Positions 1 through 60,444 of a DNA stretch of 60,444 bases are shown here, one piece after another (positions within the stretch are counted from its first letter, which is position 1; every line of letters starts with the position of its first letter). The stretch lies in contig CAZXRG010000001.1 of the NCBI GenBank assembly GCA_964642935.1, positions 1 to 60,444 of the forward strand, read 5' to 3'. This DNA is from an uncultured Rhodobacterales bacterium (GTDB taxonomy: Bacteria > Pseudomonadota > Alphaproteobacteria > Rhodobacterales > Rhodobacteraceae). The notes under the pieces were generated by a model that was not told where the DNA came from, ran no database searches, and saw only the letters and a program-made list of their open reading frames with translations. The translations under genes and the position numbers were made by a program.

Positions 1-166
1 CTTATCACATATTATAGGTGAATTGCGTGAGGGCGTGTGTAGCGAACATATTTTCTTAATAATAATGCTTATGAATTTATACGCTATCAGTTCATACCAA
101 ACACACCCACCGAGGCAATGGGCCTTACATGCCGCACACATGGTCAACATCAATTCACAGCCCGAC

Positions 167-766
167 CTAAAGCATCAGGTCATCGCTGTAGATTTCAAGC
201 ACCCATGTGGGAAGCTGAGGCAAGGCAAATGTCAGAGTTCCATTTGTGAAGGATAGCGCGCGGCGAGGAGGTTGGTTCAGCTGAGAGTTATCAAAGACAT
301 GACCCACGTCACTTTGTAAGACGGCCTGGCGAACAAGGATACCTGCGCGGTCATAGCGTTTTCTAATCTTCTCTTCGGGCACGGGGTGTCCGCCCTCCTT
401 AACCCTCGCGCCGACACGGGCCACTGACAGATCTGGATGTTCAACCGAGATGTGAAAGGTCATAATCCGATAGCCACGGTCTTTGGCTTGAGTGATCAGA
501 TCAAGCTTGGAGGGGTGGGAAAACACAGTTTCCGTCACAAAGCTCTTGCCGCTTGCCAGTAGAGATGCCCGCCGCTCTGATGCGATTTGCGCGGCTTGGT
601 AGGCTGCATTTACATCCCTATCTTGCAACTCATCGCGCTGAATGAGGTCCGCATTAATGAAGGGTGCCGAAAATTTTGGGGCAATCCGTGTGACATACAG
701 CGTGGATTTGCCAGAGCCATTCGGTCCGGCCAGCATCACGAGAGTGGGTCGTGGGGCAGGGGCCAC
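167..766 (-). CDS. Zeta-toxin-like / AAA_33-type P-loop kinase, putative toxin of a type II TA pair
   Basis: 199-aa ORF with Walker A motif LAGPNGSGKST within the first 22 residues. Its GTG start shares one base with the TAG stop of the upstream ParD-like ORF (TAGTG), the coupling typical of antitoxin-toxin operons. Confidence 0.7.
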   Translation of the reverse strand: MAPAPRPTLVMLAGPNGSGKSTLYVTRIAPKFSAPFINADLIQRDELQDRDVNAAYQAAQIASERRASLLASGKSFVTETVFSHPSKLDLITQAKDRGYRIMTFHISVEHPDLSVARVGARVKEGGHPVPEEKIRKRYDRAGILVRQAVLQSDVGHVFDNSQLNQPPRRALSFTNGTLTFALPQLPTWVLEIYSDDLML

Positions 767-1122
767 TACTGAGATAGGGTTTCCGCATAAACCAATATGC
801 CTTTGTCATTTAGCCCAACACCGCGTCCAAGCTGGCGGCGTTCTGCATAGAATGCCTTTTCACCGGATGTTGGTGCGGTCACATCCTCAGCAAACTGGGC
901 AAACCAGACCTCTTGTTCTTCGGCACTCAAAGCGTCAGGCGACAGCTCGCCAGCAAGAGCAGCACGGATCTGCTGATAGTCGAAGCTGCCTGATTTCTCG
1001 ATTGCACGTCCGATGTTGATCCAATGGGTGATTTGCCCGGCCACAGACCGGCTTTGCAAGCCAGACTCGCGCCGCACTGCTGACATTACATCATCAGCAA
1101 GCTTCACAGATTGGGCCATCAT
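766..1122 (-). CDS. ParD-like antitoxin
   Basis: The ORF-track start at 1137 is TTG. Tandem ATG ATG at 1122/1119 is directly preceded by GGAGG. The N-terminal VKLADDVMSAVRRESGLQSRSVAGQITHWINIGRAIE fits my memory of the ParD_like antitoxin pattern (VKL...RS...QI.HW..GR..E). The ORF sits immediately upstream of the P-loop toxin. Confidence 0.6.
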   Translation of the reverse strand: MMAQSVKLADDVMSAVRRESGLQSRSVAGQITHWINIGRAIEKSGSFDYQQIRAALAGELSPDALSAEEQEVWFAQFAEDVTAPTSGEKAFYAERRQLGRGVGLNDKGILVYAETLSQ

Positions 1123-1298
1123 ACCTCCGCAATTCAAAAGGGTGGCAAAATGCCACCTGCCTCAAACATATGGGATCAAACCTGTAAATGTCCAGTTAAT
1201 TGGCTGTGCGTATGAGATGTGCAAGCTGCTCAATCCATGTCGTCCCACGGCGCAAGAACGCAGAAATGGGGTGACTGGGCGCTGAAAATGTATTTCGC

Positions 1299-2603
1299 TC
1301 AGCTGCGCCCCACTGACACATAGTCAAAGCCAGCGGCTTTGGCGTCTTCAGGGCCGTAGATGTTGCGCAGGTCGGCCATTGCGGGGGTTTTCATCAGCTT
1401 TGCCAAGCGCGTGAGGTCGAGGCCGCGGAATGCGTTCCATTCGGTAAGCAGCAGGACCGCATCTGCGTCCTCAGCCGCACCGTAAGCGTCCTCTTCCCAG
1501 ATCACGCCCGGCAGCAGCGCTTGGCCTTCTTTGCGTCCTTCTGGGTCCGTGACATGCACACGGGCGCCTGCACCGATCAGGGCGGGCACAATGGTGAGGC
1601 TTGGGGCGTCGCGCATGTCATCGGTGTTGGGTTTGAAGGTCACGCCGAGCACTGCGATCTTTTTGCCATTCACGCTGTCACCACACAGCTCCATCACTTT
1701 GTCCAACATCCGGTGTTTCACGCGCTCATTCACTGCGATCACAGTTTCCACGATGCTCACAGGCGAGGCGTGATCCTGCCCGATCCGGGCCAGCGCCTTG
1801 GTGTCTTTGGGAAAGCACGAGCCACCATAGCCGGGCCCGGCATGCAGGAATTTATTGCCGATACGCCCATCGAGCCCCATGCCCTTGGCCACGGATTTCA
1901 CATCCGCACCGACCTTTTCGCAGAGCGCTGCGATCTCGTTGATGAAGCTGATCTTGGTCGCCAGAAACGCGTTGGCGGCGTATTTGATCATCTCCGCACT
2001 TTCGATATCGGTGAAGACCAGCGGGGCTTCGCGCAAGGAGAGCGGGCGGTAGAGGGCGGCCATCACCTCGCGGGCGGGCTCACTTTCGCAACCCACAACC
2101 ACGCGGTCCGGGCGCATGAAATCGTCAATGGCAGCCCCTTCGCGCAGAAATTCGGGGTTGGAGGCAACATCGAACTCAGCCTCCGGGTTGGTTTCAGAAA
2201 TGATCTTTTGCACAGCGCGATTGGTGCCCACCGGCACGGTCGATTTGGTCACAACAACCGTGTAGCCCTCAAGGGCTGCGGCAATTTCAGCAGCTGCGGC
2301 TTTGACATAGGTGAGATCCGCATGACCATCCCCGCGCCGTGTTGGCGTGCCAACCGCGATGAACACGGCCTCCGCCTGCGCGACAGCGGCTTTGAGATCG
2401 AGGGTAAAAGACAGGCGACCGGCGGCGACATTCTGTGCCATCATCACATCAAGACCGGGTTCAAAAATCGGCACTTCGCCCGCGTTGAGCGCGGCTATCT
2501 TGGCAGGGTCCTTGTCGACGCAAATCACGTCATGGCCGAAATCCGAAAAACACACCCCGGACACAAGGCCGACATAGCCTGTTCCGATCATTACAACTTT
2601 CAT
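1299..2603 (-). CDS. ugd: UDP-glucose 6-dehydrogenase
   Basis: 434 aa. N-terminal Rossmann MKVVMIGTGYVGLVSG, NPEFLREGAAIDD, and catalytic-Cys motif GYGGSCFPKDTKAL. Full length for the family. Confidence 0.93.
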   Translation of the reverse strand: MKVVMIGTGYVGLVSGVCFSDFGHDVICVDKDPAKIAALNAGEVPIFEPGLDVMMAQNVAAGRLSFTLDLKAAVAQAEAVFIAVGTPTRRGDGHADLTYVKAAAAEIAAALEGYTVVVTKSTVPVGTNRAVQKIISETNPEAEFDVASNPEFLREGAAIDDFMRPDRVVVGCESEPAREVMAALYRPLSLREAPLVFTDIESAEMIKYAANAFLATKISFINEIAALCEKVGADVKSVAKGMGLDGRIGNKFLHAGPGYGGSCFPKDTKALARIGQDHASPVSIVETVIAVNERVKHRMLDKVMELCGDSVNGKKIAVLGVTFKPNTDDMRDAPSLTIVPALIGAGARVHVTDPEGRKEGQALLPGVIWEEDAYGAAEDADAVLLLTEWNAFRGLDLTRLAKLMKTPAMADLRNIYGPEDAKAAGFDYVSVGRS

Positions 2604-2757
2604 GGATTGGCCTCTTGATAATCGTCACGCAAATCTGCGGTTTTGTGTAGGCGTTCTATCGGCTTTATGTGAAAGGTCCACATAGAAATAATCCGTCAAG
2701 AGATCGCTAACGCTGTTGTTATTTGAACAAATCCGCGAGGTCTATATCTTGGGGCTT

Positions 2758-3411
2758 ATGAAAAACCAAATCCGTCTGATGACCTCTGCTCTCGTGTTTT
2801 GTCTGGCTTTTGCACAAGCTCAGGCCGGTGACATTCCTTTTGATGGCAGTTGGGTCCATCAACGCTTTTCGCTGTTTTCCAAAAATACATATGCCTTGAA
2901 GGGGCAACGGCTTGGGGTGCGCTCTGATGGCAGTGTGTCGCTGATCTATCGCCGCCTTGACCCGAGCCTTTGGAAGGCAAGTGCGGCCTCTTGGAGCTGG
3001 CAGGTCCAAACAAGTGTGCCCGCGACGGATTTGGCGCGCAAAGGCGGGGATGACCGGAACCTGTCGATCTACGCGGTTTTCCTGCCTCCCGCAGAGGCTG
3101 AGCGGCTGAAGAAGGCCTCGGTGCGCAAGTTGCTGACGGCGAAGGGCGCGCGGGTGCTAACCTATGTTTGGGGCGGTAATTACAAGCGCCGCGCCCTGAT
3201 CAAGAGCCCTTATGTGGGCGAGGGGGGGGCGTCGATCGTGCTGCGCTCCTCTGGTACGGGCGGGTTTAACGAGAAGGTTGATCTACGTGCAGATTACAAA
3301 CGCGCCTTTGGGAGCGGGAATGTCGTGCTTGTAGGTGTTGCGGTCTCAGCTGACAGTGACGACACGGATAGTAAGATCGTTGCCTCAGTGTCCAATCTGG
3401 TGGTCCGTTAA
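2758..3411 (+). CDS. DUF3047-family secreted protein
   Basis: The track start at 2716 is TTG; the first ATG at 2758 gives MKNQIRLMTSALVFCLAFAQAQA, a signal peptide. WSWQVQTSVPATDLARKGGDDRNLSIYAVF matches the conserved W.W.V...GDD...Y core I associate with DUF3047. Confidence 0.6.
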   Translation: MKNQIRLMTSALVFCLAFAQAQAGDIPFDGSWVHQRFSLFSKNTYALKGQRLGVRSDGSVSLIYRRLDPSLWKASAASWSWQVQTSVPATDLARKGGDDRNLSIYAVFLPPAEAERLKKASVRKLLTAKGARVLTYVWGGNYKRRALIKSPYVGEGGASIVLRSSGTGGFNEKVDLRADYKRAFGSGNVVLVGVAVSADSDDTDSKIVASVSNLVVR

Positions 3412-3457
3412 CGCCCCACCGGAGTGCACTGAATTTGAGGATGTGTCATTGGGCGGC

Positions 3458-3815
3458 ATGAATAAAACGAATAATCCTTCGATTCACCGCCACCACAGAT
3501 TTCCTCCAGACGTGATCGCATATGCTGTTTGGTTGTACTTCAAATTCCCGCTCAGCTTGCGGATGATAGAGGATCTTCTTGCCCAAAGAGGGATCATTAT
3601 TTCGCATCAAACGATCCGAAAATGGGAAGAGAAGTTCGGCCGCCAGTTCGCAAACAAAATTCCTAAGCGTGCTGCGCATTGGCGTGCGGTTGATCAAAAT
3701 GGATTTGTGCTGGACGTGCTTGTTTAGAGCCGTCGAAACGCAAACGCGGCTGAACGGTTGATGCGCAAACTGCTCAGTCAGCATGGAACGCCGCGCGTCA
3801 TCGTGCCCCCCTCTC
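3458..3815 (+). pseudogene. IS6-family transposase remnant (internal deletion, in-frame TAG, 3' truncation)
   Basis: HRHHRFPPDVIAYAVWLYFKFPLSLRMIEDLLAQRGIIISHQTIRKWEEKFG parallels the IS26-type Tnp N-terminus. It then jumps to RAVDQNGFVLDVLV-stop-SRRNANAAERLMRKLLSQHGTPRVIV, all in the same frame. The segment carrying the first DDE Asp is missing, a TAG replaces the usual Gln in ..VQSRR.., and similarity ends after RVIV. Confidence 0.75.
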
Positions 3816-4146
3816 GTGACATTGCTGCGCAATGCACTGTCGGGCAGTGGACAAAACGGGTTCTGTTCAGTTCTGCCGTCATCAAGGGTGATTGTCCGGT
3901 TCGCAATATCCGCAAGATACGCTGCATGCTTGGCTTTTCCGATGTTGAGGTCGGCGTGCATCTGATCGAGAACCGCCCTCATCTCAAGCGTTTGTGTCAT
4001 GTGTTGATGGGAAAAGACGCGCTGACCATTGGCACAGAAGACTTTGCAGTGTTGCGGGGAAAGCGCGTGCCAATGCGCAGTGCGCGGGTGCCTTTTTAAG
4101 AATTAGTTATGGCATAGAAAATACTGAAATTAAGTAGCAAATAAGC

Positions 4147-4833
4147 ATGAAATTCTCTGAAAAGTATGAGCTCCGCTCTGCGCCATATCGCGCTGCTTCT
4201 GATTTACCCGCATGTAGGCATTGCAGGCATTCTGGAGCAGTTGGAAGGGCGGCTTTTGGCGGCAGGGGCGGTGTTCGAATGGGCCAGGAGCTGCGCTCGG
4301 TAGAAATAACGCCCAGTGGCGTCACAGCGATGCTGGATGGGGACCAGATTACAGCCAAACGCTTGATCATGTCTTCGCGGGCTCATTCCCCGATTAAGGG
4401 GCAGGAGGCGCTCTGGCAGGAGGTCAGCACTGTGCGAGTCTGCAGTGTGGTCCTCCATCTCAAAAGCCCGGCGCTCAGTTTTGCAGGCTTTGGACAGATC
4501 ATCGGGGACAGCGTGCTCAAACGGGTGCGCGATGTGGCGCCTTTCGCGACTCCCAAACCCAGAGCGGGGGAGGCGCTGATCACAGTGCAATTGCGCCACG
4601 ACCCCGGTGATATGGCCGATGGTCTACTGGCTGAGATGATCCTGAGCAAGATCCGCGCCCTAAATCTGCTGGACCAAAATGCGGAATGTCTGACCCTACA
4701 CCGGTATTTTGCGCCCCTTGGCACGCTGCCGGGCACGGCCTTGTCTGAGATTGAGCGCTGCTTTCCAGAGCAGGTCACCGTGCTGCGCACGGTTGATCTG
4801 AGGGATCAGATTTATCAGCTGAGCAAGCAGTGA
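4147..4833 (+). CDS. Probable C-terminal fragment of a FAD/NAD(P)-dependent (amine-oxidase-like) oxidoreductase
   Basis: 228-aa ORF. GQELRSVEITPSGVTAMLDGDQITAKRLIMS resembles the substrate-domain strand pattern of the flavin amine-oxidase / PPO superfamily. No GxGxxG dinucleotide fold is present, and the first ~45 residues look non-native. It lies next to the IS6 scar. Confidence 0.4.
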   Translation: MKFSEKYELRSAPYRAASDLPACRHCRHSGAVGRAAFGGRGGVRMGQELRSVEITPSGVTAMLDGDQITAKRLIMSSRAHSPIKGQEALWQEVSTVRVCSVVLHLKSPALSFAGFGQIIGDSVLKRVRDVAPFATPKPRAGEALITVQLRHDPGDMADGLLAEMILSKIRALNLLDQNAECLTLHRYFAPLGTLPGTALSEIERCFPEQVTVLRTVDLRDQIYQLSKQ

Positions 4834-4840
4834 TTCCGGC

Positions 4841-5854
4841 TCATTCAGGGTATCCATCCGGGTTGCTGCTTTGCCAATGCCAGGTACTGGCGCACATCGC
4901 ATCGATATCGTGCTGGGCATGCCAGTTCAGAAGGCGTGCGGCTTTGCTGGCATCCGCGCGCATTTGAGCTACGTCACCGCTGCGCCGGGGAGCAATGCTG
5001 TAGGGGATGGGATGGCCGCAAGCGCGCTCAAAGGCTTGGATCATCTCCAGCACGCTGGTGCTCTGCCCAGTGCCGATATTGATCTCCTCATAGCCCTTGG
5101 CCGTTTCCAAGTACTCAAGGGCGGCGAGATGGGCGGATGCGAGGTCTTCCACATGGATGTAATCCCGCTCCGCTGTGCCATCTGCGGTGTCGTAGTCATT
5201 GCCAAACACGGAGAGCTGATCGCGCCGGCCCACGGCGACTTGGGCGATGAAAGGCACGAGATTGTCGGGCACGCCGTTTGGGTCTTCGCCGATATGCCCG
5301 GAGGCATCTGCACCCACAGGGTTGAAGTAACGCAGGATCGCAGCAGTACTGCTGGGCTTCGCGGCGGCCCAGTCGCGGATGATGTCCTCAACCATGCGCT
5401 TGGTGCGGGCGTAAGGGCTGATAGGAGCGAGGGGATGGGCCTCGTCATAGGGCAGGTAGTGCGGTTCGCCGTAGACTGTGGCCGAGGAGGAAAAGACGAG
5501 GCGTTGGCAGTTCACGGCATCCATGGCGCGCAGGAGCGCGATGCTGCCAAAGACGTTTTGGGCGTAATACTCAAGGGGCTGTGCGGTAGAGGCCCCGACG
5601 GCTTTCAGCCCGGCGAAATGCACCACCGCGTCGGGGCGAAAGCTGGCCATGGCGGCCTCAAGGGCAGAGCCGGTTTCCACGCTGCCTTCCGCAATCTCAA
5701 AATCCGCATTGGCGAGCTGTTTGACGCGCTTGAGAGCCTCGTGCGAACTGTTGGAGAAATTGTCAAAAACCAGAACCTCATGGCGCGCGCGCAACAACTG
5801 CAACAGCGTGTGGCTGCCGATATAGCCCGCCCCACCAGTTACGAGTATGCGCAT
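4841..5854 (-). CDS. galE: UDP-glucose 4-epimerase
   Basis: 337 aa. MRILVTGGAGYIGSH, an SSSATVYG segment and the PYARTK (YxxxK) catalytic motif. Typical GalE length. Confidence 0.93.
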   Translation of the reverse strand: MRILVTGGAGYIGSHTLLQLLRARHEVLVFDNFSNSSHEALKRVKQLANADFEIAEGSVETGSALEAAMASFRPDAVVHFAGLKAVGASTAQPLEYYAQNVFGSIALLRAMDAVNCQRLVFSSSATVYGEPHYLPYDEAHPLAPISPYARTKRMVEDIIRDWAAAKPSSTAAILRYFNPVGADASGHIGEDPNGVPDNLVPFIAQVAVGRRDQLSVFGNDYDTADGTAERDYIHVEDLASAHLAALEYLETAKGYEEINIGTGQSTSVLEMIQAFERACGHPIPYSIAPRRSGDVAQMRADASKAARLLNWHAQHDIDAMCASTWHWQSSNPDGYPE

Positions 5855-5890
5855 GGTTTTCTCTTTTTGATAACAGGTGCTTGTATAATT

Positions 5891-7720
5891 TTATTCTACT
5901 GTTACTGACTTCGCCAGATTGCGCGGCTGATCCACATCGGTGCCTTTTTCAAGGGCTGTGTGATAGGCGATCAGCTGTGCGGGGGCAGAATATATCATCG
6001 GCTCGATGAAATCAGCGCAGCTGGGCAGAACGATTGTTTTCCATGCGCCGTAAGCGGCCTGATCCGCCCCTTCCTGATCGGTCACGAGCAAGACCTTTGC
6101 CCCGCGTGCCATGACTTCCTGCATATTGGACACGGTCTTGTCAAAGCGGTCATTTGCGGGCGCAAACACGATCACGGGCACATGCTCGTCAATCAGAGCA
6201 ATCGGTCCATGTTTCAGCTCGCCTGAGGCATAGCCTTCTGCATGGATATAGCTGATCTCTTTGAGCTTGAGCGCGCCTTCAAGAGCAATTGGATACATCA
6301 CGCCGCGGCCCAAAAACAGGATATCGCGGGCGCGGGCCAGATCTTTGGCGGCCTCTGCCACTTGTTTTTCGATATCAATGGATCGGTTCACAAGGCCGGG
6401 TACAGAGATCAAAGCATCCACCAGACGCTTCTCACGCGCTGCATCCACATGCCCGCGTTGGCGCCCTGCCAGAACCGCAAGAGAGGCCAGCACGGTCAGC
6501 TGAGCGGTGAAGGCTTTGGTCGAGGCCACGCCAATTTCAGGGCCAGCCATGATCGGGAGCACAAAGGTGCTTTCTCGCGCGATCGAGCTTTCGGGCACAT
6601 TGACCACGCCCAAGATATCCGCGCCTTGCTCCGCCACATAGCGCAGCGCGGCCAAGGTATCGGCGGTTTCGCCTGATTGGCTGACAAAAATCACACCCTC
6701 GCGCCCGGTCATGGGGGGCTCGCGGTAGCGGAACTCAGAGCTTACATCGATCTCCACGGGGATGCGGGCGTAATGCTCGAACCAGTATTTCGCCACATGG
6801 CAGGCATAAAACGCCGTGCCGCAGGCGACCATCACCAGCCGGTCGTATTTGGTGAAATCAATCTCAGTGTTTTCTTTTGGCAAGACGACCTGGCCGAGCC
6901 CACCATCGGTATATTGCGAGACCAGGTTGGCCAAAACGCTTGGTTGTTCGTGGATTTCCTTGGCCATGAAGTGGCGGTGATTGCCCTTATCCACCAGCAC
7001 CTTGTCCATAGACACAGTGCGGATTTCACGATTGGCCAGCACGCCGTCACGAGTGTAAACTTGCGCGGAATTGCGGGTGAGGATCGCGTAATCGCCCTCG
7101 GCCAAATAGCTGACACGATCGGTCATTGGGGCCAGTGCCAGCGCATCGGAACCGACAAACATCTCATCTTCACCGTAGCCGAGCGCCAGCGGTGAGCCGC
7201 GCCGCGCTGCGATCATCAGGTCTTCTTCGCCCTCAATGATGAAGCAAAGCGCAAAAGCGCCATCCAGAGAGGCAAGGGTTGCGGCGGCTGCATCAGCGCC
7301 GCTCAGGCCCTTGCGCATGTGACGCGCGCAAAGCTGGGCGATGACCTCGGTGTCGGTATCGCTTTCAAAGGTCACGCCCTCGGACATCAGCTCATCGCGC
7401 AAGGCGCGGAAATTTTCGATAATCCCGTTATGCACAACCGCCACAGGCCCTGCGCGATGGGGATGCGCGTTGCTGGTATTGGGCGCGCCATGGGTGGCCC
7501 AGCGGGTGTGGCCAATCCCCAGCGTGCCGGCCAGTGGCTCTTGCGCGAGAAGATCTGTCAGGTTGGAGAGTTTGCCAACAGCGCGTCTGCGCTCCAGCTT
7601 GCCCTCCACCAGCGTGGCGATTCCGGCACTGTCATAGCCGCGATATTCCAGACGCCGAAGCGCTTCCAAGATCACCGGTCCTGCAGGACGATTCCCAAGA
7701 ACACCAACAATGCCACACAT
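5891..7720 (-). CDS. glmS: Glutamine--fructose-6-phosphate aminotransferase (isomerising)
   Basis: 609 aa. Starts MCGIVG (N-terminal nucleophile Cys), has two SIS domains, and ends with the canonical ...NLAKSVTVE tail. Confidence 0.97.
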   Translation of the reverse strand: MCGIVGVLGNRPAGPVILEALRRLEYRGYDSAGIATLVEGKLERRRAVGKLSNLTDLLAQEPLAGTLGIGHTRWATHGAPNTSNAHPHRAGPVAVVHNGIIENFRALRDELMSEGVTFESDTDTEVIAQLCARHMRKGLSGADAAAATLASLDGAFALCFIIEGEEDLMIAARRGSPLALGYGEDEMFVGSDALALAPMTDRVSYLAEGDYAILTRNSAQVYTRDGVLANREIRTVSMDKVLVDKGNHRHFMAKEIHEQPSVLANLVSQYTDGGLGQVVLPKENTEIDFTKYDRLVMVACGTAFYACHVAKYWFEHYARIPVEIDVSSEFRYREPPMTGREGVIFVSQSGETADTLAALRYVAEQGADILGVVNVPESSIARESTFVLPIMAGPEIGVASTKAFTAQLTVLASLAVLAGRQRGHVDAAREKRLVDALISVPGLVNRSIDIEKQVAEAAKDLARARDILFLGRGVMYPIALEGALKLKEISYIHAEGYASGELKHGPIALIDEHVPVIVFAPANDRFDKTVSNMQEVMARGAKVLLVTDQEGADQAAYGAWKTIVLPSCADFIEPMIYSAPAQLIAYHTALEKGTDVDQPRNLAKSVTVE

Positions 7721-7873
7721 GATATCACTCCAAAAACAGGCTGAAACAGGTTCGCGATGGACCAGTATTGAGGTGGCTTATCTGACATTTTCACCACCCG
7801 TACAAGCGTGGGCTATTACATGAAATAATGTTGAAATTTAGCCGTGATGGGTTTGGGAGGTACTGTGCTTTTG

Positions 7874-9211
7874 TCAGACAGCCTTTTCAACTTCTGCGCG
7901 GATATCTGCGATAACCTCCGCCAGCAGATCCGTATCTGTGCATTCCCCCATGATACGCACCAGCGGTTCAGTGCCGGATTTGCGGATCACAAGACGCCCT
8001 TGATCCCCGAATTTTGCCTCGCCGTCAGCGATGGCCTGTTGCACGGCTTTCGCATCAAGAGGGTCGCCACCAGCATAGCGCACATTCTCAAGGGTTTGGG
8101 GGCAGGGCTCAAAGCTCCGGCACAGCGCGCTGGCAGGCTGCCCGCTTTCTGCCAGAGCGGCAAGAAATTGCAAAGCGGCCATCAGGCCATCGCCTGTGGT
8201 GACGAAATCGCGGAACACGATATGGCCGGATTGCTCGCCACCTAAATTGAACCCGCCTTTGCGCATGGCCTCAACCACGTAGCGGTCGCCAACAGCGGTG
8301 CGCAGCAGCTTGATGTCGCGGCTGGCCAGAAATTGCTCCAGCCCAAGGTTGGACATGACCGTTGCCACCAATGTGTTTTTGGCAAGCTGGCCTTTGGCCG
8401 CCCAGTTTGACGCAATCAGGGCCATGATCTGATCGCCATCTGCGACCTGACCTTTTTCGTCGATGATCATCAAGCGGTCTGCATCGCCATCAAGGGATAT
8501 CCCAAGATCGGCCCCTTCTGTGAGCACGCGCGCGGCACATGTTTTGGGATGGGTGGAGCCACAATTTTCGTTGATGTTATAGCCGTTGGGGGTGACGCCG
8601 ATGGGAATGACCTGGGCGCCAAGTTCCCAAAGCACTTCAGGGGCGGTGCGATAGGCAGCCCCATTGGCGCAATCCACCACGATTTTGAGCCCGTCCAGGC
8701 GCAGTTCGCGCGGGAAGGCGGTTTTGACAAATTCCTGATAACGCCCGCGCCCGCTTTCGATGCGGCGCGCAAAACCGATCTCGCGTGGCTCGGCCAGATC
8801 TGCATCTTGCTCTAGCAGCGCCTCAAGATCCGCTTCGACCTGATCGGACAATTTGTAGCCATCAGGCCCGAAGAACTTGATGCCATTGTCCTGAAATGGG
8901 TTGTGCGAGGCGGAGATCATCACGCCCACATCAGCCCGCATGGAGCGCGTCAGCATGCCGACCGCCGGTGTCGGCACGGGGCCAAACAGAAAGACATCCA
9001 TGCCGACACTGGTGAGGCCTGCGGTGAGTGCATTTTCCAGCATATAGCCAGAGCGGCGCGTGTCCTTGCCGATCACCACGCGGCCTGAACCGTGCTGTTT
9101 GGTGAAATACGCTCCCGCCGCTTGCCCGACTTTTAGAGCCAGGTCAGGGGTCATGGGAGAGAGGTTGGCCTGGCCGCGAATGCCGTCTGTGCCAAAGAAC
9201 TTACGTGTCAT
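7874..9211 (-). CDS. glmM: Phosphoglucosamine mutase
   Basis: Start re-picked to the ATG at 9211 ([13 protein letters not shown]). Active-site loop [14 protein letters not shown] and the Mg loop DGDADR are present. Confidence 0.95.
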
Positions 9212-9314
9212 ATGCGCCGTCTTGCTATTCAAAGGAAGCGTGGAGGAGAGCCGTGGCGGCACCGGAGGTGAAGCCAGTGCCGTCTTGGTATATCAGGTGA
9301 GGATGCGCGCCCAG

Positions 9315-11726
9315 TTAGCCGCCTAATTCGGATAGTTTTTTGCGGGCTTCTGCCAACTGAGGGTACTGATCTCCATTGCTGGTCCCCAGTTCGATCGCGC
9401 GGGTCAGATGGGTTTTGGCATCTGCAACACGCTCAAGTGCGGCAAGGGTCATGCCCAGATGGTACTGGATCAGAGGATGCTCCCCAAGTCCGCCCTCTGC
9501 TGCTTTGGTGAAATAGACAATCGCACGCTCATACTCGCCGCGTTTATAGAGCAGCCAGCCATAAGTATCCTGAAACGCGGGTATTTCAGAGGTGCGCAGG
9601 CGTTTGGCAATGGCAAAGGCCTTTTCCTGACTTTCAGGATCGCTGCGGTGTTCTGATAAGAGCGATGCAAAGTTGTTGGCGATCACTTCGGAGGTGTTGT
9701 TGGCTTCATAAAGCGTATCATAGAGCTCTAACGCGCCATCAATGTCGCCTTGGACTTCCAGATAGGACGCGCGATCAAACATCAAACGACCGGGGTTGCG
9801 GGCGGTTTCAACGCCAGTTTTGACCACCGCGGCCGCTTCATCCGGGCGCACATCCTGACGCAAAACCGCGGCCAGGCCAAGATAGGGTGCCGCTTGTTCC
9901 GGGTAGAGTCCCATCATGCGTCTGAAAGCGGTCTCAGCTTGTTCAAGATTGCCTCGCTGCGCCTCGAATTGGCCCAGGGTCAGATTGGCGCGCAGATCAT
10001 CGGGCTCCTGAGCCAGCACGTCATCAATGGCAGCGCGCGCCGCGTCTGGATTGTCAGCACGCAAATGGGTTTGCACAAGCGCTGGCAGACCTGTGGACAG
10101 GCTGCTGGCGCCATCGCGCATTTCTTCGATCAGAGCGATTGTGCCTGCGAAGTCTTCTTGACCGCCGCGCACACTGGCCTCGATCGCGTTGGCCATGTTT
10201 TTGGAGTGCTCTGTGCCGATGGCGTCAAGCTGGCCCGCCAGTTGACGTGCTCCTGTCCAATCCTCAAGGCGCAGCCGCAACCGGGCGAGCTGCATCAACA
10301 GTTGTTCATTTCTGGGATTGCTGGTCAGAGACTCTGTCAGGACAGTTGCGGCAACATCAGGCTTGTTGCCGCGCAGCAGGAACTGAGCGTAGCGCATGGA
10401 AATCTCAGGTGCGGATTTAGAAACCTGCACCGCAAGGGCGAGGCGTTCTTGAGCCAGACCGCGTGAGCCATTGCGCTCATGGGCTGTGGCGAGCAAAGCT
10501 AGAATGTTGGAGTCTTGTGGGCTCGCCCCCAGTGCTGCACGAAGATCCTGAATCGCGTCTTGCGGGCGGTCCTCGTCAATGGCGTAGGACGCGCGCAATT
10601 TCAGGGCGTCAACATTTTCGGCATCCCCGGTGATGACGGATTCGATCAGTTCCTTGGCTTCGTCATCGCGCCCCTCAACCCGCAACAGATTTGCCAGCGT
10701 GGTTTGGGTCATGCGCTTTTCAGCTTCGTCCTCAATGCTGCCAAGGGCGCCTTCCAGATTTTCGATCGCCAGTTTGGTTTGGCCATTCTGGAAATCAAAG
10801 CTTGCCAGCGCGCGCGCAAAGGCAGGGCGGTGAAGGTCGCCTTTTGCCAAACGCTCCATCTCAACGCGGGCGACATCAATGCCTTTGCTCTGGCGCAAGA
10901 AGCGCACCACATTGAGCGCAGCCTCGTGATCCTCGGGGAAGCGGGCGTAGATATCACGCAAGGCGGCTTCGGCCCCGGCTTCGTCCTTTTGGGACATATG
11001 CCATTGCACCATCGACTGTGCGATATTGCGATTGGTGGGGAATATCTCCGTCATAGATTGCAGATGCGTCCCAACAGCCTGTGTATCGCCCATCTGCTCA
11101 AGGGTTGCCAGTTTCAGATAGTTGATGCCCTGATCGTTCGGGTTCTGCTTCAAGGCTTCATCGGTCAGGCTTAGTGCCTCACTGAAATTCTTTGTATTGA
11201 TTTCATGGCCAATCAGCACCACGGCCGCAGGGCCGTTTGAAGGCTCATCCACAAGCACTTGCTGCGCGATCTCCAACGCCTTTTCCTTATTGCCCTGACG
11301 GTATTCGATGGTCGCACTCAATGCGCGGGCTTCTGTGTTCTCAGGAGCAAATCCAAGAGCTGCAGTAATATGACGGTTTGCATCGTCCCATTGCTGGGCA
11401 AAGACAAAAATCCGCGCTAGATTTACCCGTGTCTCCAGATGCTCGGGTTTCAGTTCTGCAACCCGCAAGAAGTTCCCCAGAGCCCCTTTGAAATCCTGCT
11501 GGTCCAAAAGCAGTTTTGCCATCTCAAAGCGTGGTTCTGCATAATCCTGACTGAGTTTCAGTGAATTGCGGAACTCAAGCATGGCCTTTGTGGTATCCCC
11601 TGAGGCAACCAGCTCCAGCCCTTTTTCATAATGAGCAGCACTTCGTTCATCGGCTGTATCACACGCGGCAACGGCTAAGCCTAAACAGCATAATGTGACA
11701 AGGGTTCGGGCTTTTTTAAGGTACAT
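9315..11726 (-). CDS. PEP-CTERM-system-type TPR-repeat lipoprotein (PrsT-like)
   Basis: About 800 aa of TPR repeats throughout. The track start is GTG; the ATG at 11726 gives MYLKKARTLVTLCCLGLAVAAC with a lipobox (AVAAC). Size and lipoprotein-plus-TPR layout match PrsT of exosortase-associated EPS loci. Confidence 0.75.
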   Translation of the reverse strand: MYLKKARTLVTLCCLGLAVAACDTADERSAAHYEKGLELVASGDTTKAMLEFRNSLKLSQDYAEPRFEMAKLLLDQQDFKGALGNFLRVAELKPEHLETRVNLARIFVFAQQWDDANRHITAALGFAPENTEARALSATIEYRQGNKEKALEIAQQVLVDEPSNGPAAVVLIGHEINTKNFSEALSLTDEALKQNPNDQGINYLKLATLEQMGDTQAVGTHLQSMTEIFPTNRNIAQSMVQWHMSQKDEAGAEAALRDIYARFPEDHEAALNVVRFLRQSKGIDVARVEMERLAKGDLHRPAFARALASFDFQNGQTKLAIENLEGALGSIEDEAEKRMTQTTLANLLRVEGRDDEAKELIESVITGDAENVDALKLRASYAIDEDRPQDAIQDLRAALGASPQDSNILALLATAHERNGSRGLAQERLALAVQVSKSAPEISMRYAQFLLRGNKPDVAATVLTESLTSNPRNEQLLMQLARLRLRLEDWTGARQLAGQLDAIGTEHSKNMANAIEASVRGGQEDFAGTIALIEEMRDGASSLSTGLPALVQTHLRADNPDAARAAIDDVLAQEPDDLRANLTLGQFEAQRGNLEQAETAFRRMMGLYPEQAAPYLGLAAVLRQDVRPDEAAAVVKTGVETARNPGRLMFDRASYLEVQGDIDGALELYDTLYEANNTSEVIANNFASLLSEHRSDPESQEKAFAIAKRLRTSEIPAFQDTYGWLLYKRGEYERAIVYFTKAAEGGLGEHPLIQYHLGMTLAALERVADAKTHLTRAIELGTSNGDQYPQLAEARKKLSELGG

Positions 11727-11907
11727 CTTTGGGCGTTCCACTATTTGAAAACTGCGTTAGGTGATTTGGACTTCAGGAGGGCGCTGTCAATTACAACGTA
11801 TGAGTGTTGATATAAAGCCAAGGCGGCCTAAAACCAAGTATGTTGCGTAAGTGATGACGTACTTGTTTGATGTGTAACATCTCGTTCTCGGCCTCCTGCT
11901 AGATCTG

Positions 11908-12504
11908 TTACCGACATTGGGGGTGGCGGTAGGTGTTTGCGCGGGATGCTAAATGGGAATGTTTGTGATGGCGTGCTTGCTGGTAAAATTGCACCCTGCG
12001 CTGTCTCCAGGCACAAAACTCCCGTTGGCGCTGAGCCCTTTGGGCCTGGCGCTGAATGCGTTGGATTGTGCGTTCCTGATCCCGCAGCGTGCGAATGCGA
12101 ACACGGTTGGCCTCTCGCTCTGCAATCCGCTGGTCTCTGAGTTCTTGACGGTGACGGGCGGCTTGTTTCCATTTCTGCTGGCGCAGATTTTGCCGTCGCG
12201 AGGCCTCTGAGGATGTGGCGTTTTCATAGAGATATTCATTGCTCAGATAATATTCAGGATTAAGGCGCCGTTTGGCCAGATCCATTAAGTCCAAAACCAT
12301 CCTGATCTCAGCTGTTGTAAAGGGGCGGGCATCAGGCGTGTAGTTTACGCTCCTTGAGGAGAGCTCAGCCTCATTTGCAGCCACGGTGGCAGGGCCACAC
12401 ACAACCAGCACAGCACTCATCAGCACTGCTGTGAAACACAAGCGCAAAAAGCGCGGGCTCTTTTTGAGCTGAGCGCAGTTATATGGAGGAATACCCCAAG
12501 CCAT
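11908..12504 (-). CDS. Hypothetical secreted protein with an extremely basic Arg/Gln-rich C-terminal half
   Basis: 198-aa ORF with an N-terminal hydrophobic signal-like segment (FLRLCFTAVLMSAVLVVCGPATVAANEA). The C-terminal ~100 aa are R/Q/K-rich heptad-like sequence. No convincing SD; two other same-strand ORFs overlap it, so the frame choice is uncertain. Confidence 0.4.
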   Translation of the reverse strand: MAWGIPPYNCAQLKKSPRFLRLCFTAVLMSAVLVVCGPATVAANEAELSSRSVNYTPDARPFTTAEIRMVLDLMDLAKRRLNPEYYLSNEYLYENATSSEASRRQNLRQQKWKQAARHRQELRDQRIAEREANRVRIRTLRDQERTIQRIQRQAQRAQRQREFCAWRQRRVQFYQQARHHKHSHLASRANTYRHPQCR

Positions 12505-12699
12505 GGATGTGGCAATGCTTCAAGATCATGGCTGTAATTTGACTGGAATTGGGTGTTTTCTATCTGGTCCGTTTATTTTTTGGGCAAAGCCGCACCCATT
12601 CAGGTGCTGGCCTTGGCCCGCAAGAGGATATGGCCACACAGGTTTTGCGTGCGGTGACGTAAGATCAGTCTTGTGACACAGCGCGCCTTGGGAACTGCT

Positions 12700-12921
12700 T
12701 TAGCTGTCCTGATCTGGTTGATTTTCGACGCTTTTGCGTTTGCGCATCATCCGCTTCACCGGATACCAGACAAAGCCGACGATTGCGAAGATAACCGCGG
12801 CAACCAAGGCAAGAGCTGCACCAATGGCAGATATCCCGGCACCTGGGCCGATATATGCCATAGCCAGGCTGGGCGTCAGGAGTGCTGACAGCAGCGTTGC
12901 TGTCCAAATGTTACGTGTCAT
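12700..12921 (-). CDS. Small membrane protein (signal-like segment + YIGPGAG-TM-basic cluster)
   Basis: 73 aa. ATG at 12921 is preceded by GAAAGG at good spacing, 27 nt downstream of the ASST-like gene. It has two hydrophobic segments, then KRMMRKRK and an acidic tail. Confidence 0.5.
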   Translation of the reverse strand: MTRNIWTATLLSALLTPSLAMAYIGPGAGISAIGAALALVAAVIFAIVGFVWYPVKRMMRKRKSVENQPDQDS

Positions 12922-12948
12922 ATCGTGCCTTTCTGCGCAAAAATATGG

Positions 12949-14352
12949 TTACTCTGTAAAATATAGCATGTCTTTCAATAATGCCTGTACCGCGGTTTTT
13001 TTGTGTTCATCCGCAGCCACAGAGACATCACTGATGTTATGTAGACTATTGTACTTAAGGATCATCTCACCGGTGGCAATATCAACCTCATAGCCACGGG
13101 CTTGTCCTGAGAAGCTGACCAGGGCGCGTTTGCGATCCGCAGAGATGTCAACGCGGCCACCGCGCCATGAGAACGGGTTTTCCTCAAACTCGGGAGTTCC
13201 TTGAATTGGGAAGACCCGGCGCTCAAAGCCAGTGACCAGATCGACTTCCAGAAGTCGGGAGGCCCCGCCAATGGCATCGCCGCCCCAATTGTCAAAGAGC
13301 AGAACTTTTGATCCCTCAAGCTGCTGCACAGAATGTTGCTCCACGAAGGTGCCGCGGATCACATCAACGATCTCTTCGCTGTCAGGGTCAAAGACGATGA
13401 TCGAGCTGATATTGCGCATTGAGATGACGTAAAGTCCCGGGCGCAGATTTCCGCCTGTGGTGGTTTCATCAAGCTGATCGACAAAATTGATATGGAGCGG
13501 GTCACAGTCATGGGTGGTGGAGGTCAGGATGGGGGCCCAGGGTGATTTCAGCAAAGCCCCGGCAAGGTCAAAACTTTTTGTAACCTCTCCATCGCCGTCC
13601 AGAATATGCACGCGATCAACCTGAGGCCGGCCGGTTTCGCAGGTGAGTTTTTCGGTGTTGCCATCAGGGCCAAGGGGGATCACCAGATCGGTTTCGCGGA
13701 TTTCGATGTCAGGCACCAGTGCTGTGCCATCCTCCAGAATGGTTGGCCAGTGATGGCTGTAATCAAAGCGGAACCAGAGCGGATTGCCGTCCCTATCAAG
13801 GCGCGCAGCACCCGCGCCAAAGGGGAACATCACGCCGGTGGACTGGAACACCACCAACAAATCACCATTGGGGTAGCGATCAAGGCCGAAGGGGCGCATC
13901 ACGGCGTTGAGTTCCTGTGGCACCGCTTCGCGGTAAAGATTGGCACCGGTGGTATCGGCATTGAGGATGGCTTCGAGCTTGAAGGGAATGGCGTGCAGTA
14001 CTTCGCCTGCGCGGTTCATCTCAACGGCGATGCAGCCCATCTCAGGGCAGAGATCAAGATATTCGTAAAGCCCGCCGCTGACCAAAATTTTGTCATCATA
14101 GGCCTGCGCCGAAGGGCCCGGCACAAAGCGGTTTGCAGCTGTTTGGTCCAGCGCGATATCTGTCGCCTTGGTGCGGAACTGCCCGTAATAGGCTGGGGCC
14201 CAAAGAGATTTGATCTGATGCTGAAGCGTTTTGGTGCCCGAGGCGATGGTGCGATAAGGCCCGATCTTATACTGGGCGACAAAAATGCCGGCTCCAAAGG
14301 CCATAATGCCCAAAGAGATCAGAAAAAACAAAAATGGCAGGATGCGAGACAT
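12949..14352 (-). CDS. Arylsulfotransferase (ASST)-like beta-propeller protein with N-terminal membrane anchor
   Basis: 467 aa with an N-terminal TM (ILPFLFFLISLGIMAFGAGIFVA). Repeated DG..L-type blades and HSVQQLEGSKVLLFDNWGG resemble the H....L.NG..L.FDN signature I associate with ASST families. Follows the sulfotransferase gene after a 5-nt gap. Confidence 0.55.
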   Translation of the reverse strand: MSRILPFLFFLISLGIMAFGAGIFVAQYKIGPYRTIASGTKTLQHQIKSLWAPAYYGQFRTKATDIALDQTAANRFVPGPSAQAYDDKILVSGGLYEYLDLCPEMGCIAVEMNRAGEVLHAIPFKLEAILNADTTGANLYREAVPQELNAVMRPFGLDRYPNGDLLVVFQSTGVMFPFGAGAARLDRDGNPLWFRFDYSHHWPTILEDGTALVPDIEIRETDLVIPLGPDGNTEKLTCETGRPQVDRVHILDGDGEVTKSFDLAGALLKSPWAPILTSTTHDCDPLHINFVDQLDETTTGGNLRPGLYVISMRNISSIIVFDPDSEEIVDVIRGTFVEQHSVQQLEGSKVLLFDNWGGDAIGGASRLLEVDLVTGFERRVFPIQGTPEFEENPFSWRGGRVDISADRKRALVSFSGQARGYEVDIATGEMILKYNSLHNISDVSVAADEHKKTAVQALLKDMLYFTE

Positions 14353-14357
14353 GAGAA

Positions 14358-15422
14358 TTACTCTCCAGTAAGAGCAGCGAAAAGGGCGGTGGCGCGGTCA
14401 TGAAGATCCGCAGGAAGGGCATGATTGATAGGCTTTTCCTGACGGGGTTTGAACTCAGAAGCAATTGTTGAAATTGCCTCAGCTGGCTCAAGATCAAGGC
14501 GGGCGCACAGCTTTGCCACAGCAGGCTCGCCGCCATTGCAAAGCGCTGCATGGCCGACAAAAATCTGCCCTTGATCCAGATTGCGCAGATGCTCAAAAGC
14601 AGCGACCCAATAGGCAAGCCAATAGGCCAGATCATCCGGGCCCGTTCCTGCGGCAAGCTCTTTGAAGCCGGGAAAGGCGATAGGGCGGTGCAGCGCGCCA
14701 AATTCGAAATGGCCGATATCGGACATATAGCGGCGGATGAAGCTGTCTTGCTCGTGCTGCTTGGTGAAATTCTGATGCTGTCGCAGCAAGGACGCTGCAT
14801 GGGCCACAGGATCGCGCACGGGAATAACGATGCTGCATTCTGGGAAGATTTTGCGCAAAAGCGGGATCCGGGCGACATTGCCGTTATTCTTGGAAATATA
14901 GCGGCCCTCAGATTTTAGCTCGCCGCAGCGCAGGGAAATGATCTTAGCCATATGGTTGTGCAAGAAGGTTTCGGCCTCCGCGTTGCGCGCATTCCCTTGC
15001 CACAACTCAATATGGTCTGCCTTATAGTGATCAGGCCAAAACGCTTTCCAGATAATTTCCTCAAAGGCTTCGGGGCTGTCAAAACCGACCTTGATCCCGT
15101 CGCCATGGGCGCGCTCTGCCATGGTTGTGCTTTTGCGAAACGACTTTGACACTTTGGACCAGAATAGCGGTGCCATCACAAAGGGCATGTCCCGGTAAAG
15201 ATGGGTGGCCAGACTTGGCATATGGGAGAGGGCGGTCAACAAAATGGTGGTCCCGGCGCGGGGCAGGGAAGTCACGAAGATCGGGCGCGATGGATCGGTG
15301 TTTTGCGTGTCTTTGGAAAACATGCTGTCTTCCATATCCGCCATAGACAGTTGCAAGCCGCGGCTGCTGAAGGCGATCTTGTGGACAAGACGATCCAGTG
15401 AGGAATATGCACCTGCTGTCAT
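14358..15422 (-). CDS. PAPS-dependent sulfotransferase family protein
   Basis: 354 aa. FVTSLPRAGTTILLTAL is a 5'-phosphosulfate-binding loop (P.xGTT). ATGA start/stop overlap with the upstream membrane-protein gene. Confidence 0.75.
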   Translation of the reverse strand: MTAGAYSSLDRLVHKIAFSSRGLQLSMADMEDSMFSKDTQNTDPSRPIFVTSLPRAGTTILLTALSHMPSLATHLYRDMPFVMAPLFWSKVSKSFRKSTTMAERAHGDGIKVGFDSPEAFEEIIWKAFWPDHYKADHIELWQGNARNAEAETFLHNHMAKIISLRCGELKSEGRYISKNNGNVARIPLLRKIFPECSIVIPVRDPVAHAASLLRQHQNFTKQHEQDSFIRRYMSDIGHFEFGALHRPIAFPGFKELAAGTGPDDLAYWLAYWVAAFEHLRNLDQGQIFVGHAALCNGGEPAVAKLCARLDLEPAEAISTIASEFKPRQEKPINHALPADLHDRATALFAALTGE

Positions 15423-15796
15423 CTGAAGCGCCGAAACCCAACAACAAGTGCAATCAGCACGGCAGATGTAATCAGGATCACATCCAGTCTGAGCATGAAA
15501 TCCAGAACAGTTTGCGCCGGTGCCAGCCCCGCCATATCCGCCAGGAAAAGTGGGATATAGGCAGCAACAAGCGTGAGAATGCCAAATACCAGAAGACCAA
15601 AGAACTGTTTGAGCAGCATCAGGGAGGCCGCTTGAACCGCCGTCTCCTTGGCTTCATCGTCCAGGGTTTGGTCGCGCATTGTGGCTGTGGTGCTTTGCGC
15701 AACCCCAATCGCCTTTTGCGCTCGTGGCACGATACCAAAAACGCTGAAGGCGATGATGAATGCCAATACGGAAGCTGCTGTAATCAGGATTATCAT
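15419..15796 (-). CDS. Small integral membrane protein, unknown function
   Basis: 125 aa with 3-4 predicted TM segments. Translationally coupled (ATGA) to the sulfotransferase. Confidence 0.55.
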   Translation of the reverse strand: MIILITAASVLAFIIAFSVFGIVPRAQKAIGVAQSTTATMRDQTLDDEAKETAVQAASLMLLKQFFGLLVFGILTLVAAYIPLFLADMAGLAPAQTVLDFMLRLDVILITSAVLIALVVGFRRFR

Positions 15797-15933
15797 AGTC
15801 TTTTACATACTCCGGCGATCTTACAACAAATCAAGCCACCACATGCGAGGGTTGATAGGGCTGCTTCGCTTTAGCGGCTCAGGCCAGTTTAGGTCCAGAA
15901 ATTTCGTGGCTTGGGCGATTATTTTGCAACCTG

Positions 15934-17004
15934 TTACTGTATTGCCTTGTGATTGAAGGCGATGGCCATGGCCGCAGGGGAGAGGCGTTGGCGCACCTCT
16001 TGGGGCGGAGGAAGTTGCAAAATCCCGCGCCAGATCGCCAGACCCAAACGCCAGTTTCCCTTGAGCATCATCTGAGCCCCTTTGAGAAGGGCAAATCCCG
16101 CTGCAAGAGGGATCGCAACAGGGTTGTGCCGGCGCACAAACATCATGCGCGCGCGGTAAAGGAAGTAGGAGGAAAACGAGGAGGCCACCCGGGTTGTTGT
16201 ATGTGAGCCAATAGAGGCTCCCGCCCGGTGATAGACCTCGATCTCCGGGTTGTAGATCCTGGGGAAATCTTTGCCGCGCAGAGCCCAGTCGACTTCTTCG
16301 TAGTACAAAAAGAAGCCTTCATGCATCAGCCCGATCTTTTCGGCATAAGCCCGCGAGACGATCAGGCTGGCCCCGGCAACAAAGTCAAAATCATCCGCTT
16401 TGACGGGCTGCGCCTGACTGATCGTTTTGCCCAGATTTAAGTTTCGAGTGCGCCCGGTCCAAAACTCAATCTGCCCATTGTCGCTTTGAATGAGATCAGG
16501 CTCTTCAAGATAGCGGATCCGTCCCCCCATCAGGCCAAAATCAGGATGTTCGGCCAGGCTTTTGGCCAAGGCAGCGGCAGTCTGTGCAGGCACAACGCTG
16601 TCAGGATTGAGCACCCAGACCGCGCCAACCTCCGGATCGCTCAAAAGCGCGCGAATGCCGCGGTTCACCCCAAAGGCAAACCCGCCATTGCGGCCAGTTT
16701 CAATCAGGGTGAGTGGCGTGGCGCCAGGGACAGGCTCGGTTTGGGCCGGATCATCCTTGAGGTGCTCAAGCGCGATCGGTTTTGGTGCAAAGGGCAGTGC
16801 AAAGGGCAGATCTGTTGAGGTTGGATGACCCAGATTTGCCCAGGTTTGCACGCGCTCAACGGTGTCATCGGTAGACGCATTATCAACCACAGCAACCCGG
16901 ATGTCCTGAGCCGCAAACGCAGTTACCAGACTTTCCAGACAATCAACGATGACATCTGCACAATCATAGGTGACGATCACCACACCAAGTTTGGATACAC
17001 TCAT
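15934..17004 (-). CDS. Family 2 glycosyltransferase (rhamnosyltransferase-like)
   Basis: 356 aa. VVIVTYDCADVIVDCLESL...VVDNASTDDT is a typical GT2 N-terminus, with a later GGFAFGVNRG segment. Confidence 0.85.
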   Translation of the reverse strand: MSVSKLGVVIVTYDCADVIVDCLESLVTAFAAQDIRVAVVDNASTDDTVERVQTWANLGHPTSTDLPFALPFAPKPIALEHLKDDPAQTEPVPGATPLTLIETGRNGGFAFGVNRGIRALLSDPEVGAVWVLNPDSVVPAQTAAALAKSLAEHPDFGLMGGRIRYLEEPDLIQSDNGQIEFWTGRTRNLNLGKTISQAQPVKADDFDFVAGASLIVSRAYAEKIGLMHEGFFLYYEEVDWALRGKDFPRIYNPEIEVYHRAGASIGSHTTTRVASSFSSYFLYRARMMFVRRHNPVAIPLAAGFALLKGAQMMLKGNWRLGLAIWRGILQLPPPQEVRQRLSPAAMAIAFNHKAIQ

Positions 17005-17060
17005 ACCAAGGCACTCTTTTACTGCTGTCTGTGCCCCAAAGAGGCCGATTCAAGTGGGGT

Positions 17061-19820
17061 TTAGCCGTAAATGTCTTCTTGGGCCAGTGTGTTCCAATCC
17101 ACGGAATTGAGGGCGTCATACTTCTCTGCATGGGCGCTTCGCGACACTTTTTGCAGATCGCCGCTATCTTCAACGAAGTAGAGCATATCAACCTCATCGA
17201 AGTAGATTTGCTCAATGCCTTGCAGAAGATCCGTATCGCCAGTTGCATGCTCTGTTACCGTAAAGCCCTGATCGGCTGTGCGGTTAATGCTGTAATCTGA
17301 CGCACGGCCCGTATAGACCGCAATATCCATACCTGTGCTGCCGATGATCTCATCTGATCCCGCACCCCCAACAACAATTTCGTCATTGGCACTGCCAGCA
17401 ATGAAATCCTGACCGCTTCCGCCGAGCAACAGGTTTTCCAAAGGATGCCCTTCAGAATGCTCAGAGACAGTAGGAGCCTGGGACAGCGTATCGCGCAGAA
17501 GTGCGTATTGATCCGCATGTTGCTTGGCGTTGAGCAGCTGTGTTGTTCCGGCTTTGCGATCGATCTCGTAAAGCGCATCAGAGCCTTGAAAATAAATCGC
17601 CTCAACCAGCACCACGACATCCACATCCTTTGTGGCCAGGTTGGTGATCACCATTTTATGGCGGCCGGTGATTTCAACTGAATAGTCGTCTGGTTCCCCT
17701 TCCAGCACAACAATGTCATGCTTGGCACCGCCATGAATCCGGTCACTGCCGGCGCCACCGATAAGGATATCCTCACCATAACCGCCCATCAAACGGTCCG
17801 CACCATCGTTGCCCAAAAGGGTATCATTGCCTGAGCTACCAACCAGCCGGTCCTTGTCCGAACCGCCGATCAACATATCATCGTGTCCGCCGCCATTCAT
17901 TTTGTTGCGGCCATCGCCGCCCACCAAAATGTCCTGACCCGCATTGCCAAACAGGCGGTCATTGCCAGCCCCGCCCAGCAATAAATCATCGCCATTGCCC
18001 CCCTTGAGGAGGTCATTGCGCCCGAACCCGGCAAGGATATCGTCATAATTGGTGCTCAGGTTCGTCCGGTCATGGCCTTCGGTGCCAATTTTGGTGGCCT
18101 CTGCGAGATCCCCGGTTGCCCCTTGTGCCCCATGAACGACAACAGCATCTTTGCTTGACCGCAAGAAGCTGAGATTCATGAAGTCTTCAATCAGATTGAA
18201 CAGAGATTTCGGTTGTTCAACCGGATCCTCCACGACAACAGGAGCATCTTCGAAACTCACCTCTTGCTCTTGAATGCTGAGGATATCCAGATCGATGCTC
18301 TTGTCTTCAAAATCAGTTTCATCCAGCGTGGAATCAGTTTCACCCAGCGTGATCTGTGGTTTGCTTGAGACAGTGCGCCCGCCCAACAACTCACCGGTCT
18401 CAACACCAGACGCCACATGCATGATCTCTGGCCCAGATGTATTTGAGCTTGTGCCTACGGTGAATTTTTGACTGGTTCCGAGCGCATCAAAGAAATCACG
18501 TAACGCATCAGGATCGTAGAAGTATTTACTGCCCGCATTGTCGTAATTTGCGGCAGTACCAGGATTGATAACGACCTTACCGCCTGTGGCTGTTTCGACA
18601 AATTTCAGCTGGAAGGTGTCATCATAGTTTTTGCCATCGAGCTGGCGAGAATTGATCCCGTAATTGTCTTCAACTTTCAGGTTCAGGGCTTTTGCAACCT
18701 GCTTGAATGTATTTTCATTGGGATCAAACGCTTCGACATTGACCAGCATGTCGCGGGAATAAGAGACAAGATTGCCAGTGACCTCAAGATCACGGGTTGT
18801 CTGCACTTTGGCGTCGGAAAATGTGAAGCCCTTTTCATCCGGATCAAGCCCGTCATGCTTGATGTTGAATTTTGGAAGATTCCGAATGTCATTCAACACA
18901 TTATTATTCGCAATTAGTGTGTTGTTGGATATCTTTGCACCGTCAACACCAGAAATGGTCAGGGCATGCGTTGCGCCGTTATAGATCAGGTTCCCGGTAA
19001 TTTCGAAATTTGTGAAACTGATCTCATCAGGATTATCAGTTTTCTTGAGATTGAGGCGACCATAGATTGTCTGGGTCGAGACATCGTTTTGCAAAAACAC
19101 ATTGTCGCGGATGGCCAGATCATGGACCCCAAATTCAGTTCCTTTGCCCCAATACTGGATCATATCGGAGTGATCATCGGTATACCCGTTCACTTCGCCC
19201 GCGACCTTTCGGTATGGCACGAAATGCTCAAACAGGTTCTGTTCGATGGTGGTATTCAGCATATCCGTAATCGTGATTCCGTCTTTACGGATGTCGTGGA
19301 TATGGTTGTTTGTGATGTCGACAGTCTCTGAGTTGTTCAGAGACACACCACCATAAAGCGTTGAGAACTCATTTTTATCGATCACGATGTCAGTGGAATC
19401 GCGCACCGTAATACCCATGCCGTAAGGGTATCCTTCATGCAGGTTCTGTGAGGTGTCCGTGATTTCGGAAAAATGGCCAACCAGCTTGGAATTTGTGAGC
19501 TGAATGTTGTTGCTCTCATAAAGGTAGAGGAGCGCGTTGAAGCCGGAATTGGGATATCCGTTTGTGGGCGCGTCAAACTCTAAAACAAGAGAATCAAAGG
19601 TGATGTTGCCTGAGGATTTAACAGCGGTTTTATTGAGCAGAATCGCCGGATTCTCCGGGTCCAGAGATCGGATTGTGACGGGGCTGTCAAAAGCCATCTC
19701 TTTGATTTCAATGCCCTTATACTCACCTGCACGCAGCAAGATGGTTTCGCCCCCTGAAGCCTTCTCCAGCGCCCGCATAAGTCCCTTGGTATTCGATACT
19801 GTTACCGTATTCGAGTTCAT
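17061..19820 (-). CDS. RTX (type I secretion-type) protein with N-terminal right-handed beta-helix domain; AlgE-like layout
   Basis: The open frame extends to a GTG at 19907. I prefer the ATG at 19820 (MNSNTVTV), which has AAAGGG 6 nt upstream. The N-terminal ~400 aa show PbH1-type repeats (ITVRDSTDIVIDKNEF, VDITNNHIHD, LAIRDNVFLQ). A central block of GGxGxD nonapeptides follows (GGNGDDLLLGGAGNDRLFGNAGQDILVGGDG...), with a second short block near the C-terminus. No signal peptide. Confidence 0.85.
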   Translation of the reverse strand: MNSNTVTVSNTKGLMRALEKASGGETILLRAGEYKGIEIKEMAFDSPVTIRSLDPENPAILLNKTAVKSSGNITFDSLVLEFDAPTNGYPNSGFNALLYLYESNNIQLTNSKLVGHFSEITDTSQNLHEGYPYGMGITVRDSTDIVIDKNEFSTLYGGVSLNNSETVDITNNHIHDIRKDGITITDMLNTTIEQNLFEHFVPYRKVAGEVNGYTDDHSDMIQYWGKGTEFGVHDLAIRDNVFLQNDVSTQTIYGRLNLKKTDNPDEISFTNFEITGNLIYNGATHALTISGVDGAKISNNTLIANNNVLNDIRNLPKFNIKHDGLDPDEKGFTFSDAKVQTTRDLEVTGNLVSYSRDMLVNVEAFDPNENTFKQVAKALNLKVEDNYGINSRQLDGKNYDDTFQLKFVETATGGKVVINPGTAANYDNAGSKYFYDPDALRDFFDALGTSQKFTVGTSSNTSGPEIMHVASGVETGELLGGRTVSSKPQITLGETDSTLDETDFEDKSIDLDILSIQEQEVSFEDAPVVVEDPVEQPKSLFNLIEDFMNLSFLRSSKDAVVVHGAQGATGDLAEATKIGTEGHDRTNLSTNYDDILAGFGRNDLLKGGNGDDLLLGGAGNDRLFGNAGQDILVGGDGRNKMNGGGHDDMLIGGSDKDRLVGSSGNDTLLGNDGADRLMGGYGEDILIGGAGSDRIHGGAKHDIVVLEGEPDDYSVEITGRHKMVITNLATKDVDVVVLVEAIYFQGSDALYEIDRKAGTTQLLNAKQHADQYALLRDTLSQAPTVSEHSEGHPLENLLLGGSGQDFIAGSANDEIVVGGAGSDEIIGSTGMDIAVYTGRASDYSINRTADQGFTVTEHATGDTDLLQGIEQIYFDEVDMLYFVEDSGDLQKVSRSAHAEKYDALNSVDWNTLAQEDIYG

Positions 19821-19942
19821 AAAAGCCCTTTCGAAACCTGACATTGTCTCAGGAATCTTGTAATTTGAAAGATGATACGCCGATTTACTGGATACAAATT
19901 TTAGCACACACCTGTACGGACAGCATTCTGTTCAAGCCGCGA

Positions 19943-19961
19943 TTCAAGACTGGGTCTTGAA
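19943..19961. repeat. Perfect 8-bp-arm inverted repeat TTCAAGAC-TGG-GTCTTGAA (possible operator)
   Basis: Read directly. A further direct TTCAAG copy lies at 19931-19936. Located just upstream of the RTX beta-helix gene. Confidence 0.3.
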
Positions 19962-20605
19962 CAATCCCGACTTGGCAGAGCAGTTTAAAAAGCCCGTTTC
20001 AGACATTTGGAAATTGCCCCGCAACTCAATTTGGAGTTGCCATTTCCCGTATTGCAATTTGTATCCACTCGAACACACACCCCTATAGTCTGAGCAGACA
20101 TTACTTAACCGAATCCAAGATGAAACAAAAATCTGGCATAAATTGGACCCGTGTGGAAAACCGCCGATGTCACGCGCGCCATCAACCTCATTCGAATACG
20201 CCTTAGATTTACCAAGTTGGTATAGGGCGTTGTGTTTTTACAAATGGTACACAGAATCCCAAGAACGAGCGGTGATGCTCAGTTTTGTCAATAAAAATTG
20301 ATTTATTCGAACATCTCTACTGAAGGCGGGTTCGCGCGATTCAGAGCTGAGCTTTTGCATCACCTAAGAGCGCACCACCTGCAATTGGGCCGAAGTAAGG
20401 CCTTTTGAGAGGGGCTTGGGACCAACAGATCAATGGTGCCGCGATCAGATTCCCATGGCCGTCGGCCTGTTTCCAATCCCATATTTAGTGCATTTTGATG
20501 GTCAAATATTTTGCTCCTGTTGGGCAACTCCTTTATGCAGGCATTTGATTGAGGCCATGCAGAAAATTTGTGTGCGACCGTATTCCAAATAAAGATGAGA
20601 TCCCG

Positions 20606-21595
20606 ATGCAAAGAAAATCTTTACCCTATCGTATGCTTCGCTTTGTCTGGCGCAGGTTGAAAATGCTTCGGTTTTACGGCGCTTTGTTGATGGACAACAT
20701 TTATGATGCGCGTCGGTATTTCCATTGGGCCCATGGGATCAGAACAGATCGCACAGAGGCGCAGGCCACCCATGCGATCTACAAGGCCTATCACGGGGTG
20801 GAAAAGGGTTTGTCTTTGAGCGAACCGCGTCCCAATTTCGGAGTTGATAAAATCAACATCCTGATTGGCAAGCTGACCGAGTTTTCAAGCCGCTTTAATC
20901 CGCAAGGTGTTCCTGCAGCTGTTTCTGCGCTGGAAGCCTATCGTGAATTTAACCTGCCCCATGGTGTTGAGAACAAAAACCTGAATGCGTTTCTGGATGG
21001 TTTGGGGGCAGAAAACGCGCAGACCGGTGGGACAGATTTTGTAACGCGCGATGATATCCTTGCTGCGGGCGAGGGTGTGGATGCAGATTTTTTCTGGGCT
21101 CGCCATTCGGTGCGTCAGTATTCTGACACACCAGTTCCCATGGAGATGATCCGTCAGGCCGTGGATATGGCGCGCAAGACCCCAACTGTGTGCAACCGGC
21201 AAGGGCCCCGGGTGCATGTATTTGAGAACGCGCAGCAGGCGTTGGATTGGCAACCAGGCAATAAAGGCTTTGGGCATCTGGCCTCACGCGGGCTGATCGT
21301 GACCGCTGATTTGCAGTCCTTTTCGGGAACAGGCGAGCGCAATCAGCCTTTTGTGGATGGTGGGATGTTTGCCATGTCTTTGCTTTATGCGCTGCATGCA
21401 CTTGGGCTTGGGGCCTGCCCGCTGGCTTGGTCCATGCGCCCGGCACAGGATCGCGAAATGCGCAAGGCCTTGGGTATTCCGGACAGTGAAGCTGTTATTA
21501 TGATGATTTCAGTGGGGCATTTGCCTGACAGCTTGCAGGTTGCCAAATCGCACCGGATGCCAATTGAGCATGTATTGGTTGAGCATCCCGCCTAA
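20606..21595 (+). CDS. Nitroreductase-family protein with a ~150-aa N-terminal extension
   Basis: The track start at 20549 is TTG; the first in-frame ATG is at 20606. The C-terminal ~190 aa (RHSVRQYSDTPVPMEMIRQAVDMARKTPTVCNRQ...) match the nitroreductase fold signature (R.S.R.F/Y...P). Confidence 0.75.
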   Translation: MQRKSLPYRMLRFVWRRLKMLRFYGALLMDNIYDARRYFHWAHGIRTDRTEAQATHAIYKAYHGVEKGLSLSEPRPNFGVDKINILIGKLTEFSSRFNPQGVPAAVSALEAYREFNLPHGVENKNLNAFLDGLGAENAQTGGTDFVTRDDILAAGEGVDADFFWARHSVRQYSDTPVPMEMIRQAVDMARKTPTVCNRQGPRVHVFENAQQALDWQPGNKGFGHLASRGLIVTADLQSFSGTGERNQPFVDGGMFAMSLLYALHALGLGACPLAWSMRPAQDREMRKALGIPDSEAVIMMISVGHLPDSLQVAKSHRMPIEHVLVEHPA

Positions 21596-21728
21596 AGCGC
21601 GGCCTGTTTTACAACGCTTCGCGAACAACCTTGCATCTCCTAACGCGGCCAAAAATCAAAGATCGGGGCGCGTTAGGAGGTGGGTAAGCCCTTTAAATGG
21701 CAATGGTGTTTGCCAGAGCAGTCCGTCT

Positions 21729-23852
21729 TTAGACGAAGATATTTCCGCTCTCTAGGATATCGTCGATTTCCGCATCTGTGACATTCTCAAACACAATGGA
21801 TGTGTTTTTGCTGAGCGAAAGAAACAGATCTGTGGACTCGTCCTGCTGCGCAATTTCCTGCACGGACACATCCCTCAAATTTCCTTTGAGGCGCACCATA
21901 TCTTCAATGTCGTAATCCGTAACCCGGTCGTGACCTGCGTGCCAACTTGTGAAGATGAAAACATCACGATCTGCGCCACCTTCCAGCACATCATCGCCAG
22001 CACCGCCATTCAACCGGTCTTTTCCGTCTCCACCAGACAGCATGTCATTGCCCTTGCCGCCATACAGTATGTCGCGGTCTGCACCGCCATGGAGCTTGTC
22101 ATCGCCGCGGTTGCCCAGCAGCTTGTCGCGCCCCGCACCGCCGAAGATCTCATCATCCCCCTTGCGGCCCTTAAGCCAGTCATTGCCTTCAAAGCCAAGG
22201 ATCAGATCATTTTCATGGGTACCCACAAGTCGATCAGAACTGTCCTCACCGCCTATCCGGTTATAGGTACTAAAGACATCGCTTTGCATATGCTCAATGT
22301 CAGTGTTGAGGGTGATCACATCCGAGAGGGTGGTTGCCCAAAGCGCGTCCAGCTCGCCGGCCTCAAAATCCCGGTTTTCGGACCAAAGCTCATCGCCCGC
22401 ACGCAGGCGCGAGAACTGATCCACCATCACAAACGAGAAGGTCTCGCCCAGCATGCCGCCATTGACCGGATCTTCAGCCAAGCCACCGATCCAGGCATCC
22501 ACCAGATCGACCGATCCATAAGCCGCTTCCAGCTTGGCGGCGATATCTATGTCTGCGGTGATGTCGTCAAAGCTTTCAGCCCGCGCAAGGCCAAGCCCTT
22601 CGCGGATATCATTATAGCTGCCAAGCCCCAGATCGCGGCCGCGCTGAATGTTGAGTGACGCCAAATCCAGGCCACCCGCGCCCGGAGGGCCGAACAGGAA
22701 GGAGCGCACGTCTTCGATGACATGCACATCCAGCTCTTGGGAGGCACCTTGGCCCAATCCACGCAGGATCGGATCAATGCCGCTTGCAAACAGCTGAGAT
22801 GGATTGAAGAACGCATCGCGCAGCGCCAGATTGCCGCTTTCATGCTCGCTGCCATCCTCATTGAGGCGCTGGATTTCGCCAGACAGCAGCGAATGGCCAA
22901 AGCGATAAACGGCTGTTGAGAATTCCACAGAAATGCCTGGGTTCACGCTGGCATCATAGCCCTCATAAGCGCCAAGCGCATCTGCGCCCAAAAGCCGGGG
23001 CAGGAATTCGTTATAGGTCACGGCCTGCATGACAGCTTCTACCCGGGCACGCGCACCCTCAAACAACGCATCCGCATCAAGGCTGGGATCCGCCTCAGCC
23101 AGCAGGTCCACCTGACGGTTATGCTCGCGGGTAAAGAGCGTGTGGAGCGAAGACAAAGCCACATTTTCTGCCGCCCGCACATCGCCGGTCATGAAGCCGC
23201 TATCGTCCTGATCGAGCATATTATCGACCATGCGCAACTTGCCGCCCTCAACACGCATTGTGTCCATCACATCTTGGCTGGATCCATAGATCTGGGAGCC
23301 ATCAATGAAGGTGGTAATCTGGTTGGCATATTCACGCGAGCTGTCGACACCACTGCCCTCAAGCGCTTCAACCCGGCTGAAAGAGATCTCGGCCTGACCT
23401 GTCATGAACGGGTCAAATTGCGGATCGCCAAATGGCACTGGGATATTGGCCGCTTCACCACCGTGATGCGCTTCTGTCAGGCTGAGATCGTGATCTAGGA
23501 ACTGGCCCCAGGCCCAAAGATAATCAGACGCACCGCCCGGATCAGGCATATCTGAATCTTGCGCATTTACGATATTCGAAATTTCGCGGGCGCTTGGGCG
23601 TTCATCGCCTGCCAATGTGCCAATCCCGTCTCCAAATGCAGGCTCTGTGAGGCGCAGCAATGTATCCCCTGCGCGCCCGGCATCCCCGGTTGCAGCCCCT
23701 GTGCCATCAACAGTTCGCCCGGCATCTGTCGGAGACGACAAAGGCAAAACCTGAGATTGGTCTTCATTGGCATTGGGTTTTGGTTGGATCTCTTCAAAAA
23801 CAGAAAGCAGATCATCAACCGCGGAAAAGATATTTCCGATCGCGGATGTCAT
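21729..23852 (-). CDS. Animal-haem-peroxidase-family protein fused to C-terminal RTX repeats
   Basis: The track start at 23915 is TTG; the ATG at 23852 (MTSAIGNIF) has AGGGG upstream. Distal-His motif WGQFLDHDLSLT and proximal-His motif AVYRFGHSLL are present. The C-terminus has GNDWLKGRKGDDEIFGGAGRDKLLGNRGDDKLHGGADRDILYGGKGNDMLSGGDGKDRLNGGAGDDVLEGG. Confidence 0.85.
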   Translation of the reverse strand: MTSAIGNIFSAVDDLLSVFEEIQPKPNANEDQSQVLPLSSPTDAGRTVDGTGAATGDAGRAGDTLLRLTEPAFGDGIGTLAGDERPSAREISNIVNAQDSDMPDPGGASDYLWAWGQFLDHDLSLTEAHHGGEAANIPVPFGDPQFDPFMTGQAEISFSRVEALEGSGVDSSREYANQITTFIDGSQIYGSSQDVMDTMRVEGGKLRMVDNMLDQDDSGFMTGDVRAAENVALSSLHTLFTREHNRQVDLLAEADPSLDADALFEGARARVEAVMQAVTYNEFLPRLLGADALGAYEGYDASVNPGISVEFSTAVYRFGHSLLSGEIQRLNEDGSEHESGNLALRDAFFNPSQLFASGIDPILRGLGQGASQELDVHVIEDVRSFLFGPPGAGGLDLASLNIQRGRDLGLGSYNDIREGLGLARAESFDDITADIDIAAKLEAAYGSVDLVDAWIGGLAEDPVNGGMLGETFSFVMVDQFSRLRAGDELWSENRDFEAGELDALWATTLSDVITLNTDIEHMQSDVFSTYNRIGGEDSSDRLVGTHENDLILGFEGNDWLKGRKGDDEIFGGAGRDKLLGNRGDDKLHGGADRDILYGGKGNDMLSGGDGKDRLNGGAGDDVLEGGADRDVFIFTSWHAGHDRVTDYDIEDMVRLKGNLRDVSVQEIAQQDESTDLFLSLSKNTSIVFENVTDAEIDDILESGNIFV

Positions 23853-23934
23853 TTTAGCAGCCCCTAGTACACACTCAACTGACCCATGTTCTATCACAAA
23901 AAGTTGATCCTGCAATTACAAATAGTTAATGATA

Positions 23935-23950
23935 ATTAACGTGAAATTTT
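23935..23950. repeat. Near-palindrome GTTAAT-GATA-ATTAAC in a divergent promoter region
   Basis: Read directly; 14 of 16 positions are self-complementary. Lies between the peroxidase gene and the EPS export genes. Confidence 0.25.
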
Positions 23951-24192
23951 TCAACAATTTCAAAGGGCCTGTTGGTGTATTTGAGCGTCGCACAACCAGA
24001 GCGGTCATAAGGCTGCACGTCTTCGCAGGTGCGCCGCGGGGATTGGCAAAGACGCTCAAAAACCACAATTGGCACGAAGTTTTGCTAGAGGGGATGCTAA
24101 ATTCTTGTCCTGACCTCATAAATGCGGATAAGTCTTGTAAAAAAAGGCAGCTTTCGACACAACAAAGCTGCATCGCATCGAGGTAGTCTAAT

Positions 24193-24780
24193 ATGAAACG
24201 TGTAATTCTGACGCTTCTGGTTCTTTTGATGGCACCAGCAGCTTGGGCGCAAAGATACCAGATTCAAGCAGGCGACCGGCTTGATATTTCTGTCCTAGAA
24301 GACCCCACACTGAACCGTCAGGTTCTGGTCAGCCCGGATGGACGCATTTCTGTACCAATCGCTGGCAATATCCGCGCAGGCGGCCGCTCCACATCACAGG
24401 TAGAGCGCACCATTCAGGAACGCTTGGCGTCTGGTTTTGAGGTCACGCCAACCGTGACTGTCTCTTTGGTGGCCCTTGCCCCTGAACCTTCACCAGATGA
24501 GAATTTCATTGAAATCTACGTCATCGGCGAAGTTTCCCGCCCCGGTCTTTTGCGGGTGGAAGGCGGCACGACACTGCTACAGGCGCTGAGCCAAGTTGGC
24601 GGCATGTCCAAATTCGCAGCAACAAAACGCATTCAGTTGCGCCGGATTGTCAAAGGTGGCGGCGAAGAGATCTTTGTCTTCAACTATCGTGGTATCGAAC
24701 GCGGACAGCGCGTGAATACATCCCTGACTGTGCGCGAAGGTGATGTCATCGTCGTTCCTGAGCGTAAACTCTTCGAGTAA
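24193..24780 (+). CDS. Short periplasmic polysaccharide export (OPX, Wza-family Poly_export+SLBB) protein
   Basis: 195 aa with signal peptide MKRVILTLLVLLMAPAAWA. YQIQAGDRLDISV and PDGRISVPIAGNIRAGG are the Poly_export motif. The SLBB-like C-terminus ends the protein, so there is no Wza-type outer-membrane helix. Confidence 0.85.
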   Translation: MKRVILTLLVLLMAPAAWAQRYQIQAGDRLDISVLEDPTLNRQVLVSPDGRISVPIAGNIRAGGRSTSQVERTIQERLASGFEVTPTVTVSLVALAPEPSPDENFIEIYVIGEVSRPGLLRVEGGTTLLQALSQVGGMSKFAATKRIQLRRIVKGGGEEIFVFNYRGIERGQRVNTSLTVREGDVIVVPERKLFE

Positions 24781-24794
24781 GGAAAATACCCGAC

Positions 24795-25928
24795 ATGGGG
24801 GCGAGAAGCATAAAATCAGGGGTCATTGCAGCAGCCGCACTGAGTGGGGCTGCGCTCACATCTGGTGGGGCACTGGCCGAAACCGGCTGGCGCGTAAACG
24901 GAAGTGTATCCGAAAGGATTTCGATCACTGGGAGCCAGCTCTCGTCTCTGACCAGTGTAAACCTCGCGGCCTTGTCTGAAACAGAGCGTATGCGCTTTGG
25001 CGTCAATACTGGTTTTGGACTGGCTGTCGGCAGCGGTGGCGGGCTTAATGCTATTTTGCCCAGTCTTGGGGTGAATTTCGGCATTGATAGCAAACGGATG
25101 TCGATCAACACGAGCGCCTCGCTGCGGTTCAATTCTATCACCTTCGAGGAAGAAGATGACGGGGTTGATCTCACCACAACCCAAGTGAGTGGTATTCGCC
25201 GCTCTTTAGGGGCGAGCATTCGGGGCAATTACGACATTTCGTCCCGCTTGACCGGCTCGCTTGGATATTCTTATTCAGACGTGTCGTATAATGAAATATC
25301 CGACGCGTTGTCCCCGTCTGTGACCCACAATATCACGGGATCCGTCAGCTTTGACGCGGCCAAAGATACGGCCGTTGTTGCCAGTGTCGGCGCGCGTTGG
25401 TTTGACGCCGACAATGTAAACAACTCCAAAAGCTTCACGCTGGATGGCACTGTGCGGGTGTCTTATGAAGCCACATCACGCATTTCAGTGGATGCGGGCG
25501 CAGGCATCACATGGGCCAACAGCCAAGATGATATCCTTGGTCTGCGCAGAAAAAGCAAAAGCACTGCATTTCTGCTCAATGGTGGGATAAGTTATGGCTT
25601 GCCCGATGGCACGATACGCCTTGGGTTGTCGCAGCGCGTTGCGCCAGAAGCCAGCACCGGCTTTTTGTCCCGGTTCAATACATTGAACCTTGGATATACT
25701 CATGCGTTCAACAATACGACCCAACTGGGGCTGAATCTGGCTTGGTCTGATCAAAAGACGATTCCAACGAATACAAGCCTATCCCAGTTCTCGATCAACC
25801 CTTCGATCATCTGGACACTTGGCAGTGACCTAGAAGCCCGTGTTGGATATAGCTATCGTCAGCGAGATAGCGATGACACCCATCGCTTGGATTTTGTTAT
25901 CACCAAGAGCTTTGACAGAGGGCTGTAA
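24795..25928 (+). CDS. Putative outer-membrane beta-barrel protein partnered with the OPX protein
   Basis: 377 aa with a signal peptide (AAAALSGAALTSGGALA). Alternating hydrophobic/polar strands rich in G/S/T/N/Y run throughout. The gene starts 15 nt after the OPX gene, with AAGGAAAA as SD. Confidence 0.55.
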   Translation: MGARSIKSGVIAAAALSGAALTSGGALAETGWRVNGSVSERISITGSQLSSLTSVNLAALSETERMRFGVNTGFGLAVGSGGGLNAILPSLGVNFGIDSKRMSINTSASLRFNSITFEEEDDGVDLTTTQVSGIRRSLGASIRGNYDISSRLTGSLGYSYSDVSYNEISDALSPSVTHNITGSVSFDAAKDTAVVASVGARWFDADNVNNSKSFTLDGTVRVSYEATSRISVDAGAGITWANSQDDILGLRRKSKSTAFLLNGGISYGLPDGTIRLGLSQRVAPEASTGFLSRFNTLNLGYTHAFNNTTQLGLNLAWSDQKTIPTNTSLSQFSINPSIIWTLGSDLEARVGYSYRQRDSDDTHRLDFVITKSFDRGL

Positions 25929-25990
25929 AGCGCTCTGATCGACTGAGGATTTCCTCATCCCCGCTTACAGTGCGGGAGGTGATATGCGCG

Positions 25991-28900
25991 TCAGGCATCC
26001 ACCATAACTCCGATTCGATTTATAAATTCAGGCCCTGTTCCTGCATTGGTCGTCGCATTCCATGACGCTGCATTGCCCTCTTTAAGGGCGTAAGGCGCGC
26101 CAAGAACAGACGTATCGGGTGTGTTTGTATAGCTCTGCCAAACCGCTAGTTTTTCGATCCGGCCATGCATCGCATCATTGCCTGTCTTGCCAAACTGAAT
26201 GGCCCGATCAATGATCAAAGGACCCCCAGGATCCGTAAAGGACGGTGTCATCACTGTTTGAAAAACACCTGCCTCATCTTTCAGCCATACAGTCGCCGTT
26301 TCAGCAATGCGATCGATGCTGGCAACCAGATGAACCTGACGCATACGATCCATGGTATAGCCAAGAGGGACAGTGCCTTCAGGGGAGCGCTTATTAAAAA
26401 GCGTTGTCTCGCTTCCAGATTTCATCAGCCATTGAATATCGCCTTCCCTGTCAATTCCAAAAATCAACCGATTGGCAGGAGTGCTAACAAGCACATGCTT
26501 GTCATCTGTAAACGTGAGCGACCCTTTGAACTCCATTGTCAGTGTATCAGAGCTATAATCTTCGCTCACTTCAACCTCAAAGCCGGCAATTGGTGAGCGC
26601 ACATGTGGTAGGATCGGCGTGGCACCTGCAATATTGTCTCCCCAGAACACCGCTTGAGGTTTCAGCGGGAGACCCTCATAGCCGCCCCCTGCACCGCACG
26701 TCACAATGGGCATATTGAGATGGCTTCCCGCAGTTTTATCTGCATCTTCCAGCACCGGAATAGATTGCCCATCCGCAAAGGTCAGACGGGCACCGTTTTC
26801 AATCACACCCGCATCTGGCGTGATGCGAATGATTCCGGCACTTGCATCATGGATGACTGCGCTGAACCCGCTTGGCAACAGACTATGCTCCAGGTTTTGC
26901 GCAAACTCAAAGCCCATCACTTCGGTATAATGTGGTTGCGCAGTTCCGATGTCAGCCATTCCACGCGCGATGCGTGTCGTAGTCAGTTGGCGGCCTGCCG
27001 GGATGGATACCTGCACATCAATATGGGTTTGTGACCAGGTCACACCTGTGATTTCCGGAATGCCAAGTTCGGTACCACTGTAATCATCAGAGATAACACC
27101 ATTGGCAAGATAAGCCGCCGCAAAGCCGTTGCGCAAAATGTGAGGGCGGCCGAATTCCTCGTTTTCCTCCAGATGGATTGTGCCACCAAGCTGGATCATC
27201 ACATTGTTTGAGTAAGGGCCCTGCTGAGCAACGATCGCCTGCATCGGCGTGGTTGCCAGCATGCTATCCAGTTTGTCCCGCATTTCATGACGCAAGAGCC
27301 GGTTGCGATCAAGCACCCCGTCTGTGTCAAGGAAGTTGTTCATACCATTCGTGAACCCATTCCCGAATGGCGTAGCGTAGACCATCTTTGTGCGTGTTTC
27401 ATTAAACAAGCCCCGCGCCTGACCGCTCAAGTCAAACAGCATGTGATCAAGGTTATAAACCCCACTCATATCAGCACCTGTCGCAACCGCGTTCCCCCCT
27501 GCATCAACACCCGTATAAAAAGGCAGGAAGATGCCTGTTGGATCGCTGGCAAGTTCGGGGCCATCCGCTGTGTGCCAGGTCTCGTAGATCAAGCCGATCT
27601 CGGACCCCGCATCCCGGATATGCTGGACAATAGCAGTAAGGTCCGCCCATTGACGCCCTGTATTGGCATCATCAGCCAATTCCCAACGGCCTGTGCCAGA
27701 ATGTGCAAGATCAACGAACATAGCGACACAATCAGACGTGCCAGCAACCATCTCTGAAAGATAGGAATATTCCTCATTGTAGGAATCCGCCTGCGTGATC
27801 GGGACAGTTGCCAAAGGCGCAACACCTTCAACGACACCTGTGACCGTCAACACTTCAGGACTTGTGAAGCTGCGTGTTGGCCCAGGGGATGTAGATTGCG
27901 CAAGTGGCGATTGCCCAAAAAAGGCAATCACGTCCCCCACCCCAAACTCACCTGCAGTCGTCCCACCTTCACTGGGGGTGGCGGCTTTTCGCACCTGCCA
28001 TTTGTACCAGTTCAGTGCGGCAGGAATATCTGCGATCGTGCTGGACAGATCTCCGGCCCCATCAGTGGTGCCAATGCTTACCCAAGAGGTCGCCAAGCCT
28101 GCACTGTCAATCGCGCGCGCCTCCAGTGCCGTGTTCGGGGAGGCCCCAGTCACGGCCACCGGAATATCCGCAGCATTGCCACCATTGAGCTTGTTGCGAT
28201 CATAAACCATGCGCGCAGAGGTTGGCTCATCCACTGCAAAGCTTTCATCAAGCGCAACTCCCCCGGTTGGGGTCACCGCCCTCAGTGGCCCTTGCGCCCC
28301 AACACCCTGTGCGTTTTGCGCCTGAAGGCCGATCTGGACTTCAACATCATCACTCAAGCCAGTGATCGCATAGGATCCAGTGCTCACAGAGCCAAGGCTG
28401 ACAAAGCTGCCCCCATCAACCGTATAGCCAAGATCTGTGATCGGGCTGCTGCCTGCATCGGGCAGCGTAGTGATGGTCACATTCACAGTCCCGCCGGTCC
28501 CGGCATCTACCAGGCTCCAATCTGCCAAGGTAAAGTCCCCAGGCACGGAGCTTGCAGTGCTTGGCACGGCGGACTTGCTGTCACTAGCAGGACCAGCTCC
28601 CAGGCTGTTCACCGCTCGAATGTCCAAAGTGTAAGTCGTGTCGTCGCTCAAGCCAGTGATTGGATAGTCCCCAGCCACAACACTGCCCAAGCTCACATAA
28701 CCCCCGCCATCAATCCGATACTGCAAATCAGTGAGCGCAAGGTTCCCGTCACTGGGCAAGCCAGTGATAGTCAAAACCAATGTGCCCCCGGTTGCATCAT
28801 CTGCAAGCGACCAGTCACTGCTGGAAAAAGCCGCGGGAAGGGAGCCCCCAAAACTGGGCGTGGCGGACTTGCTGTCACTGGCAGGACCAGCTCCCAAGCT

Positions 28901-31246
28901 GTTCACCGCCCGGACATCCAGCGTGTAGGTTGTGTCGTCGCTCAAACCAGTCAGCGGATAGTCCCCAAGCGCAACATTGCCCAGGCTCACATAAGCCCCA
29001 CCATCAATCCGATATTCCAAATCAATGAGCCCAAAGCCACCGCCGCTGGGCAAGCTATTGATGGTCAAAACCAAAGTCCCGCCACTTGCATCATCCGAAA
29101 GCGACCAGTCGCTGCTGGAAAAAGCTGCGGGAACAGAGCCACTAAAAGCGCTGGAAACATCATCAAAGCTCGCTTCCAGATCGAGGAAGAAATCCGTCAG
29201 GTCACTTCCATCATGGCCAATAAAGCGCCCCGCCTCATTGATGCACCCATGATCACTGCCCTGAACCCATGTTGACCCAGCCATAACAGCCGTTCCTGCA
29301 CCTGGTGTGAGAGCGCTAAAAAGGTTAGTAATGTCGCTGAAATCCTGCAGCCCATCCCAAGCTGGAAAATACGCTGAGAAATCGAAGAACTTGTCAGACG
29401 TAACATTTCCACCATCAACATCACTGCCATACATAAGCAGGCTCTCAGTGATGTTATTAGAAATCGTGTTCAGGTTATCCGTGCCATTATACCCGATTTG
29501 CATACGCACCCCACCAGAATGGGTGCCTTGAACCCGCTGAAGTGTGGAAAGCGCCATGTTCTGCGTATAGGTACTGGAATAAGAATAATCAGTGACGATC
29601 GCATTCAAACCACCGCCCACATCACAAATATTATTTGCGATGGTCGCGTTGAAATGCCCGTAGCCTGACGATGATTTTGTCGGGAACCAAATACATTGAT
29701 GGGAGTTTGCGCGAGCATCAACCCGCGATGTCTGCCCGGTCCAGAAAATATTGTCCCGCACGATCAGATTTTGCCAGTTTTCGCTCATCCCCGAGCCAAA
29801 CACCTGAATGCCATCGCGATGTGGGTTACCGTAATCTGACGAGCCGCACATACCTTGAGAAACAACATTGCGTTCAATCAGTGTTCTGGTGGTGGGGGGA
29901 ACGCCATCTATGGCAAATGTTTTTATGAAGTCATTGCGTTGGTTTCTCGCGATATTCCCACGCACAACGATCTCCTGAGTTGCAGAGACCTTTAGCGCCT
30001 GATTGAGGCGATCAAAGTTGTTCCCCTCAACATACATGTTCGTAAAGGCAGGTTGGCCTTCGATGCCATTGGCAATTGTATCATCCCCACCATAAAGCGC
30101 CGAAGAAAGGGTCGCCTGCCAGCCACCATCGCTGGTGATGAGTTGTCCGACCGCCCATGCCAAACCCTGATTGTCAGAACTGCCCCCATTTGATCCACCC
30201 GGGCTATCATCGACATAAACCGTCCCTGTGCCATCCCCATTGTCATGCACTTGGAAAACAGTCGTATACGCCCCGTTGTCGCCGCCGCCATCATTGTCAA
30301 TGCGCTCACCGACCTGTGGAAGCGCCGTGGCACCAGTATAATCAAGTTTCGCATACCAGATGTCAGGATCTATATTGATGCCTGGATGTCCCAGAAACCT
30401 GCAACCCTCAACGTAGAGACTTCCGTTAGGGGTGTTATTTTTCTCATAGTATAACCGGTGTATCTTTGAGGTTTCGATTTCATCTGAAGAAAATTCGATA
30501 TTCTGCACTTTAATCTCAGGACTGCCCCAACACGCTGAGATATAGATCTGACGCATTTTTGTGCCAGGACCATCAGCCGCGATGGTGACACCACTGGTAT
30601 ATGTGTGGCTCGGCAAAGTATGGAGCCCAAACCGAGCCTCCCGCAACTGGACCGTCTTGCCATCAAATGGAACGCTCGCGTCGCTTAAAAGCGTCGAAAG
30701 TTCATCATCTTTGGAGACTGAGAACGTATCAGGCAAAATCGTAATCATCTGAGTAGCGCCAGTATTCAGCGTCAAAACATACGTACCAGACAACACCCCA
30801 GAACCTGCAAGCGTGGGCAGTATCATCCCGTCTGAAATGGCGAAATGTCCCTCTGGATCCCCACCTGTGATGGACGTGGCCCCTTCAGGAGCCGCATACC
30901 CACCTTCAAACGGACGGGTAAGCGCCCCAAAAACCACTTCGCCAGCACTCGCAGCCCCATAAAGCTCCAAATTGACCGCTATATCTGCCTCGACAGTTCC
31001 GTCAGAGATAGTGGCAATCAAACCATCCGCGACATACTCTCCGATCTCAGGCACGCTGAAACCGCTATCATCAAAGGAAACGGTGCCATCGACCATCACA
31101 GTGACAGTCCCACCAACGGATATGGGAATAGCAACGCCCACAAGGGCTTCTTGCCCATTCACTTTGGTTATTGTCAGAAGGTCTGAATCCGCATCCACTG
31201 CGGCGTCCAGAATCGTCTTGTCGTTGCGTTCATTGTAAACGGTCAT
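25991..31246 (-). CDS. Giant (1751 aa) tailspike/fibre-like multi-domain protein: Ig/cadherin-like N-terminus, right-handed beta-helix, 3x FN3, SGNH/SASA-like segment, LamG/ConA-like C-terminus
   Basis: Single uninterrupted ORF with an ATG start and GGAG upstream. There is no signal peptide, RTX block or CTERM sorting tail. Beta-helix repeats span about aa 200-620 (GNPHRDGIQVFG...LIVRDNIFW). Three ~98-aa FN3-like repeats span aa 705-995. FFGQSPLAQ / IYETWHTADG lies at aa 1108-1229. A LamG-like segment spans aa 1560-1710 (IFGIDREGDIQWLM...VHLVASID...ATVWLKDEAG...GRIEKLAVW). Confidence 0.8.
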   Translation of the reverse strand: MTVYNERNDKTILDAAVDADSDLLTITKVNGQEALVGVAIPISVGGTVTVMVDGTVSFDDSGFSVPEIGEYVADGLIATISDGTVEADIAVNLELYGAASAGEVVFGALTRPFEGGYAAPEGATSITGGDPEGHFAISDGMILPTLAGSGVLSGTYVLTLNTGATQMITILPDTFSVSKDDELSTLLSDASVPFDGKTVQLREARFGLHTLPSHTYTSGVTIAADGPGTKMRQIYISACWGSPEIKVQNIEFSSDEIETSKIHRLYYEKNNTPNGSLYVEGCRFLGHPGINIDPDIWYAKLDYTGATALPQVGERIDNDGGGDNGAYTTVFQVHDNGDGTGTVYVDDSPGGSNGGSSDNQGLAWAVGQLITSDGGWQATLSSALYGGDDTIANGIEGQPAFTNMYVEGNNFDRLNQALKVSATQEIVVRGNIARNQRNDFIKTFAIDGVPPTTRTLIERNVVSQGMCGSSDYGNPHRDGIQVFGSGMSENWQNLIVRDNIFWTGQTSRVDARANSHQCIWFPTKSSSGYGHFNATIANNICDVGGGLNAIVTDYSYSSTYTQNMALSTLQRVQGTHSGGVRMQIGYNGTDNLNTISNNITESLLMYGSDVDGGNVTSDKFFDFSAYFPAWDGLQDFSDITNLFSALTPGAGTAVMAGSTWVQGSDHGCINEAGRFIGHDGSDLTDFFLDLEASFDDVSSAFSGSVPAAFSSSDWSLSDDASGGTLVLTINSLPSGGGFGLIDLEYRIDGGAYVSLGNVALGDYPLTGLSDDTTYTLDVRAVNSLGAGPASDSKSATPSFGGSLPAAFSSSDWSLADDATGGTLVLTITGLPSDGNLALTDLQYRIDGGGYVSLGSVVAGDYPITGLSDDTTYTLDIRAVNSLGAGPASDSKSAVPSTASSVPGDFTLADWSLVDAGTGGTVNVTITTLPDAGSSPITDLGYTVDGGSFVSLGSVSTGSYAITGLSDDVEVQIGLQAQNAQGVGAQGPLRAVTPTGGVALDESFAVDEPTSARMVYDRNKLNGGNAADIPVAVTGASPNTALEARAIDSAGLATSWVSIGTTDGAGDLSSTIADIPAALNWYKWQVRKAATPSEGGTTAGEFGVGDVIAFFGQSPLAQSTSPGPTRSFTSPEVLTVTGVVEGVAPLATVPITQADSYNEEYSYLSEMVAGTSDCVAMFVDLAHSGTGRWELADDANTGRQWADLTAIVQHIRDAGSEIGLIYETWHTADGPELASDPTGIFLPFYTGVDAGGNAVATGADMSGVYNLDHMLFDLSGQARGLFNETRTKMVYATPFGNGFTNGMNNFLDTDGVLDRNRLLRHEMRDKLDSMLATTPMQAIVAQQGPYSNNVMIQLGGTIHLEENEEFGRPHILRNGFAAAYLANGVISDDYSGTELGIPEITGVTWSQTHIDVQVSIPAGRQLTTTRIARGMADIGTAQPHYTEVMGFEFAQNLEHSLLPSGFSAVIHDASAGIIRITPDAGVIENGARLTFADGQSIPVLEDADKTAGSHLNMPIVTCGAGGGYEGLPLKPQAVFWGDNIAGATPILPHVRSPIAGFEVEVSEDYSSDTLTMEFKGSLTFTDDKHVLVSTPANRLIFGIDREGDIQWLMKSGSETTLFNKRSPEGTVPLGYTMDRMRQVHLVASIDRIAETATVWLKDEAGVFQTVMTPSFTDPGGPLIIDRAIQFGKTGNDAMHGRIEKLAVWQSYTNTPDTSVLGAPYALKEGNAASWNATTNAGTGPEFINRIGVMVDA
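28262..29134 (-). repeat. Three in-frame tandem 294-nt coding repeats (FN3-like modules)
   Basis: Repeat 1 is 29134-28841, repeat 2 is 28840-28547, repeat 3 is 28546 to about 28262. Copies 1 and 2 are about 80 percent identical at protein level by my hand alignment; copy 3 is about half identical. The antisense ORFs at 28437-28634 and 28731-28928 also repeat each other, which confirms DNA-level repetition. Confidence 0.85.
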
Positions 31247-31274
31247 AAGAGTAATCCGGCTCCTGGGAGGCTAA

Positions 31275-31415
31275 TCAGTTGGCAACAATATCAAATTGGA
31301 GCGTAATGACAGGCAACACGGCTGGGGCAGAATTTTCGCCACCACCACCGGTGCCCAATTGTTGGAATGCAGCATCTTGAGTCTGCAAATGTAATCCTAG
31401 GTTAAGCACTGTCAT
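31275..31415 (-). CDS. Unannotated 46-aa ORF between the spike-base-like gene and the giant fibre gene
   Basis: Below the 60-aa cut-off of the ORF track. Translation: MTVLNLGLHLQTQDAAFQQLGTGGGGENSAPAVLPVITLQFDIVAN. The upstream gene ends TAA, followed by AGAGGGGT and then this ATG (SD inside an 8-nt spacer). Its stop lies 28 nt before the giant ORF start. Confidence 0.35.
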   Translation of the reverse strand: MTVLNLGLHLQTQDAAFQQLGTGGGGENSAPAVLPVITLQFDIVAN

Positions 31416-31424
31416 ACCCCCTCT

Positions 31425-31682
31425 TTACCACTCAGCGATAAGCGCGCCAGCAGTTGTCCCCGTCGCCATAACACGGGCCGCCCGAATGACCTTGGTCCCC
31501 ACAAGATCCTTGTAGATAACATCCTGGCCATTCTGCATAAGAATCCGAACGTCCCCTTGGATCCCAACATAAATTGCACGGGTCACAAAGGGCAAATCTA
31601 CCGCATCAGACGGCGTGATCTGTTCAGCATTGGAAGGGGGGGCGGAAATATCCGTGGTATGATCTGCAAAAGTATCGGTCAT
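31425..31682 (-). CDS. Small phage/GTA spike-base-like protein (resembles the family named after RcGTA head-spike base Rcc01079)
   Basis: 85 aa. ...AEQITPSDAVDLPFVTRAIYVGIQGDVRILMQNGQDVIYKDLVGTKVIRAARVMATGTTAGALIAEW matches, from memory, the ITPSD..DLP...RA.YVG..GD...ATGTTA..L.A.W pattern of that family. It is the first gene of the three-gene operon. Confidence 0.5.
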   Translation of the reverse strand: MTDTFADHTTDISAPPSNAEQITPSDAVDLPFVTRAIYVGIQGDVRILMQNGQDVIYKDLVGTKVIRAARVMATGTTAGALIAEW

Positions 31683-31968
31683 AAAATGTTCCGTCAGTTA
31701 AAAGTAAATCAATTGGGTTTAATCGACTCCGGAATTACGACCCAAACCGTTTAGACACTGTGACAGCACGGCACGGACAAAACTGGAATTCCGCAACACG
31801 AGGTCTTGTCACAAATTCTCCCAATTCTGTCTGTAAAGCCCCAGATCAGGGCTGAATCTTGTAAAATTTGCAACTTTAAAAGCCTCTGCTATAGAGCGCA
31901 GAAACGTAGCCGCCTATCACTCGGATCAAGCGGATCATCTGCGTCATGCAAAATACGTTGTGGGCAAT

Positions 31969-32700
31969 ATGCTAAATTTCAAAGTGATCTGCGGCACCTT
32001 TATCGCCTTCACATGCGTGCTTTCCCTGCTTGGTGTCGCGCTGAAACGAGATGCGTATATCAAAGCCAAACTCAACATGGCTTTGGCTCCCCTTCCCACC
32101 AGCTCAGCAACGCCAGCACCAGACTGGGCCGCGAATACAACCCGAACCCTCTTCATCGGAGACAGCAGGATCGCACAATGGCCACTCCCCACGCCACCTG
32201 CGGGATACAGCTTTATCAATCGCGGCAAGGGTGGCGAAACCAGCCTGCACCTGACCCAGCGCCTTGCCCCAATCCTCACAACGCACCGCCCCGATCTTGT
32301 GATTCTGCAAATTGGCATCAATGATCTCGTTGCCGCCAGTCTTGCCCCAAAGCAAGCCCCTGTGGTTATGGCAAATCTTGAGACACATCTTGAGCAAATC
32401 ATCCAAACAATTCACGCCACTGACGCCCAGCTTATCCTGCTGACCATCACCCAGCCCGCGCGCCCTTCCTTCGTGCGGCGCAATTTTACCTGGTCACCGC
32501 GCATCCATCAGCACGCGACCCAAATCAATGAGATGATTTTAGCACAAGCGGCCCCACCTGTGGTCAAAGTCCTGGACACCAATGCGCTCTTTGAAGCCGG
32601 GTCAGGCCCCCTTGATCCCAAATGGGCCCTGGACGCGCTTCACCACACACCCAAAGCCTATTCCACGCTTTCCCAAGCTCTATTGCAGGAACTGACATAA
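31969..32700 (+). CDS. SGNH/GDSL-family hydrolase with N-terminal membrane anchor
   Basis: The track start at 31960 is GTG; the ATG is at 31969. Block I is LFIGDSRIAQW, block II is GKGGETS, block III is ILQIGINDL and block V is DALHHT. Confidence 0.75.
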   Translation: MLNFKVICGTFIAFTCVLSLLGVALKRDAYIKAKLNMALAPLPTSSATPAPDWAANTTRTLFIGDSRIAQWPLPTPPAGYSFINRGKGGETSLHLTQRLAPILTTHRPDLVILQIGINDLVAASLAPKQAPVVMANLETHLEQIIQTIHATDAQLILLTITQPARPSFVRRNFTWSPRIHQHATQINEMILAQAAPPVVKVLDTNALFEAGSGPLDPKWALDALHHTPKAYSTLSQALLQELT

Positions 32701-32702
32701 CA

Positions 32703-33278
32703 ATGATCACCATCGAACCACTCGCCATCCCGGATGTTCTGCGCATCACGCCGCCACGATTTGGGGACCAGCGTGGATTTTTCTCCGAAAGCTGGAATGC
32801 GGTTACTTGGGCTGCAGCCGGGGTGGACATTTCCTTTGTGCAGGACAACCACTCCTTTTCAGCACCCAAGGGCACCGTGCGCGGACTGCATTTTCAAGGC
32901 CCGCCCGCCGCACAAGACAAGCTTATCCGTGTGATCCAGGGCAGCATTATGGATGTGGCCGTTGATATCCGCGTGGGTTCCCCAACATATGGCCATTGGG
33001 TGAGCGCTGAGCTTACTGCCGAGAACGGCGCACAGCTTCTCGTGCCCAAAGGCTTCCTGCATGGCTTTGCCACGCTCAGCGATGATGTGCATGTGCTTTA
33101 CAAATGTTCCGATGTTTATGCCAAGGACACAGAAGGCGCTGTGCGTTTTGATGACCCGGATCTCGCGATTGATTGGGGGCTAGGGGATACAGCAGCCACA
33201 TTGTCTGACAAAGACGCCATCGCGCCCAGCTTTGCAGATCTCAAAAGCCCGTTCACATACCAAGGAGCCTCCGCATGA
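32703..33278 (+). CDS. rmlC: dTDP-4-dehydrorhamnose 3,5-epimerase
   Basis: The ATG at 32703 gives [35 protein letters not shown] and the [10 protein letters not shown] cupin motifs are present. ATGA overlap with rmlB. Confidence 0.93.
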
Positions 33279-34312
33279 AACTTTTGATCACTGGCGGCGC
33301 GGGCTTTATTGGATCCGCAGTTGTGCGCCAGGCCGTGCGCGAAGGACATAAGGTCGTCAATTTGGATGCCCTCACCTATGCTGCCTGTCTGGAGAACCTT
33401 GAATCTGTTAGCAACTCCGATCTATATACTTTTGAAAACGTTGATATTTGCGATCTCAACTCTCTAGGGAATGTCTTTGAAACTCATCAGCCGGATGCGG
33501 TGATGCATCTGGCCGCGGAATCCCATGTAGATCGCTCTATTGATGGGCCGGGACAGTTCATCGAAACCAATGTCACCGGCACCTACAACATGCTGGAAGC
33601 CGCGCGCAGCTACTGGGTTTCCAAAAGTCGCCCAGAGGCTTTCCGTTTTCATCACATCTCCACAGACGAGGTTTATGGCTCGCTGGGAGAAACCGGACTT
33701 TTCACTGAAGACACACCCTATGATCCCCGCTCGCCCTATTCCGCCTCCAAAGCCGCCTCTGATCATCTGGTTCGCGCTTGGGGCGAAACCTATGGGTTGC
33801 CCGTGCTGGTCACCAATTGCTCAAACAATTATGGCCCCTACCACTTTCCCGAAAAACTGATACCTGTGGTGATCCTGAATGCGCTCGCAGGCAAGGACAT
33901 CCCAATCTATGGAGATGGCTCCAATATCCGCGACTGGCTCTATGTTGAGGATCATGCAGACGCGCTGCTTACAGTGCTTCAGAAAGGCGCCGTTGGACGG
34001 ACCTATAATATCGGCGGCGAGAACGAAGCAAGCAACCTTGATCTGGTCAAAACTATATGCTCTCTGCTTGATGAAATGCACCCTACTTCAAAGCCTTACG
34101 CGGATTTGATCACCTTTGTGACAGATCGCCCAGGCCATGATCAGCGCTATGCTATTGACCCCACGCGCATCCGCGAGGAATTAGGCTGGCGCCCCTCCGT
34201 AACCGTCGAGGAAGGCTTGCGCAAAACCGTGCGTTGGTATCTGGACAATCAAGACTGGTGGCGCGCTTTGCAAAACCGTCAGGGCGTTGGCGAGCGCTTA
34301 GGTCGCAGCTGA
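33275..34312 (+). CDS. rmlB: dTDP-glucose 4,6-dehydratase
   Basis: 345 aa. [24 protein letters not shown] and [12 protein letters not shown] (YxxxK). Confidence 0.96.
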
Positions 34313-35359
34313 TTGACGGCGCACCAAAGCAACAAGGCGTGATTTGAGCCGCATCGCCGGCTCTTCCACCAAATGCCAGGACAAAACCGAACACAGCAAG
34401 GTCAACAGAAAGGCGACGACCATGTTGAACAGCGGTGTCTGCGTGCCAAACCACCAGATGGCGAAGCCCTGCAATGGGAAGGCATAGATATAAATCCCGT
34501 AAGAATAATCCCCCAGCCGGTTATAGGCGCGCAGCAGCCCTCCCGGCACATATCCCAACCAAAACACCGCATAACTCAGCGCCAGCGTTAGCCCCAGATC
34601 ATAAAACACGGTGCCCTTCAGCGCCCAAGCCAAAGCAGTCAAGGCAACCACACCAATCAGCGACAATGGCAGCTTGTCGCGCCAGATGTAAAACGCCATC
34701 CCCATCGCAAAAGGCAGCGACAGGTCCTGCAAAGCCTCAAGCCGCTCGATCCGGGTTCCGTATATTTCAATAAAGAACCAGACCCCAAGATAGGCTGCAA
34801 AACCAAGCGCCATCCAAACCTTGCTCCGCAGCATCCCAACTATCCCAAGCACGAAAACGCCCATATAACAGGCGACCTCGTAAATCAGGGTCCAGATTGA
34901 ACCTTCCACATTAGGATAGGGCTGGGTCTCAAAAACCCCCGGCAGATCATATTGCAAGAATACCAGCATCGTGTTGCGGATCACAAATCCATAGGTCTGC
35001 GGGTCCGTGAAATAGGCCCCAAGACTAAGGGTTGTCACCACTGGCCCAAGCAGAAACGCAACCAAAAGCAGGCTGACAACAAGCCCCGGCACAAGGCGCA
35101 AGAACCGCGCGACCAAGAAGCCTTGCCAGGATGACGAGCGCATGAAGCTCATGGAAATCAGAAATCCAGAGATCACGAAAAATGCAAAAACCGACAAGCC
35201 GCCAAGTGTGCGCCCTGTCAAAGCTTTCAGCGGCTCCTCAGCGCCCGGCCCCAGTGTGATTGGATAGGCATGCGACACAAGAACCGCAGTTGCTGCAAAA
35301 GCACGGATCAGGTTCAGATTGTTATCTCGCCCATCCGCAACATCCTTTAGAAAAACCAT
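34298..35359 (-). CDS. Acyltransferase family 3 (polysaccharide O-acyl/acetyltransferase) membrane protein
   Basis: 353 aa. [22 protein letters not shown] is the family signature, with about 10 TM segments. Its 3' end overlaps the rmlB 3' end by 15 nt (convergent). Confidence 0.85.
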
Positions 35360-35465
35360 ATCACTCTACGCCTTTGATCATTCGCAAAACCATCATTTGC
35401 AACAGGCCGGTTTTATGAGAAAAGCGCCCAGCCGAATAGGGCTAAAAAATACAAGGGAGAAAACT

Positions 35466-36332
35466 ATGTCTGTCCAGCCTCTGGTTTTCGGGCGCACAGG
35501 TCAGGTCGCGAGCGCTCTCGCAACAGCCCGGCCCAATGCCACCTTTCTCAGCCGCGCAGAAGTCGACCTCACGGCACCACAAACATGCGCAGATGCAATT
35601 CATGCCCAAAAACCTGATTTTGTGATCAATGCCGCCGCCTATACCGCTGTGGACAAGGCCGAAGAAGAAGAGGATCTGGCGCATGCCATCAACGCACAGG
35701 CGCCCAAAGCCATGGCCCAAGCCTGTGCAGAGCTCGACATTCCCTTCATTCACATCTCGACAGATTATGTCTTTGACGGGTCAGGCACGCGCCCTTGGCA
35801 GACGACCGATCCTGTTGCGCCATTGGGCGCTTATGGGCGCACAAAGCTTGCGGGTGAGCAGGCAATCCTAGCGGCCGGGGGGCCCAATGCGATTTTGCGC
35901 ACAGCTTGGGTGTTTTCTGAAACCGGCAATAATTTCGTCAAAACAATGTTGCGCCTTGGCGCCAGCCGAGATGAGTTGAGCGTCGTGGGCGACCAAGTTG
36001 GCGGGCCGACCTCTGCCAATGCAATTGCGGCGGCCTGTCTCGCCATGGGGGAACAGCTCTTGCAAGGCCAAGGCCGCTCTGGTCTCTACCATTTCACAGG
36101 CAGCCCTCATGTAAGCTGGGCGGAATTCGCCCGCGAGATTTTCGCGCAGGCAGGGCTTGCCTGCGCAGTCAAAGATATCCCCTCCTCAGCCTATCCAACA
36201 CCTGCAAAACGCCCTATGAACTCTCGGTTGGATTGCTCTGATATTAAAAGTGAATTTGGCATAGAAGAGCCTGACTGGACAGCAGATCTCAAAGACGTAA
36301 TCACCTTACTGGAAGGCACCCATGCAACGTAA
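35466..36332 (+). CDS. rmlD: dTDP-4-dehydrorhamnose reductase
   Basis: The ATG at 35466 is preceded by [32 protein letters not shown] and YGRTKLAGE (YxxxK) are present. Confidence 0.93.
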
Positions 36333-37194
36333 AGGCATCATTCTGGCTGGCGGCTCTGGCACCCGGCTTTACCCGATCACCATGGCTGTCTCCAAACAGC
36401 TTTTACCGCTTTATAACAAGCCAATGATCTACTACCCGCTGTCGGCCCTGATGCTGTCAGGTATCCGCGAGGTGGCGATCATCACCACCCCTGAGGATCA
36501 GGCCCAGTTCCAGCGCCTGCTGGGCGATGGCAGTCAATGGGGCATGACCCTGACTTGGATCGTTCAGCCTTCGCCCGATGGCCTTGCACAGGCTTATATC
36601 CTCGCCGAAGAATTTCTGGATGGCGCCCCATCTGCGATGGTTCTGGGCGACAATATCTTCTTTGGTCATGACCTTCAAAAGATGTTGCAAGACGCCAGCG
36701 CTCAAGAGAGCGGCGGCACTGTGTTTGGCTATCATGTAGCCGATCCCGAGCGCTACGGTGTGGTTGCTTTTGATGAGGATGATCGCGCGATCTCTATCGT
36801 TGAAAAGCCTGCAAAACCTGCCTCAAACTTTGCCGTAACCGGGCTCTACTTTTTGGACGGTCAGGCCTCTGAACGTGCACGCGCTGTGCAGCCCTCGGAG
36901 CGAGGCGAGCTGGAGATCACATCTCTACTAGAAATTTATCTCAATGAGGGCTCTCTCACGGTCAGCCGTATGGGCCGCGGCTTTGCCTGGCTTGATACCG
37001 GCACGCATGACAGCCTGATTGAGGCCGGCGAGTTCGTGCGCACCATCGAAAAGCGGCAAGGATTCATGATCGGATGCCCCGAAGAGATCGCCTATTTCAT
37101 GGGCTGGATCACAGCTGATGAGCTGCGCGAATTGGCCAAACCGTTCCTGAAAACAGAATACGGGACATATCTTTTGCGAGTGGCCGGGGAGTAA
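36322..37194 (+). CDS. rmlA: Glucose-1-phosphate thymidylyltransferase
   Basis: 290 aa. [17 protein letters not shown] and YDKPMIYYP-like [12 protein letters not shown]. Overlaps the rmlD end by 11 nt. Confidence 0.96.
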
Positions 37195-37224
37195 TCCCCC
37201 GCCACCGGCATGCGCAAGACGTGA

Positions 37225-38829
37225 TTACTGCGGCAAATATGCCGGCAGCTTAGGCAGCACTTCAGTCATGAGGTTGCGCACCCGCGCATCTGCTGCTGCA
37301 ACTGTTTCACCTGGTACAATAGACGTTGTGAAGCGCACAATTGCACCGTCACCGCGTCCTGTCAGGAGCGCGTCCTTGATGGTTACAAGCTTGACCCGGA
37401 AATCGTTGATCATCCGAGTGCCACGCTGTTCAAACCAGTAATAGACCAGCTGCTTCTCTAATCCTTTTTGAATGATCGCCCTGTTCACCTGAAACGGCTC
37501 CCACCCAGTCTCAGTCTTCAGGTCAACTGTAAACGGGTTCACGTCAAACATCTCCCAACCACCAACCGGCAGACAAACTTCTGGGCTATGGATGCCTGTT
37601 CCATCTGTTTGGTCATGATAAAAAGCTGAGAAGAACCCAACCGATGCAGGCTCACCCGCCGACAGATAGTTCATCTGAACGTAGTCATCCGCACCAAGGA
37701 CATGTTCAACAGCAGAATCAAGGCTAATGCTGTTGCCATGCCAGTCACCAAGGATCAGCGGGAAAAAGCCAAACGGTTCCCGCTCAACCCGGTTATGTTC
37801 GTTCTGAGGGATCAACTGCCAAGCGATTGAAATCACAACCGTCAACACAGCCATCGCACCCAAAAGCTTTGTAAACGGGATCTTTGTCACCCGCATGGCC
37901 TGCTCATCCAGACCTTCAAAGTCAATGTCGAGCGCTTCTGCCAATGGCTTGGGATTTTTTTGCAAGCGCTGCATCAAAATGGCCAACAAGAACAGGATTC
38001 CGACACAAGCACCAAAAATGACCCAGCCCTCAAAGTAGTGCAGGAAACCCTCTGCATGCTCGATCCCGTAATTATCCACCAAAACGCCGATCACACCAAT
38101 GCGGAATGCGTTCATGAACACTGTGATCGGTGCGGCCGACAGCAGGAGGACGATCTTGTGCCACCTTGGCCCATTATAGAGCACGCAGAACACATAGGAG
38201 AAACTTAGGATCGGGAAGAGATAACGCAAACCTGAACAGGCTTCTGCCACCTGCAACTTGTAGATGCCAAGATCAATGATATTGCCTTCCAGGAAGACCG
38301 AAATGCCCATGACTTCGATGAACCAAACACCCAACTCAGAGGAGATGAGTTGCAAATAAATCGTCAACTGCCAGTAGATGAACTGAGGCAGGGGCAACAT
38401 GTAGACAAGGTGCAAAACCCCAGTCCAGAACAGAAGACCCCGTGAGAAGCCAAAGCACAGCAGCACCATGCCGCCGACCCAAACAATAAAGCCGTAAGTG
38501 ACAATATCCGGGATGCGGATCAGGTTGCCAAAGATCGCAATCGCAAGGGCGGCGACAATAACAACCGCGCCGGGCCAGCGCACAACTTTGTACTCAACAG
38601 GGGGAACTTTGCGCATATCGCGCAAAAACAAGTAGAGCGACAGAATCGGAATAATCGGCCCGTGGCTGTATTCCGGGGTTGCCCAGGCAACTCCAAGCGA
38701 CACAAATCCAAACCAGAAAATCGGCAGCGAGGCGACCAGTATCAACAGGAACCAAATCCCGCCAAAACCATGGTCACCTAGGTTTTTCATCATTTGCCCG
38801 CGGGGACTGAACTGGGCGGTATCCGCCAT
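37225..38829 (-). CDS. Exosortase fused to a C-terminal EpsI-family domain
   Basis: 534 aa. Polytopic N-terminal half with the catalytic-Cys motif AEACSGLRYLF, the conserved Arg in NAFRIGVIG, and His in FLHYFEGW. The C-terminal ~200 aa carry the EpsI hallmark GIHSPEVCLPVGGW. Subtype (XrtA versus VPLPA-specific XrtD) cannot be assigned by eye. Confidence 0.85.
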   Translation of the reverse strand: MADTAQFSPRGQMMKNLGDHGFGGIWFLLILVASLPIFWFGFVSLGVAWATPEYSHGPIIPILSLYLFLRDMRKVPPVEYKVVRWPGAVVIVAALAIAIFGNLIRIPDIVTYGFIVWVGGMVLLCFGFSRGLLFWTGVLHLVYMLPLPQFIYWQLTIYLQLISSELGVWFIEVMGISVFLEGNIIDLGIYKLQVAEACSGLRYLFPILSFSYVFCVLYNGPRWHKIVLLLSAAPITVFMNAFRIGVIGVLVDNYGIEHAEGFLHYFEGWVIFGACVGILFLLAILMQRLQKNPKPLAEALDIDFEGLDEQAMRVTKIPFTKLLGAMAVLTVVISIAWQLIPQNEHNRVEREPFGFFPLILGDWHGNSISLDSAVEHVLGADDYVQMNYLSAGEPASVGFFSAFYHDQTDGTGIHSPEVCLPVGGWEMFDVNPFTVDLKTETGWEPFQVNRAIIQKGLEKQLVYYWFEQRGTRMINDFRVKLVTIKDALLTGRGDGAIVRFTTSIVPGETVAAADARVRNLMTEVLPKLPAYLPQ

Positions 38830-39057
38830 GTGATGGCCTCTTCACAAACACTGACACTGTTACCCCAGCGTCGCTGACAATACGACAGGCCGATGAAATT
38901 ATACCGGCCTAGTGTGGCAATATCATGGGAGCCCCAAAAAGCCAACTGACAAGGCTGTTATACAGCTCAAATCAGGCAAATGCATGGCAACCATGTCGCA
39001 CAGTTCGCGCACGCATATGGCACGTGCAGTGCACAGCACATACGCAAAAGGCAGGTT

Positions 39058-40476
39058 TTAGACCCGCGCGTAAATATCCTCATAACGGATGATATCATCC
39101 TCACCCAGATAGGGGCCCGACTGCACTTCGATCAGATGCAGGTCCACTTTGCCCGGATTGGCGAGGCGATGCACAGCCCCCAGCGGGATATAAACCGACT
39201 GGTTCTCGGTCAGCAGCTTCTCTTCTTCGCCCACAGTCACCGTGGCCGCCCCCTCAACCACAACCCAGTGCTCTGAGCGATGCACATGGGATTGCAAGGA
39301 GAGCTGCGCGCCCGGTTTGACCATGATGCGCTTGACCTGAAAGCGCCCGCCAAGGGACAGGGTTTCATACCAGCCCCAAGGGCGGTAGCAGCGCGGGAAT
39401 TCTTCGGCCTGTGGTGCTTTTTCAAGCTTCAGCTTGGTCACGACTTCCTTGACGCGCTGGCTCTGATCTAGAGGCGCGATCAGCACCGCATCACCCATCG
39501 CGACCGCCGCAATGTTATTGAGCCCAATGCCCACAAGCTGCTGATGCTTGTTTTCCGCGCGCAGCAGCGTATTTTCGCAATCAATCGCGGTCACCGGACC
39601 CGATGTTGATAAGCCTTGCGCATCTGGGCCGGTTTCATGCCACACGGCTTCCCAAGAGCCAAGATCAGACCAACCGCCTGCGTAAGGGACAACGCTCAGT
39701 TTCTTGGCGCGTTCCATCACCGCATAATCGATAGAGATGTCTTCTGCCTCGCCAAAGGCTTCTTCTTCAAGACGGAAGAAGCCAAGGTCAGGGCGACCCT
39801 CTTCAACCGAGCGGCGCACAGGGGCAACAAGGTCGGGGCAGTGCTTTTCAAAGGCATCAATAATTTCAGAGACTTTGAAAAGGAAAATTCCTGCATTCCA
39901 AAGATGTTGTCCGGAGTTGCTCATCTTATCTGCATTGGCCTCATCAGGCTTTTCCACGAAGCTTTTCAGCTTATGGGCCACTGGCGTGAAATCTTCGAGC
40001 TTCTTGTCCAGCTCCAGATAGCCATAGCCGGTTTCAGCGCGGGTTGGGCGAATGCCAAAGGTCACAAGCTGGCCCGCCTTGGCCGCATCAGCCCCGGCCA
40101 TTACTGCCGCGCGGAAGGCTTTTTCATCTTCAATCACATGATCCGAAGGGGCGACCAGCATCAGCGCATCAGGCTGATCTTTGAGCGACAGGGCCGCGGC
40201 CAGAATGGCAGGGGCCGTGTTGCGCGCCACAGGCTCGATCAGGATTTTCGCTTCTTCAAAGCCGGCCTCTGAGAGCTGCTCGGTGACGATAAAGCGGAAA
40301 TCTGTGTTGGTGAGGATGACGGGCGCGCCGAAACCTTCGCCTGAGAGGCGTTTAAGGGAGGCTTGGTACAAGCTGTCTTCGCCAACGAGCGGGGCGAATT
40401 GCTTGGGGTAGCTTTTACGGGAGAGCGGCCAAAGCCGGGTGCCGGAACCGCCTGCGAGGATGACTGGATAAATCAT
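39058..40476 (-). CDS. manC: Mannose-1-phosphate guanylyltransferase / mannose-6-phosphate isomerase (bifunctional)
   Basis: 472 aa. [20 protein letters not shown], and a C-terminal cupin with RPWGWYE...VKRIMVKPGAQLSLQSHVHRSEHWVVV. GGGAGAA SD. Confidence 0.93.
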   Translation of the reverse strand: MIYPVILAGGSGTRLWPLSRKSYPKQFAPLVGEDSLYQASLKRLSGEGFGAPVILTNTDFRFIVTEQLSEAGFEEAKILIEPVARNTAPAILAAALSLKDQPDALMLVAPSDHVIEDEKAFRAAVMAGADAAKAGQLVTFGIRPTRAETGYGYLELDKKLEDFTPVAHKLKSFVEKPDEANADKMSNSGQHLWNAGIFLFKVSEIIDAFEKHCPDLVAPVRRSVEEGRPDLGFFRLEEEAFGEAEDISIDYAVMERAKKLSVVPYAGGWSDLGSWEAVWHETGPDAQGLSTSGPVTAIDCENTLLRAENKHQQLVGIGLNNIAAVAMGDAVLIAPLDQSQRVKEVVTKLKLEKAPQAEEFPRCYRPWGWYETLSLGGRFQVKRIMVKPGAQLSLQSHVHRSEHWVVVEGAATVTVGEEEKLLTENQSVYIPLGAVHRLANPGKVDLHLIEVQSGPYLGEDDIIRYEDIYARV

Positions 40477-40496
40477 GGGGTTTCTCCCTGTTACTC

Positions 40497-41717
40497 TTAC
40501 TTTTCTGCCACGCGCTGATAGGCGGCGATCAATGGTTCGATCTGGTGTTCCCAGCTCAGCTCGGATTGAACGCGATTGCGCCCGTATTCACCCATTTTGG
40601 CACGGGTGTCAGGATCCGCCAAAAGGCCCGCGATCTTGTCGGCCATATCCTGCGTATTATTGGGTTCTGCGTAAAGCGATGCTTCAAGGGCTGAGCGGCG
40701 ACCTTCGGTGACTTCAAATTGGACTATAGGCTTTGAAAAAGCCATATATTCCAATATTTTATTCATCGTACTTTTATCGTTCATCGGATTAACCCGATCC
40801 GGGTTCACACAGACATCCGCACTGCTCAGAACATCGAACAATTCTGCATCCGGTGCACGGCCAGTAAAGGTCACATGCTCATCAAGGCCCAGTTTAGTCG
40901 CCAGCGCCTTGAGATCTTCAAGCGCGGGGCCGCCACCCACCAGAACGCATTGCACATTCAGGCCCATCTCAAAGTTGAGATGCACCAGCGCGTCGAGCAG
41001 CAGATCAATGCCTTCTTGGTCACCCATCACGCCAAGATAGCCGATCATGAAATCACGGCCATTCTTCCATTTGGGATCAGGCTCTGAGACCACAAGGCGC
41101 GAAAGATCCGGGCCGGAACGCACGATAAACACGTCCTCAGGCTTCATGCGCCCACGTGTGAGGGCCACTTCTTGGTAGCTTTCATTGGTGGAAATGGCGA
41201 CATTGGCTGAAGCGTAGTTCAGCCGCTCAAACAAGACCATGAGACGCCAGAAAAACCCACGTTTTCCAAACTTTGCTTCATAAAGCTCAGGATTAATATC
41301 GTGGTGATCAAAGATGTATTTTTTGCCCAAAAGCTTGAACTGCCAAGCGATCAAAAAGATCAGATCCGGCGGGTTGCAGCCCTGCACCGTATCAAAGCCG
41401 TGCTTACGCCAGATTTTCCAGGCCAGACGGGTCTCGTGAAAGAGGGCGGCGCCGTATTCCAGCAGGTAGCCCGAGGCGCCCTTAGCATCAATCGGCAGCG
41501 TGTGGCGGTAGATATGGATGCCCTCAAGCTCCTCATAACGCTCCTCATAGCCTTTGCCCGTGGGGCAGATAATCGCCACCTCTGCGCCTGCGGCTTTGAG
41601 CGTGCGGCATTCATGCCAAACGCGTCGATCAAAGGGCAGTGGCAGATTCTCCACAATCATTAGGATCTTGCGGCCCTTGAGCGGTTGCTCCGCCCTCATG
41701 TCATCTAAGGTTTTCAT
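40497..41717 (-). CDS. Family 4 (GT-B, group 1) glycosyltransferase
   Basis: 406 aa. KILMIVENLPLPFDRRVWHE N-terminus; C-terminal E...E region (PMNDKSTMNKILEYMAF.KPIV). Its ATG shares a base with the stop of the upstream dehydrogenase gene (TAATG). Confidence 0.85.
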   Translation of the reverse strand: MKTLDDMRAEQPLKGRKILMIVENLPLPFDRRVWHECRTLKAAGAEVAIICPTGKGYEERYEELEGIHIYRHTLPIDAKGASGYLLEYGAALFHETRLAWKIWRKHGFDTVQGCNPPDLIFLIAWQFKLLGKKYIFDHHDINPELYEAKFGKRGFFWRLMVLFERLNYASANVAISTNESYQEVALTRGRMKPEDVFIVRSGPDLSRLVVSEPDPKWKNGRDFMIGYLGVMGDQEGIDLLLDALVHLNFEMGLNVQCVLVGGGPALEDLKALATKLGLDEHVTFTGRAPDAELFDVLSSADVCVNPDRVNPMNDKSTMNKILEYMAFSKPIVQFEVTEGRRSALEASLYAEPNNTQDMADKIAGLLADPDTRAKMGEYGRNRVQSELSWEHQIEPLIAAYQRVAEK

Positions 41718-42979
41718 TACAAGCTATTGATATCTAATATGTTTGATGTATCAGAGAGGCTGAGTTGGTTGATCGTCGCATTGGCCTTGATCACGCGAGC
41801 ATATTTCGTTGCCTCCGCGTGCTTTTTATCGACCAGAATGCGCTCCAGCGTGGGCAACTGACTATAGGCATAGCCGAGATTGGCGCCAATGAGCTTGCTG
41901 GCGTCAATGGCCGGGTCATAAATCTCCAGCTCATAGCCCGCGCCCAGAAGCTTGCGCGCCAGATCCACATTCGGGCTTTCGCGCAGATCATCTGTGTCGG
42001 CTTTAAAGGCGAGACCGGCGAGCAGGATTTTTGCGCCCGGCTCCAAGCCTTCGCGCGCGTAATCAAACAGGCGGTGTTTGTGGGCCTCATTGGAGCGGAT
42101 CAGGCTGTCAACCAGATGGGTGTTCGCCCCGCAATCGGCTGCAATGTATTGCAGCGCACGCACATCCTTGGGCAGGCAAGAGCCGCCAAAAGCGCCGCCG
42201 GGGCGGGTGTAATAGGGGGAGATGTTGAGCTTGGTGTCTGAGACGAAAATCTCATGCACCTGACTCGCCTCAATCCCGAGATTCATACAGACGCGGCCGA
42301 TCTCATTGGCAAAACCGACCTTCACCGCATGCCATGTATTGTCGACAAACTTGGTGAACTCAGCCTCGCGGTACCCCACAACAAAGGTCGGAGCTTCGAT
42401 GTTTTTGTTCAGTTCTTCCATCGCTGCATTGGGCTTTTTGTCTGCTGTACCAATCACGATTTTTGGAGGTTCAAAGTAATCCTTTACAGCACTGCTTTCA
42501 CGCAAGAATTCTGGGTTATATACAAGGGATATGCCCCCCATGTCATCCCCAAGGATCGAGGTGAAAATCGGTGCGATCAGCTCTTCAATGGAACCGGGGC
42601 GAATAGTAGAGCGGTAAGCCACAGTCAGCTTGCCCCCTGCCCCATCGCGCATGGCAGTGGCGATCTGGCGGGAGACTTCTGCGATGAAGCCCATGTTATG
42701 TGAGCCATCCGCCGCAGAGGGCGTGCCCACACAGACAATCGCAAGATCAGCGCCCTCAATCGCTTCAGCCGCAGAGGTCACAGCAGAAATGCGCCCCTTG
42801 GCGAGCCCATCTTTGAGCATTTCCTCAACGCCGGGCTCTGTGATCGGTGGGATGCCGGCGAGTATGGCGGAGGTTTTCTTTTCGGAAACATCAACGCCGA
42901 CGACCTCATGTCCCTCAGAGGCGATGCAACAGGCTGCTGTAAACCCAACATAGCCCAAACCAAAAATGGCAACTTTCAT
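41717..42979 (-). CDS. GDP-mannose 6-dehydrogenase-like nucleotide-sugar dehydrogenase (AlgD-like)
   Basis: Start re-picked to the ATG at 42979 (MKVAIFGLGYVG). NPEFLRESSAVKDY, WHAVKVGFANEIG, YYTRPGGAFGGSCLPKDVRAL and FKADTDDLRESP track my recollection of Pseudomonas AlgD much more closely than Ugd-type enzymes do. Compare the ugd gene at 1299 with GGSCFPKDTKAL. manC lies two genes downstream. Confidence 0.75.
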   Translation of the reverse strand: MKVAIFGLGYVGFTAACCIASEGHEVVGVDVSEKKTSAILAGIPPITEPGVEEMLKDGLAKGRISAVTSAAEAIEGADLAIVCVGTPSAADGSHNMGFIAEVSRQIATAMRDGAGGKLTVAYRSTIRPGSIEELIAPIFTSILGDDMGGISLVYNPEFLRESSAVKDYFEPPKIVIGTADKKPNAAMEELNKNIEAPTFVVGYREAEFTKFVDNTWHAVKVGFANEIGRVCMNLGIEASQVHEIFVSDTKLNISPYYTRPGGAFGGSCLPKDVRALQYIAADCGANTHLVDSLIRSNEAHKHRLFDYAREGLEPGAKILLAGLAFKADTDDLRESPNVDLARKLLGAGYELEIYDPAIDASKLIGANLGYAYSQLPTLERILVDKKHAEATKYARVIKANATINQLSLSDTSNILDINSL

Positions 42980-43098
42980 GTGTACTTCTCTCATAAACCG
43001 CGAAATCAACAACGAGGACGCGATACCCCCGATTGGTTGCCGCGTCTATGGAAGAGTTTTGCGGCAGCTTTTTGACAGATTCCAACATTTCTACAAAC

Positions 43099-43815
43099 TT
43101 ACCGCCGCAGCAGCCGTCTGCGCAGCCGTTCAAGGCGCGCATGGAGCCGTGCGTTCGGCATCCCATCTTCGCCCAACAAGCGCCGCCCCCACAGGGTTGG
43201 CTGAGCCGCCCCGGCCCGCACAGCTTCAACCCCTGCCTGTTCTATCGTCGCCCCCGCGGGGCACTCAAACCGGTTCGCAAGGGGATAATAATTGCGCAGC
43301 GTATGGAAATCGCAGCCAACTGTCGCAGGCAATCCTGTCGTCTTGATAAGGTTCAGCGCCTCTGCACCATAGAAAATACCATCAGATTTGCGGTTCCAAA
43401 GCTCAATACCAGCCAGGTAGGGCACCCAATCTGCCTGAAACTGCTCAAAGGCTTTTCGCCGGATCGGATGCGCAAAGACCGCAACGCCGCTTTGGTCGCG
43501 CACAGCCTCCAGCGTTTCCATGACAGGTCTGTGTTCCGCCAAAAACTGCGACAACCCCCAGGTCAGGATGTGAATGTCATTGTCAGGGGAGGAATATTCT
43601 ATGCCCGGCACCAGGACGCAGCGACCTTTTGAGGCCGCCGCGCATTCCGCCACAAAGTCAGGCCAGCGCGCAGGATCGAAATCCCTGTCATGCTCGGTCA
43701 TAAAGACCGCATCTGCCCCCAACCTGCCAAAGAAGCGAGCAATTTCAGCCAAGCTCCAACTGCCGTCATAGGACCATGTGGAATGGGCATGAAAGACTGC
43801 TTTGATTGTGCTCAT
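43099..43815 (-). CDS. PHP-domain metal-dependent phosphoesterase
   Basis: The ATG at 43815 forms an ATGA overlap with the ATP-grasp stop. VFHAHSTWSYDG is PHP motif I, followed by FMTEHD, GIEYS and AHP. Confidence 0.75.
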   Translation of the reverse strand: MSTIKAVFHAHSTWSYDGSWSLAEIARFFGRLGADAVFMTEHDRDFDPARWPDFVAECAAASKGRCVLVPGIEYSSPDNDIHILTWGLSQFLAEHRPVMETLEAVRDQSGVAVFAHPIRRKAFEQFQADWVPYLAGIELWNRKSDGIFYGAEALNLIKTTGLPATVGCDFHTLRNYYPLANRFECPAGATIEQAGVEAVRAGAAQPTLWGRRLLGEDGMPNARLHARLERLRRRLLRR

Positions 43816-44999
43816 GAGCGCAGCTTTCGCCAAACTTCACTTAGAGTATCAGAAACTATAAATCGTTTGAAATCAGATTGATAATTATAAAAATTAGATA
43901 GCTTTGTTGGGGCAAACACACCCTTCAAAGACGTCCAGAACTTGGGCCACCCTTGCGCATGGAACTCTGATTTGGGTCCGCGCAGGACAAAGGCCAGATG
44001 CAAAAGATCCCGCGCCAGATGCCGCAATAACAGCGGCTTGGCGGGCGGGTTGATCAGAGGTGGGGCAAAGGCTGGGTCGAGGGCGCGCGCAACGGCCCAT
44101 GCAGGATAAGAAAAGCCAGCGCGCAAGGCCAGCGCAAGGGAGCCCCACATCCGCCCGTTCAGTTCCATAAACCACAAGGTATCATCTTCGCCGCGCAAGA
44201 ACTCCATCATGAACGGCCCCTGCCATCCGATATCGCGCAAAAACGCTGTAACTTTGCTCTGCGTCTCAGCGTCGGGCATCAGGGTTTGACACGCACTGGA
44301 GCCCGAACCATGGGGGTTCATCATCCGAACCCTGAAATGGCCGCTCCAATTCACCACCTCCCCGTCCTGACAATAACCAAACACGCCCTCACCACGCCCG
44401 TGGATCAAGGGCTGGATCAGCATAGGCTCAGGAAGTGAGGTCAGCCCCGCAAGAAACGGCGCGACATCAGCCTGGCTCATCAGATAATGCACATCGCCCT
44501 TGGTGATCTGCCCCTCCACAAGGCTGATCGCGCCGGCTGGTTTTGCAATCGCCGGGAACATGTCCATGTCCGGTGGCGCACTTAGATCCCTGAAAATTAG
44601 AGTTGGCGGCACACTGATCCCAGCCCGCTCTGCGGCCTCGATCTGGCGCAGCTTATCAAGCGCAACCTCAGCAGGGGCCCCCTCTGCGCCCGCACTAACA
44701 GGGGGTGTTTTGCACGCCTTGCTGGCCGCATTCACCATCCAGAGCCCTGTATCATCCAAAGGAAAAACAATACCGTCGAACCCGTCAAGGATTGCACTTA
44801 GCCCCGCCACAGCGCCCGGCGTATCGCTCTCAGGGGATGGGATTTCAAACACCTGCTCAAAGGGGAGATGTTTCAGGATGGGCAGCTTGGTGCCCGCCCG
44901 CGTAAAGCAGCTGACCCGGTGGCCCGCCGCGCGCAAATCGAAAAACACTTCTGGCGCGGGTACAGCCTCGGCAAACCCGATCAAAACATGCGGTTTCAT
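43812..44999 (-). CDS. ATP-grasp domain protein
   Basis: 395 aa. KLRQIEAAERAGISVP...FPAIAKP...LIQPLIHGRGEGVFGY...FMMEFLRGEDDTLWFMELNGRMWGS shows the ATP-grasp B/C-domain order, including the E.N.R motif. Confidence 0.7.
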   Translation of the reverse strand: MKPHVLIGFAEAVPAPEVFFDLRAAGHRVSCFTRAGTKLPILKHLPFEQVFEIPSPESDTPGAVAGLSAILDGFDGIVFPLDDTGLWMVNAASKACKTPPVSAGAEGAPAEVALDKLRQIEAAERAGISVPPTLIFRDLSAPPDMDMFPAIAKPAGAISLVEGQITKGDVHYLMSQADVAPFLAGLTSLPEPMLIQPLIHGRGEGVFGYCQDGEVVNWSGHFRVRMMNPHGSGSSACQTLMPDAETQSKVTAFLRDIGWQGPFMMEFLRGEDDTLWFMELNGRMWGSLALALRAGFSYPAWAVARALDPAFAPPLINPPAKPLLLRHLARDLLHLAFVLRGPKSEFHAQGWPKFWTSLKGVFAPTKLSNFYNYQSDFKRFIVSDTLSEVWRKLRS

Positions 45000-45005
45000 C
45001 AGACT

Positions 45006-45674
45006 TTAGATCCTAGATTTGATAAATGTTTTAAGTGGTTGCATTAGTTTTTTCATACCACCTATTTCTCCGCTCAGGATCCCTTCAACATCCGCCATGC
45101 TATGGGTGTTCTGAACCGATGTGCGCGGCTGAGGCCAAGCGCCTGAGCGCGCACGGCCCCCATCACTGGAATAGATCTTTTCATAGCCCAACCGGCGCAG
45201 AGCTTGCAAAGCGTTTCGATTATAAAGCCCAAAAGGAATAGCGGCCTGTGTGATGGTGCTTCCGGTTATGTCTGAAAGCTGCGCGCGCGCGGTTTCAAAC
45301 TCCCGGCTTTGCCCTGCGGCATCCAGCTTGGTCCAATCCACATGATCCATGCCATGGGTGCCAATGCTGTGCCCATTGGCCATCATGTCCTTGATCTGAG
45401 CTCGGCTCAACGATCCAGGCTGATCAATGCGCCCGGCCAACGCAAAGAACACAGCCTTTAAGCCATGCGCCTCCAGCGCGGGCATCCCGATTTCGGCGTC
45501 AGAGGCATTGCCATCATCAAATGTGATCTCAATGGGACAGGCAAATCCGCCCTTAGCAATCCGCGCAATAATCGCCTCATAGAAATCAGCAGAGATCCAA
45601 TAGGGCGCTTCACCGGGCTCCAATTCGCGCGCGGGCGGTCCCACTCCGTGAAAGTTCAAGATAACGACTGACAT
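45006..45674 (-). CDS. Polysaccharide deacetylase (NodB-homology) family protein
   Basis: The track start is GTG; the ATG at 45674 is preceded by AAGGAAAAGAGAA. ITFDDGNASD (TFDDG motif) and HSIGTHGMDH (His-His metal motif) are present. Confidence 0.8.
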   Translation of the reverse strand: MSVVILNFHGVGPPARELEPGEAPYWISADFYEAIIARIAKGGFACPIEITFDDGNASDAEIGMPALEAHGLKAVFFALAGRIDQPGSLSRAQIKDMMANGHSIGTHGMDHVDWTKLDAAGQSREFETARAQLSDITGSTITQAAIPFGLYNRNALQALRRLGYEKIYSSDGGRARSGAWPQPRTSVQNTHSMADVEGILSGEIGGMKKLMQPLKTFIKSRI

Positions 45675-45912
45675 TTCTCTTTTCCTTGGCACCCGGACCG
45701 TCTAGGCACGGCTCTTATCACAAGACTGGGCGCTGGCGAAAGAGCAGCCTCCTGACTTGTATGAACTCGACCAAAATCATCACAAGATGACCAAATAATG
45801 ACTGCGGATTGCAGAAATGCGATCCAAAATTTGCCACTATCTGCCCTCATATGATAGGGCGACGGCATCCCGGGATCGGGTATGAGACCACTCTTGGGAA
45901 GGACCCGTGAAT

Positions 45913-47316
45913 ATGCTGGGCTCAGGGCTCTTTTTGGTGTCGGGCAACATGTTGATCGGCTTGATCATGCTGGCCCGCAACATCCTGATTGCGAATTATA
46001 TTTCCGTTGAGGACTACGGCGTCGCAATGACCTTTGCGATTACGATGTCGCTCATTGAGATGGCCTTCAATCTGGCGGCGGATGTTTATGTTGTGAAGGC
46101 CAAGAACGGGGATGACCCTGAGACCCTTTCGGTGCTGCACACGGTTCTGGTTATTCGCGGAGCCCTCAATGGGGTGCTGCTTTATCTGCTGAGCCCAATC
46201 ATTGCGGGCCTGTTTCAAGCGCCTGAGCTGACCTGGGCCTATCAGACAATGGCTATTTTGTCGGTGCTCAGGGGATTGTTCCATCTCGATATCTTCCGCC
46301 TGCAACGCCATGGCGAGTTCCGTTGGAAAGTCATTGTGGAGGTCAGCGCTTATGTTTTGTCCTTCGCAGCAGCCTGGGGGTTTTCGGTGCTTTGGGGCGA
46401 TTTCCGCGCAATGCTTGGGGCGCTTTTTGTCCAATGGATCACATTTATGGTGCTCAGCCATATCGTGGCCAAACGCCCCTATCGCCTGACCTGGAATAAG
46501 GAGGTCTTCCGCGGGCTCTTTACCTTTGGGTGGCCATTGCTGCTGAATGGCTGGCTGGGCTATCCGGTTGTAAACGGGGATCGCATTATTGTTGGCAATC
46601 TGCTGGGACCTGAGACGTTGGGCTGGTTCTCTGCGGCCTTCATGCTCACCCAAACCCCATCACTTTTGCTGGCCGGGGCGCAGCGGACGTTATTTTTGCC
46701 CCAGGTCAGCAAAGCTGACAGTGCTCAGGCGCACCGGGTGTCTTTGGAGGTTGCTCTCTTTCTGGGGCTGGCCTTTGCGATTGGCACGGTGATTGCTGGC
46801 CCTGCGCTTTTGACCCTGCTGTTTGGAGAGCGCTATATTGCTGCGGTTCCCGCCTTGTTGTGGCTGGGGGTGATGTTTGGCGTGCGCATTGCGCGCAACG
46901 GCTTGGTGACAAATGCAATCGGGGCCGGGGAAACCAAGGTGGTGCTTTTGGCCACAGCAATACGGGTTGCAGCACTTCCGCTTGCTTATATCCTGCTGGC
47001 GATGAACGGGTCTATCACTCAGCTTATGATGCTGTTGGTCGGGGCGGAGGTTTTTGCCTTTCTGGCGCATCTGTGGCTGATCCGCAAATATGTGAACCGG
47101 GTTACAGCCCCGGTGATTGTATCAGGTGTTGTCGGTCTTTTGACCCTTGCGGTTATCCAAATAAGCAGCCCGGTTTTATGGCAGGACTTGCGATTTGAGC
47201 CTTTGCAATGGGCTTTGCTCTTGGGGCTCGTGGTCAGTGTGGTCTTCATGCCATCTCTGCGCGGCTGGATCACACAGGAAATTTCCAATGCGCGCACGCC
47301 AACCAAATCTGGGTGA
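45913..47316 (+). CDS. Wzx-type oligosaccharide flippase (polysaccharide biosynthesis protein family)
   Basis: About 467 aa with 12-14 TM segments and the typical N-terminal ...LIGLIMLARNILIANYISVEDYG. The ATG at 45913 lies 10 nt after GGAAGGA (a GTG at 45907 is the alternative). Confidence 0.8.
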   Translation: MLGSGLFLVSGNMLIGLIMLARNILIANYISVEDYGVAMTFAITMSLIEMAFNLAADVYVVKAKNGDDPETLSVLHTVLVIRGALNGVLLYLLSPIIAGLFQAPELTWAYQTMAILSVLRGLFHLDIFRLQRHGEFRWKVIVEVSAYVLSFAAAWGFSVLWGDFRAMLGALFVQWITFMVLSHIVAKRPYRLTWNKEVFRGLFTFGWPLLLNGWLGYPVVNGDRIIVGNLLGPETLGWFSAAFMLTQTPSLLLAGAQRTLFLPQVSKADSAQAHRVSLEVALFLGLAFAIGTVIAGPALLTLLFGERYIAAVPALLWLGVMFGVRIARNGLVTNAIGAGETKVVLLATAIRVAALPLAYILLAMNGSITQLMMLLVGAEVFAFLAHLWLIRKYVNRVTAPVIVSGVVGLLTLAVIQISSPVLWQDLRFEPLQWALLLGLVVSVVFMPSLRGWITQEISNARTPTKSG

Positions 47317-47389
47317 ACCCCATGCAGCCTTATAGTAGCATCCCCCCATATCAGCGTTAAAACACCACACTTCCTAGAGAGTTTCTCAC

Positions 47390-47809
47390 ATGAGCCTGAA
47401 CCGTCTTCGATCTTTGCGCAAACTCCTGGTGGACCTGAAACGTGGGTATTTGCGCCGGGTCTGGGGGCTTGATATTCATCCCAGTGTTGAAATGTCCCTG
47501 TCGGCCAAATTCGATATCACCAACCCCAAAGGCATTCACATCGATGCCCAGACCTATATTGCCTTTGAAGCGCGCATTCTAAGCCATGACCGCACCCGCG
47601 CGCTCAACACCGATACCTATATTGGCAAAAACTGCTTTATTGGCGGGCGCTCCTTGATCCTGCCGGGCGTCACAATCGGGGACGGCTGCATTGTCGGAGC
47701 GGGCTCCGTGGTCACGAAATCCGTTCCCCCGGGCACGATCGTCGGCGGGAACCCGGCCAAGGTGATCCATGAAGGGGTCACGCTTGGACCTTATGGGCAG
47801 TTCAAGTAA
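47390..47809 (+). CDS. Hexapeptide-repeat (LbH) acyl/acetyltransferase
   Basis: 139 aa. IGKNCFIGGRSLILPGVTIGDGCIVGAGSVVTKSVPPGTIVGGNPAKVI. Confidence 0.85.
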   Translation: MSLNRLRSLRKLLVDLKRGYLRRVWGLDIHPSVEMSLSAKFDITNPKGIHIDAQTYIAFEARILSHDRTRALNTDTYIGKNCFIGGRSLILPGVTIGDGCIVGAGSVVTKSVPPGTIVGGNPAKVIHEGVTLGPYGQFK

Positions 47810-47837
47810 AACCCTCGGACACGAATGCCCTGCCTTA

Positions 47838-49283
47838 TTATAAGCGTGATTTTATATCTCGTCGCCGAGGGGCACGCTTTGAGCCTCTGGATGCAATAGG
47901 TTCGCGTGGGGCACGCCCTCGTCTTGCCTGGTTACCGCGCCTGCGCGGATTGGTTTCTTCTTCCAGCTCATCCGTTTTTCGCGCAGTATCTGCAAGCCAG
48001 ATCCCACCTGCCAGAAGGGTCATGAAATAGGAATTGACCTCGACATTGATCGCCACAGTGCCCAGCGAAATACACCAACCAATCATACAGATCATATAGC
48101 CGCGCTGCGCAAGAACCAGCGCTTCATTGCCCGCCACCTTTGCCCGGCCCGCAACTGTCAGGCTGTAAATCACCACCACAAGCAACGCCCCACCACCAGG
48201 GATCCCATATTTCATGAATTTCAGCAGCCAGTGATTATCGACACTGGGCACCATCCAGGGCGCACGCACCCAGTCATTGTTGCCAATGCCAAAAAACGGA
48301 TGGCGCATAACTTCCGCCGAGCCGTACTGGAAAATCAAAATCCGGTTATAGGCCGTGTGCGGATTAAACGCGAATTTGGATACAAACACAGCAATCGGCG
48401 AATGGCTCGCGAAGATCTCCACGAAGATATAGATGAACACAAGCCCGGCTGTGAGCAGGCGCCATCTGCCCTGAATAAACCGGGTGAAGCGTTCAAATCC
48501 AAGGAAACCAAGCTGCAGCAAAGCTGACAACACAGCCGCTGACGAAACTGAGGTCACTGTGGTGACCCAGACAACCACGCCCCAGAATGTCTTTATGGGA
48601 AGGCCTTTGCCGCGTGTGTGCAAGGTCAGAGCCAGCGCCATCAGCGAGGCACAAAACACGCCATACATGATCGGATGCACAAGCGTGAACTGAGAGCGCA
48701 GCAGGCCAAAGCGCGGCTCATAATCAACATCACCGGGCAGCTTGAAAACATTTGGCACCGGATTCACATCGCGCAAGAACTCGATGATGATCGACTTCCC
48801 GGTTTGCGTTTCGATGATCACAAAGGGCAGCGAGATCAGGATGAAGATCAGCAAATATTTCACAAAAACCGCGAGATCCTCGACAGAGCGGATAAAAATG
48901 CGCCCGATCAGATAAGCCCCGGTCATCTCGACGAAATACATGATCGAGAATTCCGAGACGTTTAACAGACCATGATTGACGCTCAACGCCAAATAGACCC
49001 AGATGCAGTGGAACACGACAAAGTAATCCGCAGGCTTTACCCCGCCATAGCGCCCCGACAGCAGGCGCAACAGCATCGGGATCAGCAGACAGATGATGAA
49101 AATTCGCGAAAAGGTAATGTAGACGGGGCCCAGCTGAAACTTCACGGGCCAGACTATGCTTAATGTATAAAGGAACAATATCAAGCCATTGGTAGATTTT
49201 CCTACCGTATCTGAACCAAGCCTGGACGCTCTTGGAGCCCGGGTTCTGGCTGTGCGCTGCCTTGAAGCATCAATACTCGCCAT
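47838..49283 (-). CDS. O-antigen polymerase/ligase (Wzy_C) family membrane protein with Arg-rich tails
   Basis: 481 aa and polytopic. HPFFGIGNNDW...VDNHWLLKFMKYGIPGG corresponds to the H.N..L....E.G..G periplasmic-loop region of Wzy/WaaL-type proteins. Confidence 0.7.
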   Translation of the reverse strand: MASIDASRQRTARTRAPRASRLGSDTVGKSTNGLILFLYTLSIVWPVKFQLGPVYITFSRIFIICLLIPMLLRLLSGRYGGVKPADYFVVFHCIWVYLALSVNHGLLNVSEFSIMYFVEMTGAYLIGRIFIRSVEDLAVFVKYLLIFILISLPFVIIETQTGKSIIIEFLRDVNPVPNVFKLPGDVDYEPRFGLLRSQFTLVHPIMYGVFCASLMALALTLHTRGKGLPIKTFWGVVVWVTTVTSVSSAAVLSALLQLGFLGFERFTRFIQGRWRLLTAGLVFIYIFVEIFASHSPIAVFVSKFAFNPHTAYNRILIFQYGSAEVMRHPFFGIGNNDWVRAPWMVPSVDNHWLLKFMKYGIPGGGALLVVVIYSLTVAGRAKVAGNEALVLAQRGYMICMIGWCISLGTVAINVEVNSYFMTLLAGGIWLADTARKTDELEEETNPRRRGNQARRGRAPREPIASRGSKRAPRRRDIKSRL

Positions 49284-49318
49284 ATCAATAAGATCCTGAC
49301 ATCAAGACATGGTCCTTA

Positions 49319-50233
49319 TCACGTCCGGTTCCAGCCGGATGTCATGGCATTGTGGTCAGGATTGATCAACAGCCGCAACATCCGCACGCCCCGATAAAGT
49401 CGCACGCGGGTCATTCCGACGAAACCAAGCCAACGCGATTTGAACCCGCTCAGCCTTGGACTTGTGAATACCCTGAAAATCTCACCAACCGGGGAGGCGA
49501 TCAGAGCCAGCGCTTTGAGACCCCAGCGCAGCTTGGCCCCAAAGCCGGATTTGAGGATCGCAAAATCATGCCCGACAAGCCGGTCAATCTTACGCCACAG
49601 CCCGGTGAAATCTTCGCGCGCGCGGGTGGTGATTTTCACACCCGGCACATAGGCGATTGCAAGGCCCATGGCGGTGGCGCGATGCCCCCAATCCCGGTCT
49701 TCGGCGATTTCCAAGCCAGCAAAATCGCCCACCTGTTCGAAAATCTCAGCGCGCATGGCCAGATTGCCGGTCCCCGAAAAATTATGCCGGGTGATGTAAA
49801 GCTTCTGGCGGTAGTTATAAACGCTTTCATAGGCTTCCAGCATATCGGGCTGCTCTGGGTTGCGCAGATCAATACCCACATCACCGCCCATGATAGGTTC
49901 TGCATCCGGGCGCGCGAAATGACCCAGAATTCCTGAAACCCAACCAGGTTCGGCCAGACAGTCTGAATCGATAAAGGACAAAATAGGTGCAGTCGCCACC
50001 TTGGCCCCGGTTGAGCGCGCAGGCCCCGGCCCCGGCGTCGCCTCTTGCAACAATCGCGCGCCATGGCTGGCCACCAAAGCTTCAGGCAAGCTGCGCGAGC
50101 CATTATCCACCACAATCACTTCTAGATCTGGCATGTCCGCGCGCTCTCTGTCCAATGCCAAAAGACAGCGGGCAAGCCCCTCTTCATCGTTGAGATGTGG
50201 GATGATAACAGACAGGCGTGGAACACTGGTCAT
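49319..50233 (-). CDS. Family 2 glycosyltransferase
   Basis: 304 aa. LSVIIPHLNDEEGLARCL...EVIVVDNGS and a DSD motif (FIDSDC). Confidence 0.85.
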   Translation of the reverse strand: MTSVPRLSVIIPHLNDEEGLARCLLALDRERADMPDLEVIVVDNGSRSLPEALVASHGARLLQEATPGPGPARSTGAKVATAPILSFIDSDCLAEPGWVSGILGHFARPDAEPIMGGDVGIDLRNPEQPDMLEAYESVYNYRQKLYITRHNFSGTGNLAMRAEIFEQVGDFAGLEIAEDRDWGHRATAMGLAIAYVPGVKITTRAREDFTGLWRKIDRLVGHDFAILKSGFGAKLRWGLKALALIASPVGEIFRVFTSPRLSGFKSRWLGFVGMTRVRLYRGVRMLRLLINPDHNAMTSGWNRT

Positions 50234-50273
50234 AACAAAAGTCCTATTTGCATTTTGCCGTTACTAAAACGCT

Positions 50274-51173
50274 TCAATACCCGAATTTTTTCAGCACCGT
50301 ACCGAGTTCGCGGTCGATGTAATCCAGATGCTCTTGGGTCAAGAGACCTTTCCACTGGCCGGATTTACCAGAGCGCACATGGCTTTTGGCCCCGGATGGC
50401 TTGGCTTTGCCAGAGCGTTTCTTTGCTTCAAACATCCGCATCAGCTTAACGCCGTAAGCATGTTCTTCGCCTTCAAATCCCATATGGGTGAAAATCCGGT
50501 CATACCAGAGCTCGCGGTCATCGCCCATCAGGTCTGCGTAGCTGACCTCCAGCATGTCCGGGTCTTCCATATCCCAATTTTCCAGCAAATCCCGGTAGGA
50601 AAAGATGAAGTGGTTGATCTCCATGTAAAGCCCGGCATCCTGATCCGCCTCAAGCAGCTTTTCCTGATAGGTGCGCCCATTTTCATCCTGGCGGTGGACC
50701 CAGGCTTCGGTGGTCCATTTGTGGTAGTGATAGCCTGAGATGATCATGTCGCGCGGATCGCGCATCACATGGACCCCGCGATAGGGCCGCATGCTGTTCA
50801 GATCCATCTTGCTCTGACCTGACAAGAACATACGGGTTCCCGCACGAGGGGCTTCGGCATTGACCACATCAAAGGGAATGCCCAGCCCCATGGAATGCAA
50901 CCGCAAGACATCAACAAAATAGGTTGTCATTGCCTTATGATGGGTGCCCACAAACATGGTTGGGCCTTCATTCGCCTTTTTAGACTTGCGCAAACGACCC
51001 GTTATCAGCTTGGGAACAATGCCCCAAAAGGCTGGGTTTTTAAGCGTACCGACATTGCGCTTATAACTGTTTTGCAGCTTGATTTTAGCGCGCTCCAATG
51101 CGGAACGCTCAACAGGAGCACCATGTCCGGCTTCCGTTGTGATCTCAGTGCGCTGTTGTGATGTTACCGTCAT
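50274..51173 (-). CDS. Sulfotransferase-domain protein (second PAPS-type sulfotransferase)
   Basis: 299 aa. MRDPRDMIISGYHYH is a 3'-phosphate-binding RDPRD..S.Y motif. The N-terminal GTHHKAMTTY lies at the position of the PSB loop. Confidence 0.8.
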   Translation of the reverse strand: MTVTSQQRTEITTEAGHGAPVERSALERAKIKLQNSYKRNVGTLKNPAFWGIVPKLITGRLRKSKKANEGPTMFVGTHHKAMTTYFVDVLRLHSMGLGIPFDVVNAEAPRAGTRMFLSGQSKMDLNSMRPYRGVHVMRDPRDMIISGYHYHKWTTEAWVHRQDENGRTYQEKLLEADQDAGLYMEINHFIFSYRDLLENWDMEDPDMLEVSYADLMGDDRELWYDRIFTHMGFEGEEHAYGVKLMRMFEAKKRSGKAKPSGAKSHVRSGKSGQWKGLLTQEHLDYIDRELGTVLKKFGY

Positions 51174-51394
51174 TTGGTCCCAATTCTCGAATCTGTTATA
51201 TTCCGCAGTTTTTGCATCTAAAACAGAACATTTGGGGCTTTTTTTTGACTATTGAGAACATAACCCACAACCTTTTTACGCCGGAGAGTGTCTCTTTTTC
51301 ATGTTCGGCTCGATGAGCAGATATCCATATTGCGCATCTTCTAATGCAGCTCTGAATGAAGCACAAAGATAATTTCACACATCAGCCGTGTTTT

Positions 51395-51628
51395 TCATCG
51401 CGCACATCTCCTAGCTGCGAGGGAAGACCCCGCGCTTAAATCCACATTACGTGTTTTAGAACACGCCTGAAGCGCGATACTATCGCTCAACCGCACAGCA
51501 CTTTGCTCAAAGGCAGGCGCAGAAAAGTTGAGTGCAGCACCTGCACTCATTGTCAGGGCGGCCAGCAGAACTGTAAATTCACTGGCAACCGCCCCGGACC
51601 TGTCGGCCCAGAATGTTTTGATTTTCAC
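51395..51628 (-). CDS. Flp/TadE-like pilin-type N-terminal domain protein (orphan)
   Basis: 77 aa with a GTG start. FWADRSGAVASEFTVLLAALTMSAGAAL resembles the Flp prepilin G/xxxxE(Y/F) processing motif followed by a hydrophobic helix. No tad genes are in the window. Confidence 0.35.
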   Translation of the reverse strand: MKIKTFWADRSGAVASEFTVLLAALTMSAGAALNFSAPAFEQSAVRLSDSIALQACSKTRNVDLSAGSSLAARRCAR

Positions 51629-51953
51629 TGCTCATTACTCGTATCTTTTTTGATCCAGCACCTTTGGCGGTCCTGGTTGCGTTAACCTTTGCGCCCAAAA
51701 AAAGGCAACAATGTGGCCTAGCCTTGTAGGAAACAACCCCCGAATCAAAGCCAACTGACCAAATAGTTCTTATTTTCAGCAGACTTCCCACATGCGTGCC
51801 CAATTAACCGCCCTCTAGCAAAATTATGACAATCCGGTACAAAAAGCCTTCGATTTGCTGTAATAAGGCCCATATGAGTGAAGAGTATCTTTCCGAGAAC
51901 CTGATAAGATTCGGGGGCTGGTTTCGTGGGAAGTCAAAAAATCTGGGTGCGTA

Positions 51954-52925
51954 ATGTCGAGTTCTATCAAAATCTACACTGAATTCTTCGGGCTAAAGAC
52001 CCGTCCGTTCTCGCTGTTGCCGGACCCGGATTTCATCTATTGGTCCACGCCGCATAAGCAAGCCTATACAATGCTGGAATACGGCATGCTGACCTGTGCG
52101 CCCATCACATTGATCACAGGCGAGATTGGGGCTGGTAAAACCACGCTGGTGCGCGAACTGTTGGCAGCCATGCCACAAGAATTCACCGTTGGTCTGATTT
52201 CAAACGCACAAGGCGATCGCGGCGAGTTGTTGCACTGGGTCTTGATGAGCTTGGGCCAAATGGTTGAGCCGGGTGCGGGCTATGTGCAGCTGTTTCATCA
52301 GTTTCAGACCTATCTGATCGAAGAATATGCCGCTGGTCGGCGCACAGTCCTGATTTTCGATGAGGCACAGAACCTATCCGTTGAGACCCTTGAGGAGCTC
52401 CGGATGTTTTCCAATATCAATGCGGATAAGGACGAGCTGCTGCAGCTTATTCTGGTTGGCCAACCACAGCTTTGCGATCTGGTGTCGCGCCCGGAGCTGG
52501 TGCAATTTGCACAACGCATCGTGGCAGAGTTCCATTTGCCCACCATGAGCCGGGATGATGTGGCCAATTATATCAATCACCGCCTGGCCGTTGCCGGGGC
52601 CACCCGCCCGATCTTTACCCGCGGGGCCTGCGAGAGCATTCATCTGGTCACCAAAGGCACACCACGCCTGATCAACCAGATCTGCGATTACGCACTCGTT
52701 TACGCCTATTCTTATGAGCGGCGCGAAGTGGATGCAGCGATCATCCAACAAGTTGTGATGGATCGTAAGATTTACGGTGTGTTCAACACCACGCCTCAAG
52801 GGCAAACGCCGTTCTCGATGGATCAAGCAGCAGATAATGCAGATGCACCAGACCAGCCTTCAAGTGGCCCTGACGACAACAATGATGATCCTCAGGCCCC
52901 TACTTTGCTTCAGGGTCGTGGGTGA
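51954..52925 (+). CDS. ExeA-like AAA ATPase of the PEP-CTERM/exosortase EPS-locus type
   Basis: 323 aa. FFGLKTRPFSLLPDPDFIYWSTPHKQAY...ITGEIGAGKTTLVRELL (Walker A) and VLIFDEAQNL (Walker B). Acidic low-complexity tail. Confidence 0.85.
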   Translation: MSSSIKIYTEFFGLKTRPFSLLPDPDFIYWSTPHKQAYTMLEYGMLTCAPITLITGEIGAGKTTLVRELLAAMPQEFTVGLISNAQGDRGELLHWVLMSLGQMVEPGAGYVQLFHQFQTYLIEEYAAGRRTVLIFDEAQNLSVETLEELRMFSNINADKDELLQLILVGQPQLCDLVSRPELVQFAQRIVAEFHLPTMSRDDVANYINHRLAVAGATRPIFTRGACESIHLVTKGTPRLINQICDYALVYAYSYERREVDAAIIQQVVMDRKIYGVFNTTPQGQTPFSMDQAADNADAPDQPSSGPDDNNDDPQAPTLLQGRG

Positions 52926-53066
52926 AACGATAAATCAAACCTTTGCCTTGAAACTGCCTAAGAGACCTGCGAGGAAATTTCCGACCAATCTTGGGTAATG
53001 TTGCAAACGTCCAAATGACCGCCCGCAAAGCGATTATAGGCCAGCTCCAAAGAAGAACCGACGCAT

Positions 53067-54629
53067 ATGGATTTCGATCTTAAATTCTATCTTTCGCTCT
53101 TTGTGCGACGACTTCCACTATTTCTGTTTGTGTGGATCGTCGTTGCCTCGATTGGTGTCGCTGTGGCGTTCATGTTGCCAGCCCAATATCGCTCAACCGC
53201 GTCCATTCTTGTGGAAAGCGAACAGATTCAAGGGTCGACCGTAAATCTTAGCGCCAATGAGCAAATCCAAATTGTTCAACAGCGCATGATGACCCGAGAC
53301 AACCTGCTTGAAATCGAAGAGGAGTATAACGTTTATCGCAATTCTCCAAACCTGTCTCCGACAGAGGTGGTGGATAACATGTCTGCCGATACGCAGTTCA
53401 AGCAACTGCAATTGGGCGGCCGGCGTCCGGCGCGGGGTACGGTAAATGCAACCGCCTTTACAATCTCTTTCACCGCACGCTCCGGGCCAATGGCCGCGCG
53501 GGTTGCCAACCGATTGGTCACCCAGATCCTGGAGCTGAATGCGGATACCCGGATTGATACAGCAGATTCTCAGGTGCGCTTTTACCAGCAGGAAGAGACC
53601 CGGTTGAACAATGAGTTGACTACGCTGGAAAACCGGATTTCCAACTTCAAAACCAAAAATCAGAACAGTCTGCCGACCCTGCTGAGCTTTAATCAGGAGC
53701 AGCTTTTGGCCCTGCGAGCCAATCTGACAAATGTTGAAGAAGAGGAGCGCACGCTCAATGATCAGCGCAATCAAATGGTGCGGGCGATCGAAAACCCGGA
53801 ACTGATCCCCACTGAGGAAATTCAAGTATCACCTCAGGAACGCCAGTTGGCGACGCTCAAAGCAGAGCGCGACACTCTGCGCCTGACCTATTCAGAAACG
53901 CATCCCAAAGTGCGCGCTATTGATGCGCAAATCAAAGGGCTAGAGGCAAGTATCGGCCCTGGGGCTGATGGCGAAGGGCTTCTGGATCTACGCGTCTCAC
54001 GCATGGAACTGGCACTTGAGCAATTGGACAGCCGCTTTTTGCTCCTGCGCAACCAGCGTGACAGGTTGCTTGAAAACATTGGTGAGCTGGAAGAATCAAT
54101 CAGCATCACACCCCGTACTGAGGCTGGTTTGAATGTGATGGAGCGCCAGTATGAATCGCTCAAAAGCCAGTACAGTGCCAATGCCGCCAATTTGGCCGGC
54201 GCCAAAACCGGCCAGGCCATTGAAGCAGGTGGTAAGGGTGAGCGCTTTTCTGTGATTGAACAGGCGTCTGTGCCCGATGCCCCGGAAAGCCCGGACCGGC
54301 CTCTGATTGCGGTTGCTGGTGTCGGTGGTGGCTTGGGTTTGGCCTTTGGTTTGGTGGTGTTGCTTGAATTGCTCAACCGCTCGATCCGCCGCCCGGCTGA
54401 TTTGGTGAATGGTTTGGGTCTGCAGCCTTTTGCGACCATTCCCTACATCACCACCACACGCGAAACCCGTCGCAAACAGTTGAGCATGGTGGCCACATTG
54501 GCAATGATTGCCGTGGCAATACCAGCCGTGCTTTACGCCATACATTATTATTACCAACCGCTGGATCTGTTGATCAAGCGGGTCACGGACAAGTTGGGCA
54601 TTGATGCTCTGCTTGCCCTGTTTTCCTGA
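53067..54629 (+). CDS. Polysaccharide chain-length determinant (PCP / GumC-Wzz family)
   Basis: 520 aa. N-terminal TM followed by the Wzz motif (FMLPAQYRSTASILVE), a long coiled-coil periplasmic region, and a C-terminal Pro/Gly-rich TM (PDRPLIAVAGVGGGLGLAFGLVVLLE). Confidence 0.85.
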   Translation: MDFDLKFYLSLFVRRLPLFLFVWIVVASIGVAVAFMLPAQYRSTASILVESEQIQGSTVNLSANEQIQIVQQRMMTRDNLLEIEEEYNVYRNSPNLSPTEVVDNMSADTQFKQLQLGGRRPARGTVNATAFTISFTARSGPMAARVANRLVTQILELNADTRIDTADSQVRFYQQEETRLNNELTTLENRISNFKTKNQNSLPTLLSFNQEQLLALRANLTNVEEEERTLNDQRNQMVRAIENPELIPTEEIQVSPQERQLATLKAERDTLRLTYSETHPKVRAIDAQIKGLEASIGPGADGEGLLDLRVSRMELALEQLDSRFLLLRNQRDRLLENIGELEESISITPRTEAGLNVMERQYESLKSQYSANAANLAGAKTGQAIEAGGKGERFSVIEQASVPDAPESPDRPLIAVAGVGGGLGLAFGLVVLLELLNRSIRRPADLVNGLGLQPFATIPYITTTRETRRKQLSMVATLAMIAVAIPAVLYAIHYYYQPLDLLIKRVTDKLGIDALLALFS

Positions 54630-54654
54630 TCACGCTCGCCGGAGACCCTAGCTT

Positions 54655-55554
54655 ATGGAACGCATCCGTTCAGCCATCCAAAAGGCCAAAGTAGCCCGCG
54701 AAGCCATGGGGCTTGCGGACGGGCATGAACCGCAGTTCCGCTCGCGTGAGGAACGGCTGGCCGAAGGGGCACATTCTGAAAACGGTGCCCCGGCGCCTGC
54801 AGGCTCAGGGCCTCAGCCCCAGCTTGCAGACACACCGGGGGCTTTGCCTGCGAGCTGGGGCGCACTTGAAATATTTGAGCCCAAGCCAAAGCTGATGACC
54901 CAGAACCGCATTGTCAGCTTTGACCAAAAAGACACAAGCTATGTCTCCTTTGATATGATGCGCACCAAGGTGCTTTCGGCGTGCCGCGCCAACAAATGGA
55001 AGACCATCGCAATCACCTCGCCCACGCCGGAATGTGGGAAAACACTGACATCTGTCAATCTTGCCTTCTCGCTGGCGCGTCAGAAAGATGCGCGCACAGT
55101 CCTGATGGATCTTGACTTGCGCCGGCCCATGATCGCAGAAGTTCTGGGCATTTCAGCGCCCCACTCCATGGGCCGCTTTTTGGAGGGCGAGGATCCGGTA
55201 GACAGCCATTTCCTGCGCTACAATGATACGCTGGCCATTGGGTCAAACAATCGCCGCACGCTGCACTCTGCTGAGATCCTGCAAGATAGCAAAGCCGCAG
55301 ATGCCATGGCGCTTTTGAACAAGACGCTCAATCCTGACATCATCCTGGTTGATCTGCCACCCATGATGGCGGCCGATGATGTAATGGCGTTTTTGCCGAA
55401 TGTTGATGCGGTGCTCTTGGTTGCCTCTGCGGGAACTACAGTGCTGCGCGATGTGGATGACTGCGAGCGCGAGCTTGCAGAACGCACCGAAGTGATGGGT
55501 GTCATCCTCAACAAATGCCGCTTCAACAATGAGGTATATGCATACGGTTACTAA
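54655..55554 (+). CDS. BY-kinase-like (CpsD/CapB, MinD/ParA-fold) ATPase with short C-terminal Tyr cluster
   Basis: 299 aa. Walker A is ITSPTPECGKTLTSVNLA, Walker A' is VLMDLDLRRP and Walker B is IILVDLPP. The last seven residues are VYAYGY. Confidence 0.8.
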   Translation: MERIRSAIQKAKVAREAMGLADGHEPQFRSREERLAEGAHSENGAPAPAGSGPQPQLADTPGALPASWGALEIFEPKPKLMTQNRIVSFDQKDTSYVSFDMMRTKVLSACRANKWKTIAITSPTPECGKTLTSVNLAFSLARQKDARTVLMDLDLRRPMIAEVLGISAPHSMGRFLEGEDPVDSHFLRYNDTLAIGSNNRRTLHSAEILQDSKAADAMALLNKTLNPDIILVDLPPMMAADDVMAFLPNVDAVLLVASAGTTVLRDVDDCERELAERTEVMGVILNKCRFNNEVYAYGY

Positions 55555-55696
55555 TCCGGAGATCCAGGGACGCGTTTAAGTTGTGTCACACAACACACAG
55601 CAAGGCGCGGGGTTCGGACGAACACCAAGAAACGCTGCGGGGATCATAGACTAGGGATTATACTTGGTTCCGCAGCATTACCGGGAAGAAGAACTC

Positions 55697-56662
55697 ATGA
55701 AACTCTCAAACCCAAAGAGCTTGGCTGCTCTTGCGCTTGGCACGGCCCTTGCAGGATGTGGTGGTGGTGGAACCACAACGACATTTATCGGTCAAATTCA
55801 GGCAAACGGCCTGCCTTATGCCACCAATCAAACCGTGCAGACCTCGACATTGGCGCAAGCTGATAGCATTTCAGCGGGTAACAGCCGTGTGGCCTTTGCA
55901 AGCGGAACCGTCCTGAGCGGTGGTAGCAGCGCAGTGAGCTTTGAGGTTGTGGATGCAACCACGATTATTCTGACCTCAGGCAGCAATACCTGGCGCCTTA
56001 TAAACACAGGCTCTCAAGGCGGGAATGTTGATATCTGGCGTGCAGAGCGAAATGTAAACGGGAATCCAAGCAATCTAACTGCGACTTTTGGCCAGTATGA
56101 TCAAAGTAATCCCAATTCCTTTCAAAGCATCTTCTTTGGCAATATCCAAGAGCTGCCCATTGTTGTGATCAGTGGCGCCACTCTGACCGGCAATACCTTT
56201 GCCATCAGCGGCTTTGAAACAAATCCCACTGAAGTTGACGCCCTCTCTGCAACCGCCACCTACACAGGCGCAGCAATCATCACCAGCGACGAAACCAACG
56301 CGTCTGGGCCGCGGCTACTGATGGATAGCGGCACAATGAATGTGAATGTCAATTACAGTAACGGTAACGACAACACAGTCACAGGCACGCTTCAGGGCGC
56401 AGCAAGTGGCTTTGGCGGGGGCAACCTCGTGCTGGACCTGACACAAACAGACATCCGCTCCAATACAAACACCTTCACCACATCCTTTAGCAGATCCTCC
56501 ACCAGCACCAGCACTGGTGTGACGGGTATGTCAGGGACATTGACTGGCACGCTTTATGGTGCTGATGCCGCAGAGATGGGCATTCTGCTCAGCGGCACCG
56601 CTCAGACATCAAGCAATGGAAATGTAGATGCTGCAGGGTATGCGCTCGGGAAGAAGCAATAA
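55697..56662 (+). CDS. Surface lipoprotein with TbpB-like (transferrin-binding-protein-like) C-terminal beta-barrel domain
   Basis: The ATG at 55697 gives MKLSNPKSLAALALGTALAGCGGGG (lipobox LAGC). The C-terminal pattern ATYTGAA...GTMNVNVNY...VTGTLQG...GTLYGADAAEMGILLSG...AAGYALGKKQ follows the ATY.G...G...V.F...G.I...G.FYGP.A.E.GG.F...GAFGA.KQ handle-barrel signature. Confidence 0.6.
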   Translation: MKLSNPKSLAALALGTALAGCGGGGTTTTFIGQIQANGLPYATNQTVQTSTLAQADSISAGNSRVAFASGTVLSGGSSAVSFEVVDATTIILTSGSNTWRLINTGSQGGNVDIWRAERNVNGNPSNLTATFGQYDQSNPNSFQSIFFGNIQELPIVVISGATLTGNTFAISGFETNPTEVDALSATATYTGAAIITSDETNASGPRLLMDSGTMNVNVNYSNGNDNTVTGTLQGAASGFGGGNLVLDLTQTDIRSNTNTFTTSFSRSSTSTSTGVTGMSGTLTGTLYGADAAEMGILLSGTAQTSSNGNVDAAGYALGKKQ

Positions 56663-56697
56663 GCTCAGGGCGAGACATCCTTCCATAAAATCACAAC

Positions 56698-56729
56698 AAA
56701 CGCCTGCATTCAGAATGTGGGCGTTTTTT
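56698..56729 (+). terminator. Rho-independent terminator after the lipoprotein gene
   Basis: AAACGCCTGCATTC-A-GAATGTGGGCGTTT hairpin (G-T wobble included) followed by a T run (GGGCGTTTTTTA). Confidence 0.6.
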
Positions 56730-56794
56730 ATGTGCGCGATTTGAAGGGAATTAAGGCGTTTCTAGAAGTGCTCTAGGATAGGTGGCACCAGCCC

Positions 56795-56829
56795 CCAAAA
56801 TGCAAAACGCCCCCCAATTGGGAGGCGTT
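56795..56829 (-). terminator. Probable terminator after the VPLPA-CTERM gene
   Basis: On the minus strand, AACGCCTCCC-AATT-GGGGGGCGTT (one mismatch) is followed by TTTGCATTTTG. It lies 38 nt downstream of the stop at 56867. Confidence 0.5.
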
Positions 56830-56866
56830 CGCTATTTTTATATCACCCTTGAAAAGGGCGGTTCGC

Positions 56867-57394
56867 TTATGCCTTGCGGCGTGCGAAACCCAGACCAGCA
56901 AGTGCTGTGCCCAGAAGCAGAACACCAGCTGGCAGTGGAACCGCAGCGATGGATACTTCGTAGTCAAAGCCAGCAAACTTTGTGGACGCATCCCAAGAGA
57001 ATGTCAGCTCCTGTGGGTTTGTCGCAGCAGTGAATGTTGTGAAGAGGTCAAAGACCTCGCCAGGCAACAGGTTAAAACCAGCGTCAGTTACCTGAACTGA
57101 GTCACCGTTTTCCCAAGATGCTACCAAGTTCTGGAATGTACCAGAAACTTCTTCTCCGATTGTCACATGTGCAAGGCCATCAGTTGGCACGCTGCATGAT
57201 TCAAAAGATGCGGTGTAGGTACCGGCAGTGCCATCGCCGAAAACGATGCCAGTGTAGACATCAGAACCACAAGCACCAAGGCTCAAAGTTCCAGCAGGAC
57301 CAGTGCTGCTGGGCTCAATTGGTGTGGTTACTGCGTTTGCTGCAAACGGTGCAGCGGCGATAGTCGCAGCGAATGCGATAGTTGTAAGTTTCAT
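56867..57394 (-). CDS. Secreted protein with VPLPA-CTERM exosortase sorting domain
   Basis: The ATG at 57394 (AAGGGG SD) gives the signal peptide MKLTTIAFAATIAAAPFAANA. The C-terminus AAVPLPAGVLLLGTALAGLGFARRKA is a VPLPA motif, a TM helix and a basic cluster. Confidence 0.8.
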   Translation of the reverse strand: MKLTTIAFAATIAAAPFAANAVTTPIEPSSTGPAGTLSLGACGSDVYTGIVFGDGTAGTYTASFESCSVPTDGLAHVTIGEEVSGTFQNLVASWENGDSVQVTDAGFNLLPGEVFDLFTTFTAATNPQELTFSWDASTKFAGFDYEVSIAAVPLPAGVLLLGTALAGLGFARRKA

Positions 57395-57551
57395 TTTCAG
57401 CCCCTTAGTCAAGCTACAGAAGTACACTTTATAACACGATACACGAGGCAACTTGCCCCTGATCTGAGTTCGTTATACCGAGAGGGTCTCTAAAAATCCA
57501 ATCAAATTTGGCCCGTATTGTGTCAAACATGCGCATAATCGTGATATTTCC

Positions 57552-57585
57552 GCCTCAATTTAGGCGCGCTGGCCGAAATTTAGGC
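57552..57585. promoter_or_regulatory. Two 14-bp near-palindromes (GCCTCAATTTAGGC, GCCGAAATTTAGGC) spaced 20 bp apart; candidate parS/centromere
   Basis: Read directly. Each differs at one position from the perfect palindrome GCCTAAATTTAGGC. They lie 67-100 bp downstream of the parB stop. A half-site copy GAAATTTAGG recurs at 60167-60176, upstream of parA. Confidence 0.4.
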
Positions 57586-57651
57586 AGAAAGCGAACGGAG
57601 TTAGTAGAATCACCTAAGAGCGCCAAAATGAGCGTCAATAAATACCTGTTT

Positions 57652-58653
57652 TTAAGTGTAATTTTCACTTTTCCGCAGTGCTTCGGTCAATATTTCTGAG
57701 AGTTTATGCTGCAAGGCCTCATCTGCCTCAGCCCCTTCAAAGGCAAAACTGAAGCCGGTCTGAGAGGTTTTTGTGCTCAAAACCAGCCCCTCTTGCTCTA
57801 TCAGAACTGCTTTGTCTTTGCCCGATTGTTGCCTTGCTTGTTTCGGTTTGCTGAGCGCCTTGAGCAGAATTGTGGCCTCAGCCTCAGCGGTTGCAGGTTT
57901 GGCAGCTGTGAGGGCGGCGCGCAGGGCAGCTTCTTTCCCGTTTTTCAAACCTTCGGCAAGTTTCAGTCCCAAACGTTCGGACAAGGCGGTTGGAAAGCTG
58001 AGCACATCCTCAAGGCTGGCATGGATACGCAAGAAGGATCGGATTTTAGAGCGGCGCGCGCGGGAGCCTGCTGCAAAGAGCGTGTTCACTGCGTCTTCAG
58101 GTGTGGCGAATGCGCCTTGAGCAGCAGCACGCGCTGCCACACGGGCGCGCTCATAATAGCTGAGCCCGGCGCGGATCTCGTTTTCTTCGACCATAGCGAT
58201 ATAAGCTTCAGCGCGATCTGAGGGCGTGCGGATGATCGCGGAAATTTTGCCAAAGCGCTCCTCGCCGGTTTGCGTGAGCAGCGCCTTGAGCGCGGTGAGC
58301 CTGCGCCAACCGGAAATCAAACCAAAGCGCCCCTGCCCCAGATCCTCCACCTCAATGGCGGTGCGCTGGCCATGAGCCAAGAGACTGCTCATCAGCGCTT
58401 CCATCTCCGGCTCTGCCACCCCAAGGCGGTCGCGCATCAGGTGGCTTTCCTCGATGGCTTCAAGCGGGAGGGCAACGATCAGGCGGCCCTCAGCGCGGGC
58501 CACACCCATTTGATCCTCTAGGTCGCGCGCCGCTGAAAAGGCCGCTGAGGCGCCTGCGACTTGGGCAATGGGCGGGGCCAGACCCGGGTTGGCGGATTTG
58601 GTTTCCAGCCCTTGGGGCATATTGGCGGGGGTGAGACGTTTGCGCTTGGCCAT
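57652..58653 (-). CDS. parB: ParB/RepB-type plasmid partition protein
   Basis: The ATG at 58653 lies 4 nt after the parA stop. The ParB N-terminal domain is present (LIVALPLEAIEESHLMRDR...GQRTAIEV...RFGLISGWRRLTALK). Confidence 0.85.
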   Translation of the reverse strand: MAKRKRLTPANMPQGLETKSANPGLAPPIAQVAGASAAFSAARDLEDQMGVARAEGRLIVALPLEAIEESHLMRDRLGVAEPEMEALMSSLLAHGQRTAIEVEDLGQGRFGLISGWRRLTALKALLTQTGEERFGKISAIIRTPSDRAEAYIAMVEENEIRAGLSYYERARVAARAAAQGAFATPEDAVNTLFAAGSRARRSKIRSFLRIHASLEDVLSFPTALSERLGLKLAEGLKNGKEAALRAALTAAKPATAEAEATILLKALSKPKQARQQSGKDKAVLIEQEGLVLSTKTSQTGFSFAFEGAEADEALQHKLSEILTEALRKSENYT

Positions 58654-58657
58654 GAGC

Positions 58658-60046
58658 TTATGCCACCGACTGATTTTGTTGATCTGCAAGATCGCGCGCG
58701 TCCCGCGCCCAAGTCCCGATCAGCAGCTTTTTGAATTCTGCATAAGTGGCATCAAAGGTTTCGCGCCCCCTGATATAGGTATCGCGATTGAAGTCGCGGT
58801 AATCCGCTTCGTAGATCCCAGCGACTTGTTCGCCGGCCTGACCAATCAGGGCTGTCATGTCCTGGCGATAGGCGGTCATGAAATCCCCCATATAGGCCTG
58901 GATGAGATTGGCCAGCTCAGTTTGCTGAGCGCTGTCAAAGCGAGTGATGACCGCGCGCACTGCATCCCATTCAAAGGCCAGCTCTGGTTGGCCAAGGGCG
59001 CGGGCAGCGATGTTTTCTCCCTCTTCAATGGAGCGGAAGGTGGAATGGAGCATGTCGAAAAACCGCCCCGTGCTGTCAAACTCAAGGAAGGACGCGCCAA
59101 GAGGCACCAGCAGGATATCAGCCGCGGCCAGACCATTGATGGTGAGATACCCAAGGGCTGGCGGGGTATCGAGCAGGATGACATCATATTCATCAAGCAA
59201 GCCATCGCGCTCAAAAGCGTTGGTGAGCGCGTCCCACAGCTTCCAGCTTTTGAGGCCAAGCCGCCAGACCGGGATCTGAAACTCTGCCCAGTAGAGATTG
59301 AGCTGGGCGCCAATCAGATCAATATTGGGCCAGTGGGTTTTCTGCACGATGTCCTTGGCGGTGATATCCAACGCGTGGGTCAGAGTTTCATCGAGCGGAA
59401 TATGCGCCTCCCCCCTGCCCTCGCGGGCGCGGTTCTCAGCTTGCAGGCTGGTCGCGTAATCCCGGGCCACCAGCGGAAAGACCGTGGACCACTCATCTTC
59501 CACCTGCCCACCAAAAATCGAGGTCATGGAGCCTTGGCTGTCCAGATCCACCACCAGCACCTTGTAGCCATCAAGCGCTGCTGACATGGCCAGATGCGCC
59601 GCCGTTGAGGTTTTTCCCACGCCGCCTTTGAAATTGGCCACTGCCGCGATCTTGGCGGGGAGACCTTTGGGGCGGTAGGGCGTGTATTCCTTGGAGCGGG
59701 ATCCCTCGGCGGCAAAATGAGCCCGAAGACGCAGCACCTCATCAAGGGTGAACCACTTGGCCCCTCCCTCAGTTTCAGAAACCCCTTGAGGCAAATGCGG
59801 ATTGGCTTTGAGCACGCGGCGAAAATGGGCCGTGGCAATGGGAATAAGATAGCGGGTGATTTCCCATGTGGAAAAACGGCGCAGGCTTTTCGCGCCCCCT
59901 TCCGACAATCCGCGCCCCATCAGATCATCGCGCCCCTTGGTGCAAAGTTCGGCTGCGCGTGCAAAGCGATCCGTATTCACTGGGTTTCCCAAGCCAGCTT
60001 CGGCTGCCTCAGGCGTGATGTTGAAATAGGGAGGTGTCTGGGTCAT
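58658..60046 (-). CDS. parA: ParA/RepA-type plasmid partition ATPase with N-terminal HTH-containing extension
   Basis: 462 aa. Deviant Walker A is AVANFKGGVGKTSTAAHLA, followed by VLVVDLDSQGS and ILLDTPPALG. A ~130-aa N-terminal extension (RFSTWEITRYL...WFTLDEVLRLR) is typical of plasmid type Ia ParA/RepA proteins. Confidence 0.9.
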   Translation of the reverse strand: MTQTPPYFNITPEAAEAGLGNPVNTDRFARAAELCTKGRDDLMGRGLSEGGAKSLRRFSTWEITRYLIPIATAHFRRVLKANPHLPQGVSETEGGAKWFTLDEVLRLRAHFAAEGSRSKEYTPYRPKGLPAKIAAVANFKGGVGKTSTAAHLAMSAALDGYKVLVVDLDSQGSMTSIFGGQVEDEWSTVFPLVARDYATSLQAENRAREGRGEAHIPLDETLTHALDITAKDIVQKTHWPNIDLIGAQLNLYWAEFQIPVWRLGLKSWKLWDALTNAFERDGLLDEYDVILLDTPPALGYLTINGLAAADILLVPLGASFLEFDSTGRFFDMLHSTFRSIEEGENIAARALGQPELAFEWDAVRAVITRFDSAQQTELANLIQAYMGDFMTAYRQDMTALIGQAGEQVAGIYEADYRDFNRDTYIRGRETFDATYAEFKKLLIGTWARDARDLADQQNQSVA

Positions 60047-60067
60047 GTGCCTGCTCGCTTTGGCGCG

Positions 60068-60109
60068 ATATGCGCTCTTTTCACCAATATACCCAGATTA
60101 TGCGCATAT
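60068..60109. repeat. Inverted repeat ATATGCGC-N26-GCGCATAT in the parA promoter region (possible ParA operator)
   Basis: Read directly. The arms are at 60068-60075 and 60102-60109; the right arm is embedded in the palindrome ATGCGCAT. Located 22-63 bp upstream of the parA ATG. Confidence 0.3.
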
Positions 60110-60305
60110 GTAAGGTTTTTGTGTATTTAAAGCAGGAGATTCGCGCGAAATCGCTGATTTTACTCAGAAATTTAGGGCTGGCTGGGATCATGCCTGTTTT
60201 TTTGATGTGTTATATTTGTGTTATTATATAGTTATGAGCTGACCACGGTTTTTGTAGCTTGTTGTTTTAAAAGGATTTTAAGGCAATCTAAAACATCCAA
60301 GTGAA

Positions 60306-60371
60306 TCCGAACCCACGAAAAAGCGACTCTGATCCCACGGTTAAGCGATTCCAACCCCCCGAAAAAGGTCT
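60306..60371. repeat. Three tandem 22-bp iteron-like direct repeats
   Basis: The units are TCCGAACCCACGAAAAAGCGAC, TCTGATCCCACGGTTAAGCGAT and TCCAACCCCCCGAAAAAGGTCT. Unit 1 matches unit 2 at 16/22 positions and unit 3 at 15/22 by hand alignment. The phasing is exactly 22 bp. Confidence 0.5.
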
Positions 60372-60425
60372 TGGGGTTTCTTTTGGCTTTCCCTAGAGTG
60401 CGAGCGTAATGAAACCACGATAAAC

Positions 60426-60434
60426 TGTGGATAA
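60426..60434 (-). promoter_or_regulatory. Perfect DnaA box (TTATCCACA on the minus strand)
   Basis: TGTGGATAA is read directly at 60426-60434, 55 bp from the iteron-like repeats. Confidence 0.45.
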
Positions 60435-60444
60435 AAATCGAGCC

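Follow-up and report, generated by a model that had tools for sequence, protein, structure and literature searches.

To our knowledge, head spikes of gene transfer agents (GTAs) have been described in a single organism, whose small lectin-like fibre attaches to the capsule. The head spike of the Rhodobacter capsulatus agent (RcGTA; PDB 6TB9, 6TBA, 6TSU and 6TUI) is made of a base, Rcc01079 (GhsA), and a fibre, Rcc01080 (GhsB), whose residues 2–10 (IALGLGLGL) plug the pentamer of the base as a five-point star (Bardy 2020, PMC7296036). The spike genes are orphans beside capsule genes, in agreement with the original prediction; they lie immediately upstream of the capsule-receptor genes, with which they are co-regulated, and homologues occur on plasmids (Hynes 2016, PMC5026251). 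The RcGTA tailspike TspA (rcc00171) is a receptor-binding protein that degrades biofilm polysaccharide, and it detaches from particles to act as a free biofilm-degrading enzyme (preprint 10.64898/2026.07.19.739414). In Rhodobacterales phages (RcapNL gp29/gp30, RcapMu gp57/gp58), a member of the same base family is followed by a translationally coupled partner.

The locus described here lies in a window of 60,444 nucleotides from a marine Rhodobacterales bacterium, the whole stretch of DNA that we analysed. Three coupled minus-strand ORFs, the first belonging to the spike-base family, are present inside an exopolysaccharide (EPS) locus, confirming the observation as a whole. The coordinates claimed for the ORFs of 85, 46 and 1751 aa are exact. 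The features of the cassette and its surroundings are as follows.

31425–31682, minus strand: 85-aa candidate head-spike base ("socket"), a jellyroll protein of the RCAP_Rcc01079 family
31275–31415, minus strand: 46-aa candidate "plug/adaptor" ORF, with an N-terminal star motif, a Gly-rich linker and a conserved C-terminal strand
31386–31412, minus strand: star motif, codons 2–10 of the 46-aa ORF (T-V-L-N-L-G-L-H-L), in a register shared with residues 2–10 of Rcc01080
31278–31334, minus strand: conserved C-terminal segment of the 46-aa ORF, NSAPAVLPVITLQFDIVAN, proposed as a docking strand for the N-module of the 1751-aa protein
25991–31246, minus strand: 1751-aa multi-domain protein ("tool"), from the ORF list
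31683–31959, no strand: divergent intergenic region between the cassette and a GDSL-esterase gene, presumed to be the promoter region
34298–35359, minus strand: O-acyltransferase of the EPS locus (Acyl_transf_3, Pfam PF01757, E 3e-19)

The spacer between the TAA stop of the base and the next ATG is real, but it reads AGAGGGGGT, one G longer than in the original prediction; the 28-nt spacer with GGAG ahead of the ATG of the 1751-aa ORF is as described. Direct reading reveals no signal-peptide-like hydrophobic stretch at any of the three N-termini, whereas neighbouring export and outer-membrane proteins have one, in agreement with what had been claimed; the RcGTA spike proteins share this absence of signal peptides. 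A Pfam search of the 1751-aa protein likewise found no RTX repeats, as predicted, and no other secretion-associated domain. Conservation of the intergenic region with relatives is merely patchy, and promoter and terminator scans of the cassette gave results at shuffle background. Neither a convincing conserved promoter nor a CtrA box (TTAA-N7-TTAA) was found upstream of the cassette, and the lack of a CtrA-type box counts against reading the cassette as a head spike.

The family assignment that had been predicted for the 85-aa protein holds. It matches the NCBIfam model NF048002, "spike base protein, RCAP_Rcc01079 family", over its full length (residues 3–84 on profile positions 1–84 of 85) at 87.8 bits (E 4.2e-25), well above the curated equivalog cutoff of 28. 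As a single sequence it aligns with Rcc01079 in the PDB (6tb9_E3 of entry 6TB9, a solved 84-aa jellyroll) at E 1.8e-8 (residues 3–81 against 2–81), and a profile of its clade gives a collinear, full-length match at E 4.7e-19. PHROG 12296 is matched at E 2e-21. The N-terminus is conserved, with D3, F5 and P15 invariant among 18 sequences. By sequence, the 85-aa protein is thus clearly a member of the RcGTA head-spike base family, and by analogy it is expected to sit as a pentamer on a capsid vertex. Matches of the base to DARPins in the PDB were rejected as repeat noise with no individually significant stretch.

The 46-aa ORF, which had been treated as a bystander, is where the fibre-attachment star motif resides. 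As in RcGTA, the gene directly downstream of the base opens with alternating leucines that keep to one register: the ORF starts M-T-V-L-N-L-G-L-H-L, placing L4, L6, L8 and L10 on the I-A-L-G-L-G-L-G-L of Rcc01080. Orthologues, retained as ORFs of 44–49 aa in related contigs, begin MTWLGLGLPI, MTQLALGVAL, MTMLNLGTGL and MTWLGTGIPI. Hydrophobic residues occupy only four of the five positions of the star; the exception is position 2, a Thr in all orthologues (Ile in Rcc01080), and this is a point against the head-spike reading. A motif of this type opens the gene directly 3′ of a spike-base gene in 38 of 80 genomes (47.5%), compared with 326 of 5350 background ORFs (6.1%; P 3e-24), and phage RcapNL gp30 (MGLGLGIGLGL) belongs to the enriched set.

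At the other end of the 46-aa ORF, the consensus NSAPVIPxITL[QR]FD[IV] is near-invariant in five loci, and this C-terminal strand is more conserved than the linker. A distant locus, L100, has a comparable three-part layout in which a base is followed by a small ORF with a duplicated P.V..xxLRFD[IV] motif and by a 1709-aa protein bearing the same N-module. The 46-aa ORF has no match in Pfam, NCBIfam or PHROGs. Its fusion to the 1751-aa protein by frameshift or read-through is ruled out, because the start-to-start offset differs among loci (163, 169, 171 and 180 nt) and there is consequently no conserved frame relation. A Rosetta-stone search among 79 partner proteins for a polypeptide combining plug and N-module gave nothing significant; within the head-spike reading, the missing fused form counts against the adaptor role of the 46-aa protein. 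The arrangement differs from RcGTA, where the plug is part of a single 325-aa lectin-like fibre; here it is a separate protein.

The 1751-aa protein can be divided into five parts, with folds assigned from alignments of nine sequences (pLDDT 71–74, low global TM-scores).

30677–31246, minus strand: conserved N-module, residues 1–190, with a cadherin-like Ig repeat and an FGAxTRxxxGG segment
29177–30676, minus strand: predicted right-handed parallel beta-helix, residues ~191–690 (AF2 model, mean pLDDT 74), a putative polysaccharide lyase or hydrolase
28277–29149, minus strand: three FN3 repeats, residues ~700–990 (Pfam PF00041, E 3e-10; FN3 matches in the PDB)
26627–28249, minus strand: predicted sialate-O-acetylesterase-like (SASA/SGNH-type) esterase, residues ~1000–1540 (Foldseek and invariant Ser/His)
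25994–26584, minus strand: predicted pentraxin/LamG/CBM40-like lectin, residues ~1555–1751 (Foldseek)

Searches of the entire protein against Pfam, NCBIfam and PHROGs returned FN3 only. The beta-helix region, which has no match in these databases and no sequence-level link to a characterised family, resembles in Foldseek GH110, PL6 alginate lyase/chondroitinase B, the Klebsiella K1 capsule lyase, RbmB and the HK620, P22 and Det7 tailspikes, with probability 1.00 and E 1e-6 to 5e-3 but low global TM-scores of 0.2–0.28. We regard it as a putative glycanase or lyase domain. The esterase domain matches SIAE structures (8f9q, 8f9p, 8f9o and 8f9r) at E 4e-10 to 4e-9, with 8f9q at E 4e-10. Ser1113, which lies in a GQS motif, and His1358 do not vary among 11 sequences comprising the family and the partner proteins of two further loci (L058 and L067). 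A carbohydrate O-acetylesterase of the SASA/SIAE type with an SGNH-like fold is therefore predicted. It shares with the SIAE/SASA (DUF303) enzymes the predicted fold, the serine motif and the conserved histidine but differs from them in being embedded in a multi-domain protein and in lacking a match to the SASA profile (Pfam PF03629; only FN3 was returned at E≤1). Kinship with the DUF303 tailspike gp56 of RcapMu was rejected, the similarity not being significant. For the lectin, Foldseek matches include pentraxins, CBM40 and galectin (TMt 0.5–0.58) and LamG-like phage proteins in BFVD. The tailspike-like, enzyme-rich domain set that had been predicted is thus borne out by the Foldseek matches of predicted models, including those in BFVD, and predicted folds of this kind are characteristic of receptor-binding proteins and depolymerases of phages.

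Two relatives help to define the modules. The L058 (Sulfitobacter, 822 aa) and L067 (Pseudorhodobacter, 731 aa) partners, both from metagenome-assembled genomes, are homologous to residues ~1000–1751 (E 2e-68 and 4e-44, respectively), share the invariant Ser/His pair and end in a ConA-like lectin, where Pfam detects Laminin_G_3 at the position of the lectin in our protein. In these two proteins, however, the star motif is on the same polypeptide as the esterase, and the N-module, beta-helix and FN3 repeats are absent. A right-handed beta-helix acting on polysaccharide is also carried by particle-associated receptor-binding proteins, namely TspA, the phage P22, HK620 and Det7 tailspikes and the Klebsiella K1 lyase. 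Those are tail or baseplate proteins with their own anchoring domains, whereas the enzyme of our locus is linked genetically to the base of a capsid-vertex (head) spike and has an esterase domain in addition. The phage partners of RcapNL and RcapMu differ in being small (144–326 aa) and non-enzymatic by annotation, and each phage pair closes a tail/structural module. Very large partners are not peculiar to this locus; partners of 1415 and 1496 aa occur in Amaricoccus and Frigidibacter.

The N-module is the most conserved part of the family (~70% identity), and an exhaustive HMMER search also found it at the extreme N-terminus of proteins of 418–1831 aa with differing bodies. This search also showed that residues 10–100 recur as a tandem repeat in giant adhesins. 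Residues 1–101 are thus a common cadherin-like adhesin repeat that alone is not diagnostic of particle attachment, and their AF2 model is of low confidence (pLDDT ~33). These properties, and the low TM-scores of the fold assignments, weigh against the head-spike reading. HMMs of the N-terminal 100 and 200 residues gave only marginal collinear matches to partner proteins (E 0.003–0.09).

The reading that we favour, and hold to be reasonably probable, is that the trio forms a socket–plug–tool head spike on the HK97-fold capsid of a GTA-type (or phage) particle and is encoded within the EPS locus that makes its target. The 85-aa protein would form pentamers on capsid vertices like Rcc01079, and the Leu-x-Leu-x-Leu-x-Leu N-terminus of the 46-aa protein would occupy the hydrophobic pockets of the pentamer like that of Rcc01080. 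Its C-terminal strand (ITLQFDIV) would then recruit the 1751-aa protein through the conserved N-module. The lectin and FN3 domains may bind EPS while the SASA-like esterase strips O-acyl groups and the beta-helix cuts the backbone, enabling the particle to adsorb to and move through the EPS layer. Lacking signal peptides, all three proteins would exit through the lysis that frees the particles. Three-part layouts built from other components at further loci (L100 and L101) and the placement of the phage pairs at the end of structural modules speak for this reading, as does the precedent of TspA. What we infer is that the proteins assemble on a capsid, that the 46-aa protein acts as an adaptor, that the EPS made by this locus is the substrate and that the host has a GTA.

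The original interpretation is supported in part. The base family, the enzyme-rich large protein and the capsule adjacency stand, and a plasmid context is probable, but the 1751-aa protein does not correspond to the RcGTA fibre: its N-terminus, MTVYNERNDK, is without the Leu-x-Leu star, and it has no detectable homology to Rcc01080, since a phmmer search of the PDB, which includes the full 325-aa fibre (6tb9_F3), returned only FN3 proteins at E≤1. This also sets it apart from the RcGTA system, as do its two predicted catalytic domains. The base and plug might be a minimal head spike, with the 1751-aa protein a co-expressed enzyme that is free, or loosely or transiently bound, and that is released by lysis and clears EPS for the particles, as proposed for TspA. 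The lack of a star motif and of a fused form fits this arrangement, as does the dissociation of TspA from its particles, and a capsid bearing the 1751-aa protein at all 11 vertices would be decorated unusually heavily, so that the mass of the protein speaks against stable display and, to that extent, against the favoured reading. However, a plug without a receptor-binding body would make a pointless spike, and the better-conserved C-terminal strand of the plug accompanies the N-module even in L100. The extreme N-terminus of the family is also strongly conserved (M-x-[IVT]-Y-x-E-[RK]-N), as expected of a docking surface. We consider this arrangement decidedly unlikely.

The base, small ORF and large ORF occur in the same order in EPS loci of at least eight divergent metagenomic contigs, across which the large protein is 43–75% identical. 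Only eight full-length relatives of the latter were found, and a second word-indexed protein search, run without the FN3 repeats, added none. The closest spike base in GTDB representative genomes is only 49% identical. Values of dN/dS are 0.05–0.16 for the base, 0.19–0.36 for the 46-aa ORF and 0.12–0.36 for the first 600 codons of the large ORF. To judge from these ratios all three ORFs are under purifying selection, and their recurrence together with this selection is, at the sequence level, more than chance. These data bear on whether the cassette belongs to a genuine temperate or lytic phage, for instance a prophage elsewhere, rather than a GTA, or is a stranded prophage tail-fibre remnant. 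Spike-base homologues with partners do occur in the bona fide phages RcapNL, RcapMu, Paracoccus Pben1 and Rhizobium RHph_Y25, and PHROG 12296 is annotated as a tail fibre. Yet no integrase or other phage gene is found nearby, in the window or in relatives, the lasting synteny of the cassette with EPS genes and its dN/dS values, which are far below 1, oppose a decaying remnant, and the orphan location is that of GTA accessory loci. We judge this explanation highly improbable.

The surroundings of the cassette are an exosortase-type EPS locus (EpsH/EpsI, rmlABCD, Wzz, Poly_export, glycosyltransferases and sulfotransferases), whose O-acyltransferase could install the O-acyl groups that the esterase would remove. 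The locus is probably on a plasmid, as predicted and in this differing from that of RcGTA: the window contains partition genes of Rhodobacterales plasmid type, including a ParA-like ATPase 80% identical to plasmid ParA of Cereibacter and Thalassovita, and known plasmids of Rhodobacterales have spike-base homologues in their EPS regions. The window yielded no identifiable replicase, and megablast of the region against PLSDB returned no match. The 60-kb window also contains no GTA gene and no capsid, portal, tail or lysis gene, an observation against the head-spike reading.

A lyase or hydrolase gene is part of many EPS loci. The setting raises an explanation in which no virus-like particle is involved: a phage-derived base and plug would have been domesticated as a scaffold or chaperone for a trimming, de-acetylating enzyme that matures, remodels or disperses the cell's own EPS, like AlgL, PslG, PelA or RbmB. 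In the relatives examined the cassette is always within EPS loci and never beside phage genes; the genes next to spike-base genes in Rhodobacterales belong mostly to GT2, Wzz, GT4 and exosortase families, and none of the 25 most frequent neighbour families is a phage family; and the structural matches of the beta-helix include RbmB and alginate lyases. The substrate would be extracellular, however, and all three proteins lack a signal peptide. The base matches, at equivalog level, a protein that decorates the capsid and attaches to the major capsid protein through its conserved N-terminus, the pentamer-fitting plug motif is maintained under selection, and the proven head-spike genes of RcGTA are equally orphan and EPS-adjacent. 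We consider a capsid-free complex unlikely.

Under the preferred head-spike reading, a stand-alone micro-protein carrying the attachment peptide suggests a modular mount for very large enzymes on a capsid vertex, and head spikes may be catalytic (esterase, glycanase) in addition to binding. Spike-base pairs recur across Rhodobacterales in EPS loci, often on plasmids, suggesting that spike genes travel with EPS biosynthesis genes on mobile replicons in many members of the order and that the target specificity of a particle is inherited together with the coat it recognises. As a tentative generalization, EPS loci of Rhodobacterales, often on plasmids, may bear their own socket–plug–tool modules with swappable enzyme "tools". 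If so, a cell gaining an EPS plasmid would acquire a new surface polysaccharide and have its chromosomal GTA capsids re-armed with a matching binding, de-acetylating and depolymerising spike, and the 46-aa plug would be a universal adaptor by which large enzymes are swapped onto a conserved capsid socket. Such a co-inherited lock and key would set who exchanges genes with whom, restricting or re-targeting GTA transfer by surface-polysaccharide type in marine biofilm bacteria. Modules of this kind would also supply depolymerases and esterases specific for EPS. As a simple sequence marker, the N-terminal star motif may serve to annotate spike-base partners, including overlooked small ORFs.

Two variations on the module were also seen. 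The family alignment shows an indel pattern in which relatives have one or two FN3 repeats. At another locus, L101, the three-part layout begins with a protein resembling GP4-fibre gp80, which hhalign against the spike-base profile shows to be unrelated to the spike base, and continues with a 397-aa protein whose N-terminus reads MLGLGLWLTGG, followed by a coupled protein with the N-module.

The cassette consists of three tightly packed minus-strand ORFs, arranged just as the original prediction had described from reading the window:

31425-31682, minus strand: 85-aa spike-base ORF
31275-31415, minus strand: 46-aa ORF
25991-31246, minus strand: giant ORF of 1751 aa

The TAA stop of the base gene is followed by AGAGGGGGT and then by the ATG of the small ORF, and between the small ORF and the giant ORF lies a 28-nt spacer with a GGAG. 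The surrounding 60 kb form an exosortase/PEP-CTERM-type exopolysaccharide (EPS) locus with EpsH-EpsI, rmlA-D, Wzz, Poly_export, a flippase, sugar-nucleotide enzymes, two RTX proteins and several glycosyl-, sulfo- and acyl-transferases, including an Acyl_transf_3 O-acyltransferase. The best-supported reading of the trio, and one that we consider somewhat probable, is a head spike made of a socket, a plug and a tool. As a pentamer, the 85-aa protein would occupy the vertices of a capsid of GTA type (or, less likely, of a phage), the 46-aa protein would serve as the plug, and the conserved C-terminal strand of the plug would tether the giant via its N-module (residues 1-190). The giant would then bind, de-O-acylate and cleave the EPS of the locus that encodes the O-acyltransferase. 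None of the cassette proteins has a signal peptide, which fits release by particle-associated lysis. We infer the capsid assembly of the homologous parts, the adaptor role of the 46-aa protein and the substrate. Among the main alternatives, an EPS-processing complex that works free of any capsid, assembled from domesticated phage parts, is unlikely, and a minimal spike accompanied by a free or detachable enzyme strikes us as quite improbable.

The 85-aa protein matches the NCBIfam model NF048002 ('spike base protein, RCAP_Rcc01079 family') across the whole profile with 87.8 bits against a cutoff of 28 bits, bearing out the family originally proposed for it, and it also matches PHROG 12296. Rcc01079, the solved base of the RcGTA head spike, aligns with it from end to end (E 1.8e-8 for the single sequence and 4.7e-19 for the clade profile). 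The clade profile also matches a second solved 'Spike Base Protein' of 92 aa (PDB 8cjz chain h; E 2.5e-5). DARPin entries that appeared in searches with the 85-aa protein were discarded as repeat noise, no stretch being significant individually.

The key piece of the cassette is the 46-aa ORF. In the cryo-EM structure of RcGTA, there is one copy of the Rcc01080 fibre per pentamer of base proteins (PMC7296036); Rcc01080 residues 2-10 (IALGLGLGL) plug this pentamer as a five-point star, and we call an N-terminal alternating-leucine peptide of this kind the star motif. The 46-aa ORF starts with M-T-V-L-N-L-G-L-H-L; its leucines L4, L6, L8 and L10 share the register of Rcc01080, and the motif is absent from the giant's own start (MTVYNERNDK). 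Related contigs encode orthologous small ORFs of 44-49 aa, among them ones that start MTWLGLGLPI, MTQLALGVAL, MTMLNLGTGL and MTWLGTGIPI. All five small ORFs compared have in common this N-terminal motif, a variable Gly-rich linker and a C-terminal segment that hardly varies, NSAPVIPxITL[QR]FD[IV], and their dN/dS values are 0.19-0.36. The offset between the small-ORF and giant starts is 163, 169, 171 or 180 nt across loci. Because the frame relation to the giant gene differs between loci, the small ORF is a separate protein, and a frameshift product with the giant is ruled out. Purifying selection on all three genes, together with long-term synteny, argues against a stranded phage remnant; this explanation, or use of the cassette by a true phage, is very unlikely.

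Across the family, the star motif is enriched directly downstream of base genes. We scored 80 genomic loci encoding a spike-base homologue for an ORF that begins at the base stop codon or shortly behind it and has at least four of five alternating hydrophobic residues at its N-terminus. Such an ORF follows the base gene in 38 of the 80 loci (47.5%), compared with 6.1% of 5,350 control ORF ends from the same loci (Fisher P 3e-24). Star-bearing partners, encoded directly downstream of the base gene, include phage RcapNL gp30 (MGLGLGIGLGL), a Marinovum pMaD9 protein (MLGVGLDL) and a 1496-aa Frigidibacter protein (MAGLSLGLML), and Jiella has an independent 46-aa star ORF (MGFGLGLGLGL). In Jiella avicenniae (locus L090), the free-standing ORF (MGFGLGLGLGLSGLSHG..., ~10205-10345) lies directly behind the spike-base gene, and a 471-aa ORF comes next at 10341-11756. 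In the Frigidibacter MAG (L017, 5569-11400), a 1913-aa antisense ORF overlaps the partner gene; it is probably a high-GC artefact, and mechanical ORF calling can pick the wrong strand there. Another exosortase EPS locus, on metagenomic contigs (L011-L013), encodes an 87-aa spike-base homologue (52% identical) followed by a gap of ~650 nt and a 690-aa RTX-repeat protein instead of a coupled star-bearing partner.

Sequence profiles detect only three FN3 repeats in the giant. It has only eight full-length relatives (43-75% identity), all of them metagenomic, among which conservation is highest over the N-terminal 150 residues and FN3 copy number varies. AF2 models built from 9-sequence alignments (mean pLDDT 74 and 71), with fold matches by Foldseek, predict three domains in this minus-strand product:

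residues ~190-690: right-handed beta-helix (predicted)
residues ~1000-1540: sialate-O-acetylesterase-like fold (predicted; E 4e-10)
residues ~1555-1751: pentraxin/LamG/CBM40-like lectin (predicted)

The beta-helix matches GH110, PL6 alginate lyase/chondroitinase B, the Klebsiella K1 capsule lyase and RbmB, as well as the HK620, P22 and Det7 tailspikes. The esterase-like domain keeps the QS of a GQS motif (Ser1113) and His1358 without exception in the family and in two outgroup proteins. The multi-domain nature of the models keeps the global TM-scores low, and the three predicted folds are supported but not proven. Compared with Rcc01080, whose complete 325-aa sequence is in the PDB, the giant shows no similarity. 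Giant residues 996-1532 are clearly homologous to the partners encoded just behind spike-base genes in Sulfitobacter (822 aa; profile E 2e-68) and Pseudorhodobacter (731 aa; profile E 4e-44) MAGs, which carry the star motif on their own polypeptide and have a ConA-like lectin at the C-terminus.

An exhaustive HMMER search with giant residues 1-200 identified residues 10-100 as a cadherin-like repeat that giant adhesins carry in tandem, and located the whole 1-190 module at the extreme N-terminus of 418-1831-aa proteins with different bodies and the start consensus M-x-[IVT]-Y-x-E-[RK]-N. Two N-module proteins were placed in genomic context. P0056 (L100), a 1709-aa protein with a cellulase domain, lies behind an 85-aa base gene within an EPS locus, and the small ORF between them (5016-5330) encodes two tandem copies of P.V..xxLRFD[IV]. 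The gene caller overlooked this small ORF in favor of a 39-aa one on the other strand. The gene for P0122 (L101, 866 aa) is translationally coupled to that of a 397-aa protein with the N-terminus MLGLGLWLTGG, which itself follows a 'podophage GP4 fiber I protein gp80' homologue (PF23140, E 4e-39); the set (2817-7003) adjoins a polysaccharide flippase. The order of phage-type base, star-bearing adaptor and N-module enzyme therefore recurs with different parts, and the L101 locus raises the possibility that bases of more than one kind may be paired with the star motif.

Phages RcapNL and RcapMu encode the base homologue and coupled partner at the end of the tail/structural module. RcapMu gp58 (L095, 8267-9247) is nearly identical to Rcc01080 from about residue 45 on, but its N-terminus differs (MTGLPGCGMGGGG... 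versus MIALGLGLGL...), a comparison of sequences that hints at swapping of attachment peptides between phage and GTA versions. In cellular genomes, spike-base pairs are orphans. The commonest neighbor Pfams in Rhodobacterales loci (n = 17) are GT2, Wzz, the EPS-type ParA/AAA_22 pair and hexapeptide transferases, along with GT4, exosortase and Bac_transf; non-Rhodobacterales loci (n = 14) have mostly housekeeping neighbors. With ORFs called mechanically, no phage family is among the 25 commonest neighbor families listed for either set, and our survey of the 60-kb window found no phage or GTA structural genes. Spike-base homologues occur on 25 PLSDB plasmids, almost all from Rhodobacterales, and EPS genes surround the pair on Rhodovulum sp. 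P5 pRGUI04, Marinovum algicola pMaD9 and Sulfitobacter sp. D7 p5SUD7. This distribution matches the published RcGTA picture, in which rcc01079-rcc01080 lie right upstream of the capsule-receptor genes and share their regulation; homologues of rcc01079 are patchily distributed, evolve fast and in some cases sit on plasmids, and no other Rhodobacterales have an rcc01080 homologue (PMC5026251). The RcGTA fibre binds capsule (PMC10218006), and enzymatic breakdown of biofilm polysaccharide by a GTA tailspike was recently described (preprint 10.64898/2026.07.19.739414).

The original prediction is partly supported: the idea that an EPS type may be co-inherited with a matched, putatively particle-borne spike survives along with the family call, but the roles of the 46-aa ORF and of the giant, then taken for the fibre, are reassigned to proposed plug and tool. 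Already known were the base family, the mechanism of the star peptide, the location of spike genes beside capsule genes in R. capsulatus and an occasional plasmid location. What appears to be new is the plug as a free-standing micro-protein, seen independently in Jiella as well; the genetic coupling of this plug to a very large protein for which two catalytic domains are predicted; the repeated occurrence of layouts with three parts (base, adaptor and enzyme); and the breadth of the association of spike-base pairs with EPS loci or plasmids in Rhodobacterales.

At the ends of the window lie these genes:

167-766, minus strand: zeta-toxin gene
57652-60046, minus strand: ParA-like/ParB-sized gene pair

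The replicon is from Rhodobacterales and probably extrachromosomal, because its ParA-like ATPase shares ~80% identity with plasmid partition ATPases from Cereibacter and Thalassovita. No replicase was identified within the window, and megablast against PLSDB returned no match to the region. Other genes of the locus include one for a 728-aa animal-haem-peroxidase protein with RTX repeats (21729-23915, minus strand) adjoining a nitroreductase-family gene (20549-21595, plus strand); both lie where GC is low (0.47-0.50 at 18-22 kb) and are odd cargo for an EPS locus. The locus has another candidate glycan-active enzyme in a 948-aa protein (17061-19907, minus strand) with a beta-helix/NosD-like region and six RTX repeats, a type-I-secretion-style block that the giant lacks. 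Three sulfotransferase-type genes, all on the minus strand (Arylsulfotran_2, Sulfotransfer_3 and Sulfotransfer_1, at 12949-14352, 14358-15422 and 50274-51173), suggest that the EPS is sulfated, and cassette relatives likewise adjoin Sulfotransfer_2 genes.
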